From Sphaerodactylus townsendi (Eukaryota), in contig NC_059430.1 of assembly GCF_021028975.2 (NCBI RefSeq), forward strand, positions 3,906,001-3,970,000: a stretch of DNA of 64,000 nucleotides, in the 5' to 3' direction. The notes under the pieces were generated by a model. The model had not been told where the DNA came from and did no database searches. It was given only the letters and a program-made list of their open reading frames with translations. Positions within the stretch are counted from its first letter, which is position 1, and the number at the start of each line of letters is the position of its first letter. Shown in pieces: positions 1 through 64,000 of the stretch. A program made the translations under genes and the position numbers.

Positions 1-145
1 TACCAGGTTCAATTCCCAGCGTGGCCAGTTAAAACTACCAGGCAGCAAGTTATGGGAAATCTCTTTCTCTGCCTTGGAGAGATGCTGCCAAGTCTGAGCA
101 GATGACAAGGACCTTGATGAACCCAGTGGGTCCGATTCAGGAAAC
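1..145 (+). mobile_element. Squam3-like tRNA-derived SINE fragment (5' truncated by window edge)
   Basis: B-box-like GGTTCAATTCCC followed by a body resembling squamate Squam SINEs (ggagagatgctgccaagtctgagcaga...gaccttgatg); recognised from memory. Confidence 0.5.
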
Positions 146-532
146 TGGGCACAGCAACAACACGCGTTTGTGTATTCAAGGCGAAAGACTAAAGGGTTTG
201 GAGATTTTCTTTTGAAAAAAGAAATGACACAGGGAAGTATGGCAGAGGTTAATAAAATTAGGCAGAGAAAGTAGGCAGAGGGGGCAGTTTCCTCTACTCC
301 CCTAAGAATCAAATAATAACTCCAAAAAAGAACTAACCAGCACCAAATTCAGAATGCACCAAAATAATTATTTTGACGCATATAATGTAGAACGAATTTA
401 TGGAATTTGCTGACACACAAGTCAACTGTGGCCCCTCCCATGGGTGAATTTTTAAAGGGCATTCTGAACAAAACAAAAAACCCTGATAAGGTGTAGCTAC
501 AAAGCTTTGAGCCCTGATCATTATATAGAACC

Positions 533-922
533 GCAAATATATACAGTCAAACCAATACTGAAAGATAGGAGGCCAGCCAAGCCTAAAAAACAAGGACTGT
601 ATATATAGGGAAACAAGGCAATGAGGTATAAGCAGTTAGTTTGAGTGTAATTTCAACAGATACTTCATAAACCATTCATAAAGATTATTCATAAAGATAT
701 ATTGTGGTTATTTAACTGGATAGAAAGGTAATAAACACACATATAATGTCATGGCTTGGCATTGTCCATGAGGCACAGGAAACCTGCAATAAAAGTCATA
801 TTGCGTTTCAGTCAAATGAAAAGGAGTCAGTATCTCAAAAATTTAAATGAATCAAAAATATTAAGATGAGTTGTGGTGGTTGTGTAACAGCTCCAGCAAA
901 TGATGATGAAACTTGTGATTAA

Positions 923-972
<50 letters not shown>

Positions 973-1007
973 TCCTTGTTTTTTAGGCTTGGCTGGCCTC
1001 CTATCTT
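533..1007. mobile_element. Unclassified insertion with 15-bp flanking duplication and 49-bp internal inverted repeat
   Basis: TCATTATATAGAACC at 518-532 and 1008-1022; 559-607 is the reverse complement of 962-1010. Confidence 0.6.
924..969. repeat. (TA)n microsatellite
   Basis: Pure TA run. Confidence 0.95.
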
Positions 1008-2441
1008 TCATTATATAGAACCTCCATGTTTAGAGATAGTTGGTCTCTGATGAATGCTGATTGTCAGGCAGGGTAGCTAACACAGGTTGCTGACTCGGTG
1101 GGATGGGCAGAGAGTGGCCAAGAAGAGCCTCTTCTCACCTCTGCTTCAGCCCAGGTCATTTTGTCTTGGAAAAGTCCATAGCAGCGGCCTTGGTAGGACG
1201 CCCATCCTCCAGGGCATGACGACGCTTCCACACCTGCTCAACGAAAAGGGTAAAAAATGGGCAGGGGGAAATAATGTATGAAATGATTGTGACTCTGCAG
1301 AAAGAGATGGGATGTGAGGACAGGAGGGAGACCTTGAGTGCCAGGACATTGGCCAAGAATCCTTGTTTTCAGAGTAGTCAGTGGTTTCTCCTCCAGAACC
1401 AGAAAATCAATTCATTGGTTGTGTCTAGAGCAGGGCGGGGCAGCATGGTACCAATGGGCACCATCTCACCCACCAGTACTTCCCAGCATGGTACCAATCA
1501 GGCATGCATCTCACCCCGCCAATTACTTTTCCTGTAAGCCTGCTGGGGTAGTTTTTTTTAGAAGGGTGGGTGGAGAGCCTCATTGCTTATGAGGTATTCT
1601 GATTGGCCTCTGAAGAGCCAATCGGCTACGTAGATTCAAACACTGTTCTTCAGTGGCTTTCCCTAGCTCCACCTCTGCTGTTGTTTCAGTGGAGAATTTG
1701 TGCCCCCCACCCCATCCCAGATCCAGGGATCCCTGGTTTAGAGGCCTGCTTTTAAAGCTGCTCCCCTTTATCGCTTGCATCCATCGGAACGGAATCCTAC
1801 ATCAGATGTGTTTTTCTGGAACCCTCCTGTGAGTGAGAGATCCTACAAACATGCTTATGGGACTGCCCCTGAGAAGGGAAGGAAGGATTCTACCAGAGAC
1901 CCAAGTTCTGAGATCTCTGGGAATGACTACCAAATATTGTGAACAAAAGAGGCAAAAAATGTTAAGTGAAATTTGCTGGGTTGGGTCTAGAGTTCACCAG
2001 AAACTTAACTCTTTGGGCCTGGGACCAGCGATCAGGAAACCCACAGAGAGCCAAGGGGACATTAGGAAGGAGGCCCATGCTCTTTCTTCCAGTCCCTGTG
2101 GAGAAACAAAGGCAAGGGGATGTAAAGGGAGGGAGGCCGAGAGAGACTCAGGTGGTAGCTGGATAGCAACGGGACTCTGCCAGCGATCCACAGGTGCCAA
2201 ATCCAGGAGCAGACAAGCAGAGACCTTCCAACCCTGGCAGAGGAACCTAGCATTGCAAACACGGCTCCTGTGAAGATAGCCTAACAGAAAGAGAAAAGAT
2301 GGTTTTGTATATCCTACTGGAGTCTTGGCTTCCAAGCCTCCTTTTCAGTTCCTCTCCCCTCAGCAGGCCACCCAGTGTGGTCAGGTGGGAACAGAGAGGA
2401 GTTTAATAAGAAGGTTCTTAATGACCACAGCCCAAGGTCAC

Positions 2442-2694
2442 NNNNNNNNNNNNNNNNNNNNNNNNNNNNNNNNNNNNNNNNNNNNNNNNNNNNNNNNNNN
2501 NNNNNNNNNNNNNNNNNNNNNNNNNNNNNNNNNNNNNNNNNNNNNNNNNNNNNNNNNNNNNNNNNNNNNNNNNNNNNNNNNNNNNNNNNNNNNNNNNNNN
2601 NNNNNNNNNNNNNNNNNNNNNNNNNNNNNNNNNNNNNNNNNNNNNNNNNNNNNNNNNNNNNNNNNNNNNNNNNNNNNNNNNNNNNNNNNNNNNN
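2442..2694. other. Assembly gap (other gaps: 13328-13418, 33330-33475, 47240-47382, 54732-54971)
   Basis: Runs of N. Confidence 0.99.
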
Positions 2695-3051
2695 TGCCAT
2701 TCCCTCCTGTAAAGGACCTCTCAGCACCAGCCTGACTAGTAGTAGAGAAAGAAATCCCCGTTTTCAGTTCTAGTCCTGTGCAGCACCAAGGAATTAGGAT
2801 TACTAAAAAGAAAAGTTAATTTGGGCCCTCCCCCCATCCCACGGTGTCCAGATTCCTCTATCTTGGATGCTCACAGTGGCCACTAATCTAAAGGTCACAG
2901 CAACCGCAGGGAGTCCACTTTCACAATGGAAATCTCCGATGCTGAACTCCAGCGAAAAGGAAACACTCGCCCTTGAGCACCAAGGCTCAGGGGGAGCAGG
3001 GCTGGCACTCACCTGTCTCTCTATCCTCCCGGTTAACCTGTCGAGCTGATA

Positions 3052-3512
3052 ATTCAGTCGCCCACCTGTGCAAATGACAACGTTTGCTGGGGCTTTTATA
3101 GGCTGTATTTGTGGGTGGGTCAATTTCTTTGGAAAATTTACAGTAAAGTAAACTCTGAGATCTGGCCTATCTTTGAGGAAGTATTTTGCATATACGCTGA
3201 TAAAAAATATTTACCTTGAGAAAACACAAAGTGTATTTAGAGGGTTGTGTATTGAGGGTACGTGTTGAAAGTGGGGGGGGAAGGGGGGAGACTGGAGCCG
3301 TTGCGCCGGCACCAAAGCATCAGACGCCACCAGTCACACCGCTGAAGACACGGGGAGCCATTGGAACCAGCCAGATCAGGGGAGGTGTGGGGCTGGACAG
3401 AGAGTGGGCAACAATGGGTTTCTGGGGCCTATAACACCCCCCCCCCCATAGATTGATGGGGAGGTGGTTGGGCCAACAGTGGGGCCTCCCCATTGGACAG
3501 CCACTTAATAAG
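3052..3512. repeat. 461-bp dispersed repeat, copy 1 (unclassified, promoter/LTR-like)
   Basis: Near-identical to 5460-5920; TATAAAAG on the minus strand at about 3093-3100. Confidence 0.85.
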
Positions 3513-3986
3513 AACATAAGAACATAATCAGCCTCCTCTGGGAGTTTTGGAGCTTTGACCAGGGTTGTTCTGACAAAGGGAGCATTTCATTCTCTCTCAT
3601 GATAGTGCTCTATGGGTTGAACCACAGATTTTGCTGGCACAGCTTTGCAGTGGGGAAAGGGGGTGATCCCACGTCCAGACCAGGAGCAGGGCAGAGACTC
3701 TGGCCCACCGCGGCCACTGCAGATACGCGGCACTGCTGCACAGCTGCTCTGCAGCAACATGGCTGGTCCTTGTCCTACGTTACTGCCTCTCATGCCAACG
3801 TTACGGCTACTTCCGCCGGTGTTTCGAGCATTCCACACCCTCTGTCCTTTCCCCTCCCCTTTCAGGATGGCCTCCTAAACTCTTAACGATCAGCCTCTAC
3901 ATCCCAAGTCAAGAAGAAAGCTCCCTTTATGCTTTGTGTGTTATTTGTGGGTCCGGCATACTTCATTGGACCTTTTAAGCAATATT

Positions 3987-4768
3987 GTGCCTTTCCCTAC
4001 TTACCTCTTTTTGCGTGCCACCCCGCAGCTATCCCGTGTAGAAAAGCCTCCGCAGCTTTGGAGCACGGAGAACTTGTTCCCCACTCATTTGCCATTCACG
4101 AAATAATGTGGGGTCCCAGAGCAAGTGTCCCGCGGCAATCGAGCCTTCTGATTGGCTGAACTAGAAAAGAAAGTTCGCGCATGCACAAAGCGCACGCAGC
4201 TCCCCGCTGCGGCCTGATTGGACTGAAAAGTGAAAGCAAAAATCAGTTCCGTTTTCCACTGCCTATGTTCTCCACAACCCCGGGCACTCAGCGGCACTTT
4301 GCCGTGAATGGGCGCTGCAAAGCTGCAAAGCTGTGGAGCTCGAGCAAAGGGAGCAATGTTGGGACGTTGCCTTGCGCACGCATCTCAATTGTCGCGGTTT
4401 TTGCATTGTAAAAGAAATGTTGCCTCGTGTCTACGTCAGCACATAGCTTCATGTCGCGTAATTTCTGACGGGGACACCCTCCCTAAACAAAATGGAGGAG
4501 CCTGTTGCCTGATTGGCCGGAAGGCTGTGCGTCACAGCGAATCAACCACGCGCAAACAGCCGAGGTTCCCCACCCCCCCGCGGCCAGCGCGGCGTTTTTG
4601 AAAATGTTGCTGTTCGAAGAGGAGCTAATTTGACGCGCGCCAAGGAGGTGGGAGAGCAGCAGATTCGGGGCAGCTGCGCTGTGGCCGCTGGTGCGGTAGG
4701 GAACGTCGAGGATCCCCGTGTCTTTTCAAGAGGTTACCCCGCGGCATATGGTGAGTGGGGAAAGGCCC
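3987..4768. mobile_element. PIF/Harbinger-type non-autonomous DNA transposon (CpG-rich)
   Basis: TIRs G(T/G)GCCTTTCCC(T/C)ACT(T/C)ACC; 3-bp TSD ATT at 3984-3986 and 4769-4771. Confidence 0.75.
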
Positions 4769-4884
4769 ATTGTCTCTTGTGACAGGCAGCAGTTCTCCAA
4801 GCTCACAAGATCTATCTGATGACGTGACCTCTGACGCTTGAAAGCTGAAACCCTGGACGTCCTGTTGGTCTGCACAGTACAACT

Positions 4885-6683
4885 GGAGAGCCAGCGTGGT
4901 GTAGATTGAATAACTGTGGATGCTAATCTGGAGAACTGGGTTTGCTTCCCCTCTCCTCCACTTCACAAGCAGAGTCTTATCTAGGGAACTGGATTTGATT
5001 TCCCACTGCTCCAGCTGACCAATGGATTCTGGAGAACCAAGTTTGATGCCCTGATCCTCCACTTGACAAGCAAACCAGGTTTGCTTCCCCTCTCCTCTTC
5101 TTGATCAATGGCCTGTTATCTAGAAAATTAGGTTCAATTCCCCCCTTCTTGGCTTGGCAGTGGACTCTTATCTAGAGAACCGCGTTTGATTCCCCTCTCC
5201 TACACTTGGCAAGCAGAGTCTTATTGGGAGAACTGGGTTTGCTTCCACTCTCCTCCACTTGACCAGTGGACTCTGATCTGGAGCATTGAGTTTGCCTCTT
5301 TTCTACTCCATTTGACCAGTGGACCCTTATCTAGAGAACCGGGTTTGATTCCCCTCTCCTCCACTTCACAAGCAGAGTCTTATCTAGGGAACTGGATTTG
5401 ATTTCCCACTGCTCCAGCTGACCAATGGATTCTGGAGAACCAGGTTTGTTGTGAGGATCATTCAGTCGCCCACCTGTGCAAATGACGACGTTTGTTGGGG
5501 CTTTTATAGACTGTATTTGTGGGTGGGTCAATTTCTTTGGAAAATTTACGGTAAAGTAAACTCTGAGATCTGGCCTATCTTGGAGGAAGTATTTTGCATA
5601 TACGCTGATAAAAAATATTTACCTTGAGAAAACACAAAGTGTATTTAGAGGGTTGTGTATTGAGGGTACGTGTTGAAAGTGGGAGGGGGAAGGGGGGAGA
5701 CTGGAGCCGTTGCGCCGGCACCAAAGCATCAGACGCCACCAGTCACACCGCTGAAGACACTGGGAGCCATTGGAACCAGCCAGATCAGGGGAGGTGTGGG
5801 GCTGGACAGAGAGTGGGCAACAATGGGTTTCTGTGGCCTATAACACCCCCCCCCCATAGATTGATGGGGAGGTGGTTGAGCCAACAGTGGGGCCTCCCCA
5901 CTGGACAGCCATTTAATAAGTGAAGTCGGCCCGTGGTCAGCGCAAGGAATAGGCGAGACGCAGCGATATCATCCGGTGGAGAGAAGCCAGCGGCAGGAAG
6001 CGTGATCCGTGGATCTGGCGACTCTGCTGTAACTCTGGTCCCTGGCATTTGATTTCCCACTTCTTGGCTTGACAGTGGACTCTTATCTAGAGAACCGTGT
6101 TTGATTCCCCTCTCCTACACTTGACAAGCAGAGTCTTATTGGGAGAACTGGGTTTGCTTCCACTCTCCTCCACTTGACCAGTGGACTCTGATCTGGAGAA
6201 TTGGGTTTGCCTCCTTTCTACTCCATTTGACCAGTGGACCCCTATCTAGAGAACAGGGTTTGATTCCCCTCTCCTACACTTGACAAGCAGAGTCTTATTG
6301 GGAGAACTGGGTTTGCTTCCACTCTCCTCTACTTGACCAGTGGACTGCTATCTGGAGAACTGAGTTTGCTTCTTTTCTTCTCCATTTGACCAGTGGACCC
6401 CTATCTAGAGAACCGGGTTTGATTCCCCTCTCCTACGCTTGACAAGCAGAGTCTTATCTGGAGACGTGGGTTTGATTCCCCGCTCCTCCGCTTTACAAAA
6501 AGACTCTTATCTGGAGAAACAAATTTAGTTCCCCATTCCTCCATTCAAAGCCTCCTTGGGTCAGTCACAGTTCTCTCAGGACTCTCTCAGCCACACCACC
6601 CTCACAGAGTGTCTTTTTGGGGGAAGGAGTTTGTAAGTTGTTTAGCGACTCCTTAAAGTTGAGAAAAGCAGGGTATAAATCCA
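4885..6683 (+). repeat. Sauria-type SINE with its B-box segment amplified into a ~53-bp minisatellite (159-bp higher-order unit), interrupted by 5450-6046
   Basis: SINE head GGAGAGCCAGCGTGGTGTAG at 4885; repeated ATCTGGAGAAC(C/T)GGGTTTG(A/C)TTCC; ATCTAGAGAA recurs at 6085, 6244, 6403; SINE tail ...GGGTATAAATCCA at about 6683. Confidence 0.8.
5460..5920. repeat. 461-bp dispersed repeat, copy 2
   Basis: Near-identical to 3052-3512; lies inside the SINE-derived minisatellite. Confidence 0.85.
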
Positions 6684-7543
6684 CACTCCGCACATTTTCT
6701 TGAAAGTAGCTATTCTACAGAGGACCAACATGGTGACCCTCTGAAAAAGGGTCTCAACGTCTTCCTGCAAGATATTTCTTAATTGGAGAAGCCACGCAGA
6801 ATGGATCTGGGAACACTTGCTAGCTCAGCTCATTTCCCATTGGCCAGTGGTGATCAGCTGGCCAATTAAGTGACAGGCTGACAATATGCTACCTTTTGAT
6901 GTTGACTCACATGAAAGAGCTTTGATCTATTTAAAATATTGATATACTGTGCTTGTGATGTCTTTTCCTGGAAGCTTTGCCGCCTCCCAGATGTTTTGAG
7001 ATGGCGAAGGGGGCGAGATTAGAAGCCCAGATGGTTTCCCTTCTTCCCACTGCAAGCTGTGAAGTTGGGCTGCAGAAACATGGAGAGAAAGGACTCTTTT
7101 TCTTGGCCCATTTGTTGCGGGAAGCACAGGTGCATCCCTTCTCTCTCCGCTAATCTTGGGGGAGAGGTGGGCATCTCTTTCTCCTATCTCTGTTTCAGCT
7201 TCACAGTATAGGTGTCTTCCTGCAGATCACAGCAGGACTCCCAACCACGGAGTTGACTTCTAAACAAAAGGTCGCTCGAAATTGTTCCGCAGGTGTTGAG
7301 CTACATGATGCAGTCTGAACCTATCCCCCATCAGCTCATGGTCCGATTGTGAGCGTTCAGCAAGGTATGCTAGACTCCCAAACAGGTTCTCTGAGGAATT
7401 CCTGGCATCCTTACTACAGCTTGAACCTGAGGGTTTGGGCATGCTGGACATAAGCCCTGACAGAGAGACATAGCCCTGCCTCAATGTGGGATTCATCTCT
7501 TCTGCATTCAGGGTAGCAACATGAGGGTTTGGTGCAGTGCAGA

Positions 7544-8078
7544 TGTAACCCCCATGCTCAGAATGGGTTGACCCAGAAAGGGGTGGAGACTCAAAGCAGC
7601 AGAAGGCTGCAGAGCTCATGTAGTTTGGAGGAGACAAGGCTACCAGACTCGGACCTTGGTTTGTATAAGCCCTGAACACCTTGTTAAGGTAACTGCAATG
7701 TTGTTGGGAACTACTGGGAAGGTGGTAGTTTATTTTTGCTATGTTGTAAATGTTGGAGTTTATTGTTTCAGGGTTTCTTTTTAATGTTTGTAATGGGCGA
7801 GAGTTCTCCTGGAAACCTTCATCGTGTTGAATCCTGTCCACCAAGCCCTTGGAGTCTTCAGGAGCCAACCCCCTTGCAAAGAAGAACTGGACTTGGCAAT
7901 ATCAGAAGACTGTAACTAGAAGGACTTGAAAATGCAACCTGAACAGGACCTTGAAGTGTGATGTTAAATGTTGATGTTATATGTTATATGTTAAGAAAGT
8001 AAACCATTTTGTTTTTTTAAATTTGTTGTTGCAAACTCATTCCAAGTTCTGCCCCACAGAACCCACAGGCAGAAGTAC
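7544..8078. mobile_element. Solo LTR, same family as 52782-53324 (opposite orientation)
   Basis: Starts TGTAACCCCCATGCTCAG; aligns over its length with the reverse complement of 52782-53324; right end degenerate. Confidence 0.75.
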
Positions 8079-8494
8079 TCCAAAGAGCTCAGTCCTCAGC
8101 TGGGCTCAGCTCTCCCTGGAGCATGCACACACTGAGCTAGAAGCCCTTCATCCCATTAATGTAGACATTGAGAATGAGGGAAATATTTTGCACATGCTCT
8201 GGAGTCCTTCTTGGGGGCAAGCCTGAATAAATTCCATCAAATTATTAAGCATATAGAGGAACAAGCCCTGCTGGGAAAGAACCAAGACTAAGACCGAAAA
8301 TTAACACAGCAAGAGGCGTCATAAGGGGACTGGCAGAATCGGAAAAGGTTACACAGCAAAAGAACATTTGTTTGGACAAATTTATAAACTATTATTTGAA
8401 GGTGATACAGAACAAGTAACAGTCAAAACTTCCAAAGGCTGTTACTACATGAAAATCTTATAAATGAACTCAGAAGCAAATAAAAGCAATACAA

Positions 8495-8750
8495 ATTTAT
8501 TTATTTATTTATTGGTTGGTTGGATGTATAGGCCGCCTCATCCTCGAAGGGCTCGAGGCGGCTCACAACATACTATACACCCACAATCCATAAATACATA
8601 ATAACAGTCTCATTAAAACAAATCATTAAAATATCAATTAATGTAAGAGCAGCAGCAATTTACTTTAAAACTAAATAACAAAATTAAGACAAGCAAATTA
8701 ACAACAACAACAAACAATAAATGAAATATAAATGATGGTGTGAAATATGT
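8495..8750 (-). mobile_element. L2-type LINE 3' end fragment
   Basis: (TTTA)n tail with the GCCGCCTC...GAGGCGGC stem-loop, as in the 18747 and 53595 copies. Confidence 0.6.
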
Positions 8751-8902
8751 GTTAAAATGAGATTTCTTACCCACCAAATGCTAACCTCTAAGCATGTAAT
8801 TTTCATTCTATTGGAGTTAATTTGTCTTGGATTTTCTTAGAAGCCATGTCAAACAGCACCACATTACAGGAAATTGAGGGATTTGCGTCTGATAACCAAT
8901 AC

Positions 8903-9015
8903 CAGGGGTAGGGAACCTGCGGCTCTCCAGATGTTCAGGAATTGGCCATGCTGACAGGGGCTGATGGGAATTGTAGTTCCTGAACATCTGGAGAGCCGCA
9001 GGTTCCCTACCCCTG
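8903..9015. mobile_element. hAT-type palindromic MITE
   Basis: TIRs CAGGGGTAGGGAACCTGCGGCTCTCCAGATGTTCAGGAA; same family as 46245-46392. Confidence 0.85.
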
Positions 9016-9292
9016 CAATAGACCAATCCTTCTGTAACAGACTGAAGATTTTTACCTATAAGTAATTTGCGTAAGCATTTAAGCCTCAACAAGAAAAAAA
9101 ACTATCTCAGAACAAGTGAAAACGTGCATGGTCAGATGGATGCAAAACTTTGAAGAAACAACTTTTCACCAATGGGAAACCTTAAGCAAGGACGGTATCA
9201 CATGTATTGCCATTAAGAGCAAACTGGGACAAGATGTTGTATTGATGGTACATCATCCCAAAGGATATGAACAAGATGGACTAGAAGTGGGC

Positions 9293-9790
9293 CAGCAGTG
9301 GGCCAGAAAGGGCTGAGGAGCTTGACAGAGGGCTTTTCTCAAAGCCACATCTTTTAAACAGTGTATTTTAAACAGGGGGTTTCTCTTTTTTTCTCCTTGT
9401 CCTAGGGCTGCTGATTGGTGGAAGCTGCTGAAGGGTGGGGCTTCTCACATTTGTAAATCTTTTCAGTTAGTGCTGAAGGGGTGGGGCTTCTCACATTTTT
9501 AAATCTTTTCAGTTAGTCTCTGGAACCAGCAGAGAAGAGGAGCAGTGGAGGACAGCAGTGGGCCAGAAAGGGCTGAGGAGCTTGACAGAGGGCTTTTCTC
9601 AAAGCCACATCTTTTAAACAGTGTATTTTAAACAGGGGGTTTCTCTTTTTTTCTCCTTGTCCTAGGGCTGCTGATTGGTGGAAGCTGCTGAAGGGTGGGG
9701 CTTCTCACATTTGTAAATCTTTTCAGTTAGTGCTGAAGGGGTGGGGCTTCTCACATTTTTAAATCTTTTCAGTTAGTCTCTGGAACCAGC
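9293..9790 (+). promoter_or_regulatory. CR1 5' tandem monomers (about 1.9 x 260 bp), putative internal promoter
   Basis: GGCCAGAAAG recurs at 9301 and 9561; each unit has CTGATTGG (inverted CCAAT) and two GGGTGGGGC boxes. Confidence 0.7.
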
Positions 9791-9923
9791 GGCGCGCGCC
9801 TAACGGCGCGCGCAGGTGTTTTACTAAATAAAAACATATTTTAAGGGATAGTAGAAGGTATAGAAACCTTAAGAGGGAGGCACTAATTAAAATTAGTATT
9901 TGAATATCTAAACAAAATTAGAT

Positions 9924-10826
9924 ATGAAGACAGGAAGCCAGCAGGGGGATGGGGGCTTTCCAGTGTTTTGCACTGAGTGTCGCATGTATGACTATCTGCC
10001 ACTAGGGCAGAAGTCGTGGGTGTGCCCTCGCTGCAATGAGTTCCTGGCACTCAAGGAACATGTGCGTTCTCTTGAAGCCAAGGTGGCAGACCTGGAGAAG
10101 CTGAGAGAGGCAGAGAGGGCAACAAACGAGGCTTTCGGGGACCTAGCAGCCAGGTCCCACTCCCAAGGTGACATCTCTTCAGATGTCATGGAGAATGAGA
10201 GTCTGGGTGACGGAGGGTGCCAGTCTGAGGTGGTGGAAGATGCTCCCTTAGATGGGACCCCTTCCTTAGCTGGTGGTCAGATATCCTCTCGCACTGAGGA
10301 TACCCCTCGGGGAGGTGGGGGGCTCCTTGTAGTGGGTGATTCGATCATTAGGAATATAGAGAGTTGGGTTTGTGACAGGCGTGATGACCGCATGGTGACT
10401 TGCCTGCCTGGTGCGAAGGTTGCGGATGTCACGCTTCGTCTAGATAGGCTGTTAGACAGTGCTGGGGTGGAGTCAGCAGTTGTGGTCCACATTGGTACCA
10501 ATGACATTGGGAAATGTAGCCGGGAGGTTCTGGAAGCGAAATTTAGGCTGCTAGGAAAAAGGTTAAAATCCAGGACCCCCAAGGTGGCATTCTCCGAAAT
10601 GCTACCTGTTCCACGCGCAGGGAGAGCTAGGCAAGCGGAGATACAGGGTCTCAATGCGTGGATGAGAAGGTGGTGTAAGGCAGAGGGTTTCAGCTTTGTC
10701 AGGAACTGGGGAACCTTTTGGGATAAGGCAGGCCTGTACAAAAGGGACGGGCTTCATCTTAACCAAAGAGGAACCAGGCTGCTGGCGCTCAACGTTAAAA
10801 AGGTGGCAGAACAGCTTTTAAACTGA
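9924..10826 (+). CDS. CR1 ORF1p: CxxC..CxxC zinc finger, coiled coil and SGNH/GDSL esterase, 300 aa
   Basis: CTEC...CPRC, heptad stretch LKEHVRSLEAKVADL, esterase blocks GDSII, HIGTND, DGLH. Confidence 0.93.
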   Translation: MKTGSQQGDGGFPVFCTECRMYDYLPLGQKSWVCPRCNEFLALKEHVRSLEAKVADLEKLREAERATNEAFGDLAARSHSQGDISSDVMENESLGDGGCQSEVVEDAPLDGTPSLAGGQISSRTEDTPRGGGGLLVVGDSIIRNIESWVCDRRDDRMVTCLPGAKVADVTLRLDRLLDSAGVESAVVVHIGTNDIGKCSREVLEAKFRLLGKRLKSRTPKVAFSEMLPVPRAGRARQAEIQGLNAWMRRWCKAEGFSFVRNWGTFWDKAGLYKRDGLHLNQRGTRLLALNVKKVAEQLLN

Positions 10827-10855
10827 TCCTTGGGGGAAAGCCGACAGGAGCTGAG

Positions 10856-13327
10856 GTGACTTCGGTTCGGAATACAGAGTCCATGGGGATGCAGACACAG
10901 AGAGAGGTTTTTCTAAATCAACCACATACAAGCGAGGAGCATAGCAATGTGATAAGTGATAGTGTCTACAAAAGGCTAGAGGGCAAAACACATAAATCCC
11001 AGGTTAAGGACAGAGACAGAGTATACAAGTGTCTCTATGCTAATAGTAGAAGCATTCGACCTACAATGGGAGAGCTGGAGTACAGAGTTTTGAAGGAGGA
11101 CATTGATATAGTGGGCATCACGGAGACATGGTGGAATGAGGAGAACCAGTGGGATGCTGTTATCCCAGGTTACAGGCTCTACAGGAAGGATAGGACAGGG
11201 CGTATTGGGGGTGGGGTGGCCCTCTACATCAAAGAGAGCATAGTGTCACATAAAATAGACAATGCAGGGGGAGCTGATTCCTCTACAGAAGCACTGTGGA
11301 TATCAATACCAGGGGTGAAGCAAAGTTTAACATTAGGAATATATTATCGTCCCCCTGACCAAAGTGCACAAGAGGATTCTGAGATGGAAAAAGAAATTAG
11401 AGAGGCCAACAAAAGCAAAAATGTCGTGGTAATGGGCGATTTTAACTATCCCCACATAAACTGGAAAAATGCATGTTCAGGTCATAGTAAGGAGAGAACA
11501 TTCCTGGATATGCTAAATGACTGTGGCTTAGAGCAGATGGTTGTAGAACCAACCAGGGGAGATGTGATCCTAGATCTAATTCTATGTGGGACCCAGGACC
11601 TGGTGCGGGAAGTCAGTGTTGTTGAGCCGATAGGGAACAGCGACCACAATGCTGTCAGATTCAGTATCTCTGCATGCGAACAAGTGACAATTACTAATGT
11701 AGTTACATTTGCCTTCAGAAAGGGAAATTTCTCAAAGATGAGGGGGATAGTGCGCAGGAAGCTGAAAGGGAAAATCAAGAGAGTCAAAAATGTCCAAGGT
11801 GCTTGGAGGTTATTTAAAAACACAGTCTTAAAAGCTCAGCTGGAATGTGTTCCGCAGGTTAGGAAAGGCAGCGCCCAGTCCAAAAGAAAGCCACCATGGT
11901 TAACAAGGGAGGTTGAGGTAATTATTAGGAAAAAAAAGATGTCTTTTAGAAAATGGAAGTCCAACTTAACTGATGAAGAATACCAGAGAGAACACAAATG
12001 GTGGCAAAAGAGAAGCAAGTTAGCTGTAAGGGAGGCAAAAAAGGATTATGAGGAACGCATGGCTGCGAACATCAAGACTAGCAACAAACAGTTCTTCAAG
12101 TACATCAAAAGCAGGAAGCCAGCTAGGGAAGCGGTAGGTCCGTTAGACGATGAAGGAACAAAAAGTGTGCTAAAAGGTGACAGGGAGATTGCAGAGAAGC
12201 TGAATGAATTCTTTGCATCTGTCTTCACCCAAGAGGAGGTGAGGAAAATTCCTGCACCTGAACCAAGCTTCTTAGGAGGTGAATCCGAGGAACTAGCGAA
12301 GTTAGTGGTAGACAAGGAAGAAGTTCTGGCAGCCATTGATAAACTAAATGCTACCAAATCCCCTGGCCCAGATTGCATTCATCCAAGAGTTCTTAAAGAG
12401 CTCAAGCATGAAATTGCTGATGTTCTCACATTAATATGCAACTTATCCCTGAAATCAGGCTCCATCCCTGAAGACTGGAAGATGGCCAATGTCACACCAA
12501 TCTTTAAGAAAGGGTCTAGGGGGGACCCGGGAAATTACAGGCCAGTCAGTTTGACATCTGTTCCTGGTAAATTAGTAGAATCTATCATTAAAGATAAAAT
12601 TATTAAACATGTAGAAAAGCAAGATCTGCTGAGGAAGAGTCAGCATGGCTTTTGTAGAGGCAAGTCCTGTCTTACAAACTTACTAGAGTTCTTTGAGGGT
12701 GTAAACAGACATGTGGATAAGGGGGAACCAGTGGACATTGTCTACTTGGATTTCCAAAAGGCTTTTGACAAAGTTCCTCACCAGAGACTGTTGAGAAAAC
12801 TCAGCAATGAAGGAATAAGAGGGGAAGTCCTCCTATGGATTAAAAACTGGTTGAGGAACAGGAAACAAAGAGTGGGTGTAAATGGGAAGTTCTCACAATG
12901 GAGAGATGTAGGGAGTGGTGTCCCCCAAGGATCCGTTTTGGGACCAGTGCTCTTTAACTTATTCATAAATGACCTGGAAGTAGGGGTGGGTAGCGTGGTG
13001 GCCAAGTTTGCAGATGATACCAAATTATGTAGGGTGGTGAGAACCACAAAGGATTGCGAAGAGCTCCAAGCGGACCTTGATAAATTAGGTGAGTGGGCTA
13101 AGAAATGGCAAATGCAGTTCAATGTAGCTAAATGTAAAGTGATGCACATAGGGGCAAAAAATCCAAACTTCACATACACGCTACAGGGGTCAGTGCTATC
13201 AGTCACAGACCAGGAAAGGGATTTAGGCGTCTTAGTTGATAGTTCCATGGGAATGTCAACTCAATGCATGGCAGCTGTAAAAAAGGCAAACTCTATGCTG
13301 GGGATCATTAGAAAAGGAATTGATAAT
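10856..13327 (+). CDS. CR1 ORF2p: APE endonuclease and reverse transcriptase (open until the gap)
   Basis: GITETWW, GDFN, SDH (APE); YRPVSLTS, LDFQKAFD, GVPQGSVLGP, FADD (RT). The listed start is GTG; first ATG is at 10883; the frame is open from 10799. Confidence 0.95.
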
Positions 13328-13486
13328 NNNNNNNNNNNNNNNNNNNNNNNNNNNNNNNNNNNNNNNNNNNNNNNNNNNNNNNNNNNNNNNNNNNNNNNNN
13401 NNNNNNNNNNNNNNNNNNCATCCTGCATGTGAGCTCCCAAAGGCACCTGGTCTGCTAAGGCATTTGCAATCTGAGATCAAGGAGGA

Positions 13487-16459
13487 TCAAGATTGGTAGC
13501 CATAGATTGACTTCTCCTCCATAAATCTGTCCAAGCCCTTTTTAAAGCTATCCAGGTTAGTGGCCATCACCACCTCCTGTGGCAGCATATTCCAAACACC
13601 AATCACACGTTGCGTGAAGAAGTGTTTCCTTTTATTAGTCCTAATTCTTCCCCCCAGCATTTTCAATGTATGCCCCCTGGTTCTAGTATTGTGAGAAAGA
13701 GAGAAAAATTTCTCTCTGTCAACATTTTCTACCCCATGCATAATTTTATAGGCTTCAATCATATCCCCCCTCAGACGTCTCCTCTCCAAACTAAAGAGTC
13801 CCAAACGCTGCAGCCTCTCCTCATAAGGAAGGTGCTCCAATCCTTCAATCATCCTCGTTGCCCTTCTCTGCACTTTTTCTATCTCTTCGATATCCTTTTT
13901 GAGATGTGGCGACCAGAACTGAACACAGTACTCCAAGTGCGGTCGCACTACTGCTTTATATAAGGGCATGACAATCCTTGCAGTTTTATTATCAACTCCT
14001 TTCCTAATTATCCCCAGCATAGAGTTTGCCTTTTTCACAGCTGCCATGCATTGAGTTGACATTCCCATGGAACTATCAACTAAGACGCCCAAATCCCTTT
14101 CCTGGTCTGTGACTGATAGCACTGACCCCTGTAGCCTGTATGTGAAGTTTGGATTTTTTGCCCCTATGTGCATCACTTTACATTTAGCTACACTGAACTG
14201 CATTTGCCATTTCTTAGCCCACTCACCTAATTTATCAAGGTCCACTTGGAGCTCTTTGCAATCCTTTGTGGTTCTTACCACCCTACATAATTTGGTATCA
14301 TCTGCAAACTTAGCCACCACACTACCCACCCCTACTTCCAGGTCATTTATGAATAAGTTAAAGAGCACTGGTCCCAAAACGGATCCTTGGGGGACACCAC
14401 TCCCTACATCTCTCCATTGTGAGAACTTCCCATTTATACCCACCCTTTGTTTCCTGTTCCTCAACCAGTTTTTAATCCATAGGAGGACTTCCCCTCTTAT
14501 TCCTTCATTGCTGAGTTTTCTCAACAGTCTCTGGTGAGGAACTTTGTCAAAAGCCTTTTGGAAATCCAAGTAGACAATGTCCACTGGTTCCCCCTTATCC
14601 ACATGTCTGTTTACACCCTCAAAGAACTCTAGTAAGTTTGTAAGACAGGACTTGCCTCTACAAAAGCCATGCTGACTCTTCCTCAGCAGGTCTTGCTTTT
14701 CTACATGTTTAATAATTTTATCTTTAATGATAGATTCTACTAATTTACCAGGAACAGATGTCAAACTGACTGGCCTGTAATTTCCTGGGTCCCCCCTAGA
14801 CCCTTTCTTAAAGATTGGTGTGACATTGGCCATCTTCCAGTCTTCAGGGATGGAGCCTGATTTCAGGGATAAGTTGCATATTAATGTGAGAACATCAGCA
14901 ATTTCATGCTTGAGCTCTTTAAGAACTCTTGGATGAATGCAATCTGGGCCAGGGGATTTGGTAGCATTTAGTTTATCAATGGCTGCCAGAACTTCTTCCT
15001 TGTCTACCACTATCTTCGCTAGTTCCTCGGATTCACCTCCTAAGAAGCTTGGTTCAGGTGCAGGAATTTTCCTCACCTCCTCTTGGGTGAAGACGGATGC
15101 AAAGAATTCATTCAGCTTCTCTGCAATCTCCCTGTCATCTTTTAGCACACCTTTTGTTCCTTCATCATCTAACGGGCCTACCGCTTCCCTAGCTGGCTTC
15201 CTGCTTTTGATGTACTTGAAGAACTGTTTGTTGCTAGTTTTGATGTTCGCAGCCATGCGTTCCTCATAATCCTTTTTTGCCTCCCTTACAGCTAACTTGC
15301 TTCTCTTTTGCCACCATTTGTGTTCTCTCTGGTATTCTTCATCAGTTAAGTTGGACTTCCATTTTCTAAAAGACATCTTTTTTTTCCTAATAATTTCCTC
15401 AACCTTCCTTGTTAACCATGGTGGCTTTCTTTTGGACTGGGCGCTGCCTTTCCTAACCTGCGGAACACATTCCAGCTGAGCTTTTAAGACTGTGTTTTTA
15501 AATAACCTCCAAGCACCTTGGACATTTTTGACTCTCTTGATTTTCCCTTTCAGCTTCCTGCGCACTATCCCCCTCATCTTTGAGAAATTTCCCTTTCTGA
15601 AGGCGAATGTAACTACATTAGTAGTTGTCACTTGTTCGCATGCAGAGATACTGAATCTGACAGCATTGTGGTCGCTGTTCCCTATAGGCTCAACAACACT
15701 GACTTCCCGCACCAGGTCCTGGGTCCCACATAGAATTAGATCTAGGATCACCTCTCCCCTGGTTGGTTCCACAACCATCTGCTCTAAGCCACAGTCATTT
15801 AGCATATCCAGGAATGTTCTCTCCTTACTATGACCTGAACATGCATTTTTCCAGTTTATGTGGGGATAGTTAAAATCGCCCATTACCACGACATTTTTGC
15901 TTTTGTTGGCCTCTCTAATTTCTTTTTCCATCTCAGAATCCTCTTGTGCACTTTGGTCAGGGGGACGATAATATATTCCTACTGTTAAACTATGCTTCAC
16001 CCCTGGTATTGATATCCACAGTGCTTCTGTAGAGGAATCAGCTCCCCCTGCATTGTCTATTTTATGTGACATTATGCTCTCTTTGATGTAGAGGGCCACC
16101 CCACCCCCAATACGCCCTGTCCTATCCTTCCTGTAGAGCCTGTAACCTGGGATAACAGCATCCCACTGGTTCTCCTCATTCCACCATGTCTCTGTGATAC
16201 CCACTATATCAATGTCCTCCTTCAAAACTCTGTACTCCAGCTCCCCCATTTTAGGTCGAATGCTTCTACTATTAGCATAGAGACACTTGTATACTCTGTC
16301 TCTGTCCCTAACCTGGGATTTATGTGTTTTGCCCTCTAGCCTTTTGTAGACACTATCACTTATCACATTGCTATGCTCCTCGCTTGTATGTGGTTGATTT
16401 AGAAAAACCTCCCTCTCTGTCTGCATCCCCATGGACTCTGTATTCCGAACCGAAGTCAC
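13487..16459 (-). CDS. CR1 ORF2p, APE-RT, 990 aa, intact
   Basis: Same motifs as copy 1 plus the CR1-typical C-terminus (RPHLEYCVQFWSP, LERRRLRGDM, WNMLP). Confidence 0.96.
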   Translation of the reverse strand: MTSVRNTESMGMQTEREVFLNQPHTSEEHSNVISDSVYKRLEGKTHKSQVRDRDRVYKCLYANSRSIRPKMGELEYRVLKEDIDIVGITETWWNEENQWDAVIPGYRLYRKDRTGRIGGGVALYIKESIMSHKIDNAGGADSSTEALWISIPGVKHSLTVGIYYRPPDQSAQEDSEMEKEIREANKSKNVVVMGDFNYPHINWKNACSGHSKERTFLDMLNDCGLEQMVVEPTRGEVILDLILCGTQDLVREVSVVEPIGNSDHNAVRFSISACEQVTTTNVVTFAFRKGNFSKMRGIVRRKLKGKIKRVKNVQGAWRLFKNTVLKAQLECVPQVRKGSAQSKRKPPWLTRKVEEIIRKKKMSFRKWKSNLTDEEYQREHKWWQKRSKLAVREAKKDYEERMAANIKTSNKQFFKYIKSRKPAREAVGPLDDEGTKGVLKDDREIAEKLNEFFASVFTQEEVRKIPAPEPSFLGGESEELAKIVVDKEEVLAAIDKLNATKSPGPDCIHPRVLKELKHEIADVLTLICNLSLKSGSIPEDWKMANVTPIFKKGSRGDPGNYRPVSLTSVPGKLVESIIKDKIIKHVEKQDLLRKSQHGFCRGKSCLTNLLEFFEGVNRHVDKGEPVDIVYLDFQKAFDKVPHQRLLRKLSNEGIRGEVLLWIKNWLRNRKQRVGINGKFSQWRDVGSGVPQGSVLGPVLFNLFINDLEVGVGSVVAKFADDTKLCRVVRTTKDCKELQVDLDKLGEWAKKWQMQFSVAKCKVMHIGAKNPNFTYRLQGSVLSVTDQERDLGVLVDSSMGMSTQCMAAVKKANSMLGIIRKGVDNKTARIVMPLYKAVVRPHLEYCVQFWSPHLKKDIEEIEKVQRRATRMIEGLEHLPYEERLQRLGLFSLERRRLRGDMIEAYKIMHGVENVDREKFFSLSHNTRTRGHTLKMLGGRIRTNKRKHFFTQRVIGVWNMLPQEVVMATNLDSFKKGLDRFMEEKSIYGYQS

Positions 16460-16488
16460 CTCAGCTCCTGTCGGCTTTCCCCCAAGGA

Positions 16489-17391
16489 TCAGTTTAAAAG
16501 CTGTTCTGCCACCTTTTTAACGTTGAGCGCCAGCAGCCTGGTTCCTCTTTGGTTAAGATGAAGCCCGTCCCTTTTGTACAGGCCTGCCTTATCCCAAAAG
16601 GTTCCCCAGTTCCTGACAAAGCTGAAACCCTCTGCCTTACACCACCTTCTCATCCACGCATTGAGTCCCTGTATCTCTGCTTGCCTAGCTCGCCCTGCAC
16701 GTGGAACAGGTAGCATTTCGGAGAATGCCACCTTGGGGGTTCTGGATTTTAACCTTTTTCCTAGCAGCCTAAATTTAGCTTCCAGAACCTCCCGGCTACA
16801 TTTCCCAATGTCATTGGTACCAATGTGGACCACAACTGCTGACTCCACCCCAGCACTGTCTAACAGCCTATCTAGACGAAGCGTGACATCCGCAACCTTC
16901 GCACCAGGCAGGCAAGTCACCATGCGGTCATCACGCCTGTCACAAACCCAACTCTCTATATTCCTAATGATCGAATCACCCACTACAAGGAGCCCCCCAC
17001 CTCCCCGAGGGGTATCCTCAGTGCGAGAGGATATCTGACCACCAGCTAAGGAAGGGGTCCCATCTAAGGGAGCATCTTCCACCACCTCAGACTGGCACCC
17101 TCCATCACCCAGACTCTCATTCTCCATGACATCTGAAGAGATGTCACCTTGGGAGTGGGACCCGGCTGCTAGGTCCCTGAAAGCCTCGTTTGTTGCCCTC
17201 TCTGCCTCTCTCAGCTTCGCCAGGTCTGCCACCTTGGCTTCAAGAGAACGCACACGTTTCTTGAGTGCCAGGAGCTCATTGCAGCGAGGGCACACCCATG
17301 ACTTCTGTCCTAGTGGCAGATAGTCATACATGTGACACTCAGTGCAAAACACTGGAAAGCCCCCCTCCCCCTGCTGGCTTCCTGCCTTCAT
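16489..17391 (-). CDS. CR1 ORF1p, zinc finger and esterase, 300 aa, intact
   Basis: 291 of 300 residues identical to copy 1. Confidence 0.93.
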   Translation of the reverse strand: MKAGSQQGEGGFPVFCTECHMYDYLPLGQKSWVCPRCNELLALKKRVRSLEAKVADLAKLREAERATNEAFRDLAAGSHSQGDISSDVMENESLGDGGCQSEVVEDAPLDGTPSLAGGQISSRTEDTPRGGGGLLVVGDSIIRNIESWVCDRRDDRMVTCLPGAKVADVTLRLDRLLDSAGVESAVVVHIGTNDIGKCSREVLEAKFRLLGKRLKSRTPKVAFSEMLPVPRAGRARQAEIQGLNAWMRRWCKAEGFSFVRNWGTFWDKAGLYKRDGLHLNQRGTRLLALNVKKVAEQLLN

Positions 17392-17514
17392 ATCTAATTT
17401 TGTTTAGATATTCAAATATTGATTTTAATTAGTGCCTCCCTCTTAAGGTTTCTCTCCCTTCTACTATCCGTTAAAATATGTTCCTATTTAGTAAAACACC
17501 TGCGCGCGCCGTTA

Positions 17515-18582
17515 GCCCTCTGTAAAGAAAAATCAGAGCTTCTCAGCCCTTTCTGGCACACTTCTCAGCCCTTTCTGGCCCACTGCTGTTCTCCAGTGCT
17601 CCTCTTCTCTGCTGGTTCCAGAGACTAACTGACAAGATTTAAAAATGTGAGAAGCCCCACCCCTTCAGCACTAACTGAAAAGATTTACAAATGTGAGAAG
17701 CCCCACCCCTTTAGCAGCCTCCACCAATCAGCAGCCCTAGGACAAGGAGAAAAAAGAGAAACCCCCTGTTTAAAATACACTGTTTAAAAGATGTGGCTTT
17801 GAGAAAAGCCCTCTGTAAAGAAAAATCAGAGCTTCTCAGCCCTTTCTGGCACACTTCTCAGCCCTTTCTGGCCCACTGCTGTTCTCCAGTGCTCCTCTTC
17901 TCTGCTGGTTCCAGAGACTAACTGACAAGATTTAAAAATGTGAGAAGCCCCACCCCTTCAGCACTGAAAAGATTTACAAATGTGAGAAGCCCCACCCCTT
18001 TAGCAGCCTCCACCAATCAGCAGCCCTAGGACAAGGAGAAAAAAGAGAAACCCCCTGTTTAAAATACACTGTTTAAAAGATGTGGCTTTGAGAAAAGCCC
18101 TCTGTAAAGAAAAATCAGAGCTTCTCAGCCCTTTCTGGCACACTTCTCAGCCCTTTCTGGCCCACTGCTGTTCTCCAGTGCTCCTCTTCTCTGCTGGTTC
18201 CAGAGACTAACTGACAAGATTTAAAAATGTGAGAAGCCCCACCCCTTCAGCACTGAAAAGATTTACAAATGTGAGAAGCCCCACCCCTTTAGCAGCCTCC
18301 ACCAATCAGCAGCCCTAGGACAAGGAGAAAAAAGAGAAACCCCCTGTTTAAAATACACTGTTTAAAAGATGTGGCTTTGAGAAAAGCCCTCTGTAAAGAA
18401 AAATCAGAGCTTCTCAGCCCTTTCTGGCACACTTCTCAGCCCTTTCTGGCCCACTGCTGTTCTCCAGTGCTCCTCTTCTCTGCTGGTTCCAGAGACTAAC
18501 TGACAAGATTTAAAAATGTGAGAAGCCCCACCCCTTCAGCACTAACTGAAAAGATTTACAAATGTGAGAAGCCCCACCCCTT
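17515..18582 (-). promoter_or_regulatory. CR1 5' tandem monomers (about 3.7 x 289-293 bp)
   Basis: TGTAAAGAAAAA recurs at 17521, 17814, 18103, 18392; homologous to the copy 1 monomers. Confidence 0.75.
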
Positions 18583-18746
18583 ACAAGTTTTCTGTAAGAG
18601 AATCTAAGATCCCTTCCGCACATGCAGAATAACGCACTTTCAATCCACTTTCGTAATTATTTGCAAGTGGATGTTGCTATTCTGCGCAGTAAAATCCAAC
18701 TGCAAAGTGTATTGAAAGTACATTAAAAATGCAATTTTCTGCATGT

Positions 18747-19314
18747 TTATTTATTTATTTATTGTTAATTTTATATACCGCCCTTCCCCCGAAGGGCTCT
18801 GGGCGGTGTACAGCATACCATCACAATAAAACCAATGGAGCACATAAACAAAATACAAATCATAAATAAATAATATAGGCTCTAATACCCACAAATGCTA
18901 AAACTCTAAAAATACAACAATCAATACAAAATTGGTGCAATTAAAACTCCATGAAAACCCTCCCCAAAAAGGGGGGGAAACTATGGATCCCTTTGATGTT
19001 AGGGGACCCCAGATGTAATGGAGAACAGAAGGGGGCGCAATCAGCGGCTGCCCCCCCCAAAAGGCCTGGTAGAACAACTCAGTCTTGCAAGCCCTGCGGA
19101 ACTCGCCAAGATCCCGCAGGGCCCGGACAGATGGAGGAAGAGTGTTCCACCAGGCAGGGGCCAGGGCCGTGAAGGTCCTGGCCCGAGTGGAGGCCAGCCG
19201 CATCATCAAGGGGCCAGGGACCACCAGTAAATTGGCCTCCGCCGAACGTAGAGGCCGTGTAGATGACAGATGGAGTAAGACGGTCCCGAAGGTATGAAGG
19301 TCCCAGGCCGCGTA
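18747..19314 (-). mobile_element. L2-type LINE 3' fragment inserted in a Harbinger-type MITE
   Basis: Encodes APAWWNTLP..FRRACKTELF; (TAAA)n tail; ATGT duplicated at both ends; the uninterrupted MITE is at about 35698-35848. Confidence 0.75.
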
Positions 19315-19724
19315 ATGTATGGAAGGGACCTAAGAATATACAGGATCTAACTAAATGCAGTTATTCACTGAACTGTCCATTATCTATATATATAAAAACC
19401 TAACCGTGTATGTGTTGATGACAGGGTACCTCAGTAACTGCTGGGCCAATTCCTCTGAAAATTCCCAGCCACTATAGTCAGTCAGGCGAGAGTGTTTTCA
19501 GATGTTCACATACCTGAAATTTCATACCTGGCCCAGGTAAAAATGCCTTTTTCCTGGCGCTCCCTGGTGAAGGACAGGGAGGGGCCTGTGTGTAACTGTA
19601 ACCCTTAGAATGTTCGTGCCCTTAGAATGTTCACTCAGATGGCCAAAGATGAGCAGTGGAAACAGCACGTAGGCAGTAACTCGAGTGGAAGTGAAACACA
19701 TACACACACATACACACGAGGGAG

Positions 19725-20064
19725 AGAGGAGGAGGAGGAGGAAGAGGAGGAGAAGAAGAAGAAGGAGAAGAGGAGGAGGAGGAGTTTGGATTTATATCCC
19801 CCCTTTCTCTCCTGTAGGAGACTCAAAGGGGCTGACAATCTCCTTGCCCTTCCCCCCTCACAACAAACACCCTGTGAGGTAGGTGGGACTGAGAGAGCTC
19901 CGAGAAGCTGTGACTAGCCCAAGATCACCCAGCTGGCGTGTGTGGGAGTGTACAGGCTAATCTGAATTCCCCAGATAAGCCTCCACAGCTCAGGCGGCAG
20001 AACGGAGAATCAAACCCGGTTCCTCCAGATTAGATACACGAGCTCTTAACCTCCACTGCCACTG
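19725..20064 (-). mobile_element. Sauria-type SINE with (CTC/CTT)n tail, nested in the Helitron
   Basis: Matches the copies at 47383 and 54461; tRNA-like head at the right end. Confidence 0.85.
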
Positions 20065-20081
20065 AGAGGGAGGGGTGGCAT

Positions 20082-20460
20082 CAGAGATGGGATCCAGCAG
20101 GTTCTCACAGGTTCCCGAGAGTAGGTTGCTAATTATTTGTGTGTGCCGAGAGGGGGTTACTAAATGGTGATTTTTGCCTTAGTTAGGCCCCTCCTCTCAG
20201 AAGTAGCGCGCAGAACTTGAAGCAGTCTAGCAGGAGGTGCACCGGTGTGTGTGGCAGCCTGCGCCTGCGTGCATTCGTTTCCCACCCAAGGACCGGCGCA
20301 GCGGCTGCGTCCTTGCCACAGCCCCGCCCAGGAATGCCCCACCCCTGGAATACCCGGCCACGCCCCCGTCGTGCCCCACCCAGCCCCATTGGCGCTATGC
20401 CACAGTTTGAATCCCACCACCATAAGAACCTGTTACTAAAATTTTTGGATCCCACCACTG
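20082..20460. mobile_element. hAT-type non-autonomous element nested in the Helitron
   Basis: TIR CAG(A/T)G(A/G)TGGGATCCA; 8-bp TSD GGTGGCAT at 20074-20081 and 20461-20468. Confidence 0.85.
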
Positions 20461-20990
20461 GGTGGCATGCAAGGGAAGAGAGGGAGGGAGAGGAAAGGGA
20501 CAGTAGGGGAGGCATGCAAGGGAAGAGAAGTGAGAGAGGGGAGACAGTGAGGGGTGGCATGCAAGGGAGGAGAGGCAGGGGGCCCAACATCTTGATATGA
20601 CCCACCCACCCTAGCGGAGGGAAAGGGAAGGGAGGGAGGGGGAGGGGTGGCAAGCAAGGGAAGAGAAGTGAGGGAGGGAAGAGAGTGAGGGGTGGCATGC
20701 AAGGGAGGGGAGGCAGGGGGCCCAGCATCTTGATATGACCCACCGGCGCTAGCAGAGGGAAAGGGAAGGGAGGGAGGGGGAGGGGTGGCAAGCAAGGGAA
20801 GAGAAGTGAGGGAGGGAAGAGAGTGAGGGGTGACATGCAAAGGAGGGGAGGCAGGGGGCCAAGCATCTTGATATGACCCACCCACGCTAGCGAAGGGAAA
20901 GGGAAGGGAGGGAGGGGTGGCATGCAAGGGAAGAGAAGTGAGGGAGGGAAGAGAGTGAGGGGCGACATGCAAGGGATGGGAGGGAGGGGC
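20461..20990. repeat. 138-bp purine/G-rich minisatellite (about 3.8 copies) within the Helitron
   Basis: CATCTTGATATGACCC at 20588, 20726, 20864. Confidence 0.9.
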
Positions 20991-21805
20991 CAGGCACCCT
21001 AGAGTCCCTGAATACTGCAGTTACAGTTAAGAAAACCAGGCACGCATTACTCAGGAGTAAGCTCAGTACAGCAACCATGACATACTTTGAATGGCTGCCT
21101 TGTGCCCCTCAGAGGGTTTCCTCAGAAGCGACACCCATTGCCACCAACCAAACTTACTCCCAGGTAAAGGATCATGACCAGCCAGCCTAGATGTGTGGGA
21201 GGGGTGCCTTTCCATTCCCCCCCCCCAGGAATGCGGGCACACACATCACTGACATCGCACAGTATCAGGCTGCGTGTTTGCATGAGCATGTACTGCTGGC
21301 CTCTGCAATTGATTTGCTGCTACTGTTCCTTTCCCATTTCACCACAATAAGCCACAGCAACACGTGGCCGGGCCACGCTAGTTTTTAATAATATAATCTT
21401 ACTATCTTAAGCCTACTCAGGATCTGCTGGACCAGTTTCAGGATGGCCTTAGATTGTACTAAGTTCATACAGGAACAGGAATTCTCATATACCTTATTAC
21501 AAATGCAATACATTTGTAGTTTTTCAATGGTAGAACATCTTGAGATGCGGTTCTCTCATTGAATGCCTCGAGTTACGCTCCTGAGAATGTGTGTTAAGCT
21601 ACGTTTTCCTGAGGAGTAGCTTCATTAGGCAGATGTAACAGGAACAGGCAAGAGGCACCAATTCAAACCCCAATTCAAAGCAGACAGTCCTGCAGGAAGC
21701 AGTAGGTGCAGCAGGCTTCTGTCTTCATTCCTTACACTATGTCCCTCTACAGCAAAATAAAAATCCATTTAATAATAGAGTTCACACAATTGTGGGCAGC
21801 TTGCC

Positions 21806-22780
21806 CTAACTTAGAGACTGAGGGTGTTCACACTTCCTCCAGCTTTCCGCTGCCTTCTTGAGGGCCCCCTTCACCTCCTTGTTGCGGAGGCTGTAAATGA
21901 GGGGGTTCAACATCGGGGTGATTACGCAGAACATGACAGAGACCAAAGTGCCTGTCGCCAAGGAGTAACCAGTGCTTGGCCCCTGATAGTTCAATAACGC
22001 ATTTCCATAGTAAATGAAGACAACAGTGAGGTGAGACGCACAAGTGGAAAAGGCTTTGCGCTTGCCTGTCGTGGAACGAATCCTCAAGATGGAGGACAGG
22101 ATGAAGACGTATGAGAAAATGGTGAACGCAAAGGGCCCCCCACCCATAAAAAGTCCTGCTACGTGGTCTACCACTTCATTGATGTGTGCATCATTGCAAG
22201 CCATTTTCATCAGTGGAGGGAGATCGCAGAAGATGTGATGAATCTGGTTGACTCCACAGAACTCCAGCCTGGTGCTTAGAGCTGTGTGTAGAACAGAGTT
22301 TAAGAAGCCCCAGACCCAAGTGGCAAAGGCCAGTATTGTACACACCTTGGTGTTCATGAGGTGGGAGTAATGTAGAGGTTTACAGATGGCGGCATAGCGG
22401 TCGTAGGCCATGACAGCCAGAAGTGCAGTCTCTGCCCCTGTGAAAGACATCAGGAAGAACATCTGGGCCATGCACTGGTTGTAGGAGATGGTCTGTTGCT
22501 GGCGCAAAAAGTTCACCACCATCTTAGGGACGGTGACTGAGGAGAGGCAAATATCTAAGGAAGAGAGATGGCTGAGGAAATAATACATGTGACTGTGGAG
22601 ACTGGGATCCAGTTGAATCACAATCACTATCATGAGGTTCCCCAGCACCGTGACCAAGTAGATGGCCAAGAATGCCAAGGCGAGAAACGTCTGACCATAC
22701 AGAATTCCAGAGAACCCCAGGAAGACAAATTCCACCACCTGCGTCTGATTCCTGATTCCCATGGAGAGCTCAAAACTCAT
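21806..22780 (-). CDS. Olfactory receptor (class II), intact, 324 aa (OR1 in this report)
   Basis: N-glycosylation site NQT, GN, LHSHMYYFL, MAYDRYAAICKPLHY, HIFCD, KAFSTCASHL, PMLNPLIYSLRN. Confidence 0.97.
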   Translation of the reverse strand: MSFELSMGIRNQTQVVEFVFLGFSGILYGQTFLALAFLAIYLVTVLGNLMIVIVIQLDPSLHSHMYYFLSHLSSLDICLSSVTVPKMVVNFLRQQQTISYNQCMAQMFFLMSFTGAETALLAVMAYDRYAAICKPLHYSHLMNTKVCTILAFATWVWGFLNSVLHTALSTRLEFCGVNQIHHIFCDLPPLMKMACNDAHINEVVDHVAGLFMGGGPFAFTIFSYVFILSSILRIRSTTGKRKAFSTCASHLTVVFIYYGNALLNYQGPSTGYSLATGTLVSVMFCVITPMLNPLIYSLRNKEVKGALKKAAESWRKCEHPQSLS

Positions 22781-22814
22781 CTGTAAAGGGAAAATAATTG
22801 AACAAGAGAGAAGA

Positions 22815-23280
22815 ATTCAAGAAGGATATTGACAATCTGGAGCAGGTGCAGAGGAGGGCAGCCCAAATGGTATAAGGTCAGGAATCCATGTCCTTTTTGG
22901 AGAGATTTAGGGACCTGGGTATGTTTGCTTTGGAAAGAGAAGGTTAAATGGTGACCTGATAGCCATGTTTAAATATTTGAAGGGATGTCATGTTGAAGAA
23001 GGAGCAAGCTTCTTTTCTGCAGCTCCAGGGAGTAGGACCAGGAGTCATGGATACAAAATATAAGGAAAGAGATTCCACCAAACAGTAGGAAGAACTTCTT
23101 GACTGTCAGGGCTATTCGACAGTGGAATCCACTGCCTCGGAGTGTGGTGGAGTCTCCTTTGGAGGTTTTTAAACAAAGGCTGGTTGGCCATATGTTGGGA
23201 GTGCTTGATTATGTGTTCTTGCTTGGCAGGGGGTTGGATTGGATGACCTTTGTGGTCTCTTCCAATTCTGTAATTCTGAG
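22815..23280 (+). mobile_element. Older CR1-family 3' fragment in the OR1 intron (paralog 38535-38977)
   Basis: Degenerate LEQVQRRA / WNPLP coding remnants and an ATTCTGT-type tail. Confidence 0.75.
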
Positions 23281-23625
23281 TCGAACATATCTTGCATGAG
23301 CAGTGAATTTGGGATACTACCAAACAGTCTGAAGCTCACTGAAGTCATTTAGAAGAAGTGGGGTTCATGTAAGAGTGCCCCAGATAGATCTTGGATTTGC
23401 TTCTTTTTAATGATCTCTCTCCTCCTTACTCAACTGAAACTGGTCTCTGCAGCACCCCAGGTAATCATCTCAGTGCCAAAGAGGCAGGCTCTCTTCTCTA
23501 ACCTCCACTCCCCGGATCTGTGTGCTGCCTTTTACACGTCTGACCTCTCCTTTGCTTTTTGAGTAGGGTTTTCTTGACTCTTTGCTCAGTTGGGTCCCTT
23601 TTTTAAAACTGGTCAGGCTCTCTAA

Positions 23626-23766
23626 GGCTCATTCTGCACATGCAGAATAATGCACTTTCAAACTGCTTTTAGTGCTCTTTGAAGCTGTGCGGAATAGCAA
23701 AATCCACTTGCAAACAGTTGTGAAAGTGGTTTGAAAATGCATTATTTTGCGTGTGTGGAAGGGGCC
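23626..23766. mobile_element. Harbinger-type 141-bp MITE
   Basis: TIR-like GGCTCATTCTGCACA...GTGTGGAAGGGGCC; near-identical to 25975-26115. Confidence 0.75.
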
Positions 23767-24584
23767 TGAGTTCCATGGAAGAATGATGAGATCAAATGTT
23801 AGGCTGGGAGAAGAAAGATGGCCTTAGTTCACCCTCCAGACCTTATGTCTGACTATCTGGATTCAGGAATCCTAGGTCATCCCAAAGGAGTCATCTCTCT
23901 CCCTCCCTCCCATCCAAAGGAAACCTAAACAGCATCCCTGCATCTGTTGATGGTCATTTCTTCCACCTTCTTCTCCCTGTCCTCCCTTCTCCCAGCTCCC
24001 TTTTCTCACCTTCCCCAGTGCTGATGTGTTGATTGAGATTATCCTTGGAATAGGATTCGATGGTGGTGAGTTCTGCTTGCTTTACTTTGGAAAGCACAAG
24101 AGCACTATAAGCTATTTATAAGCAAATCACTGTGTATTACTGTGATTTTATTCAAACTGTCCTGATTGCACCGATTCAAGCTGCCAAACTGGAAAAGACA
24201 CTCACTGCTGTTGTTCATCATTCTAGGAAAATATATCCAGGCAGCCCCCCCCCCCCCGCCGCCGCAATACTCTGGGAACATCAGGACACATTTTACTTAA
24301 TGCTTCACAAATCAACAAGCATATTCAGTGAAGAAAAAATGCCGACTACTGTATGATTTGGAGGATCGTGTTTCCTTGCGGCTAAGGATTCCCTGGGCAA
24401 CTGACACCCACCTAACATTCTTCTGTTTAACTTGAGGGGCAAGTCAGAAGATTATTCTGAAAGGTCAGAAGAAAACCCAGGAGGCTGACCATTGAATGCC
24501 AGGCTGGTTTTAAACATTTCTTTGTAAATTAAATCAGGGATTTACCCCACTGAAAAAGGTAACTGGTTGAAGTACAAATTACCC

Positions 24585-25000
24585 ACCTTTGCTGCTCCCC
24601 TTTGCACATGGATGACAAGTGAAGGCTGGGTCCCTCCTCCTCCTCCTCCTCCTCCTCCTCCTCCTCCTCCTCCTCAAGTCTGTCCATTATTTTTCATCCT
24701 GTCTTCAAGATGGGAACAACTTAGCCTTGAGTTTTCAGGAGATTCGTGCATGGTAGCCCCTAGACACGGAATGTACTCTAGGAAGCCTCTTTCCTGCTCC
24801 AGCGTGAAGTCTCCGATGCCCTGGAGCAGCCAGAGGTATTCAAAGCTGGTGCTGCCCTGAGGGCCTAATCGTGTTCGTGGGCTGAGGGCCTTGGGGATGC
24901 TCCTGGATTGGAAGCCCTCAGGGAGGGAGGAGCCCAGAGCTGGAAGCTCAGAGAATTGGGACGGATTGCCTCTGCTCTCATCAGCATGTTTGTCAAAGAG
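24585..25000 (-). promoter_or_regulatory. Conserved upstream block of the OR genes, putative 5' UTR exon ending at a splice donor (paralogs 33659-33980, 40648-41000, 51910-52255)
   Basis: Present once upstream of each OR; equivalent donors AAG|GTGGGT or AAG|GTGAGC; each coding exon is preceded by a polypyrimidine tract and CAG. Confidence 0.5.
24634..24675. repeat. (CTC)14 microsatellite
   Basis: Pure triplet run, not expanded in the paralog near 40685. Confidence 0.95.
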
Positions 25001-25136
25001 TTCTTCTAAAACCAAAGCCTGGATGTGCATCATATAAAGGAATGGACTCTAGAATGTGCCAGCCCTTATAAATGATTTTTTAAAAATGTCTCTAGCCAAA
25101 GGTGTGTAACTGACAATGGGAAAATTCTATTAGTAC

Positions 25137-25605
25137 TGGAATATGCTGCCACAGGAGGTGGTGATGGCCACTAACCTGGATAGCTTTAAAAGGGGCTTGG
25201 ACAGATTTATGGAGGAGAAGTCGATTTATGGCTACCAATCTTGATCCTCCTTGATCTCAGATTGCAAATGCCTTAGCAGACCAGGTGCTCAGGAGCAGCA
25301 GCCGCAGAAGGCCATTGCGTTCACATCCTACATGTGAGCTCCCAAAGGCACCTGGTGGGCCACTGAGAGTAGCAGAGAGCTGGACTAGATGGACTCTGGT
25401 CTGATCCAGCTGGCTCGTTCTTATGTTCTTATGTTCTTAAATGCCTTAGCAGACCAGGTGCTCAGGAGCAACAGCAGCAGAAGGCCATTGCTTTCCCATC
25501 CTGCATGTGAGCTCCCAAAGGCACCTGGTGGGCCACTGCGAGGAGCAGAGTGCTGGACTAGATGGGCTCTGGTCTGATCCAGCTGGCTTGTTCTTATGTT
25601 CCTAA
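25137..25605 (+). mobile_element. Young CR1 3' fragment with tandemly duplicated 3' UTR
   Basis: ORF2 end (EEKSIYGYQS), UTR and (TTCTTATG)n tail, then UTR repeated at about 25438-25603; empty site near 41170. Confidence 0.9.
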
Positions 25606-25974
25606 TAAGTTTCCTCTGCAAGGAGTCGAGAATGTGGAGAAATGGGAGAAAAGATTACATAGAATGAACTTACTGCTGTTTGTTTGATAAAACTATGAAA
25701 AAATATAGGGGGGAGGGGGAAAAAGGGGGAAAATGTATTGTTTGAAAACGAATGAAGAAAAGCATTAATATAAAATGTAATATTCAAATGATACAATAAA
25801 AATTATTTTTAAAAAAGAGAATGTGGAGCCATTGGAGCCTATGTGCTGTATTTTTGATGACTGGATCTGGGTAACAATTGTCTATGCAAGCTATTGGCAG
25901 TTTGAATTTAATCTATAGTGGCTGAAGAATTTCTTTTAAGGTGCAAGAATTGCCAAAAGGAAGAGTCACTCTAA

Positions 25975-26115
25975 GGCTCCTTCCGCACCTGCAGAATAAT
26001 GCACTTTCAAACTGCTTTCAGTGCTCTTTAAAGCTGTGCGGAATGGCAAAAACCACTTGCAAACAGTTGTGAAAGTGGTTTGAAAACGCATTATTTTGCA
26101 TGTGCGGAAGGGGCC
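25975..26115. mobile_element. Harbinger-type 141-bp MITE
   Basis: TIRs GGCTCCTTCCGCAC / GTGCGGAAGGGGCC; flanks TAA and TTA. Confidence 0.8.
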
Positions 26116-26809
26116 TTAGATGCATTTCAGAAAGAATATAGACGTTCAAGCATAACGGGACACTTGAAATACTCTGGATACTCGGTGCGTGAACTCACTA
26201 TTTGAATACCCTGAAAGAAACTTCCAATAACCACTCAGGAACTATTCTAATTGTAATACCAAGAAAGTAATTTACATAATTCCACATCCCTGTAGATATC
26301 TGTACATAGGTGCCAGTAGACTCAGAATTCGTATCAGAATTTCAATATTTTAAAAAATAGATTTTCTGTTAAGTCATTTTACACAAATGGGACACACAAT
26401 TTTTTTAATCTGACAGTTCCAACCAGATAATGATAATTATTCTGATACACATTATATTTTATTACACAAGAAACCAGACTTATTCATTTACTTGACACAG
26501 TTCATCCACGTGGACTCAATCCAACTAATGACCTTTCATGTTTTCTGTAATAGTGATCTAAGAGAATACAGGATTTAACTAAATGCACTGCTAATTATTT
26601 TTTATGGGATATAGACTTACTATTGTGCTTAAGTATATTTAGGATCAGCTCAACTGATATATAAGGAATAGGATTTCTTATATACCTGTTTGAAACGGAG
26701 TACATTTGTAGTTTTTCAACTGTATAACTTCTTGAGATGCGATTCTCTCATTGAATGCCTTCAGTTATGGTGTGGTGTTTGAAGGGTGTTTTGTGTACTA
26801 CATGTACAG

Positions 26810-27464
26810 CCAAGGCGAAGCTACCAGGGGACTGGGGGTGTGTGCATTGCACCGGCAAAAATTGCAGGTTTGTTTGTGGAGGGGGGGGGTTGCTATTTTT
26901 TAGTGTTTTTTTCAGTTTTTGGCTTGCCAGGGATGCAGATTTTAGGCTAGCAGTACAAAATTTCAGAGATTTTTTTGGAGACTCTCCTGATGATACCACC
27001 CAAGTTAGGTGAGGTGTGGTTCAGAGAGTCCAAAGTTATGCACTCCCAAAGAGGGTGCTCCATCCCCCATTGTTTCCAATGGCAGCTAATAGGAGATGGA
27101 GGCTACACATTTGAGGGTCCATAACTTTCGACAACCTAAACGAAACTTCACCAAACCTAGGTGATATCATCAGGAGAGTTAACAATTGCATGCCTGACAG
27201 CAGGCACCCTCCAAATTTCCCCAGATTCTTCGGCATGGATTTAAAGGGAGAATCTGAGGTCCCCAGAATCCACTCCAAAACACCATCACTTTCAATGTTG
27301 TTTTAGCTGGGGACCCCAGATTCTCCCTTTAAGGTGGATTTAAAAGGAGAATCTGGGCTCCCTAGCTTAAACACCATTGAAAGTAATGCTGTTTTTTGGG
27401 GGGGGAGGGCGTGTGCAAAACTCAGATTTTGCACCGGGCTCCATTTTCCCTAGCTATGCCTCTG
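26810..27464. mobile_element. hAT-type non-autonomous element (paralog 42506-43234)
   Basis: 8-bp TSD ATGTACAG; TIR CAGAGGCG(A/T)AGCTA; shared by both duplication units. Confidence 0.8.
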
Positions 27465-28269
27465 ATGTACAGATGTTTTGCAGTTTGTATATTGTTTCTT
27501 CATTATGGTAAGTCTCCTTCTTAATGAAGCTTTATTCCCAGCATTGTAAAATTCTGATATTCATTTTAATGATCTTTTTTGGAGAGCAAGACGGATGAAA
27601 TCTGAATGAAATTGGGCTTCACAGGACCCTCCTCTCTTGCATGTTTCCTGCACGTCAGCTTCATCGAAGTCTAAAGCCCATTTGTTTTGCGGATTTCTCA
27701 TTGTGACTGAAACCTTTTAACAAGGAGTAAAAACAGTGTTGCTTATTGTAAGTGCTGTTTATCTAGTGGTCCTCTGTGCAGTCCCATATGGAACTGTGTT
27801 GAGCAGGCCAGCTGCGGAACTTTTTTGCTAGAAATTTAAACTTTAGGTCGCTTATTGGGTATTCCCCTCTCCTACTCACAGCCTGGACTAGCCCAGGCCC
27901 ACCCAGGTCATGTGACTGGAGAGTAGGGGTGCTCCCTTCCATTTCCCCCTTTTCCCTGTGAGCTCTAGCCCACGAACCTTTAGTGCTCCCTCTTGTGTCA
28001 AACCCCACCCCGCTGGGTCTTGCCATGCTCATCCAGGGGAGTCCAGGAGACTGGAGCACCAAAGAATCCCTGCTTTTGCTTATGCTTTGTTTATAGACAG
28101 GTAGTGATGGATTGTTCCAGCCTAGCCAGACAGCACTTGCTCCTGATCTGGGCTCTTGCCTTGGAAACCAGTTGCATAACCTGAGAATGCTTTCACTTTT
28201 GGGGAAGACCATTAGGGGAGGGGGAATATAGACTGCTGCTTTGTGTGTGATTCTTAAATTCAGCAAAGA

Positions 28270-28365
28270 TCTTCTGAAGATGCCAGCCACAGATGCAGGC
28301 AAAACATCAGGAAAAAATGCTACAAGAACACAGCCATACAGCCCGGAAACCGCACAACACCCCAC
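28270..28365 (+). mobile_element. Penelope-like element terminal fragment with decayed hammerhead motif (paralog about 44042-44125)
   Basis: CTGAAGA-TGCC..GGC-AAAAC-ATC-AGGA followed by a GCCATACAGCCCGGAAAC-type end. Confidence 0.6.
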
Positions 28366-29965
28366 TAACAAGAATCTTTGTGGGAAGTGCTGTAGAGAAG
28401 TGGGCACCTTCTCCCTCCAGTGATGGAACTGTGGGAAAGCAAAGAAATTCTGGAATGGGATTAATGAAGAAATTTCTTTTCTTTTAGATAGATCATCAGA
28501 TAAAGAAGTCAGAATATTATTTAGATATTTATCAATTGCAGCAAGAATCATATGTGCCAAGAAATGGAAGACAGAAGCAATGCAGCACCCCCAATTCTGC
28601 TGCTCTCCTTCCTCCTCAGTGAGCGTCTTTTCTGCTGCTGGATGGTCCAGCACCTTTCTGAAAACCCTGCACTGAGCGCGGGGGAGAGTGAGGCAGTGGG
28701 GAAGCCCGGGGGTGAGTGCGGGTTTGAATTTCCTGCCGCACATAGTGACGTGGCCCCTCCCATCCAATCAGGCCACAGCTGGGCGTGCGCGATGCGTGCA
28801 CAGCCTTTTCTTCTGCCATTTTTTTACAAGGGAATCCCACAACTGCACGTTGCTTCGCAAAGACGCCTAATCCTGATTATCCAAAAGCCGCCCAAGGCTC
28901 CCTCCGGATCTCCGGATCTCTCTCTCGTGGTCCCCTTTTTGCATCTCATTCTTTGGGATGCAGAAAGATGCTGCCATCTCCAGCATCCCTCTGGCTCTCT
29001 GGCCTGCCACTCACCTCTGGCTGAGGCTCCACCGGTGCACTGGAGACCTTCATGCCATGCAGCCAGCCCCTGGAATGCCTCTTTGTTTTATGCTCCTGGT
29101 CCCCCCTTCCCTTATGCTTCCCCTTCCCCCCCTCATTCCCCCCATTTGGGAGGGGGCTCGTGCACCATTCAATGGCATATTACAGGAGAGACCTGCAGAT
29201 CTGCAACATTTTATTATTGCTAGTCCAGCTGATAGAGTTAAGGTGGGCAGGAGAGAGAGGGAAGGGGGGAGAGTGAGAGTGAGAGAGCGAGGTGAGCAAG
29301 TGGAAACCCAGCACACAGGCAACCTCACTGAAAACAGAGAAAGTGGTAACCAAAACAAGGGCGAATTGAACGCTCCTCGGGGATTTCCAATGCAATCGCA
29401 CCATTTGGATGTTCGAGAGCAACATCCGGGCAAAGGGGGGGCGGTGTGGTTGTGGTGATGGTGTGCAGGGTGCGTGCAAGCTTCTGGCCAGAGACTCATG
29501 ATGACCATTTAGACTATGGCTCTCTCTCCACATTTGTGAGTGTGTCTATAGGCTCCCTCTCCCTCTCTAGGTTTAAAAATATCTATCTATCTATCCCCAT
29601 GCACCGGCGTGTTTACATTAACACAACTCCCCCCAGCCCCTCCCTCCTGTTCATAATTCTTCTCTGAAGAACATAAGGAGGAATGGGAGATGGAGAGCCC
29701 AGAGACGAGGCTGCTCTCCAGGTGACACCATTTTAAAAAAGGGGAAAGGCACTGGAAAAATTTGCAATGACAACTGTGCGTCTCGACGTTTCGTCATAAA
29801 TTTGGGAGGGTTTTTAAAAAGAAAGTTCTGCCCCCAAACTGGCGCCAATCAGAACAGAGAACCACCCTGCCGATCACCACTGAATGCGCGGTTGTGGGGC
29901 TTGTTGCCCGTCAAAAGCCCACGGCGGCCGCGAGGCTTCCTAGAGGGACAAGCTGCGGTGGGGAG

Positions 29966-30067
29966 TCATAAGAACATAAGAACATAAGAACAAGCCAGCT
30001 GGATCAGACCATGTAGTCCAGCTCTCTGCTACTCGCAGTGGCCCACCAGGTGCCTTTGGGAGTTCAC
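29966..30067 (-). mobile_element. Young CR1 3' tail fragment
   Basis: (CATAAGAA)n tail plus reverse-complement 3' UTR. Confidence 0.85.
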
Positions 30068-30347
30068 GGGCCTTTCCCCACTCTCGTCATTCCCCTCTAT
30101 GCTGCGTGCTGCTCCCAGCGCGCAGTATCACAGGCGCGCGCCCGGCCGTTCCCACGACCCCGCGCTCTGCGCGGGACCATCAAAAGGCACCGTTAAGAAG
30201 TGCGCCTGGGATGCTGTGCGCTGAGGGGTGCGACAGCAGCAGCTTCGGGGTGGCTGCGCTGCCGCCGCCCCTCTCAGTGGGGAGTGCTGAGGGACTGCGC
30301 TACTCTCCTCGAGTAGCGCGGGGCTTAAGGTAAGTGGGGAAAGGCCC
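30068..30347. mobile_element. Harbinger-type MITE
   Basis: Perfect 15-bp TIR GGGCCTTTCCCCACT; 3-bp TSD CAC. Confidence 0.8.
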
Positions 30348-30911
30348 CACGAGTCAGACCTTGCACCCAAAAGCTGCGATTCAAAGGAGCACGGTTTGCC
30401 TCAGAATTATTTTTTAAAGTGGGGAAACGCCCCCAATCAGCACACAATTTGCTTTCTTGGGGTTTATTTGCTCCTGCCCTTCCCCCATCTTCCCCCAAGT
30501 GGTTTTTCCCACTCTCTGGGCCAGCATTTTGGAGCAATTAGATGGGTCTTCCTTAACAAAATTTAAACACCTTGATCTATTGCTTGAGCAATAGATCCTT
30601 GAAACTGACATGAGACTTATGTAGCAAAGTAATATTAGAGCACAGATGCTCCCCCCCCCCAAATGCAACAAGAATGACCAAGAAAGCGGTGGATGAGCAA
30701 AATGGGGGCTCAGCTGGAAACATGTCAAAGTAGGAAATTCCTGTTTAAACAAAAAAGCATGGAGGAAAACCACTGCAGAATAAACAGCTGCACAGGAAGC
30801 AGCTGGTTTATAAATGGCTTATGACTTCCTTACTACTTTACTATGTCCCACTACAGCAAAGTAAAAAATCCAGTTAATCACAGAGTTCACACAGTTCTGG
30901 AGAAACTTGCC

Positions 30912-31842
30912 CTAACTTCTAGAGTGACAGTGTCCAGGTGGCCCCCAGCTTTCCACTGCCTTCTTCAGGGCCTCTTTCACCTCCTTGTTGCGGAGGCTGT
31001 AAACGATGGGGTTCAGCATTGGGGTGATTACACAGAACATAATGGAGACCAAAGTGCCAGTCGCCAAGGAGTAACCAGCACGTGGCCTCTGATAGTTCAG
31101 TAGTGCGTTCCCATAGTAAATGAAGACAACCGTGAGGTGAGACGCACAAGTGGAAAAGGCTTTGTGCTTGCCAGTAGTGGAACGAATCTTCAAGATGGAG
31201 GACAGGATGAAAACGTATGAGAAAATAATGACCAGGAGGGGCCCCACACCCATAAAAAGTCCTGATATGTGATCTGCCACTTCATTGATGTGTGCATCAT
31301 TGCAAGCAATTTTCATCAGTGGAGGAAGATCACAGAAGATGTGATGAATCTGGTTGACTCCACAGAACTCCAACCTGGTGTTTAGAGCTGTTAAAAGAGC
31401 GGAGTCTAGAAAACCCCAGATCCAAGTGGCAACGGCCAGTATGGTGCACACCTTGGTGTTTATGAGGCGGGAGTAATGCAGAGGTTTACAGATGGCCAGC
31501 AGGCCACCCTCTGCTCCCATGAAAGAGATGAGGAAGAACATCTGGGCCATGCACTCGTTGTAGGAGATGGTCTGTTGCTGGTGCAAGAAGTTCACCAGGA
31601 TTTGGGGGACGGTGACCGAGGAGATGCAAATATCTAAGCAGGAGAGATGGCTGAGGAAATAATACATGGGGGTGTGGAGACTGGAGTCCAGTTGAATCAT
31701 AATACATATCGTGAGGTTCCCCAGTACAGTGACCAAGTAGAATGGCTAGGAACACCAAGAAGAGGTAGACGTGGCCGTTCGGAATGCCTGAGAAACCCAG
31801 GAGGACAAATTCCACCACTTGTGTTTGATTCTTGATTCCCAT
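30912..31842 (-). pseudogene. Olfactory receptor pseudogene (OR2; paralog of 45243-46199)
   Basis: +1 insertion at about 31741 in TM1 and a 27-bp deletion near 31496 removing VMAYDRYAA. Confidence 0.93.
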
Positions 31843-31897
31843 TGAGAGCTGAGAACTGACCTGTAAGGGGAAAATAATCGACTGAGATAAGAAATCC

Positions 31898-32492
31898 TAC
31901 CCTGAAAATAAGCCCTAGCATGATTTTTTGGGATTTTTTGGAGGATGCTTGAAATATAAGCCCTACTCCAAAAACAAGCCCCAGTTATAGATTCCCCAGT
32001 GCAGTTGATCTGGTCATGTGGGGGGGCGGGATGCAAAATCATGGGGGGGGGAAATAAGACATAAAAAAGGAAACACTTCTTCACGCAACGTGTGATTGGT
32101 GTTTGGAACATGCTGCCACAGGAGGTGGTGATGGCCACTAACCTGGATAGCTTTAAAAAGGGCTTGGACAGATTTATGGAGGAGAAGTCGATCTATGGCT
32201 ACCAATCTTGACCCTCCTTGATCTCAGATTGCAAATGCCTTAGCAGACCAGGTGCTCAGGAGCAGCAGCAGCAGCAGGCCATTGCTTTCACCTCCTGCAC
32301 GTGAGCTCCCAAAGGCACCTGGTGGGCCACTGCGAGTAGCAGAGTGCTGGACTGGATGGACTCTGGTCTGATCCAACAGGCTAGTTCCTATGTTCTTATG
32401 TTCTTATGACATCCCCTGAAAATAAGCCCCAACACATCTTTTGGAGCAAAAATTAATATAAGACCCTGTCTTATTTTCGGGGAAATACGGTA
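31898..32492. mobile_element. Tc1/mariner (Tigger-like) MITE remnant interrupted by a young CR1 3' fragment (about 32062-32408, +)
   Basis: Repeated AAAATAAGCCC motifs, terminus TTTTCGGGGAAATACGG-TA; nested CR1 ends in (TTCTTATG)n. Confidence 0.6.
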
Positions 32493-32840
32493 TATCCCAC
32501 ATTGTTAATCAATATGAAGATTTTGTATTATAATTTAAAGAATATTATACATTGTTTCCCGACAGGAAGATTTTGATCAGTAGATTATATAATTAAAATG
32601 CAGGTTCTTTATGAGGAAGTGTTTCCCAGTTGATTTGCCAGCCTCGACACAGTTTTTTAAAAAAATTTCGTATTACTGTGGGTTGCCCTCCAATTTGATG
32701 TCCTTGGAACTGTCCTCAGGACCAGTAGGTGGGGCATTCTGCTTACTTTACTTTGGAAAGCACAAGGGCATCATAAGCAAATAATAACTGTGTATTATTT
32801 TATCGAGGGACGATCTTGATGGCATAAATTCAAGCTGCCA

Positions 32841-33298
32841 AATAGAATAGAATAGAATAGAATAGAATAGAATAGAATAGAATAGAATAGAATAGAATAG
32901 AATAGAATAGAATCTTTATTGGCCAAGTGTGATTGGACACACAAGGAATTTGTCTCCGGTGCATATGCTCTCAGTGTACATAAAAGAAAATACATTTGTC
33001 AAGAATCATAAGGTTCAGCACTTAATGATTGTCATATAGGTCTAGTAAGCAATAAGGAAACAATCAATAGTAATAAAAACATAAAATGTAAAATCATAAA
33101 ATAAAATGAAATGTCAGCACAGGCTATAGTCATACAGTCATAATTGGGAGGAGATGGGTAATAGGAATGATGAAAAAAGTAGTGCAGTAATTATATAATA
33201 AATATATAATAAATAGTTTAACATTATCGAGGGAATTATTTGTTTAACAGAGTGATGGCATTCGGGAAAAAACTGTTCTTATGTCTAGTTGTCTTGGC
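32841..33298 (-). mobile_element. Rex1/Babar-type LINE 3' fragment with (CTATT)n tail
   Basis: Minus strand encodes RHKNSFFPNAITLLN; (AATAG)n at 32841-32893; empty paralogous site near 51675. Confidence 0.65.
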
Positions 33299-34948
33299 AA
33301 AATAGGCAAAGACCCTAACTGTTGTCCTTNNNNNNNNNNNNNNNNNNNNNNNNNNNNNNNNNNNNNNNNNNNNNNNNNNNNNNNNNNNNNNNNNNNNNNN
33401 NNNNNNNNNNNNNNNNNNNNNNNNNNNNNNNNNNNNNNNNNNNNNNNNNNNNNNNNNNNNNNNNNNNNNNNNNNNTATCTGGTAACCATTCTGCTCTACT
33501 GAAAAAAACCCTGAAATTTGAACATACCTGTACTTCAGGAAGGCTCACCTGGATTGGCTGCTGCCAGCCAAGGGACGCTAGAAGCCACCTCTTTACCTGC
33601 ATGCAGGTTGAAGGTTTTGCCCAGCCCCTGCAAATGCGCTGCCCCCCCAAAGTTGCTCACCTTTGCACGTGGAATGACAGGTCAAGGCTGGGTCCCTCCT
33701 TCTCTCCCTCAAGTCCTTCCATTAGTGTCCATCCTTGTCTGCAAGATGAGAACTGCTTTTCAGGCGGTTTGGGCATGGAATCTATGCTAGATCTTGGAAG
33801 CCTCTCTCCGCCTCCCGCATAAAGTCTCTGATGCCCTCAAGCAGACAGAGGTACACAAACGTAATGGCATAATCCTATTCTTGTGGGCCTTGGGGATGCT
33901 CCTGGATTGGAAGCCCTCAGGGAGTGAAGAGCTCTAGCTAGAAGCTCAGAGAATTGGGACTGTTTGTCTCTCATGACATCAGGAGAGATAAGTATTATTT
34001 ATACCCAAAGGGTGTCCAGAACATATCAACATGCAGGGGGCTGCCATGGGGGCTGTGTCCTGAGCTTTCTCCCTAAGGATACCTACCTCTAGGTGAGGCC
34101 TGGGAGTTCCCTGGAATTTCAACTCATTTCTAGGATACAGTTATCAGCTCCTCCAGAAAAAAATGGATGCTTAAGGATGTGGACTCTGTTATTATGTAAA
34201 ATATTATTTTAATTATTGAAAAACATAAAACAGTTGTTAATTCAGAGATCAGCTCCCACCGAGAAAATGGACGTTTACAGGGGTGGACTCTGTGGTATAG
34301 TGTCCCACTGAGGTCCCTGCCCTGTCCAAGCTCCATCTCAACATTTCCAGGAGGTTCTCAATGTGGCAACCCCCCCATCCCCCACCAATGCCCAAAAAGT
34401 GCTTGGCAGTACCGTGTCTCCCCCAGGCTCCGGCTTGCCCAGAATTCCTGTTTTGTGTCATTGGGTGGGTCCTAACAAAAGGGTGTGGGTTGAGTGCTCA
34501 GCTTCTGAATTGCTGTTGCCAACTCAGCTGCTCACAAGCATCCAGACCTGCAAGTAGAGCCCCCCATGAGGAGGTCTGCAGAGGATGCGCCGTTCTTTCT
34601 AGCCCTTCTTGCATGGCAGCCACATGAGAAGATGGGTACCTTTCCTCTTGTGTCGCTCCTGCCCCTGAATATGTGGCATTTCAACAGACAGAACAGCTTT
34701 TCCCTTTCACTCCCCTTTCCGCAGGGTGGTTTTTGTTGGAAGGAATGAGCAGGGAAACGCCTGGCAGCAAAGCAAAATTAAATTTGTGCTTTAAGTGGTC
34801 TCGCTTGTGCAGGGAGATTAGAGAGTGAAAGTGGAGCTTGAGGAAATATGTCCACGCAAGAAACTTTGCTGCAACAGAGATTTCCTTCCATCATGCAGCA
34901 AATTGGTCAATGTAACTAACGATCTTTCATGTTTTCTGTAAGAGGATC

Positions 34949-35688
34949 TGTCCTGCGCCTTGGGCGGGGTCCCCGCTGGGACCCCTGTTGCCAACCCGCC
35001 TTCCCCTGCCCGGATGCTGGAATTTCCAGCCTCACTCCCGTTGTCCGGGGAGTGGACTAAGTGGGACAGCCGCTTTAGCCACAGCTTGAGCCGGCTGCCC
35101 ACAGCTGACCCAGGGCGCGCAGGAAGGGTGGGAGGGGGAGTGGGGAAGTTCCCCTGCCAGCCGCTGGACTGCTGGCTGCTTCTCCCCTCTCAGCTCCTGC
35201 CCCCTTTAACCAACCACCAACTCCCCCCTTCTCCAAGTCCTTCCTCCCTAATGTCCTGTCGTCTCCTGCCCCAGGACTTTCCCACTGTTGCCTCCCTTGT
35301 CCCTTCACGCTTTCTCCTTCTCCTTTCCACACACCCACGTGCACCCTCCTTCCCTCCTCCTTCTCTGCTCTCTCCCCCCGGTCATTCCTCCTCTTCCCCC
35401 TTTTATCCCTTCTGCCGCCTGCCTGCCGGATAAACACCCCGCCCCCACACTCAGCCCAACAGGGCTCAGCTGGCCCTGCTTGGCCGGCTCGGCCCCATCG
35501 GTGCGGCGCTCCCTGGGGCTGAGGCTCCCGTCCGCCTCCCCAGCTGGCGAGAGCCCCGGGGAACGCTCCCGTCCCCCATCGCCATGGCGACCGGCCCCGG
35601 AGCGCTCCCGTGCCTCACCAGCCGCGCGAGGCGTGGGGGGAGAGCGCGAGTCCAGGGAGTGGGTGGGGGCTTCCCCCGCTCCCAGACA
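34949..35688. mobile_element. GC-rich solo LTR (740 bp)
   Basis: TGTC...GACA termini; 5-bp TSD GGATC at 34944-34948 and 35689-35693; empty site near 18600. Confidence 0.75.
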
Positions 35689-36905
35689 GGATCTAAAGTC
35701 CCTTTCGCACATGCAGAACAATGCACTTTCAATCCACTTTCACAATTGTTTGCAAGTGGATTTTGCTGTTTTGCACAGTAAAATCCAACTGCAAAGTGCA
35801 CTGAAAGTGGATTAAAAAGTGCATTTTTCTGCATGTGTGGAAGGGACCTCAGAATATACAGGATCTAACTAAATGCACTTATTCACTGAACTGTTTGTTT
35901 TGTTTTAGAATATAGACTTACTATTTTAAGCCTACTCGGGATCTGCCCGACTGGATTCCGGCTGGCCTTAGATTGTACCAAGTTCATATAGGAACAGGAT
36001 TTTTCTTATACCTTATTACAAATGCAATACATTTGTAGTTTTTCAATGGTAGAACATCTTGAGTTGTGGTTCTCTCGTTGAATGCCTTGAGTTACGCTCC
36101 TGAGATTGTGTGTTAAGCTACGTTTTCCTGAGGAGCAGCTTCATTAGGCAGATGTAACAGGAACAGGCAAGAGGCACTTCGTACTTTGGGGCACTTCATG
36201 GACTAGCAAGATTTTATTACGGCATAAGCCATTTCATGTCCCTTTACTGAGAGGTGCTTAGGACGGGGGTATCAACAAATGATATGTACAAGTTATGTCC
36301 TGCTGTCCTCTGTGGATATGTTTTTGCATTCCTTTACTTCTTTGCCTCTCTTGTTTTCTTAATTCTTGACTTTGGCTTATTCTGTTGTGTGTTACTCGCA
36401 TTTCTGTACATTGTTCCTTTTGCTTCACTTAACTATTGACTCTGCGACCATTCTTACACTTTTGGTCTCCTTCACATGGAGTGAACCTTCCCTTCGGATG
36501 GGATTCTCGTTTACACACGCTTTCCTCCAGTGGTGGGATTCAGCCGGTTCGCACCACTTTGGCAGAACCGGTTGTTAAAATGGTGCTTGGAAACAACCAG
36601 TTGTTAAATTCTTTGAATCCCACCACTGCTTTCCTCCCTTTTCACAATTCACTCTGCTCTCATACTGGGGAATCTCCATGGCATCTGAAACGAGGAAAAG
36701 TGTGATTTTCCCCCTTCCCCCTCAGAGGGAAATCAAAGGGAATCAGCATGTGGTTTGCTTTCTTTGGGTTTTATTTGGTCCCCCACCCCACCCCTATCCT
36801 CCCCAATGTGGGTTTTCCGAGCAGCATTTCCGAGCAATTGGATGGGCTTCCTTAAAAAAAAAATTAAACACCTGGATCTATTGTTGAGTAATAGACCCTT
36901 TAAAG

Positions 36906-37166
36906 CAGGGGTCTGCAACCTGCGGCTCTCCAGATGTTCATGAACTACAATTCCCATCAATTCCCATGAACTACAATTCCCTACAATTTTTTTTAAGGAG
37001 GCCCATCCAATTGCTCTGAAATGCTGTCCTAGAGCAGTGGTGGTGAACCTTTGGCACTCCAGATGTTATGGACTACAATTCCCATCAGCCCCTGCCAGCA
37101 TGGCCAATTGGCTGACGGGAATTGTAGTTCATGAACATCTGAAGAGCCGCAGGTTGCACACCCCTG
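36906..37166. mobile_element. Rearranged hAT-type MITE
   Basis: TIR CAGGGGT(C/G)TGCAACCTGCGGCTCT; 8-bp TSD CTTTAAA(G/C). Confidence 0.8.
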
Positions 37167-37516
37167 CTTTAAACTGACATGAGATTTTAGTCAAGCAAAG
37201 TAACACTAGATCACAGATGCTTCCCCCCCAAAATACAACAGGAAAGACCAAGGAAGCAGCAGGCGAGCAAAATGGTGGCTCAGCTTGGGGACACTTCAGA
37301 GCAACAGGACTCCTGTTTATAGAAAAAATCGTGGAGAAAACCCACTGCGAAGCAGAAAGCCCCACGGGAAGCAGTAGCTGCATAAACGACTTCATTCCTT
37401 ACACTATGTCCCTCTACAGCAAAATAAACATCTTCATTCTTTACACTATGTCCCGCTACAGCAAAAAAAAAAAACCATTTAACAATAGAGTTCACACAAT
37501 TGTGCAGCAACTTCCC

Positions 37517-38491
37517 CTAGCTTATAGAGTGGTGATGCTTAGACTTCCTCCAGCTTTCTGCTGCCTTCTTGAGGGCCCCCTTCACCTCCTTGTTTCGGAG
37601 GCTGTAGATGAGGGGGTTCAACATCGGGGTGATTACGCAGAACATGATGGAAACCAAAGTGCCCGTCGCCACTGAGTAACCACCACTTGGCCCCTGATAG
37701 TTCAAGATCCCATTTCCATAGTAAATGAAGACAACCGTGAGGTGAGACGCACAAGTGGAAAAGGCTTTGCGTTTGCCAGTAGTGGACTGAATCTTCAAGA
37801 TGGAGAACAGGATGAAGACATATGAGAAAATGATGAACACGAAGGGCCCCCCAGACACAAAAACTCCTGCCATGTGGTCTGCCACTTCATTGATGTGTGT
37901 GTCGCTGCAAGCCATTTTCATCAGTGGAGGGAGATCGCAGAAGATGTGATGAATCTGGTTGATTCCACAGAAGTCCAGCCTGGTGCTTAGAGCCGTGTGC
38001 AGAGCAGAGTTTAAGAAGCCCCAGAACCAAGTGGCAAAGGCCAGTACGGTGCACACCTTGGTGTTCACGAGGCGGGAGTAATGCAGAGGTTTACAGATGG
38101 CGGCGTAGCGGTCGTAGGCCATGACAGCCAGCAGTGCAGCCTCTGCCCCTGTGAAAGTCATCAGGAAGAACATCTGGGCCATGCACTGGTTGTAGGAGAT
38201 GGTCTGTTGTTGGAGCAGGAGGTTCACCATGATCTTAGGGACGGTGACAGAGGAGAGGCAAATATCTAAGCAGGAGAGGTGGCTGAGGAAATAATACATG
38301 GGGGTGTGGAGGCTGGATTTCAGTTGAATCATAGTAAATATCATCAGGTTCCCCAGTACAGTGACCAAGTAGATGGCCAAGAATGCCAAGGCGAGATAAC
38401 TTTGACCATACAAAATGCCAGAGAACCCCAGGAGGACAAATTCCACCACCTGCGTCTGATTCCTGATTCCCAGGGAGAGCTCAAAACTCAT
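37517..38491 (-). CDS. Olfactory receptor (class II), intact, 324 aa (OR3)
   Basis: LHTPMYYFL, MAYDRYAAICKPLHY, KAFSTCASHL, PMLNPLIYSLRN. Confidence 0.97.
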   Translation of the reverse strand: MSFELSLGIRNQTQVVEFVLLGFSGILYGQSYLALAFLAIYLVTVLGNLMIFTMIQLKSSLHTPMYYFLSHLSCLDICLSSVTVPKIMVNLLLQQQTISYNQCMAQMFFLMTFTGAEAALLAVMAYDRYAAICKPLHYSRLVNTKVCTVLAFATWFWGFLNSALHTALSTRLDFCGINQIHHIFCDLPPLMKMACSDTHINEVADHMAGVFVSGGPFVFIIFSYVFILFSILKIQSTTGKRKAFSTCASHLTVVFIYYGNGILNYQGPSGGYSVATGTLVSIMFCVITPMLNPLIYSLRNKEVKGALKKAAESWRKSKHHHSIS

Positions 38492-41350
38492 CTGTAAAGG
38501 GAAAATAATTGAACAAGAGAGAAGAATTCAAGAAGGACATTGACAATCTGGAGCAGGTGCAGAGGAGGGCGGCCCAAATGGTATAAGGTCAAAAATCAAC
38601 ATCCTTTTCAGAGAGATTTAAGGAGCTGGGTATGTTTCACTTGGGAAAGAGAAGGTTAAATGGTGACCTGATAGCCGTGTTTAAATATTGAAAGGGATGT
38701 CATGTTGAAGAGGGAGCAAGCTTGTTTTCTGCTGCTCCAGGGAGTAGGACCAGGAGTCATGGATACAAAATATAACAAAAGAGATGACACCTAAACAGTA
38801 GGAAGAACTCCTTGACTGTCAGGGCTATTGGACAGTGGAATCCACTGCCTCGGAGTGTGGTGGAGTCTCTTTTGGAGGTTTTTAAACAAAGGCTGACTGG
38901 CCATATGTAGGGAGTGCTTGATTATGTGTTCTTGCTTGGCAGGGGGTTGGATTGGATGACCTTAGTGGTCTCTTCCATACCTTGCATGAGAAGTGAATTT
39001 GGGATACTACCAAGCAGTCTGAAACTCACTGAAGCCATGTGGAAGAAGTGGGGTTCATGTATGAGTGCCCCATGTGGATCTTGGCTGTGTTACCTTTTTT
39101 AGGGTCTCTCTCCTCCTTGCTCAACTGAAACTGGTCTCTCCAGCATCCCAGGTGATCATCTCAGTGCCAAAGGGGCAGGGTCTCTTCTCTGACCTCCACT
39201 CCCTGGATCTGTCTGCTGCCTTTTATACATCTGATCTCTCCCTTGCTTCTTGAGTACAGTTTTCTTGACTCTTTGCTCAGTTGGGTCTCTGTGTTATAAT
39301 TGGCCAGGCTCTCTTAGAATGAGTGGGGGGTGTGTGTGTGGGAAGGTGTATGCTGTGAGGGTTTTTGTTTGTTTGTGGGCTATTTCAGGTCTTCTGTCCG
39401 TGTCCCTTTCAGTGCTTTCATTGTATTCTAGTCTACATGAGTTATTCAAAGCCCGGCCCTTTCCTCACAAATCTCCTAAAACATTCATAGAATGTTTACA
39501 ATCCGCCATTTTGTTCCTGCTCACTCCCTTGAAATGATTCCTGACTGCCATTGTGTAGTTTTTTCGAGTTCTGTGTTGAATCCATGCTTCCGTGCTTCAC
39601 AGCCTGAGCCTTTTCTGCGTTCTCACATAGCTGATCCTTTGAAGACCCTAATCCTCCCAAAAATAAAGCAACAAAGAGAGAACTGCTGCAAATAAATAGG
39701 TGAGGGGGAACTGAGCGAGCTCAGAAAATGGCGCCAAGGAGGAAGCAGAGAAGCGTGGGAAACACAGCCAATAGATCACACAGCAACTGAAGATGTTTTC
39801 AGAATGTTTCAGCCAGAGAATTGTTTTACTGTGAAACTGTCAATCTGAGTTCCGTGGAAGAATGATGGGATCAAATGTCAGGCTCGGAGAAGAAGGTTGG
39901 CCCCGGTTCACCCTCCAGACCTTATGTCTGACTATCTGGATTCAGGAATCCCAGGTCATCCCAAAGGAGTCACCTCCCTCCCTCTCTCCCATCCACAGGA
40001 AACCTAAACAGTATCCCTGCATCTGTTGATGTTCATTTCCTGCACCTCCCTTTTTCCTTTTCTCACCTTCCCCAGTGCTGATGTGTTGATTGAGATTATC
40101 CTTGTAATAGGATTCGATGGTGGTGAGTTCTGCTTACTTTACTTTGGAAAGCACAAGAGCACTATCAGCTATTATAAGCAAATCACTGTGTATCATTGTG
40201 ATTTTATTCAAACTGTTCTGATTGCATCGAGTCAAGCTGCCAAACTGGAAAAGACACTCACTGCTGTTGTTCTTCATTCTAGGAAAATATATGCAGGCAA
40301 GACTCCAGCCCCCAATCCCCCCCCCCCCCGCAATACTCTGGGAACATCAGGACACATTTTACTTGATTCTTTACAAATCAACATGCGTATTCAGTGAAGG
40401 AAAAATGCCAACTACTGTATGATTTGGAGGATCGTGTTTCCTCGTGGCTAAGGATTCCCTGGGCAACTGACGCCCACCTAACATCCTCCTGTTTAACTTG
40501 AGGGACAGCACAAAAGATTCTTCGGAAAGGTCAGAAGGAATTGAGAATGACCCTTGAATGCCAGGTTGGCTTTCAAATTTTCTTTGTAAATTAAATCAGG
40601 GATTTACACTACTTAAAAAAGGTAACTGATTTAAGCACAAGTTACCCACCTTAGCACATGGATGACAAGTGAAGGCTGAGTCCCACCTTCTCCTCAAGTC
40701 TGTCCATTATTGTTCATCCTGTCCTCAAGATGCGAACAACTTAGCCTCCTGTCTTCAGGAGGTTCGTGCATGGCAGCCCCTAGACATGGAATCTACTCTA
40801 GGTCTTGGAAGCCTCTTCCCTCCTCCAGCGTGACGTCTCCAATGCTCTGGAGCAGCCAGAGGTATTCAAAGCTAATGATGCCCAGAGGGCCCAATCCTGT
40901 TCATGAGCTGAGGGCCTTGGGGATGCTCTTGGATTGGAAGCCCTCAGGGAGTGAGGAGCACTGGTTGGAAGCTCAGAGAATTGGGACGGATTGCATCTGC
41001 TCTAATCACCATGTTTTCTCAAAGAGTTCTCCTAAAACCAAAACATGGATGTGTATTACAGCCAGGAATGGAGTCTAGAATAGACTTATCCTTATTAATG
41101 ATTTTTTAAAAAAATGCCTATAGCCAAAGGTGTGTGACTGACAACGAGAAAATTCTATTACTACTGGAATAAGTTTCCTCTGCAGGGAGTCTAGAATGTG
41201 GAGCCATTGGAGCCCTGAGTGCTGTATTTTTGATGACTAGATCTCAGTAACAATTGTCTATGCAACCTATTGGCAGTTTGAATTTAATCTATAGTGGCTG
41301 AAGAATTCCTTTTAAGGTGCAAGAATTGCCAAAAGGAAGAATCACTCTAA

Positions 41351-41798
41351 GGCCCTTTCCGCTCGGGTGGTAAAAAGTGCCCCAGGGACGCTAAAAACAG
41401 TGTCCCTGGGGAGGGGTTCCAGCAGCGCCAGCCTCGCAACCCCCAAGCGGCACGAAGACACTACTTCCAAACCTCGCTCATTGAGCGAGGTTTTTCGAAA
41501 GCAGCGTCTTTCAAACGCTGCCATGTGAATGGCAGCAGCTGGAAGGCGCATTTCCCCCGCACCGTCCCTGAACACCTACCTCATCTCCTGGCTTCTGACT
41601 CATCGCAGAAGCCAGGGGACACGCCCCCTGGCCTGCGACTGCAGAGCTGTCGCTCCAGCCTGCGGTGGTGTGTCCCCTGGCCTCTGCGACGAGCCAGAGC
41701 CAGGAGACAAGATAGGCATTCAGCGACAGGACCAGGGGGATGCATTGGAATTGTTTATGCCAACACCCCCCACACACTGTTGCGGTGCAGAAAGGGCC
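41351..41798. mobile_element. Harbinger-type 448-bp element (related to 55599-56055)
   Basis: TIRs GGCCCTTTC(C/T)GC; flanks TAA and AAA. Confidence 0.75.
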
Positions 41799-44700
41799 AA
41801 AGATGCATTTCAGAAAGAATATAGATGTTCAAGCATAACGGGACACTTGAAAAACTCTGGATACTTGGAGAGTGAACTCACGATTTGAATACCCTGAAAG
41901 AAACTTCCAATAACCACTCAGGCACTACTGTAATTGTAGTACCAAGAAAGTAATTTACATAATTCCACATCCCTGTAGATATCTGTACATAGGTGCCAGT
42001 AGACTCAGAATTCGTATCAGAATTTCAATATTTAAAAAAATAGTCTTAGATTTTCTAAGTCATTTTACACAAATGGGACACACAATTTTTTTTTCATCTG
42101 GCATTTCCAACCATTATAATTATTCAAATACAGATAATATTTTATTACACAAGAAGCCAGATTTATTCATTTACTTGACACTGTTTGTCCACGTGGACTC
42201 AATACAACTAATGATCTTTCATGTTTTCTGTAAAAGGGATCTAAGAAAATACAGGATTTAACTAAATGCACTTATCCACTGAACTGCTAATTATTTTTTA
42301 TGGGATATAGACATACTATTGTGCTTAAGTATACTCAGGATCGGCTCAACTGATATATAAGGAATAGGATTTCTCATATACCTGTTTGAAACGGAGTACA
42401 TTTGTAGTTTTTCAACTGTATAACTTCTTGAGATGCGATTCTCTCATTGAATGCCTTCAGTTATGGTGTGGTGTTTGAAGGATGTTTTGTGTACTGCATG
42501 TACAGCAGAGGCGAAGCTACCAGGGGACTGGGGGTGTGTGCGTTGCACCGACAAAAATTGCAGGTTCGTTTGTGTGTGGGGGGGGGGTAGCAATTTTTCA
42601 GTGTTTTTTCAGTTTCTGGCTTGCCGGGGATGCAGATTTTAGGCTAGCAGTACCAAAATTTCAGAGATTTTTTTGGAGACTCTCCTGATGATACCACCCA
42701 AGTTAGGTGAGGTGTGGTTCAGAGAGTCCAAAGTTATGCACTCCCAAAGGGGGTGCCCCATCCCCCATTGTTTCCAATGGGAGCTAATAGGAGATTGAGG
42801 CTACACATTTGAGGGTCCATAACTTTCGACAACCTAAACCAAACTTCACCAAACCTAGATGGTATCATCAGGAGAGTCTCCTAAAGATACCCTGAAATTT
42901 AGGTGCAGCTAGCTTAACAATTGCATGCCTGACAGCAGGCACCCTCCAAATTTCCCCAGATTCTTCGGCATTGATTTAAAGGGAGAATCTGAGGTCCCCA
43001 TTTTAAACATTGAAAGTGATGCTGTTTCAGGGTGCGGGAAAATCCACCCCAAAACACCATCACTTTCAATGTTGTTTTAACTGGGGACCCCAGATCCTCC
43101 CTTTAAGGTGGATTTAAAAGGAGAATCTGGGCTCCCTAGCTTAAACACCATTGAAGTGATGCTGTTTTTTTGGGGGGGGCAAGCACAAAACTCAGATTTT
43201 GCACCAGGCTCCATTTTCCCTAGCTACGCCTCTGATGTACAGATGTTTTGCATTTTGTTTATTGTTTCTTCATTATGGTAAGTCTCTAATTAAGCTTTAT
43301 TCCCAGCATTGTAAAATTCTGATATTCATTTTAATGATCTTTTTTGGAGACCAAGATGGATGAAATCTGAATGAAACTGGGCTTTACCAGAACCTCCTCT
43401 CTTGCATGTTTCTTGCATGTCAGCTTCACCAAAATCTAAAGCCCAGTTGTTTTACAGATTTCTCATTGTGACTGAAACCTTTTACCAAGGAGTAAAAACA
43501 GTGTTACTCATCTAGTGTAGTCAGTGTTCTTCATCTAGTGGTCCTCTGTGCAGTCCTACGTGGAACTACATTGAGCAGGCCAGCTGCGGAACTTTTTTGC
43601 TAGCAATTTAAACTTTAGGTCGCTTATCGGGTATTCCTCTCTCCTACTCACAGCCTGGACTAGCCCAGGCCCCACCTAGGTCATGTGACTGGAGAGGAGG
43701 GGCGCTCCCTTCCATTTCCCCCTTTTCCCTGTGAGCTCCAGCCCACCAACTTTTAGTGCTCCTCCTTGTGTCAACCCCTCCCCCCGGTTCTTGCCATGCT
43801 CATCCAGGGGACTCCAGGAGACTGTAGCATCAAAGAATCCCTGGCTTTTGCTTATGCTTTGTTTATAGTCAGGTAGTGATGGATTGTTCCAGTCTAGCCA
43901 GACAGCACTTGTTCCTGATCTGGGCTCTTGCCTTGGAACCCAGTTGCATAACCTGAGAATGCTTTAACTTTTGGGGAAGACCATTAGGGGAGGGGGAATA
44001 TAGACTGCTGCTTTGTGTGTGATTTTTAAATTCAGCAAAGATCTTCTGAAGATGCCAGCCACAGATGCAGGCAAAAATGCTACAAGAACATGGCCATACA
44101 GCCTGGAAACCATAGAACACCCCACTAACAAGAATCTTTGTTGGAAGTGCCATAGAAAAGTAGATACCTTTTCCCTCCACTGATGGAACTGTGGGAAAGC
44201 AAAGAAATTCTGGAATGGGATTCACGAAGAAATTTCTTTTTTAGTAGTCTTTTTTGGATCAGTAGATAAAGAAGTCAGAATATTATTTAGATAGTTATCA
44301 ATTGCAGCAAGACTCATATGGAGGCCAAGAAATGGAATACCCACAATGTATGAAATATAAGGTTATAGAATTAGCCAAGCCTGCAAAATTAACCAGTTAT
44401 ATTGAGGATAAATGCATAACAGACTTTAAGAGAGAATGTTCTGTTCTACTCTGTGGACATTTCTTTTGCATTTTTTTTACTCCTTTGCCTTCTAATTTGT
44501 TAATTCTGGGTTTTGATTTATTCTGTCATGTGTCGATCACATTTCCATACCTTGCTCCTTTTGTTCCATTTGACACTTGAATCTGTGAACATTTATCCAC
44601 TTTTGGTCTCCTTCAAATTCAGTGAACCTTCCCTTTGGACTGGATCATCAATCTACAAAATTTCCCCCCTTCCCACAATTTCTCTGCGCTGTCATATTAG

Positions 44701-45242
44701 AGAAACTCCACAGTATCTGAAAAGTGTGACTTTCCCCTTTTCCTTGCAGGGAAAGTGAAGGGAATCAGCCCACAATTTGCTTTCTTTGGGTTTATTCGCT
44801 CCTGCCCTTCCCCCATCTTTCCCCAAGTGGTTTTTCCCACTCTCTGGGCCAGCCTTTTGGAGCAATTAGATGGGCCTTCTTTAACAAAATTTAAACACCT
44901 TGATCTATTGCTTGAGCAATGGCCCCCTGAAAGTGACATGAGATGTATAGTCTAGCAAAGGAATATTCGATCACAGATGCTTCCCCCCCCCCAATGCACA
45001 GGAATGACCAAGAAAGCGGTGGATGAGCAAAATAGTGGCTCAGCTGGGAACATGTCAGAGTAGGAGAATTCCTGTTTAAACAAAAAAGCATAGAGAAAAA
45101 CCACTGCAAAATAAACAGCCGCACAGGAAGCAGTTGGCGCATCAATGGCTTATGACTTCCTTACTACTTTACTATGTCCCAATACAGCAAAACCAAAATC
45201 CAGTTAATCGCAGAGTTCACACAGTTCTGGGAAAAACTTGCC

Positions 45243-46199
45243 CTAACTTTGAGAGTGGTGGTGTCCAGATGGCCTCCAGCTTTCCACCGCCTTCTTCAGG
45301 GCCCCCTTCACTTCTTTGTTGCGGAGGCTGTAGATGATGGGGTTCAGAACTGGGGTGATGACGCAGAACATGACGGAGACCAAAATGCCAGTTGCCAAGG
45401 AGTAGCCAGCACTTGGACCCTGATAGTTCAGTAGTGCGTTTCCATAATAAATGAAAACTACAGTGAGGTGAGACGCACAAGTGGAAAAGGCTTTGCGTTT
45501 GCCAATAGTGGAACGAAACTTCAAGATGGAGGACAGGATGAAGACATATGAGAAAACAATGAACACAAATGGCCCCCCACCCACAAAAACTCCTCCCATG
45601 TGGTCTGCCACTTCATTGATGTGTACATCATTGCAAGCCATTTTCATCAGTGGAGGGAGATCGCAGAAGATGTGATGAATCTGGTTGACTCCACAGAAGT
45701 CCAACCTGGTGCTTAGAGCTGTCTGTAGAACGGAGTCTAGAAAACCCCAGACCCAAGCGGCAAAGGCCAGTACGGTGCACACCTTGGTGTTCATGAGGCG
45801 GGAGTAATGCAGAGGTTTACAGATGGCGGCATAGCGGTCGTAGGCCATGACAGCCAAAAGAGCACCCTCCGCCCCCGTGAAAGAGACAAGGAAGAACATC
45901 TGGGCCATGCACTCGTTGTAGGAGATGGTCTGTTGCTGGCGCAAGAAGTTCACCAGAATTTGTGGGACGGTGACAGAGGAGATGCAAATATCTAAGCAGG
46001 AGAGGTGGCTGAGGAAATAATACATGGGGGTGTGGAGACTTGAGTCCAGCTGAATCATAATACATATCGTGAGGTTCCCCAGCACAGTGACCAAGTAGAT
46101 GGCTAAAAATGGCAAGAAGAGGTAGATGTAGCCATTCGGAATGCCTGAGAAACCCAGGAGGACAAATTCCACCACTTGTGTTTGATTCTTGATTCCCAT
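45243..46199 (-). CDS. Olfactory receptor (class II), intact, 318 aa from the first ATG (OR4)
   Basis: All canonical OR motifs; the ORF-track start at 46217 is GTG, the first ATG (MGIKNQT) is at 46199. Confidence 0.96.
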   Translation of the reverse strand: MGIKNQTQVVEFVLLGFSGIPNGYIYLFLPFLAIYLVTVLGNLTICIMIQLDSSLHTPMYYFLSHLSCLDICISSVTVPQILVNFLRQQQTISYNECMAQMFFLVSFTGAEGALLAVMAYDRYAAICKPLHYSRLMNTKVCTVLAFAAWVWGFLDSVLQTALSTRLDFCGVNQIHHIFCDLPPLMKMACNDVHINEVADHMGGVFVGGGPFVFIVFSYVFILSSILKFRSTIGKRKAFSTCASHLTVVFIYYGNALLNYQGPSAGYSLATGILVSVMFCVITPVLNPIIYSLRNKEVKGALKKAVESWRPSGHHHSQS

Positions 46200-46244
46200 T
46201 GAGAGCTGAGAACTCACCTGTAAGGGGAAAATAATCGACTAAGA

Positions 46245-46392
46245 CAGGGGTAGGGAACCTGCGGCTCTCCAGATGTTCAGGAACTACAATTCCCATCAGC
46301 CTCTGTCAGCATGGCCAATTGGCCATGCTGGTAGGGGCTGATGGGAATTGTAGTTCCTGATCATCTGGAGAGCCGCAGGTTCCCTACCCCTG
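46245..46392. mobile_element. hAT-type palindromic MITE just upstream of the OR4 splice acceptor
   Basis: TIR CAGGGGTAGGGAACC; GACTAAGA duplicated at 46237-46244 and 46398-46405. Confidence 0.85.
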
Positions 46393-47382
46393 CCCTGGAC
46401 TAAGATAAGAAATCCTCCATGATAAATGTATTTGGGATACCACCAGGCATCTTGAATGGCAATTAAATCACGTGTGTGAAGCAGGGTTGATGTAATTGTG
46501 CCCCACATGGATATTGGATATGTCACAAGTACATGACTTCTCTTCTGGTTTCTCCCGTCCTTTTTCAACTGAAACTGCCCTGTCCAACGTCTCTGATGAT
46601 CTTCTCAGTCTCAGAGAGACAAGGTCTCTCCTAAGTTCTTCACACCCTGAAATTGTCTGTTGCATTTGAAACATCTGGTCTCTCCCTTGCTTGGTGAGTA
46701 GGGTTTTGTTGACTCTCTCCTCAACTGGTGCTCCTCCTTTGTGTCATTGGTCATTCACTGCTTGAATGGGTGTGTGTGTGGGGGGGTATTCTTTTGTTGT
46801 TGTTTTGTTTTGAGGGGGGTACCCCCAGGTATCTGTCCCTGGCCTTTCAATGATTTGGGGAGACACTCTATTTAGATTAGTTATTCAAATTACATCTGCC
46901 TGGCTATCTAGCCAGCCGGTAAGTCCTGCCTGCAAGAGAACCTGCTTACCTGCCAGCAGAGCAAGACCTGGTGAGCTGCGGCCTGCACCTGGGGCCAGAG
47001 GGAGGGAGGGAGATTCCTTCCCCACTCACCCCATTTGGAACACCTGTGGAGGGTGGGGCCTGGCAGCTATAGGAGACACTGCAGCAGCAGCCTTGGGGAT
47101 GGGCCTTTTTTTGAGGAAACAGATCCTGTGATTCGGGGGGGAGTGGTTCAATGGGGCTGAGGATTCCAGATGGCAGCAGCAACGGAGTAGGGCTAAGATG
47201 CCCGCTCCAAGCAATACTACCTGAACCTGCTTACCATAGNNNNNNNNNNNNNNNNNNNNNNNNNNNNNNNNNNNNNNNNNNNNNNNNNNNNNNNNNNNNN
47301 NNNNNNNNNNNNNNNNNNNNNNNNNNNNNNNNNNNNNNNNNNNNNNNNNNNNNNNNNNNNNNNNNNNNNNNNNNNNNNNNNN

Positions 47383-47655
47383 CCCTTTCTCTCCTGCAGG
47401 AGACTCAAAGGGGCTGACAATCTCCTTGCCCTTCCCCCCCCCACAACAAACACCCTGTGAGGTGGGTGGGGCTGAGAGAGCTCCAAGAATCTGTGACTAG
47501 CCCAAGGTCACCCAGCTGGCATGTGTGGGAGTGCACAGGCTAATCTGAATTCCCCAGATAAGCCTCCACAGTTCAGGCGGCAGAGCTGGGAATCAAACCC
47601 GGTTCCTCCAGATTAGATACATGAGCTCTTAACCTCCTATGCCACTGCTGCTCCT
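47383..47655 (-). mobile_element. Sauria-type SINE
   Basis: Near-identical to 19784-20064 and to the reverse complement of 54461-54731. Confidence 0.88.
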
Positions 47656-48329
47656 AGTAGTAGTAGTTAGCTAGTAGTAGTTAGTTAGCTAGTCTTGTTA
47701 AGATAACTGTAAGTTTGGGTCAGCTTAGTCCTCAAAGAGTTATTTAATATTCCATTAGTAGGTTGTCCTAGGTATTTTCTACTGCAAGAGGGGAGGGGAG
47801 GGATAGACAAGGGGTCAGCAGTAGTTATGGTTACTTCAGTTGATTTGTTAGAGTTTGGCTCATTAGGTAGTGGACATGCGGGGGGCAGGGCAGGGCCTCA
47901 CAGTGGAGCTCTGTCATATGTGGGGTACCACAGTGAGCTCTCTCATCCCCACTGTTATTTAACATTTGTATCCATCCCCTCGCTCAGCTGGTGTGGAGCT
48001 TTGGACTGAGTTGTCACCACTATGCTGATGACACTCAGCTCATTCCGTTGATGGAGGTCCAGTCAGCCGCCCCCCCTGCCGCTCTCCAGCACTGTTTGGA
48101 GGCAGTAGCTGGTTGTTGAGGCCGAGTAGATTGAGACTAAATCCAGCAAAGACAGAGGTCCTGTGGGTAGGTCAGGGGGGGAACTGGTGGGGTTCTATCT
48201 GGAGTCGTCCTCATTGATGTAGGCCCAAGTGGCCCAGACAGTGAGGGTGGTATTTTTCCACCTTCACCAGGCTTGGCGACTGGCTCCGTCTCTCTCCCCC
48301 AACAACCTGTCCACAGTGATCCATGCAAC

Positions 48330-48987
48330 AGTCACCTCTAGGCCGGACTATTGTAACTCTCTCTACGCTGGTCTTCCCTTGCCCTGATTCGGAGTCTAAA
48401 ACTGGTTCAGCATGCGGCGGCACAGCTCCTGTCCGGCTTTCTGCCACAGTCTGGTGCTCCGCAAGTTACTCTGGCTTCCAGTGGAGTTCTGAATCAGGTT
48501 TAAGGTGTTGGTTTTAACCTTTAAGGCTATAAGTGGGCTGACACCCTCTTATCTTAGAAACCGGCTCTCCCCCTATTGCCCCACATGTGTCCTCCGATCA
48601 GCAGAGGCAAATCTACTGGTGACTCCTGGCCCCGCTGTGGTGCAACTGACCTCAAGTAGGACCAGGGCTTTTACAGCTCTGGCCCCAGCCTGGTGGAATG
48701 CTCTAACCACTTCCATCAGGGCCCTGCAGGACCTGAAAGAGTTCCGCAGAACCTCTAACACAGAGCTGTTCCGTCAGGCATTTGGTTGAGGCCGTCACAT
48801 CAATTGGCCTCCTGCATAGCATCAGCCAGTCTCTCCTCAGGGAAGGGGAGCAGGATTGTAAGGAAGACTATAGGGCTTCAGTGGACTGTATTTTATTTTA
48901 ATGTTTTTAGTGTAATGTATTTTAATGTATTTTATCTTTATTGAATGTAAGCCACTCTGAGCCCTATGAAGGAGAGCAGCATATATG

Positions 48988-49032
<45 letters not shown>

Positions 49033-49045
49033 AATAATAATAATA
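48330..49045 (+). mobile_element. L2-type LINE 3' fragment with (GAT)n/(AAT)n tail
   Basis: Encodes VLTFKA...APAWWNAL..FRR...ELFRQAF. Confidence 0.7.
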
Positions 49046-49214
49046 TTTCATTCCATTCTTCTTCTACGGAGCTCAGATGGCCTTCTGTGATTCCACCTGC
49101 CTTCATTTGCTCCTTGCAATATACCTCTGAGGTTAAAATGGATAAAATGAAGGAGTGCAGAAGCATATAAGAAACTCTGAGATTCTTGGAAGATGACTAG
49201 TCCAAGGTCACCCA

Positions 49215-49861
49215 TAGACTTGGAGATTCAGGTACAACAAATATCAGATTCAGCCCAAATCTGGGTGAATTCGGGCATATTCAGGCCAAAATCGGTCGAA
49301 TATGTCCTTCCCGAATATGAACGAATCTGAATGCAAGGTACTCGGGCTTTTTGGGGGGAATTTTTGGTGTTTTGCGTTTTGGCCTGCCGGGGGCGCATTT
49401 GTAAAGCTAGCGGCACCATAATTTCAGGGTATCATCCGGAGACTGTACTGATGATATCACCTGAGTTTGGTGAATTTTAGTTCAGGGGGTTCAAAGTTAT
49501 GGATCCCCAAAGGAAGTGCCCCATCCCCCATTGTTTCCAATGGGAGCTAAAAGGAGATGGGGGCTACCCCTTTGAGGGTACATAACTTTGGCCCCCCTGA
49601 ACCAAACCTCACCAAACTCAGGTTATATCATCAGGACAGTCTCTGAATGATACCCTGAAATTTGGGTGCCACTAATTTTAAAAATGCGCCCCCTGCAGAC
49701 CAAAACGCAAAAAAACAAAAAATCCAAAACAATCAGATGAACCTGAATATTCGGGTATATCCAAATATGTTGTTTGTCTTATTTGGGCATACAGATAATT
49801 TTATGCCTGAATAAATCCAAATCTGAATTTTACCAAATTTCTAGGGTATTGACCAAGCCTA
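49215..49861. mobile_element. hAT-type non-autonomous element (partial second copy about 50980-51172)
   Basis: TIR TAG(A/G)CTTGG; 8-bp TSD GTCACCCA. Confidence 0.8.
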
Positions 49862-49991
49862 GTCACCCACAAGACTTCATGCCTGAATGTCAGGGTGCAA
49901 GTATCTCACATCCTGCATTTCACTGGCTCTTCCACTGGGCTCTCCGCTGCCCTTACAACCAGTGGCATAGCGCCAACGGGGCAAGGGGACC

Positions 49992-50263
49992 AACATAAGA
50001 ACATAAGAACAAGACAGCTGGATCAGACCAGAGTCCATCTAGTCCAGCACTCTGCTACTCGCAGTGGCCCACCAGGTGCCTTTGGGAGCTCACGTGCAGG
50101 AGGTGAAAGCAATGGCCTGCTGCTGCTGCTGCTGCTGCTGCTCCTGAGCACCTGGTTTGCTATTTGCAATCTGAGATCAAGGAGGATCAAGATTGGTAGC
50201 CATAAATCGACTTCTCCTCCATAATTCTGTCCAAGCCCTTTTTAAAGCTAATCAGGTTAGTGG
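49992..50263 (-). mobile_element. Young CR1 3' fragment
   Basis: EEKSIYGYQS end, 3' UTR and (CATAAGAA)n. Confidence 0.9.
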
Positions 50264-50704
50264 CACTGGGCAGAGCAGTGGCAGACACATGGCTGGGCCG
50301 TGGAGGGGGCGTTCCGGGGTGGGGGGGCAGGTGGTACTGCAGCAGGGGTGCATGGTGCATGCATGCCCTGAGCACAGTTTTGCCTCATTCCGCCCCTGTT
50401 TACAACCAAGGGTACCCACCAGGAAACCGGAACTTCCTCCCTAACTCCAGACCTAGCTTTCCAATTGCCTGTTTGGAATTTCCATTCAGATGGCTCATTG
50501 CCTCCTCAGACTTTACACATAGACCCCAGACTGTTTGTCTCTACTTTGTATATGACCAGTGTCACCATAAAACAGCATAAATCACTAGCCTTATGTAAGT
50601 CTTACAGGGATTTATTTTCCCTATACTGAGTTGCAGTCTTCTTCCGTCTTGGAACAGTATAACTCAGCTTAGGGTTAGTCTGTAAGACTTTTCTGTCTAT
50701 CCTT

Positions 50705-50920
50705 TAGGTACAGGAAATGAGATTCCACCTAAACATGAGGAAGAACTTACTGGTGGTTAGGGCTGTTCGACAGTGGAATCTGCTACCACTGAGGGTGGTG
50801 GAGTCTCCTCCTTCGGAGGTTTCAAACAGAGGCTGGGTGGCCACCTGTCAAGGGTGCTTTTGATTGTATCTTCCTGCATGGATGACCCTTGGGGTCTCTT
50901 CCAATTCTATGATTCTATGC
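50705..50920 (+). mobile_element. Older CR1-family 3' fragment
   Basis: Similar to 23060-23280; ends in ATTCTATGATTCTATG. Confidence 0.75.
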
Positions 50921-52706
50921 ACAAGTATGCTCAAAATGGCATCCATTGAGAAAAGAAGTCTGTTTTTTAAAATTTCCTTTAATCGGCCGAATATGTTCTG
51001 CCTGAATATGAACGAATCCGAATGCAAGGTATTCGGGCTTTTGGGGGATATTTTTGGTGTTTTGCATTTCGGCCTGCAGGGGGCGCATTTTTAAAGCTAG
51101 CGGCACCATGATTTCAGGGTATCATCCGGAGACTGTTCTGATATCACCTGAGTTTGGTGAATTTTGGTTCAAGGCAATGAATTGAAACGGAGAAGATAAC
51201 AGTGATTCTGTCTGCTAGAGACCATCAAGCCAGACCAATTTGTGCTACAAGGGTCATATAAGCAATGCTCATCTTCCAGGAGTAGGGACAGAAAAACGCT
51301 CTTTTATGTATATCACACATTGTTAACCAATGTGAATGTTTTGTATTATAATCTCAAGAACACTGTACATTGTTTACCAACAGGAAGGTTTTGACCAGGA
51401 CATTATGTAATTAAAATGCAGGTCCTTTATGAGGAAGTGTTTCCCAGTCGATTTGCCAGCCTCGACACGGTTTTGTTATTTCGTATTATTTTGGGTGTAA
51501 CGTGTTGCCCTCCAATTTGGTGTCTTATTGAAGAGTCCTTGAACCTAATCAGTAGGTGGGGCATTCTGCTTACCTTACTTTGGAAAGCACAAGGGCATCA
51601 TAAGCAAATAATAACTGTGTATTACTATTGTTTTATTGAGGGACTATCTTGATGGCGTAAATTCAAGCTACCAAAGTGGCAAAGACCTTAACTGTTGTCC
51701 TTTGTTCATGGTGTATTTCATTATCCTAGGGGAAAAAATTATCTCCAGTAACCAATCTGTTCTTCTGAAAAAAACCCCCTGAAATCTGAACAAACGTGTA
51801 CCTCTGGCTGCTGCCAGCCAAGGGACTCTAGAAGCCACCTTTTTACCTGCATGCAGGTTAAGAAGGGTTTGCCCAGCACCTGGAAATACGCTGCCCCCAA
51901 AAGCTGCTCACCTTTGCACGTGGAATGGCAGGTCAAGGCTGGGTCCCTCCTTCTCTTCCTCAAGTCCTTCCATTAATGTCAATCCTATCTGCGAGATGAG
52001 AACTGCTCTTCAGGCTGTCTGGGCATGGTAGCCTCACACATGGAACCTACGCCAGATCTTGGAAGCCTCTCTCTGTCTCCCACAAGAAGTCTCCGATGCC
52101 CTGGAGCAGCCAGAGGTATACAAAGGTGATGCCGCCCAGGGGGCCTAATCCTATTCTTGTGGGCCTTGGGGATGCTCTTGGATTGGAAGCCCTCAGGGAG
52201 TGAGGAGCACTGGCTGGAAGCTCAGAGAACTGGGACAGATTGTCTCTCATGACGTCAGGGGAGTTAAGTATAATTTATACCCAAAGGATGTTCAGAGCAT
52301 GTCAACATGATGGGGGCTGGCATGGTGGATGAGTCCTGAGCTTTCTTCTTAGGGATACCAACCTCTAAGGGTCCCCTGGAATTATGGCTCAGCTCCAGAA
52401 TTCAGAGACCAGCTCCCCCAGAGAAAATGGGTGCTTGGAGAGGTGGACTCTACGGCATGGTGTCCCACTGAAGTCCCTGCTTTCTCCATGCTCCATCTCA
52501 ACATTTCTAGGAGGTTCTCAATGTGGCAACCCACCCCACCCCACCCCCACCAGTTGCCAGAAAGCCTGGACAGTCCTGTGTCTCTCCCAGGCTCCTGCTT
52601 GCCCAGAATTCCTGTTTTGTGCCATTGGGTGGGTGGGTCCTAACAAAAGGGAGTGGGTTGCGTTCTCAGCTTCTGAATTCCTGTTGCCATCTCAGATGCT
52701 CAAAAG

Positions 52707-53388
52707 CACAGGTGTCAAACTCGCGGCCCTCCAGATGTTATGGACTACAGTTCCCATCATCCCCTGCCAGCATCATGCTGGTGTAACCTCAGCTTGTGGG
52801 TTCTGTGGGGCAGAACCTGGAATGAGTTTGCAACAACAATTTTTTTAAAAACAAAAACAAAATGGTTTACTTTCTTAACACATAACATATAACATCAACA
52901 TTTAACATCACACTTCAAGGTCCTGTTCAGGTTGCATTTTCAAGTCCTTCTAGTTACAGTCTACTGATACTGCCCAGTCCAATTCTTCTCTGCAAGTGGG
53001 TTGGCTCCTGAAGACTCCAAGGGCTTGATGAACAGGATTCAACATGATGAAGGTTTCCAGGAGAACTCTCACCCATTACAACCACAAAAAGAAACCCTGA
53101 AACAATAAACGCCAACATTTACAACATAGCAAAAATAAACAACTACTTTCCCAGTAGTTCCCAACAATATTGCAGTTTACCTTAACAAGGTGTTAAGGGC
53201 TTATAGAAATCAAGGTCCGAGTCTGGTAGCCTTGTCTCCTCCAACTACATGAGGTCTGCTGCCTCGTGCTGCTCTGAGTCTCCACCCCTTACTGGGTCAA
53301 CCCATTCTGAGCATGGGGGTTACACTGGCATGGGATGATGGGAACTGTAGTCCATAACATCTGGAGGGCCACGAGTTTGACACCTATG
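52707..53388. mobile_element. hAT-type palindromic MITE split by a solo LTR
   Basis: TIR CA(C/T)AGGTGTCAAACTCG; 8-bp TSD CTCAAAAG; empty site near 34531. Confidence 0.88.
52782..53324. mobile_element. Solo LTR (543 bp)
   Basis: TGTAAC...GTTACA termini; 4-bp TSD CTGG. Confidence 0.88.
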
Positions 53389-53592
53389 CTCAAAAGCATC
53401 CAGACCTGCAAACAGAGCCCCTCATGAGGAGGGCTACAGAGGACGCACCATTCTTTCTAGTCCACCTTGCATGGGTCCAACATGGCAGCCACATGAGAAG
53501 ATGGGCACCTTTCCTCTTGTGTCGCTCCTGCCCCTGTCGAGTAACACCAGAGAATGTGTGGCATTTCAACGAACAGGACAGCTTTTCCTCCT

Positions 53593-53990
53593 TTTATTTA
53601 TTTATTTTATTTATTTATTTCTTCAATTTTTATACCGCTCGATCCCCGAGGGGCTCCGGGCGGTGAACAACATCATTTAAACATAAACAGGAGCGGTCAT
53701 ACAGAATATAAATACATAAGCTCCATCCCATACTCATCAATAAAATAACTTAAAACTCATAAAAACAGCGAATAACAGTAATACATAAATAGACAAGAGG
53801 CGTCCAACCCCAATTAAAAACCTATCCCCCCCCCCCAGAAGGGGGATGGCGGGGTCCCTCAATATGAGGGGACCCTGATGTAATCGCACTAAGGCAAGGA
53901 GCAGTGAGGGGGCACCGTATCAGCGGCTGGATGCTCCGAAGGCCCGGTGGAACAACACGGTCTTACAGGCCCTGCGGAACTCACCCAGGT
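53593..53990 (-). mobile_element. L2-type LINE 3' fragment
   Basis: (TTTA)n tail; homologous to 18747-19110; absent in the paralog near 34700. Confidence 0.75.
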
Positions 53991-54460
53991 TCCTTCACTC
54001 CCCTTTCCACAGGGTGGTTTGTGTTGGAAGGAATGAGCATGGAAACATCTGTCTTTTAGCTCTGTCGCCCCTTCTGAAATGTATTAAGACAGAGAGGCCT
54101 GGACGACTGTGCCCTTTTTACTTTGATCTGCTCTGCTGCTACCAGGACGGAGATGCACCATGGAAGAGCACCCTTGGGGTTTGGTTGGTTAGCCAGGTGC
54201 AAATCCTGTAGCCTTGGCGAGCCCACATTTTACCAGCTTTTTGGGCAAGAATTTCATGGGGGACCTTGTCCAGAATCTTTCTGGTCTCCAGGAATCCTTT
54301 TTTCCCCTGATCACTTTCATGTACATGTCTGCGATCCGAACCTTAAAGGTGCAATGTGGAACGTACAACTGGGCGTTGGGCACATGTGTGCCAGATCTTC
54401 TGGTTGCTTTGTGTGGGATGGTGATGGTGCCCACACACCTTCATGTACCTCCTGGTACAT

Positions 54461-54731
54461 GGAGCAGCAGTGGCGTAGGAGGTTAAGAGCTCGTGTATCT
54501 AATCTGGAGGAGCTGGGTTTGATTCCCAGCTCTGCCACCTGAGCTGTGGAGGCTTATCTGGGGAATTCAGATTAGCCTGGGCACTCCCACACACGCCAGC
54601 TGGGTGACCTTGGGCTAGTCCCAGCTTATCGGAGCTCTCTCAGCCCCACCCACCTCACAGGGTGTTTGTTGTGAGGGGGAAAGGGCAAGGAGATTGTAAG
54701 CCCCTTTTAGTCTTCTACAGGAGAGAAAGGG
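54461..54731 (+). mobile_element. Sauria-type SINE
   Basis: A-box TGGCGTAGGAGG, B-box-like GGTTTGATTCCC; matches the other copies. Confidence 0.88.
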
Positions 54732-55598
54732 NNNNNNNNNNNNNNNNNNNNNNNNNNNNNNNNNNNNNNNNNNNNNNNNNNNNNNNNNNNNNNNNNNNNN
54801 NNNNNNNNNNNNNNNNNNNNNNNNNNNNNNNNNNNNNNNNNNNNNNNNNNNNNNNNNNNNNNNNNNNNNNNNNNNNNNNNNNNNNNNNNNNNNNNNNNNN
54901 NNNNNNNNNNNNNNNNNNNNNNNNNNNNNNNNNNNNNNNNNNNNNNNNNNNNNNNNNNNNNNNNNNNNNNNCATGGCTAGAATGTACCTGTGTTTTTAAA
55001 GATATTTTTATTGGAGATTTAAAAATGAATTCAAGATATTTGGCTACGTGCCCCTGTTCCAGTATTATTCCGAGAGAGAGGGGTGAGCAAGATTTATTTG
55101 CTTGCCCCAACAAGATATGATATTTCCCCTCTACTTCTGTTTTTTTCTTGGCTCTGTTCTCATGTTTTACATTAATGCTTTGAATGCAGTGAGAGCCGAT
55201 CCTCCCCCCTGATGCTGCAATTCACCTCTGTTTACCCAGGATTTAAAGCTATAAAGTTATAAAAACATCACAGCTATAAAGCTATAAAAACATCACAGTC
55301 ATCATATAAAATGTGCAAACGAGTGCACTAAGGAGGGTCATTAAGTAATCACTTCTTTGTTTACTCACTGCGCTCTGTATTTTATGCTGTTTGCTTTTGC
55401 CACGTTTGTTTTGGGTCCTCTCTGCTATTGCTGCTGCTGTTGCTTTCTTTCCGTTCTGTACTCGGTTGTAATTCAAGTCTATTTCTAACCTTGTGTCTTC
55501 CTGTGTCGATGTCTTACTTACTTGGGAAGTGTTCTCGCTTCTGTTTAGGCTATATTGGAGAAAGCTTTGCTGCTTCCTCCCTTTTCCTTTGAAATATA

Positions 55599-56055
55599 GG
55601 CCACTTCCGCACGGCCACGTTGGGGGTTGGGTCAGCGTACATGACGCCGACCCAACCCCCTGGGACTGTTCGCACGAACGACAGGGAAGACGGTGCCGCG
55701 GAGCGCCGTCCCCCGATCAGCGTATCTTCCCTGCAACCATCTGGCGCGTTGCCAAGGCCAGGGGACACGCCCCCTGCCCTGCGCGACCACTCCGGAGTCG
55801 CAGGGCAGGGGGACATGTCCTCAGGCCTCGGCGATGCGCCGGACAGTCGCAGGGAAGGTAAGTCGATTGGGAAAGAGGGGGAGGGATTGCGCCTTCCTCA
55901 GAGAGCGAGGTGGGGAAATGGCGGCTTTGCGCCGCTGGGGAGGAGCGAGGGCAGCATGGCTGCAAAGCAGCTGCGCCCCCCAATGCGAACAGCTGCCTAG
56001 GGACAGCATTTTTGCCGTCCCTAGGGCGCTGTATACAGCCCGTGTGGAAAGGGCC
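55599..56055. mobile_element. Harbinger-type element
   Basis: TIRs GGCC(A/C)(C/T)TTCC(G/A)CACGG; 3-bp TSD ATA. Confidence 0.78.
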
Positions 56056-57668
56056 ATAGTGTTGAGCTGTAGGGCTAAAGAAGCGGCCGTGACATGGCAA
56101 GGAGGCCTTCAGCTACTTCCCTCAAGCAGCAAAGAAGTGGCCGTGACTTACCACGGCCGCCATTGCTGATGGGGAAGGGACAGCCTCTTTGGTGGCTGCC
56201 GCCTTCCCTGGTGGCCTTGCAAGCTTCCAAGTGCTCGCAAGGTTTTTCCGGGCTCTAGGGCACCTAGCAGTGATGCTGGGTGCCCTGATGTTGGTGGGGA
56301 GGTGGGCCTAGGCAGCCTTTATAAGGCTGGGCCTGGCGTACAACCTCCCCATTTGCCGGAGGTCAATCGTTGCCCACCCACCTCTCCCTGTTTGGCCTTA
56401 TGTTAATGCATGCCTGTTTTGTTGGAGGGCTGGCGGTTTGTGCATCAGGGACTGATCTTTAGCTTGGTGTCAGCGGGAAAAATACCCGCTTTATTGGAAC
56501 CTCCTTATGAAATTTGGGGTGGAGCAAGCCAAGGGGTAACCTGCCCAGACGTGGGCTTCTATGGCTTGCGCCCCTGGCAGCTAAGTCTTCAGGAAGTGGC
56601 AACCGCCCATCTGGAATCTCACAGCTGCTCCAGCGTGTGATAATTTTTCATCGGCAGGCGTGCTGAGAAAAATTTAGGTGTCTGGGGGGCAGCACTCGTG
56701 CTGCCCAGCACACAGATCAGACCCTCATGCTGCGCCTTACGCTTTGTTTACCTTGAACCAATTTTTGTTAATAAAATGGCTATGGCCAACTTTTCCCCAC
56801 ACAAGTGTGTTGTACTTTCATTTATTCCAGGAATGGCAAGGAGGCCTTTAGTTACTTCCCTCAAGCAGCAAATGGTGCGTTCTAATGGCGGACGCCCCTC
56901 TCTCCTTTACCGCACAGGCACTACTGTTTTCAGCTTGCTCAGCGTCTTCTTTACCAGTAGCTCCCAGTTTTGTTTGAAAAGCTTCTCCGCACTTTCATAT
57001 GTGAGGATGGGGTCTTCCAGAGCTTCTGGGACCCTTATTGCTAGTCAAAGGAGAGATAAAAGTTGTGAGCGGCTGGTGAAGCTGCTGCTACCCCGTTCAG
57101 CGTGGCACCAGAAGTCGAATGTGCCTGTGTTTTGAAGCAGTGCCTTGCAGCTTTGTCTGGAGGGAGGATGGGCTGGCAATGATCTCACCTGATTCAGTGT
57201 TCCTGCATCATGTGTCACACTGACTTTGCTTCTGTTGGGCTGTGCCGTTTGTGGGTTGGCATGTAGCAGTTGTGTTGAATTGGGATACAGTTGTGTAAGT
57301 ATTGGTAATTGAGATAGGAGGCATGGGTAGAGCGATCATGCCTCTTTACTTTTTCCCTGGAGGACAGTCACCGAAAGCTACACTACAAATTTGGCAACTT
57401 TACACACACACACACACACACCGAAATTCCCCATAGACTATGACTGAGCCGCATATTTTTGGGCTTTGGGAAAGCCAAGAATACTTGGCTTAACAACATT
57501 GGTATTATAGTCAGGCAAACATTATAGTCAGGCAAACATTTGTTTTCTGACCTAGGACACTGGATGCATCCATCCCTCATGAGAGCATACCTGCTCTTCC
57601 AAATTCATGGAGGATGAGGCAATCAATGAACCAAGGTGGCTATCTGTTTCTGTCAGTTGCTGCAGTGG

Positions 57669-57721
57669 CTGCAGCGTTTGGGACTCTTTAGTTTGGAGAA
57701 GAGACGTCTGAGGGGGGATAT
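57669..57721 (+). mobile_element. Young CR1 ORF2 fragment forming the ERV integration site
   Basis: Encodes LQRLGLFSLEKRRLRGD, nearly identical to CR1 copy 2. Confidence 0.85.
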
Positions 57722-58495
57722 TGTTAGCCCAAGGCCAGATTAGAATTTTCTTAATAATAATAGAACTGCCTCACTATCTAGAATCGCCGTTTCAGCCACC
57801 TAGGCCAAGGGGCAAGGGACTCTTCTTTCCCCAAGCCAGAGGAAAGAAAGAGAGGCAAGAGTTCCCAATCAAAGCAAGAATCCTTGCATAGAATAAAAAC
57901 AAAGTTTATTTCTAAGCCAGCACAGGTCTCACCAGAGTTGAGAGCTGCCCCGAATAGCCGAAAGGTTCAGGGTTTTAAAGGGTCTTCTTAGGGTACATCA
58001 AAGCAGAGTCATATACATTGCAAAAGATTTAGGGTTGCAACAAATTATCCCACGTCAAACATTTGGTATAAGTTCCCAAGCATCTATGATGTTTCTAAAC
58101 AAAGTGAATGTAGGGCTAGTTATCTATTGCATCCTGACTGCTCCAACTATCACCTTGTTTATGGTACTTCTTGTAACAACAGTAAGGTCATCTAGTTCCT
58201 GAGAGGCCAGGGAGGCAAAGACGGGGTGTTTAGACATTCGGGTTGTTTATGGCTATCTCTGCATATTGGAAAGTGTTATCTTCCCGATATCTGGCTGTAA
58301 ATTAGCCTGGTAGACTGAGGGGCTCCTCTGTCTATGGTGATGTGGTAGGTCAGGCAATTTGCTAAGGAATGTGTTTTGTTAACCTAAGAGCAGAGAGAGA
58401 GAGATCTATCTAAGTAATACTACTATATTCATATCCCTATATTGTATTGATATATTTCTTAAAGCATAATTTCCTGCTCTTCAGCGTTGCTCACA
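57722..58495 (-). repeat. ERV 3' LTR (774 bp)
   Basis: Follows PPT AAAAAGGGGGGA (about 58499-58510); termini TGTGAGC...GCTAACA; AATAAA at 57905-57910; TATA-like TTTAAAA near 57975. Confidence 0.85.
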
Positions 58496-60216
58496 AAATC
58501 CCCCCTTTTTAATTGTGCGCCTGAAGGAACCTGAGGGGGCACACTAGCCGAACTTGGTCCAGTATTGCAGCGCTGACGAGGGTAGGGGTATTGGGGCACA
58601 CGACCGGGAGCATATGAAGGTGGAGGAGCGATTGGTATAGGAGCCGAGGCTGGAGGCCTGGTGGACATTACTGCAATCAGGGGACGACCATTTGGACTAG
58701 CCGGAGTCGGCCTCAGTGCAGCCTGCATGGACGTGCAGCAGGAGGCTGCAAGGGGAGCACAGTGGATGCAACAACAAACAAACAAACCTAATACAATAAT
58801 GATTATTATTGTTACAAACAGTCCCCTCAGCCAGGCAAAGTTTGGCAGCCAATCCAGGGCATGAGTCCAGAAATCTGTCTGAGCCACCTCACTCAAGGGA
58901 TGCACAATGTCTTGTAAATCATTAATATTAGTGGTGACATTCCCCTCCATATTTATGGACAGGCAACATTGTTCTCCCAACAGGGCACATGTTCCTCCCT
59001 GTTGAGCACTAAGAACATCTAAAGCCCGGTGATTCTGCAGAACCATATCAGCGATAGAATGGAGTTCCGTTTGTAGTCCGGAAAGGGCCTGGGCTGTTGC
59101 CTGGAATCCAGTATCAATGATGGCAGACATATTCTTCACTGCCCTTTCCAACTGGATCACCCCAAACCGCGGGAATAAAGTACGATAAAAGGTGCCCCAC
59201 CAAGGATGGGTTTCGCCTACTAGTGGGTTGTATACTACTTCTCTGGGGTATCGCCCACCTAGGTTTAACACCCTCCTAGGGGAAATAGTTTTCCGTTTTT
59301 CTAAGTCTAGGACAGCAGTGCCAAAAGAACAGAGACCAGACCAATCATGGTGAATCACTTTTCGCCCCACAGTGCCACAGATAAAAAACAAACCTTTCTC
59401 GCTTAATAATAAAGCCCTCCTTTCTCTAGGAAACTTTGAAACTAGCTGTTGGCAAACTGGGTCTATCTGCTTATTGGCAGTGGGGGCTACACATGTCTGA
59501 AGGATGGCCATCCAGGGCAGGATGGAGGTGGCTGTACCTTCCCAGACAGTAACATTATTTTCTTGATAGGTACGATATTCTTGGCCGTAGGCTTCAGGGG
59601 AATTTACAGAGATGTGGATCGTATAGTGAGAGTCTGATACTGTGAGATACCCCGTTTGTGGTTTCCCTGGGGGTGCTATGACAGAGATTTCCCCTTTTTC
59701 TGGGATCCACTCGAAATTAGTAAATGACAGAATGGTATCACATAGTTGGTGTGGCGGAGAGCCATAGTCAAACCTTCCTCCCTGTCTCTGCAAACAAATA
59801 GGAAAACGACGGACCTTGTCAGTCCGGATGGAGGTAGTATAGACCTCTCTGCCTTCAGACCCCAGGCGGTGAATGGTGTCAAGTTTCCACTCCTCGGGAA
59901 CGTTGACCCATTCCACCTGTTTGGGGACCTCCAGGGGCCATTCATGATGATCGTATACATTGGCTGGCCCTTCTGAAAAATCAAACCACCATAATAGGGC
60001 CTTGGCTATGTGAGTATAGTGTGCCCAGGTACCTGAGTAGGCCATCTGGGTTTTATAGCACAACCAGCAGTCTGAGAGATTGCCAAAATCAGCCAGGCTC
60101 TGCAGAGGTTCCCGTAAGGGGTGTTCCAGAGGGCTTGCTCCATTTACAAAGAGCCCAAGAAGCAAACTTAAAGACAATAGGGGTCTTGGGGATACTCTAA
60201 GGTGTCCAGGCTGCAT
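58459..60216 (-). CDS. env: ERV envelope glycoprotein, gamma-type, intact (585 aa from first ATG)
   Basis: Signal peptide LLSLSLLLGLFVNGA, SU CWLC (CxxC), RYPR minimal furin site, ISD LQNHRALDVLSAQQGGTC, CX6CC, TM anchor; the ORF-track start at 60312 is TTG. Confidence 0.93.
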   Translation of the reverse strand: MQPGHLRVSPRPLLSLSLLLGLFVNGASPLEHPLREPLQSLADFGNLSDCWLCYKTQMAYSGTWAHYTHIAKALLWWFDFSEGPANVYDHHEWPLEVPKQVEWVNVPEEWKLDTIHRLGSEGREVYTTSIRTDKVRRFPICLQRQGGRFDYGSPPHQLCDTILSFTNFEWIPEKGEISVIAPPGKPQTGYLTVSDSHYTIHISVNSPEAYGQEYRTYQENNVTVWEGTATSILPWMAILQTCVAPTANKQIDPVCQQLVSKFPRERRALLLSEKGLFFICGTVGRKVIHHDWSGLCSFGTAVLDLEKRKTISPRRVLNLGGRYPREVVYNPLVGETHPWWGTFYRTLFPRFGVIQLERAVKNMSAIIDTGFQATAQALSGLQTELHSIADMVLQNHRALDVLSAQQGGTCALLGEQCCLSINMEGNVTTNINDLQDIVHPLSEVAQTDFWTHALDWLPNFAWLRGLFVTIIIIIVLGLFVCCCIHCAPLAASCCTSMQAALRPTPASPNGRPLIAVMSTRPPASAPIPIAPPPSYAPGRVPQYPYPRQRCNTGPSSASVPPQVPSGAQLKRGDFVSNAEEQEIML

Positions 60217-60587
60217 TGGCACGGTGAGATAGGTTCTTTTAGGGACAGAAAGAGGTGTGGGGCAGTTATTGGGGTACACACAAACCCACAGGAGTATAAC
60301 TCGGGGAACCAAGGGTTATACTTATACGTGGCTGCATCCTCGATCTCAAGCTGGTCTCCGTAAAGGTCTATTTCCCCGTATAGGGTAGATACAATCTTAG
60401 GACCCCACTGAGGAAGGCTACTGGGGAGACGCTCAAAGATTGTTAAGTATTCTACAGTAATGTTTTCTACAGCAATACCATATACTTGTAGAGAATAGTG
60501 GGGACAGGGGCGACAGGCAGGAGCTAAGTAGGGTGCAATCCAATAACTGGGAAACGGGAGTTCAGATGGGGTAGGGAGCATATACAT
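60168..60587 (-). CDS. Hypothetical ERV accessory ORF (139 aa) between pol and env
   Basis: ATG-initiated, same strand as the viral genes, preceded by a pyrimidine tract and TTTCTTAG; no recognised homology. Confidence 0.4.
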   Translation of the reverse strand: MYMLPTPSELPFPSYWIAPYLAPACRPCPHYSLQVYGIAVENITVEYLTIFERLPSSLPQWGPKIVSTLYGEIDLYGDQLEIEDAATYKYNPWFPELYSCGFVCTPITAPHLFLSLKEPISPCQCSLDTLEYPQDPYCL

Positions 60588-60845
60588 ATGGGCAGCTAAG
60601 AAACTAGATCAAAGCACAAAGCTAAAATCACAGATAAAAAAAACTTTAAGTATTATCACAGTTCTGCCTCAGCCTCGTTGACGGTCCTTTCCAGCGATGT
60701 TTTCAACCGGGAGAGTTCTGCGGGCTGTTGAGTCGAACACAAAATATAGTTCAGCGTCACAGGACACCGGGTCCCTCGGAAAGGGAAAAACCCGGACTTA
60801 TGCCTCTACTGAAGACTGTATCTGGAAAATATTCCAACAGGTAGT

Positions 60846-63800
60846 TTAGATGTGTTCGTTTTCCAGCAAGGTTACAGCTGCGTCAGCTTCGTCCTCTTTA
60901 GTTTCAGGCGCCGGAGGGGGTGTTTCACAGTGGGCCGGCTTTCTGCGGAAGAGCATGCGCAAATCAGATCCCAATTCAGCCAACCAGATGTCCTCGTCAC
61001 GAGCCGCTGTTTCTCTAGCCTCCACAAGGGGTGGTGCGTCAGAGTGCTTCAGGCGGGTGTGATGGACCCAGGTCTTTACCCCTCCGACTTTCACTGAAGC
61101 TTGAGTGGCAAGGAGGACTTGAAAGGGACCCTTCCACACCGGAATGAGAGGCTCTTTCTTATAGCCTTTGATGTAGACCCAGTCTCCCAGCACGAAAGGA
61201 TGTAGCGGGGCAGTCAGTCCTTCTGGTCGGATTTCGTTCAAGTCACAGTGCAGCTGTGAGACTGAGGCAGCTAGGCAAGAAATATATTCGACAGTTAAAG
61301 CATCACCCACTCTGGCTTCGTCAGCCAGGATGGGTCGGGACAGAGGGTAAGGTCTCCCATACATTATTTCAAAAGGGCTGAGTTTCCATTTTCCCCGGGG
61401 GCTGGTTCTTACTCGCAAGAGGGCCAGGGGAAGGGCATTGGGCCACTTTAAGGAGGTCTCCTGCATGATCTTGGTCAGAGCCACCTTCAGGGACCTGTTC
61501 ATTCTCTCGACCACCCCAGAGGATTGGGGCCGCCAGGAGCTCTGAAGCTTCCAGGGGATCCTGAGGATTCTGCTAACCTCCTGTACTACCTGAGCCATGA
61601 ATGAGCTCCCATTGTCAGAATTTATCCCCTCCCACGGGAACCCATAGGCCGGGGACAATGTCCTTTAGGAGTACCTTGACCACCTCTTTGGCTTGGCACG
61701 TCCTGCCGGGGTAGGCTAGGGGCCAGCCTGACATGGTATCCATGAACACAAGGAGGTACCTGTATCCTGCAGCCCGAGGCAGTTCAGTGAAGTCACACTG
61801 CCAGCTGGAGCCAGGGTGTTGTCCCCTAAATACTTTCTTCCTCTCGCAAAACCGCAGGGACGGGTTGGAGGGAAACATTTGTCTTGCGTTGGCCCAGATA
61901 ACACACAGTTTTTTTGTAATCGCTTCTGCCTGTGCTCTGACTTCTTCTTTGCTCCAATAAAAATATAGATCAAACCAATTTATCAGACCCTGACACCCTA
62001 TGTGGGTGCCTGTGTGGAGGTTTTTCAAGATCTGAAATACCAGCCCTTCAGGCACAAAGATTTTTCCTTGTTCTGTTTCCCACCATCCATCCTCCCTGGA
62101 GTGTAGTCCACTCCCTTCAGCAAATTTGTTTTCCTTTTGTGTGTATATTGGGTCTAAGTCCTGTACTGCTGGGATGAGGGCTCCTGTTATGGCAGCTTGT
62201 TCTTGTTCCCATTCCTCTTGTGCCCATGCTGCCCTTTCTAAATCCTCCTCGTCCTTTTCCTCCATTTCCTCCCAAAAAGTTAATCTAGGCCTTTGCAATC
62301 TTTCAATGAGGGCTTGTGCAACAGCTTCCTTAGTAGTGTAGTAAACCTGCTTTCCCCCTGCTGCCGCTTTTGCAGCGGTATCTGCCCTTCTGTTTCCCCG
62401 GGCCACAATGGAGTCCCCTGCTGAATGTCCCTTGCAGTGTACAATAGCAAGTTCGCTAGGTCTATGTATGGCCTCCAGAAGGCCCAGCACAAGCGAGGCA
62501 TGTTTGATTTTTGATCCTTTAGAGGTTAGTAAACCCCTTTGTTTCCAAAGTTCCCCAAAAGCATGTGCAACCCAAAAGGCATATCTGGAATCTGTGTATA
62601 TATTTGCCCGCTGACCTGTTGCCAGGACCAGCGCTCGTATTACAGCCATGAGTTCCGCAGCCTGTGCAGAATATGTTGGGGGCAGTGTTCTGGCTTCTAT
62701 GACTGTGTTCTGGGTGACAACTGCAAAGCCAGAAAACCGCTTCCCCTCCACCATATAGCTGCTCCCATCTGTCCAAAATTCTACCTCTGGGTTTTCTAAT
62801 GGCTGATCCTGCAAATCTGCACGGGCCGCGTATGTCATGTCTATGGTTTCAATGCAATCATGCAGAAGAGGACTCTCATCAGGCAGAAGAGTAGCTGGGT
62901 TTAGCTTGGTGGAGACTACACACTTCACCCCCGGGCTGTCAATTAGGATGGCCTGATATTTTGCCATGCGTTGCTGAGTTAACCAGTGGCCCCCTTTCTG
63001 TTCCAACACGGCTAAAACAGCATGAGGAACATAGACAGTCAGATCCCCCCCCCCAGCGTGAATTTTAAAGCATCCTCTACTAATAGGCAAGCAGCAGCTA
63101 CAGCACGTAGGCACGCGGGCCATCCCTTAGCTACCAGGTCAAGTTGTTTTGATAAGTATGCGACAGGTCTCTGAGTGTCAGCAAACTCCTGGGTCAAAAC
63201 TCCCTTCGCTATTCCCTTCTGTTCATGCAGGAACAGAAAGAATTATTTCGTAGAGTCAGGGAGACCCAATGCCGGGGCACTGATAAGAGCCTGTTTTACT
63301 GCCCGGAATGCGTTAGTTTCAAGGGTTTCCCATTCTATTTTTGCGAGTTCAGGCCCCGGTAGCATCTCGTACAGGGGTTTAGTTAAGGTAGCATAGTCTG
63401 GGATCCAGTTTCTGGTGTAACCTGCAATTCCCAAGAACTTCCTTAAATCTTTCCTGGTTTCAGGTTGCTTTATCTTTGTTATCGCATCTTTCCTAGATGC
63501 TGTCAAAGCTCTTTCCCCCCTCTTTAATTGATAACCAAGATAGAGCACCGTTTCCTGAGTGATTTGGGCTTTTGCCTGCGAGACCCGGAACCCCTCCTGT
63601 GCCAAAAAATTAAGGAGAGAAATAGTGGCATGCGTGCATGTAAGGGCATCAGCTGCAGAAAGGAGGAGATCATCAACATATTGGAGAAGGTTAAGCCCCT
63701 CCGGGGGATCCCAATCCCGAAGCCTGCGTTCAAGAGCAGAGCCAAAGAGAGTTGGGCTATTCTTGAACCCCTGGGGCAGGTTGGTCCAGCGGATTTGGGT

Positions 63801-64000
63801 CTTACGGCCATCCGGGTAAGACCACTCGAAAGCAAAAATGTCCCTACAAGCAGGATCCAGAGGCACAGAAAAAATGCATCCTTCAAATCAAGGCAGGTAA
63901 AATAGGAATGATCAGCGGGAATTAAGGTGAGCAAGGTGTAGGGGTTGGGAACGACGTCATGGAGATCTACCATAATTTGATTGATGCTGCGGAGATCATG
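60846..64000 (-). pseudogene. pol: ERV pol (RT, RNase H, integrase), disrupted
   Basis: LDLKDAFF, LPQGFKNSP, YVDD, TDGSS, SAQAAEL, YTDSRY, DFTELP, SDNG, PQSSGVVERMN, WKGPF; frameshifts near 63870, 63050, 61652 and TAA at 63243-63245. Confidence 0.93.

Follow-up and report, generated by a model that had tools for sequence, protein, structure and literature searches.

In most vertebrates, CR1-group elements have been said to dominate among retrotransposons (PMC13343379), and the way in which LINE ORF2 is translated has been called unclear (PMC3708506). A separate ORF2p produced by reinitiation has been shown for SART1, with its UAAUG stop-start, and proposed for mammalian L1, where initiation is described as AUG-independent (PMC3708506, PMC10275272, PMC5009743). 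The L1-clade APE LINEs TRE5-A and TRE3-A of Dictyostelium, according to a figure legend in a review, need a -1 frameshift for ORF2 (PMC5911963). Viral -1 sites use U_UUA_AAC, G_GGA_AAC or G_UUA_AAC, as in coronavirus IBV 1a/1b and equine arteritis virus; stimulators other than pseudoknots include nsp1beta with poly(C)-binding protein at arterivirus nsp2TF and synthetic G-quadruplexes, and in pea enation mosaic virus a stop codon lies 3 nt after the shift site (PMC5009743). For CR1 itself, ORF1 of type IVB (subgroup 7) combines a zinc finger/leucine zipper with an esterase (Metcalfe and Casane 2014, PMC4120745). The word 'frameshift' is absent from that paper and from the esterase structure paper (PMC3905857), and no earlier report of a CR1 frameshift was found in the literature searched, the original CR1 papers lying outside that search.

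The junction described here, from a CR1-type LINE of the gecko Sphaerodactylus townsendi, shares with the viral sites the same heptamer words and a structural-type ORF that would be fused to a polymerase in the -1 frame, and can by analogy be likened to retroviral gag-pol. It differs from them in that no conserved pseudoknot is found 5-9 nt downstream, in that the stop codon adjoins the heptamer and in that the host is a non-LTR retrotransposon. TRE5-A and TRE3-A, to which it is likened by description, belong to another clade and have another ORF1, whereas the CR1 site occurs in vertebrate elements whose ORF1 encodes an esterase. Like SART1 and L1, CR1 is a bicistronic LINE RNA needing low ORF2 expression, but those elements make a separate ORF2p, whereas the CR1 evidence points to a fusion. 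As for the non-pseudoknot stimulators, where the shift is aided by protein binding, by a stop codon close to the site or by G-rich sequence, CR1 shows a resemblance only, its motif being a G-run. The ORF1 architecture is the same as that of type IVB and of the ZfL2-1 esterase 4c1b.

Element copies and the ORF1/ORF2 junction

The window analysed is a 64,000-nt stretch of S. townsendi DNA (GCF_021028975.2, NC_059430.1, positions 3,906,001-3,970,000, forward strand) and carries two copies of the element (Table 1). ORF1 of copy 1 encodes an N-terminal CX2CX14CX2C zinc finger and a C-terminal SGNH/GDSL esterase (PF13472, E 8e-13), the combination expected of a CR1-clade LINE with an esterase ORF1, and its profile matches the LINE ORF1 esterase 4c1b at 2e-44. 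The Pfam domains of ORF2 are RVT_1 and two endonuclease families only, without RNase H. This architecture, together with the named vertebrate ORF1 homologues, of which the closest is a Hemicordylus protein ending in Leu-Lys, suggests that the element is CR1-type. CR1-clade LINEs carry a short terminal repeat at their 3' end; here, the 3' UTR carries an inverted repeat and copy 2 terminates at an N stretch. ORF2 of copy 1 runs into N at 13328 and is about 166 codons shorter than that of copy 2, the only copy with both ORFs whole, in which the -1 frame is intact at 1009 aa from stop to stop.

Table 1. Features of the CR1-type copies and of the ORF1/ORF2 junction (positions in the window)
Feature	Position	Strand	Remarks
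Tandem 260-nt units, 5' region of copy 1	9290..9790	+	
ORF1, copy 1	9924..10826	+	300 aa; ends Leu-Asn-stop
-1 frame/ORF2, copy 1	10799..13327	+	linker of ~69 codons, then APE endonuclease, then RT (Pfam)
Slippery heptamer T_TTA_AAC	10817..10823	+	X_XXY_YYZ phase with ORF1
ORF1 stop TGA	10824..10826	+	adjoins heptamer; other lineages have TAG or TAA
47-nt block after heptamer	10824..10870	+	conserved more strongly between subfamilies than the linker that follows
G-run, candidate stimulator	10832..10836	+	8 nt after heptamer
Predicted 9-bp hairpin	10848..10868	+	starts 24 nt after heptamer
First in-frame ATG of -1 frame	10883..10885	+	codon 20 after shift site; weak context
Copy 2	13487..17391	-	ORF1 17391-16489; heptamer 16492-16498; ORF2 16516-13487
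Tandem 289-nt units, 5' region of copy 2	17514-18582		

The original prediction placed a slippery heptamer directly before the ORF1 stop, in phase with ORF1 and with a -1 frame opening upstream of it, and every one of these coordinates was found to be right on recheck; the -1 frame is free of stops into APE and RT. The proposed fusion length of about 1301 aa was likewise reproduced (300 aa of ORF1 plus 1001 aa), as was the in-frame ATG at 10883 with T at -3, behind which a further ATG lies at 10889. The second copy, which had also been put forward, does have the identical heptamer, but it adds no independent support because the two copies are 98.2% identical over 3.5 kb. Both strands of the window hold 659 generic X_XXY_YYZ words and 29 TTTAAAC, and the prior chance of one in-phase slippery match at an ORF end is about 0.5%. 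No variant of the heptamer at 5% or more was seen in four sequencing runs, which are contigs and have no bearing on expression or splicing.

Conservation of the heptamer and of the -1 frame

When the S. townsendi genome was searched with the junction DNA and with three homologous proteins, most matches belonged to the same young family, which is unfit as a test of conservation because it is too uniform and too biased by the way its members were picked. The comparative support comes from more distant elements; these are related, so that the counts below are not independent and represent about 4-5 deep lineages at the DNA level. Among 15 elements with pairwise ORF1 identities of 18-78%, the last ORF1 Leu is TTA in 14/14 and the last Asn AAC in 14/14, whereas none of 34 other conserved columns holds a single codon (mean top-codon share 0.57), and four-fold sites agree at only about 20-40% between deep lineages. 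Thirty-four metagenome loci were available, of which 14 end before the ORF1 stop and three are L2-type; the remaining 17, CR1-type with an ORF1 end, comprise 13 with TTTAAAC, one with GGGAAAC (L092, G_GGA_AAC_UAG), one with GTTAAAC (L091, G_UUA_AAC_UAG) and two that are damaged; where the heptamer changes, it is thus mainly replaced by another slippery word. A second, old lineage of the S. townsendi genome has TTTAAAC in 25/30 loci. The junction alignment proposed with the original prediction came out in its favour: the Leu and Asn codons are fixed against a freely varying synonymous background, and 11 of the 13 distant loci that hold APE have it in the -1 frame, the two exceptions being decayed copies. 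The heptamer is conserved beyond what the amino acids need. Scans of viral contigs gave at most one truncated locus, and that of prokaryote genomes bacterial GDSL hydrolases only.

At the protein level, 73 of 150 representative ORF1 proteins are Asn-terminal, the residue before the Asn being Leu in 54, Gly in 10, Lys in 3 and another in 6, with Ile, Val, Met and Phe at 0. Against the frameshift reading stand one skate protein that ends Ile-Asn and the Leu-Lys end of the Hemicordylus homologue. A T-ending codon is possible for the residue preceding Leu-Asn in 53/54 (background 0.82). Among proteins without a terminal Asn, a tripeptide that the heptamer could encode occupies the corresponding position in 19/34 cases versus a background of 96/510, a comparison at the protein level only.

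Stops upstream of the first in-frame ATG, which the original prediction had named as evidence against itself, are absent from the -1 frame of ten elements (0 in 223 codons, while the two other frames contain 11 and 30). The linker varies from 33 to 84 codons among lineages, its sequence free and its frame kept. As had been predicted, the ATG is not conserved: depending on the lineage it is found at codon 2, 20, 21, 26, 30, 44, 51 or 61, or is missing before APE, although most lineages do have one in frame before the endonuclease. In L112 and L113 the first ATG lies only 8 codons inside the endonuclease, beyond the first Tyr-x-Asn strand; both are decayed copies, differing by a 45-nt in-frame indel, and the L113 linker has two stops. 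All 78 young sequences, a set in which best matches are over-represented, retain ATG 10883, which is not kept in old subfamily A (in the subfamily comparison, which also covered the stems, 12 young-type rows and 8 that were misassigned, deleted or non-homologous were set aside from 60). A start for L117 and L123 at an ATG overlapping the ORF1 stop was rejected, since that frame closes after 67 codons. Of seven ORF2 gene calls from a protein search, three begin inside the endonuclease; truncation is possible there, and they are not counted as evidence. A weak search for natural in-frame ORF1-ORF2 fusions found none.

Downstream sequence and candidate stimulators

Only the adjoining stop and a G-run are common to distant lineages downstream of the heptamer. 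GGGG begins at +8 to +13 (7-12 nt downstream) in 15/16 elements from about five deep lineages, against a background of 1-9% of 13-nt windows in the ORF2s of those elements. No long-range partner of the G-run recurring at one place was found in seven elements, the 3' UTR included, and Rfam gave no meaningful match for the junction. Identity of the 47-nt block to two old subfamilies is 0.71 and 0.67; the corresponding values are 0.55 and 0.49 at +48..+120, and the start of APE reaches 0.61-0.64.

The stems of the original prediction fared less well. Complementarity is indeed present in the sequence, but shuffled sequences fold just as well as the 77 nt that follow the heptamer (z -0.55), and there is no clear covariation. 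The AUCCU..UGG/CCA..GGGAU stem, which begins 3 nt after the heptamer, has lost one pair in 11/27 young copies, a common variant, while being kept in old subfamily A; the AGCCGA (10839-10844)/UCGGUU (10862-10867) pairing is largely invariant in this lineage, without covariation, and distant lineages have nothing that corresponds to it. Neither is convincingly supported as a stimulator. The second pairing also competes with the predicted hairpin. This hairpin has a folding z of -3.5, in a window picked post hoc; in old subfamily A both sides of one pair have changed (A-U to G-C), but old subfamily B has lost two of the inner pairs. A weak pseudoknot can be drawn in this lineage only, with a variable first stem of 3-4 bp.

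Discussion

The CR1 ORF1/ORF2 junction is probably a programmed -1 frameshift site that would give a minority zinc-finger-esterase-endonuclease-RT fusion. The codons, the G_GGA_AAC variant, the phase, the stop-free frame and the moving or missing ATG all speak for the central reading of the original prediction, that of a -1 shift at U_UUA_AAC. Most ribosomes would terminate at the UGA and release the 300-aa ORF1p, while a fraction would slip one base back on the heptamer, reading CUG in place of the stop, and continue from ..QLLN into LILGG.. and through a flexible linker to yield the 1301-aa fusion. It could also be, more tentatively, that ribosomes pause because the stop codon enters the A site while the G-run lies at the mRNA entry channel, and a hairpin peculiar to the lineage, about 25 nt downstream, might assist; a canonical pseudoknot is not invoked.

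One could instead assume that ORF2p is a separate protein, started further downstream, at an ATG or a near-cognate codon, by termination-reinitiation or internal initiation, alone or beside frameshifting. The in-frame ATGs at 10883 and 10889 hardly vary within the young family, in four of ten near-intact distant elements only 2 nt lie between the stop and an ATG (TAG-NN-ATG), and an old lineage with ORF1 ending in RALN retains an ATG 6 codons before APE (13/17 and 7/10 copies in two subfamilies); precedents are the AUG-independent initiation of L1 ORF2 (PMC5009743) and the UAAUG coupling of SART1 (PMC3708506). However, such a route predicts neither a fixed in-phase heptamer nor its switch to G_GGA_AAC, nor that the frame be kept and stop-free upstream of an ATG whose position shifts between codon 2 and codon 61 or which is absent before APE. 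SART1-type coupling places the AUG within a few nucleotides of the stop and at a conserved position; here the distance is 56 nt and the position of a restart codon is not conserved across lineages. We consider this explanation rather unlikely, although reinitiation may serve as an additional route in those lineages where an ATG lies close by.

The G-run, lacking a clear pairing partner and resembling a protein-binding motif, and the nucleotide-level conservation of the 47-nt block might be taken to mean that heptamer and G-run form some other RNA signal, for binding of ORF1p, ORF2p or a host protein, for splicing or for transcription slippage, the slippery match being coincidental. This is very improbable: a frame-independent signal needs neither X_XXY_YYZ phase nor a -1 frame and would not change all three X letters together, and a T4-A3 run is short for polymerase slippage, which speaks against a signal of that kind. 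Hardly credible is the idea that the esterase's last helix is what preserves the Leu-Asn end, which does close that helix in the esterase alignment, with the -1 phase an inherited accident. The codon test already largely refutes it, both codons being fixed while all 34 control columns vary; moreover, the substitutes for Leu are Gly and Lys and not Ile, Val or Met, whereas a nearby conserved Leu is exchanged for Val or Ile in 16/60.

If frameshifting at this junction is true, it would offer a concrete and testable answer to the question of ORF2 translation for the CR1 clade. The predicted ORF2 product would be an esterase-tethered fusion of 1301 aa and not a protein from the first ATG, which would account for elements without a usable ORF2 start and would be relevant to the building of active CR1 constructs and the annotation of CR1 ORFs. 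It would also add a natural frameshift cassette with a non-canonical-looking stimulator.

The CR1 copies and their ORF1/ORF2 junction

The young CR1-type LINE is present twice in the window, the two copies lying tail-to-tail. With a zinc finger and SGNH esterase in ORF1 and APE and RT in ORF2, it has the same architecture as CR1 subgroup 7 as described in the accessible part of PMC4120745, and its closest named ORF1 homologue, 70% identical, makes a lizard host probable. ORF2 of copy 1 meets a stretch of Ns about 166 codons short, with the 3′ end of copy 2 starting right behind; since the missing 3′ part was found nowhere else in the window, copy 1 is cut at its 3′ end in the tail-to-tail pair. 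The tandem 5′ units, which differ in length between the copies, resemble monomer promoters, and the 3′ UTR contains a long inverted repeat flanking a CAG-rich loop.

Features of the window
Feature	Position	Strand	Description
Copy 1 5′ region	9290-9790		perfectly identical tandem units of 260 nt
Copy 1 ORF1	9924-10826	+	zinc finger, SGNH esterase
Copy 1 ORF2	-1 frame from 10799 into N stretch at 13328	+	APE, RT
N stretch	13328-13418		
Copy 2	17391-13487	minus	ORF1 and ORF2 both whole
Copy 2 5′ region	17514-18582		perfectly identical tandem units of 289 nt
3′ fragments of same CR1	25137-25360, 32035-32330, 50075-50264		
Olfactory-receptor-like gene cluster	21806-22816, 30912-31745, 37517-38527, 45243-46238	minus	single-exon, recognised from translations
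Endogenous-retrovirus-like region	58459-63887	minus	pol pieces, open env-like ORF of 618 codons

A -1 ribosomal frameshift at U_UUA_AAC (10817-10823), directly before the ORF1 stop, had been proposed to fuse the two ORFs. All coordinates of the original prediction were confirmed, and the predicted fusion, put at about 1301 aa, was computed to be 1301 aa long. The junction pattern matched 1144 places genome-wide and its reversed control 0.

Conservation of the heptamer

The window holds 659 slippery-shaped words on both strands and, judged on it alone, the heptamer is modestly beyond chance. Copy 2 carries the same junction, but being 98.2% identical to copy 1 over 3.5 kb it is not independent evidence. 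In 78 distinct young-family junction sequences the heptamer, stop and ATG 10883 are unchanged; these were picked as best matches, so the young family is uninformative on conservation. In four sequencing runs, variants of at least 5% were absent from 10795-10828 and 10831-10862, with common variants at 10829 and 10830. Support for the heptamer comes instead from distant relatives.

ORF1 ends in Leu-Asn in 20 of 22 aligned homologues, including proteins named from a bony fish, a skate, a shark and turtles, the exceptions being Leu-Lys and Ile-Asn, and 73 of 150 more distant representatives end in Asn. In these 73, the preceding residue is Leu (54), Gly (10), Lys (3) or another (6), but never Ile, Val, Met or Phe; Leu, Gly and Lys correspond to TTA, GGA and AAA, the codons of X_XXA_AAC, and for 53 of the 54 Leu-Asn ends the residue before could be encoded by a codon with final T. 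Of the 34 loci from a metagenome scan, 14 break off ahead of the ORF1 stop, another 3 are L2-type, and the remaining 17 are CR1-type with an ORF1 end; these 17 carry TTTAAAC (13), G_GGA_AAC_UAG (L092), G_UUA_AAC_UAG (L091) or a damaged site (2). TTTAAAC is also found in 25/30 loci of a second, old CR1 lineage of the same genome, whose ORF1 ends in Arg-Ala-Leu-Asn, and is retained in two older subfamilies (A and B) of the window's lineage. According to the accessible part of PMC5009743, the heptamer words found here rank among the shiftiest for mammalian ribosomes.

Free synonymous variation of the Leu-Asn codons was looked for in 15 elements (pairwise ORF1 identity 18-78%), which represent about 4-5 deep lineages rather than 15 independent ones, and both codons were fixed, Leu as TTA in 14/14 and Asn as AAC in 14/14. 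By comparison, a single codon was kept in 0/34 other conserved columns of the same elements. Between deep lineages, four-fold sites agree at only about 20-40% and ORF2 identity is 28-44%. This codon comparison is the decisive control.

Seven esterase ORF1s (P0099, P0138, P0144, P0153, P0164, P0165 and P0181) have x-Lys-Asn exactly 23 residues past the GxHL motif, in place of the terminal Leu-Asn of other proteins, followed by 2-12 further variable residues; at the protein level they would fit an A_AAA_AAC site that no stop directly follows. Other esterase ORF1s have Gly-Phe or Phe-Leu/Phe-Phe at this position. P0014, a reptile-type CR1 ORF1-ORF2 gene model, carries a plant label (Tanacetum) in a public source, probably through contamination.

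Reading frame and start codon

Across relatives, TTTAAAC and the -1 phase are mostly kept while the position of the ATG is not. Of the 13 CR1-type metagenome loci that include APE, 11 have it in the -1 frame, and the other two are decayed copies. Stops were looked for in 10 elements over the stretch from the heptamer to the first in-frame ATG, or to the start of the endonuclease where that comes earlier: the -1 frame has 0 in 223 codons and the other two frames 11 and 30. The linker to the endonuclease (33-84 codons) changes mostly non-synonymously between subfamilies and tolerates in-frame indels, such as 45 nt between loci L112 and L113. The first in-frame ATG is at codon 20 in the window element and codon 21 in subfamily B; subfamily A, which has no ATG at codon 20, has its first at codon 44, and the Arg-Ala-Leu-Asn lineage at codon 51. 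In metagenome elements it is at codon 2, 20, 26, 30 or 61. In L112 and L113 it lies 8 codons inside the endonuclease, beyond the first Tyr-x-Asn strand, whose Asn we take from L1 endonuclease work to be catalytic.

Reinitiation at such an ATG could account for ORF2 expression, since an ATG precedes the endonuclease in most lineages and lies 2 nt past the stop in 4/10 elements, and L112 and L113 are decayed copies. As the sole mechanism it nevertheless seems unlikely, because the heptamer would be left unexplained, and we consider a programmed -1 frameshift at the CR1 junction to be quite probable. Given the ATG that most lineages possess, reinitiation may add to the ORF2 supply in some of them.

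L117 (L117:4477-5040) is an L2-type element whose ORF1 likewise has an esterase. Its endonuclease lies behind the stop (TGA-CTG) in frame with ORF1, in a stretch of 187 open codons, and L123 (L123:744) shares this junction. In this one decayed copy the junction looks like stop readthrough rather than a -1 shift, but is a lead only, because an in-frame ATG precedes the endonuclease in the readthrough frame. The result points the same way as our reading of the CR1 junction.

Possible downstream stimulator

The 77 nt behind the heptamer folded no better than shuffles (z -0.55) and matched no Rfam family. A cis-element is likely to lie within the first 47 nt, because these are better kept between subfamilies (identity 0.71 and 0.67) than the linker behind (0.55 and 0.49) or the APE start (0.61-0.64). 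The RNA stems originally proposed are not established. The AUCCU..UGG/CCA..GGGAU stem, although kept in subfamily A, loses one pair in 11/27 young copies and begins 3 nt past the heptamer, where it would sit under the ribosome. AGCCGA/UCGGUU (10839-10844 and 10862-10867) keeps 5/6 pairs in the old subfamilies but has neither two-sided changes nor a distant counterpart. A further hairpin, predicted at 10848-10868, has one pair changed on both sides in subfamily A (A-U to G-C), but two of its inner pairs are broken in subfamily B. No counterpart of any of the three was found in distant lineages. What these have in common is the stop directly behind the heptamer and a G-run, GGGG starting at +8 to +13 in 15/16 elements and occurring in 1-9% of 13-nt windows of their ORF2s; no long-range partner of the G-run recurred among 7 elements. 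The accessible part of PMC5009743 gives precedents in which frameshifting is stimulated by a stop, by a protein or by a G-quadruplex; the CR1 stimulator would apparently be non-classical.

Relation to earlier work

A literature search on CR1 and frameshifting returned no paper making this claim; an earlier remark may exist in the original CR1 descriptions or in Repbase notes. The term 'frameshift' is absent from the accessible text of PMC13343379, PMC3708506, PMC3905857 and PMC4120745, CR1 is not mentioned in the first 300,000 of 449,034 characters of PMC5009743, and the accessible parts of PMC11835228 and PMC4316615 describe two CR1 ORFs without a mechanism. Shifting by -1 has a precedent among LINEs: according to a figure legend in PMC5911963, it is required by TRE5-A and TRE3-A of Dictyostelium. 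The accessible part of PMC5006619 contains nothing further on -1 shifting in LINEs. Within the literature covered, what appears new is the presence in this clade, for which we found no such report, of a classical slippery site with an apparently non-classical stimulator.

Follow-up and report, generated by a model that had tools for sequence, protein, structure and literature searches.

A putative new accessory-gene family between pol and env in class I (gamma-like) endogenous retroviruses of Sphaerodactylus townsendi

The window, meaning the whole 64,000-nt stretch of DNA analyzed here, carries a 5'-truncated provirus on its minus strand, with an additional open reading frame, ORF X, lying between pol and env. 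The features of the locus are:

Upstream beyond the window, minus strand: pol, running on into protease.
60846..64000, minus strand: pol, with reverse transcriptase (RT) and RNase H plus an integrase carrying WKGPFQV; the stop codon TAA ends at 60846.
61261..61300, minus strand: shared splice-acceptor candidate within the part of pol that codes for integrase, with an AG at 61263-61262 and a branch-point-like TTAAC.
60588..60845, minus strand: spacer between pol and X, 258 nt, non-coding, ending in a U-rich tract.
60596..60640, minus strand: U-rich tract and TTTCTTAG, the acceptor originally predicted.
60587-60168, minus strand: ORF X, accessory-gene candidate, 139 aa, 15.9 kDa.
60216-58459, minus strand: env, gamma-type, one open frame of 585 codons.
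58495-57722, minus strand: 3' LTR (TG...CA), with a polypurine tract just before it and loose ends at 58495 and 57721.

A simple-repeat element lies upstream of protease, the 10 kb beyond showed neither gag nor a second LTR, and pol in this copy is broken by a stop and frameshifts. Pieces of an olfactory-receptor-like ORF, recognized by eye, lie about 7 kb upstream of the provirus (L025:8198-9230, minus strand). An acidic insert of about 56 aa sits between RNase H and integrase (window ~62340-62175, minus strand), and is found in the pol of lineage A, to which the window copy belongs, and absent from that of lineage B. The env tail (~58760-58459, minus strand) is long and Pro-rich with a PPSY motif, and lineage B env tails carry PPPY or PPAY, all of which we take to resemble the PPxY late-domain motif.

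The layout agrees closely with the original prediction. The gap between the pol stop (60846) and the env ATG (60216), put at about 630 bp, measures 629 nt. The 139-codon ATG-initiated ORF described as rich in Tyr, Pro and Cys contains 13, 19 and 7 of these residues respectively, including the CRPC, CGFVC and CQC motifs, and overlaps the start of env in another frame by 49 nt. The U-rich tract ending in TTTCTTAG does end at 60596, 8 nt before the X ATG. Within X, 60291-60433 is matched without a difference by a short-read contig of 143 nt whose depth is that of a single copy, although the run may come from the assembled animal and so checks the letters rather than giving independent support.

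Several features place this element among the gamma-like retroviruses. The best RT matches were to MLV-type chains (E 7e-54), followed by foamy-type (8e-26) and lentiviral chains (~1e-6), some of the virus names being read from the entry codes of the structures. Gag and pro share one frame across a stop codon in full-length relatives (TAG in L081 and L085, TGA in L078), four of four copies have one nucleocapsid (NC) zinc knuckle of the form CX2CX4HX4C (the window copy has no gag), and the integrase GPY/F motif reads WKGPFQV. Therefore, following the criteria for class I elements in the consulted portion of PMC1224870, the provirus is a class I gamma-like ERV, which is not a genus-level assignment. 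Env has the gamma-type hallmarks listed in the consulted portion of PMC9967133, namely a CXXC in SU (N-terminal CWLC) and an ISD and CX6CC in TM (the ISD-like LQNHRALD and CALLGEQCC); it matches TLV_coat at E 3.6e-18, and its best solved relative is syncytin-2 (E 9e-19). The same portion of that source states that retroviruses whose Env is of the gamma type carry few if any accessory genes, deltaretroviruses apart. The MLV-type RT, gag/pro readthrough arrangement, single NC knuckle, GPY/F motif and gamma-type Env are shared with simple gammaretroviruses and class I ERVs. Unlike simple gammaretroviruses, which have only gag, pro, pol and env, the X clade has an extra ORF under selection parting pol from env, and such an additional conserved protein-coding gene is what defines a complex retrovirus.

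A DNA search returned 24 places, the window included, that make up lineage A. X is whole and without an indel in three of the 23 others (L002, L003 and L021). L004 has two indels in X, and a short-read contig over the region differs from it by three gap letters, suggesting assembly error. In eight copies (L005, L006, L009-L013 and L015) small indels abound; most are insertions, their density is much the same across integrase, X and env, and such copies look like unpolished long-read sequence. Ten (L007, L008, L014, L016-L020, L022 and L023) have in common one deletion that runs from codon 69 of X as far as the env tail (window ~60382 to 58584) and also appears in DNA runs, and L024 is a 138-nt fragment. 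The original prediction had set the gene against scattered stops or frameshifts in related proviruses; broken copies do exist, but this tally over the 23 copies shows X to be no more broken than pol or env within them.

The pattern of substitution points to purifying selection on the X frame. Synonymous differences in X number 18.5 between the window and L002, against 4.5 non-synonymous ones (w 0.06, p 1e-9), with env at w 0.12 and integrase at w 0.17 in the same copies. Against L021, to which X is 75% identical in nucleotides, w is 0.13, and there are no indels in the 420 nt of X as opposed to 11 in the spacer of 258 nt. Stops occur in both remaining sense frames of the region, where w is ~0.7-3.5; the signal of X has its mirror image in the antisense frame with the same third positions, but that frame holds 5-16 stop codons per pair. 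The ORF conservation and dN/dS comparison proposed originally thus came out in favor of selection in the X frame only. Counts over related copies, here and below, stand for about three independent lineages.

Two side observations concern proviral structure. L021 / L080 (G000:C12:28.52-28.53 Mb) has lost env and part of integrase, its LTRs are 96.7% identical over 542 nt, and its primer-binding site we take to resemble tRNA-His. L076 (G000:C1295) and L079 (G000:C1538), on small contigs, consist of head-to-tail tandem proviral units with a period of ~7.7 kb, which may be real arrays or assembly collapse.

A protein search of this genome gave weaker X matches, 20 of which were fetched with their flanks. 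Integrase lies upstream of X in all 20 and env downstream in 19. The X proteins of the resulting lineages B (149 aa) and C (143-152 aa) are 26-40% identical to that of the window, and X-frame selection is evident in the pairs L069/L057 (w 0.19), L069/L066 (0.14) and L059/L073 (0.23), with a non-significant test for the near-identical pair L069/L068. We built trees of X (13 rows), the integrase C-terminus (13) and the env N-terminus (11) from this genome's copies only, leaving L021 and L061, which have no usable env, out of the env tree. All three recover lineage A as a starred clade and set lineage B apart by a starred split; lineage C forms a clade when X or env is used, whereas the integrase tree leaves it unresolved. 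Since the three trees recover the same lineages, with that one exception for C, X is ancestral to the clade. The path from the window to L058 measures 2.47 for X, 0.66 for the integrase C-terminus and 0.59 for the env N-terminus, so that between lineages X diverges about four times as fast as these two conserved reference segments. Conserved positions in X are W16, C28-P29-H30, L48, R53, W61-G62-P63, C104, C123 and C125, among which W16, C28, H30, L48, R53, G62, C104 and C125 are invariant in all 16 near-full-length rows and C123 is present in 14.

A reverse test starting from env relatives (18 of 20 loci) found strong X-profile matches in L099-L103, loci that had been partly chosen by their X matches, and weak ones in L087 (E 0.0014) and L089 (0.02); the remaining loci among the 18 had nothing significant at the place expected for X. 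The match in L087 is an X-like C-terminal remnant before env, and suggests a fourth X lineage. Twelve further loci match X, seven beside pol/env remnants and five as short X fragments or weak matches for which no gene context was found. L106-L108 (G000:C3:11.48-11.79 Mb) are three clustered remnants in which the C-terminal part of X adjoins the env tail.

X proteins of 16-17 kDa (15.9 kDa in the window) are acidic in the window and lineage A (pI 4.3, five Lys+Arg) and basic in lineages B and C. No transmembrane segment was found (maximum Kyte-Doolittle value over 19 residues 0.93-1.42 in seven proteins, 1.13 in the window), nor a signal peptide, nor a basic RNA-binding or nuclear-localization stretch shared across the lineages. 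Two AlphaFold models, with pLDDT of 47 and 53, agree at this low confidence on an N-terminal antiparallel beta-meander, and X is predicted to be small, soluble and beta-rich. Foldseek returned no match for the models at E<=0.001. The best VIA-align score, Z 5.1, was to a generic beta-meander, and a WRKY domain (Z 4.5, rmsd 3.3, 58 aligned residues) was dropped as background. An invariant set of cysteines and a histidine in a protein lacking a signal peptide is most simply taken to mean a zinc site, and we consider slightly better than even the chance that C28, H30, C104 and C125 form one; both structure models being poor, the site is not visible in three dimensions.

The profile and structure searches envisaged originally matched no known protein or fold. 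Pfam gave no match for the window X, and 21 family members produced scattered matches only (E>=0.009). A protein collection, queried among proteins of similar length with X alone or with a 19-row alignment, yielded nothing. An HMM of X run over 1.84 billion representatives returned three matches: two repeat proteins, which we rejected, and a RefSeq gene model, gecko by the source's naming, that stitches together integrase, X and env pieces and, being by eye equal to L002 over X residues 15-107, is not independent. An env query likewise found one protein at E<=1e-10 among 8000 scored, again from a gecko. Comparison of X with PDB sequences, the ESM Atlas and metagenome contigs found nothing. These blank searches do not imply that X is confined to this host, because small ERV ORFs are rarely annotated and the reptile genomes searched amount to this one. 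Full-text literature, a scope outside which most subscription journals and supplementary ERV catalogues fall, held no description of ORF X, and the portions consulted of bioRxiv 10.1101/2021.11.23.469661, PMC3230843 and PMC8922424 contain no relevant one. Unknown accessory genes are described as hard to recognize (PMC1224870, in part). The complex-retrovirus arrangement is known in kind, and the X protein family is absent from every resource searched. Our verdict, reached from sequence comparison, is that these class I (gamma-like) ERVs carry in X a new family of accessory genes. We regard it as nearly certain that X functioned as a protein of the virus, and its conservation, selection and want of a known relative bear out what was originally proposed, namely that a gamma-like ERV has an uncharacterised protein-coding gene lying between its pol and its env.

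The U-rich tract and TTTCTTAG are kept in L002 and L008; L021 keeps the tract but has no AG, and most lineage B copies start X ~11 nt past the pol stop with no U-rich tract at all, so the acceptor predicted near 60595 fails as a family-wide mechanism. Within integrase, the AG at 61263-61262 is present on a degenerate third codon position in 24 of the 28 loci that aligned from 47 given; the codons involved encode Ser, Thr or Ile, and a branch-point-like motif lies upstream. L061 and L067-L069 are without the AG. We take this candidate acceptor to sit where the MLV env acceptor lies. The leader from this AG to X has fewer ATGs than the upstream pol predicts in 13 of 15 loci (P<=0.02; one ATG in 674 nt in the window, 10.5 expected), L062 and L082 showing no depletion. 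The X start context is weak in 19 of 19, with a pyrimidine at -3 and no G at +4, and the env ATG is also weak in lineages A and B. From the X start to the env start, out-of-frame ATGs are modestly depleted, with P<=0.06 in four of nine copies and 0.12 in the window, and depletion is absent from L059, L060, L066 and L069. In read runs X1-X3 the flanks and provirus are covered as by DNA, and the joint at 6963-8766 is the genomic deletion and not a splice.

The integrase AG, ATG-poor leader and weak X start together suggest a bicistronic message resembling that of HIV-1 vpu and env, in which the weak vpu start lets env be translated (PMC5220186, portion consulted). The env message would be spliced to the integrase-internal acceptor (61262), scanning from there through the ATG-poor leader would reach X as the first cistron, and env would be reached by leaky scanning past the weak X start, by analogy with HIV-1. 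We judge these three steps, taken jointly, to be somewhat probable; a spliced mRNA presenting X first, as originally inferred, still fits. A competing reading, which we find rather unlikely, has X and env on separate mRNAs through several acceptors (60595 for X, another inside X for env), the layout of multiply spliced complex retroviruses. It would account for the U-rich tract that precedes X in L058 and throughout lineage A, for a run of pyrimidines that ends in AAAG just ahead of the window's env ATG and for the weak env start context in lineage A, but L021 keeps neither AG and lineage B has no tract before X.

In having a small ORF upstream of env that overlaps it in another frame and has a weak start, X resembles HIV-1 vpu (PMC5220186, in the part consulted). 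The likeness does not extend further, as X is predicted to be soluble and beta-rich, with no membrane anchor and no sequence similarity to Vpu, on a class I gamma-like rather than a lentiviral backbone. Viroporins of the Vpu type have an N-terminal transmembrane anchor, the absence of which argues against a Vpu-like role for X. Lentiviral Vif is a small soluble Cys/His protein encoded right after pol, and X offers a functional analogy to it only: no sequence match was found, nor a fold match with the two low-confidence models, and neither L021 nor lineages B and C conserve the SLQ letters seen in X of the window.

Taken together, our overall reading, to which we give a probability of about 0.55, is that X is an accessory gene, the first cistron of a spliced env mRNA, encoding a zinc-binding, host-directed protein. 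X would have been inherited with pol and env over three lineages under purifying selection, its product acting as a small soluble zinc-binding protein on host defence during infectious spread. Such a factor, needed for infectious spread, fits a gene that diverges fast between lineages yet is tightly conserved inside each, and also its loss in company with env: X and env were lost together in ten of the 23 other lineage A matches, and this deletion sub-family spread without either, although the joint loss may reflect adjacency only. Nothing in the tests here points to a specific host target. A counter-defence adaptor directed at the host, rather than a regulator or Env partner, is a role we favor tentatively, at somewhat under even odds. 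More speculative still is the fuller picture of an undescribed complex gamma-like reptile clade with X as its ancestral accessory gene, zinc-binding and bicistronic, which might have evolved independently of Vif and Vpu against a squamate restriction factor.

As selection on X is as strong as on env and integrase over three lineages, complexity arose in a class I clade too. X also adds a new family of proteins, several of whose alleles are naturally intact and lend themselves to expression on their own, and reptile antiviral factors could come to light through its partners. A systematic scan of the pol-env spacers in class I ERVs of other reptiles suggests itself.

Among other roles for X, a Rev/Rex/Tat-like regulator acting on viral RNA or the LTR, possibly through a conserved spacer element, seems unlikely to us. 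X does lie between pol and env and is Cys/His-rich; two non-coding blocks of the spacer (~60805-60756 and ~60717-60664, minus strand) are almost invariant between the window and L021 even though synonymous sites in X are saturated between the two, and the spacers of lineage C contain a hairpin similar to the CCGGG...CCCGG one seen here. Regulators of this kind carry a conserved basic RNA-binding or nuclear-localization stretch, which X lacks, its charge going from acidic in lineage A to basic in the other two lineages. Moreover, the spacer is missing from eight lineage B copies (L057, L060, L062 and L065-L069), shows no compensatory pair among 39 predicted pairs in four sequences and has no Rfam match; its folding z ranges from +1.0 to -2.6 over eight pieces, and no coding frame is conserved in it among the copies compared.

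We hold at similarly long odds that X is a virion- or Env-associated helper of Env folding, trafficking or incorporation, co-translated from the same mRNA. The overlap of X with the env start, fixed in all lineages, the loss of both genes in the same ten copies and the unusually long, Pro-rich Env tail would suit such a partner, but X has neither signal peptide nor transmembrane segment and L021 keeps X whole despite its env deletion.

A host origin of X by gene capture is very improbable. Crocodilian ERVs do offer a documented case of capture at the pol-env junction, in which CrocERV29 took up a KIT-ligand ORF (PMC4299795, portion consulted), and this reptile ERV with an extra ORF in the same place is the nearest reptile precedent that we found. 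The KIT-ligand gene is a recognizable captured host mRNA in one lineage, unlike X, for which no parent in the host can be detected and whose three lineages are ~30% identical. Three six-frame searches of the host genome found no cellular parent, an old capture possibly lying beyond detection; seven of the 12 further X-matching loci lie beside pol/env remnants and the other five have no gene context, and neither a Pfam family nor a non-ERV protein among the 1.84 billion representatives matched.

That X is a frameshifted 5' part of env, an outcome the original prediction had allowed for, or a chance ORF, has next to no probability: X continues in frame into the env 5' region in L064, L073 and L074 and the env frame is open far upstream into X in lineage B, but env starts at an ATG of its own and carries a signal-like segment, an overlap in a different frame is seen repeatedly, in lineages A, B and C (L058, L059), the upstream env-frame stretch of lineage B is free of selection (w 0.95-3.2, against 0.15-0.28 for the X frame), an ATG ORF of at least 139 codons arose in only 2 of 5000 Markov-resampled 678-nt segments, and the recurrent overlap and frame-specific selection refute both forms.

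The run-through ORFs of L064, L073 and L074 measure 222-233 aa and belong to a single lineage C sub-group whose env is otherwise broken. In L057, L060 and L066-L069, an ATG lying 131 nt within X begins an uninterrupted stretch of the env frame, with no protein-level selection on it, and initiation there could give these copies a long Env leader.
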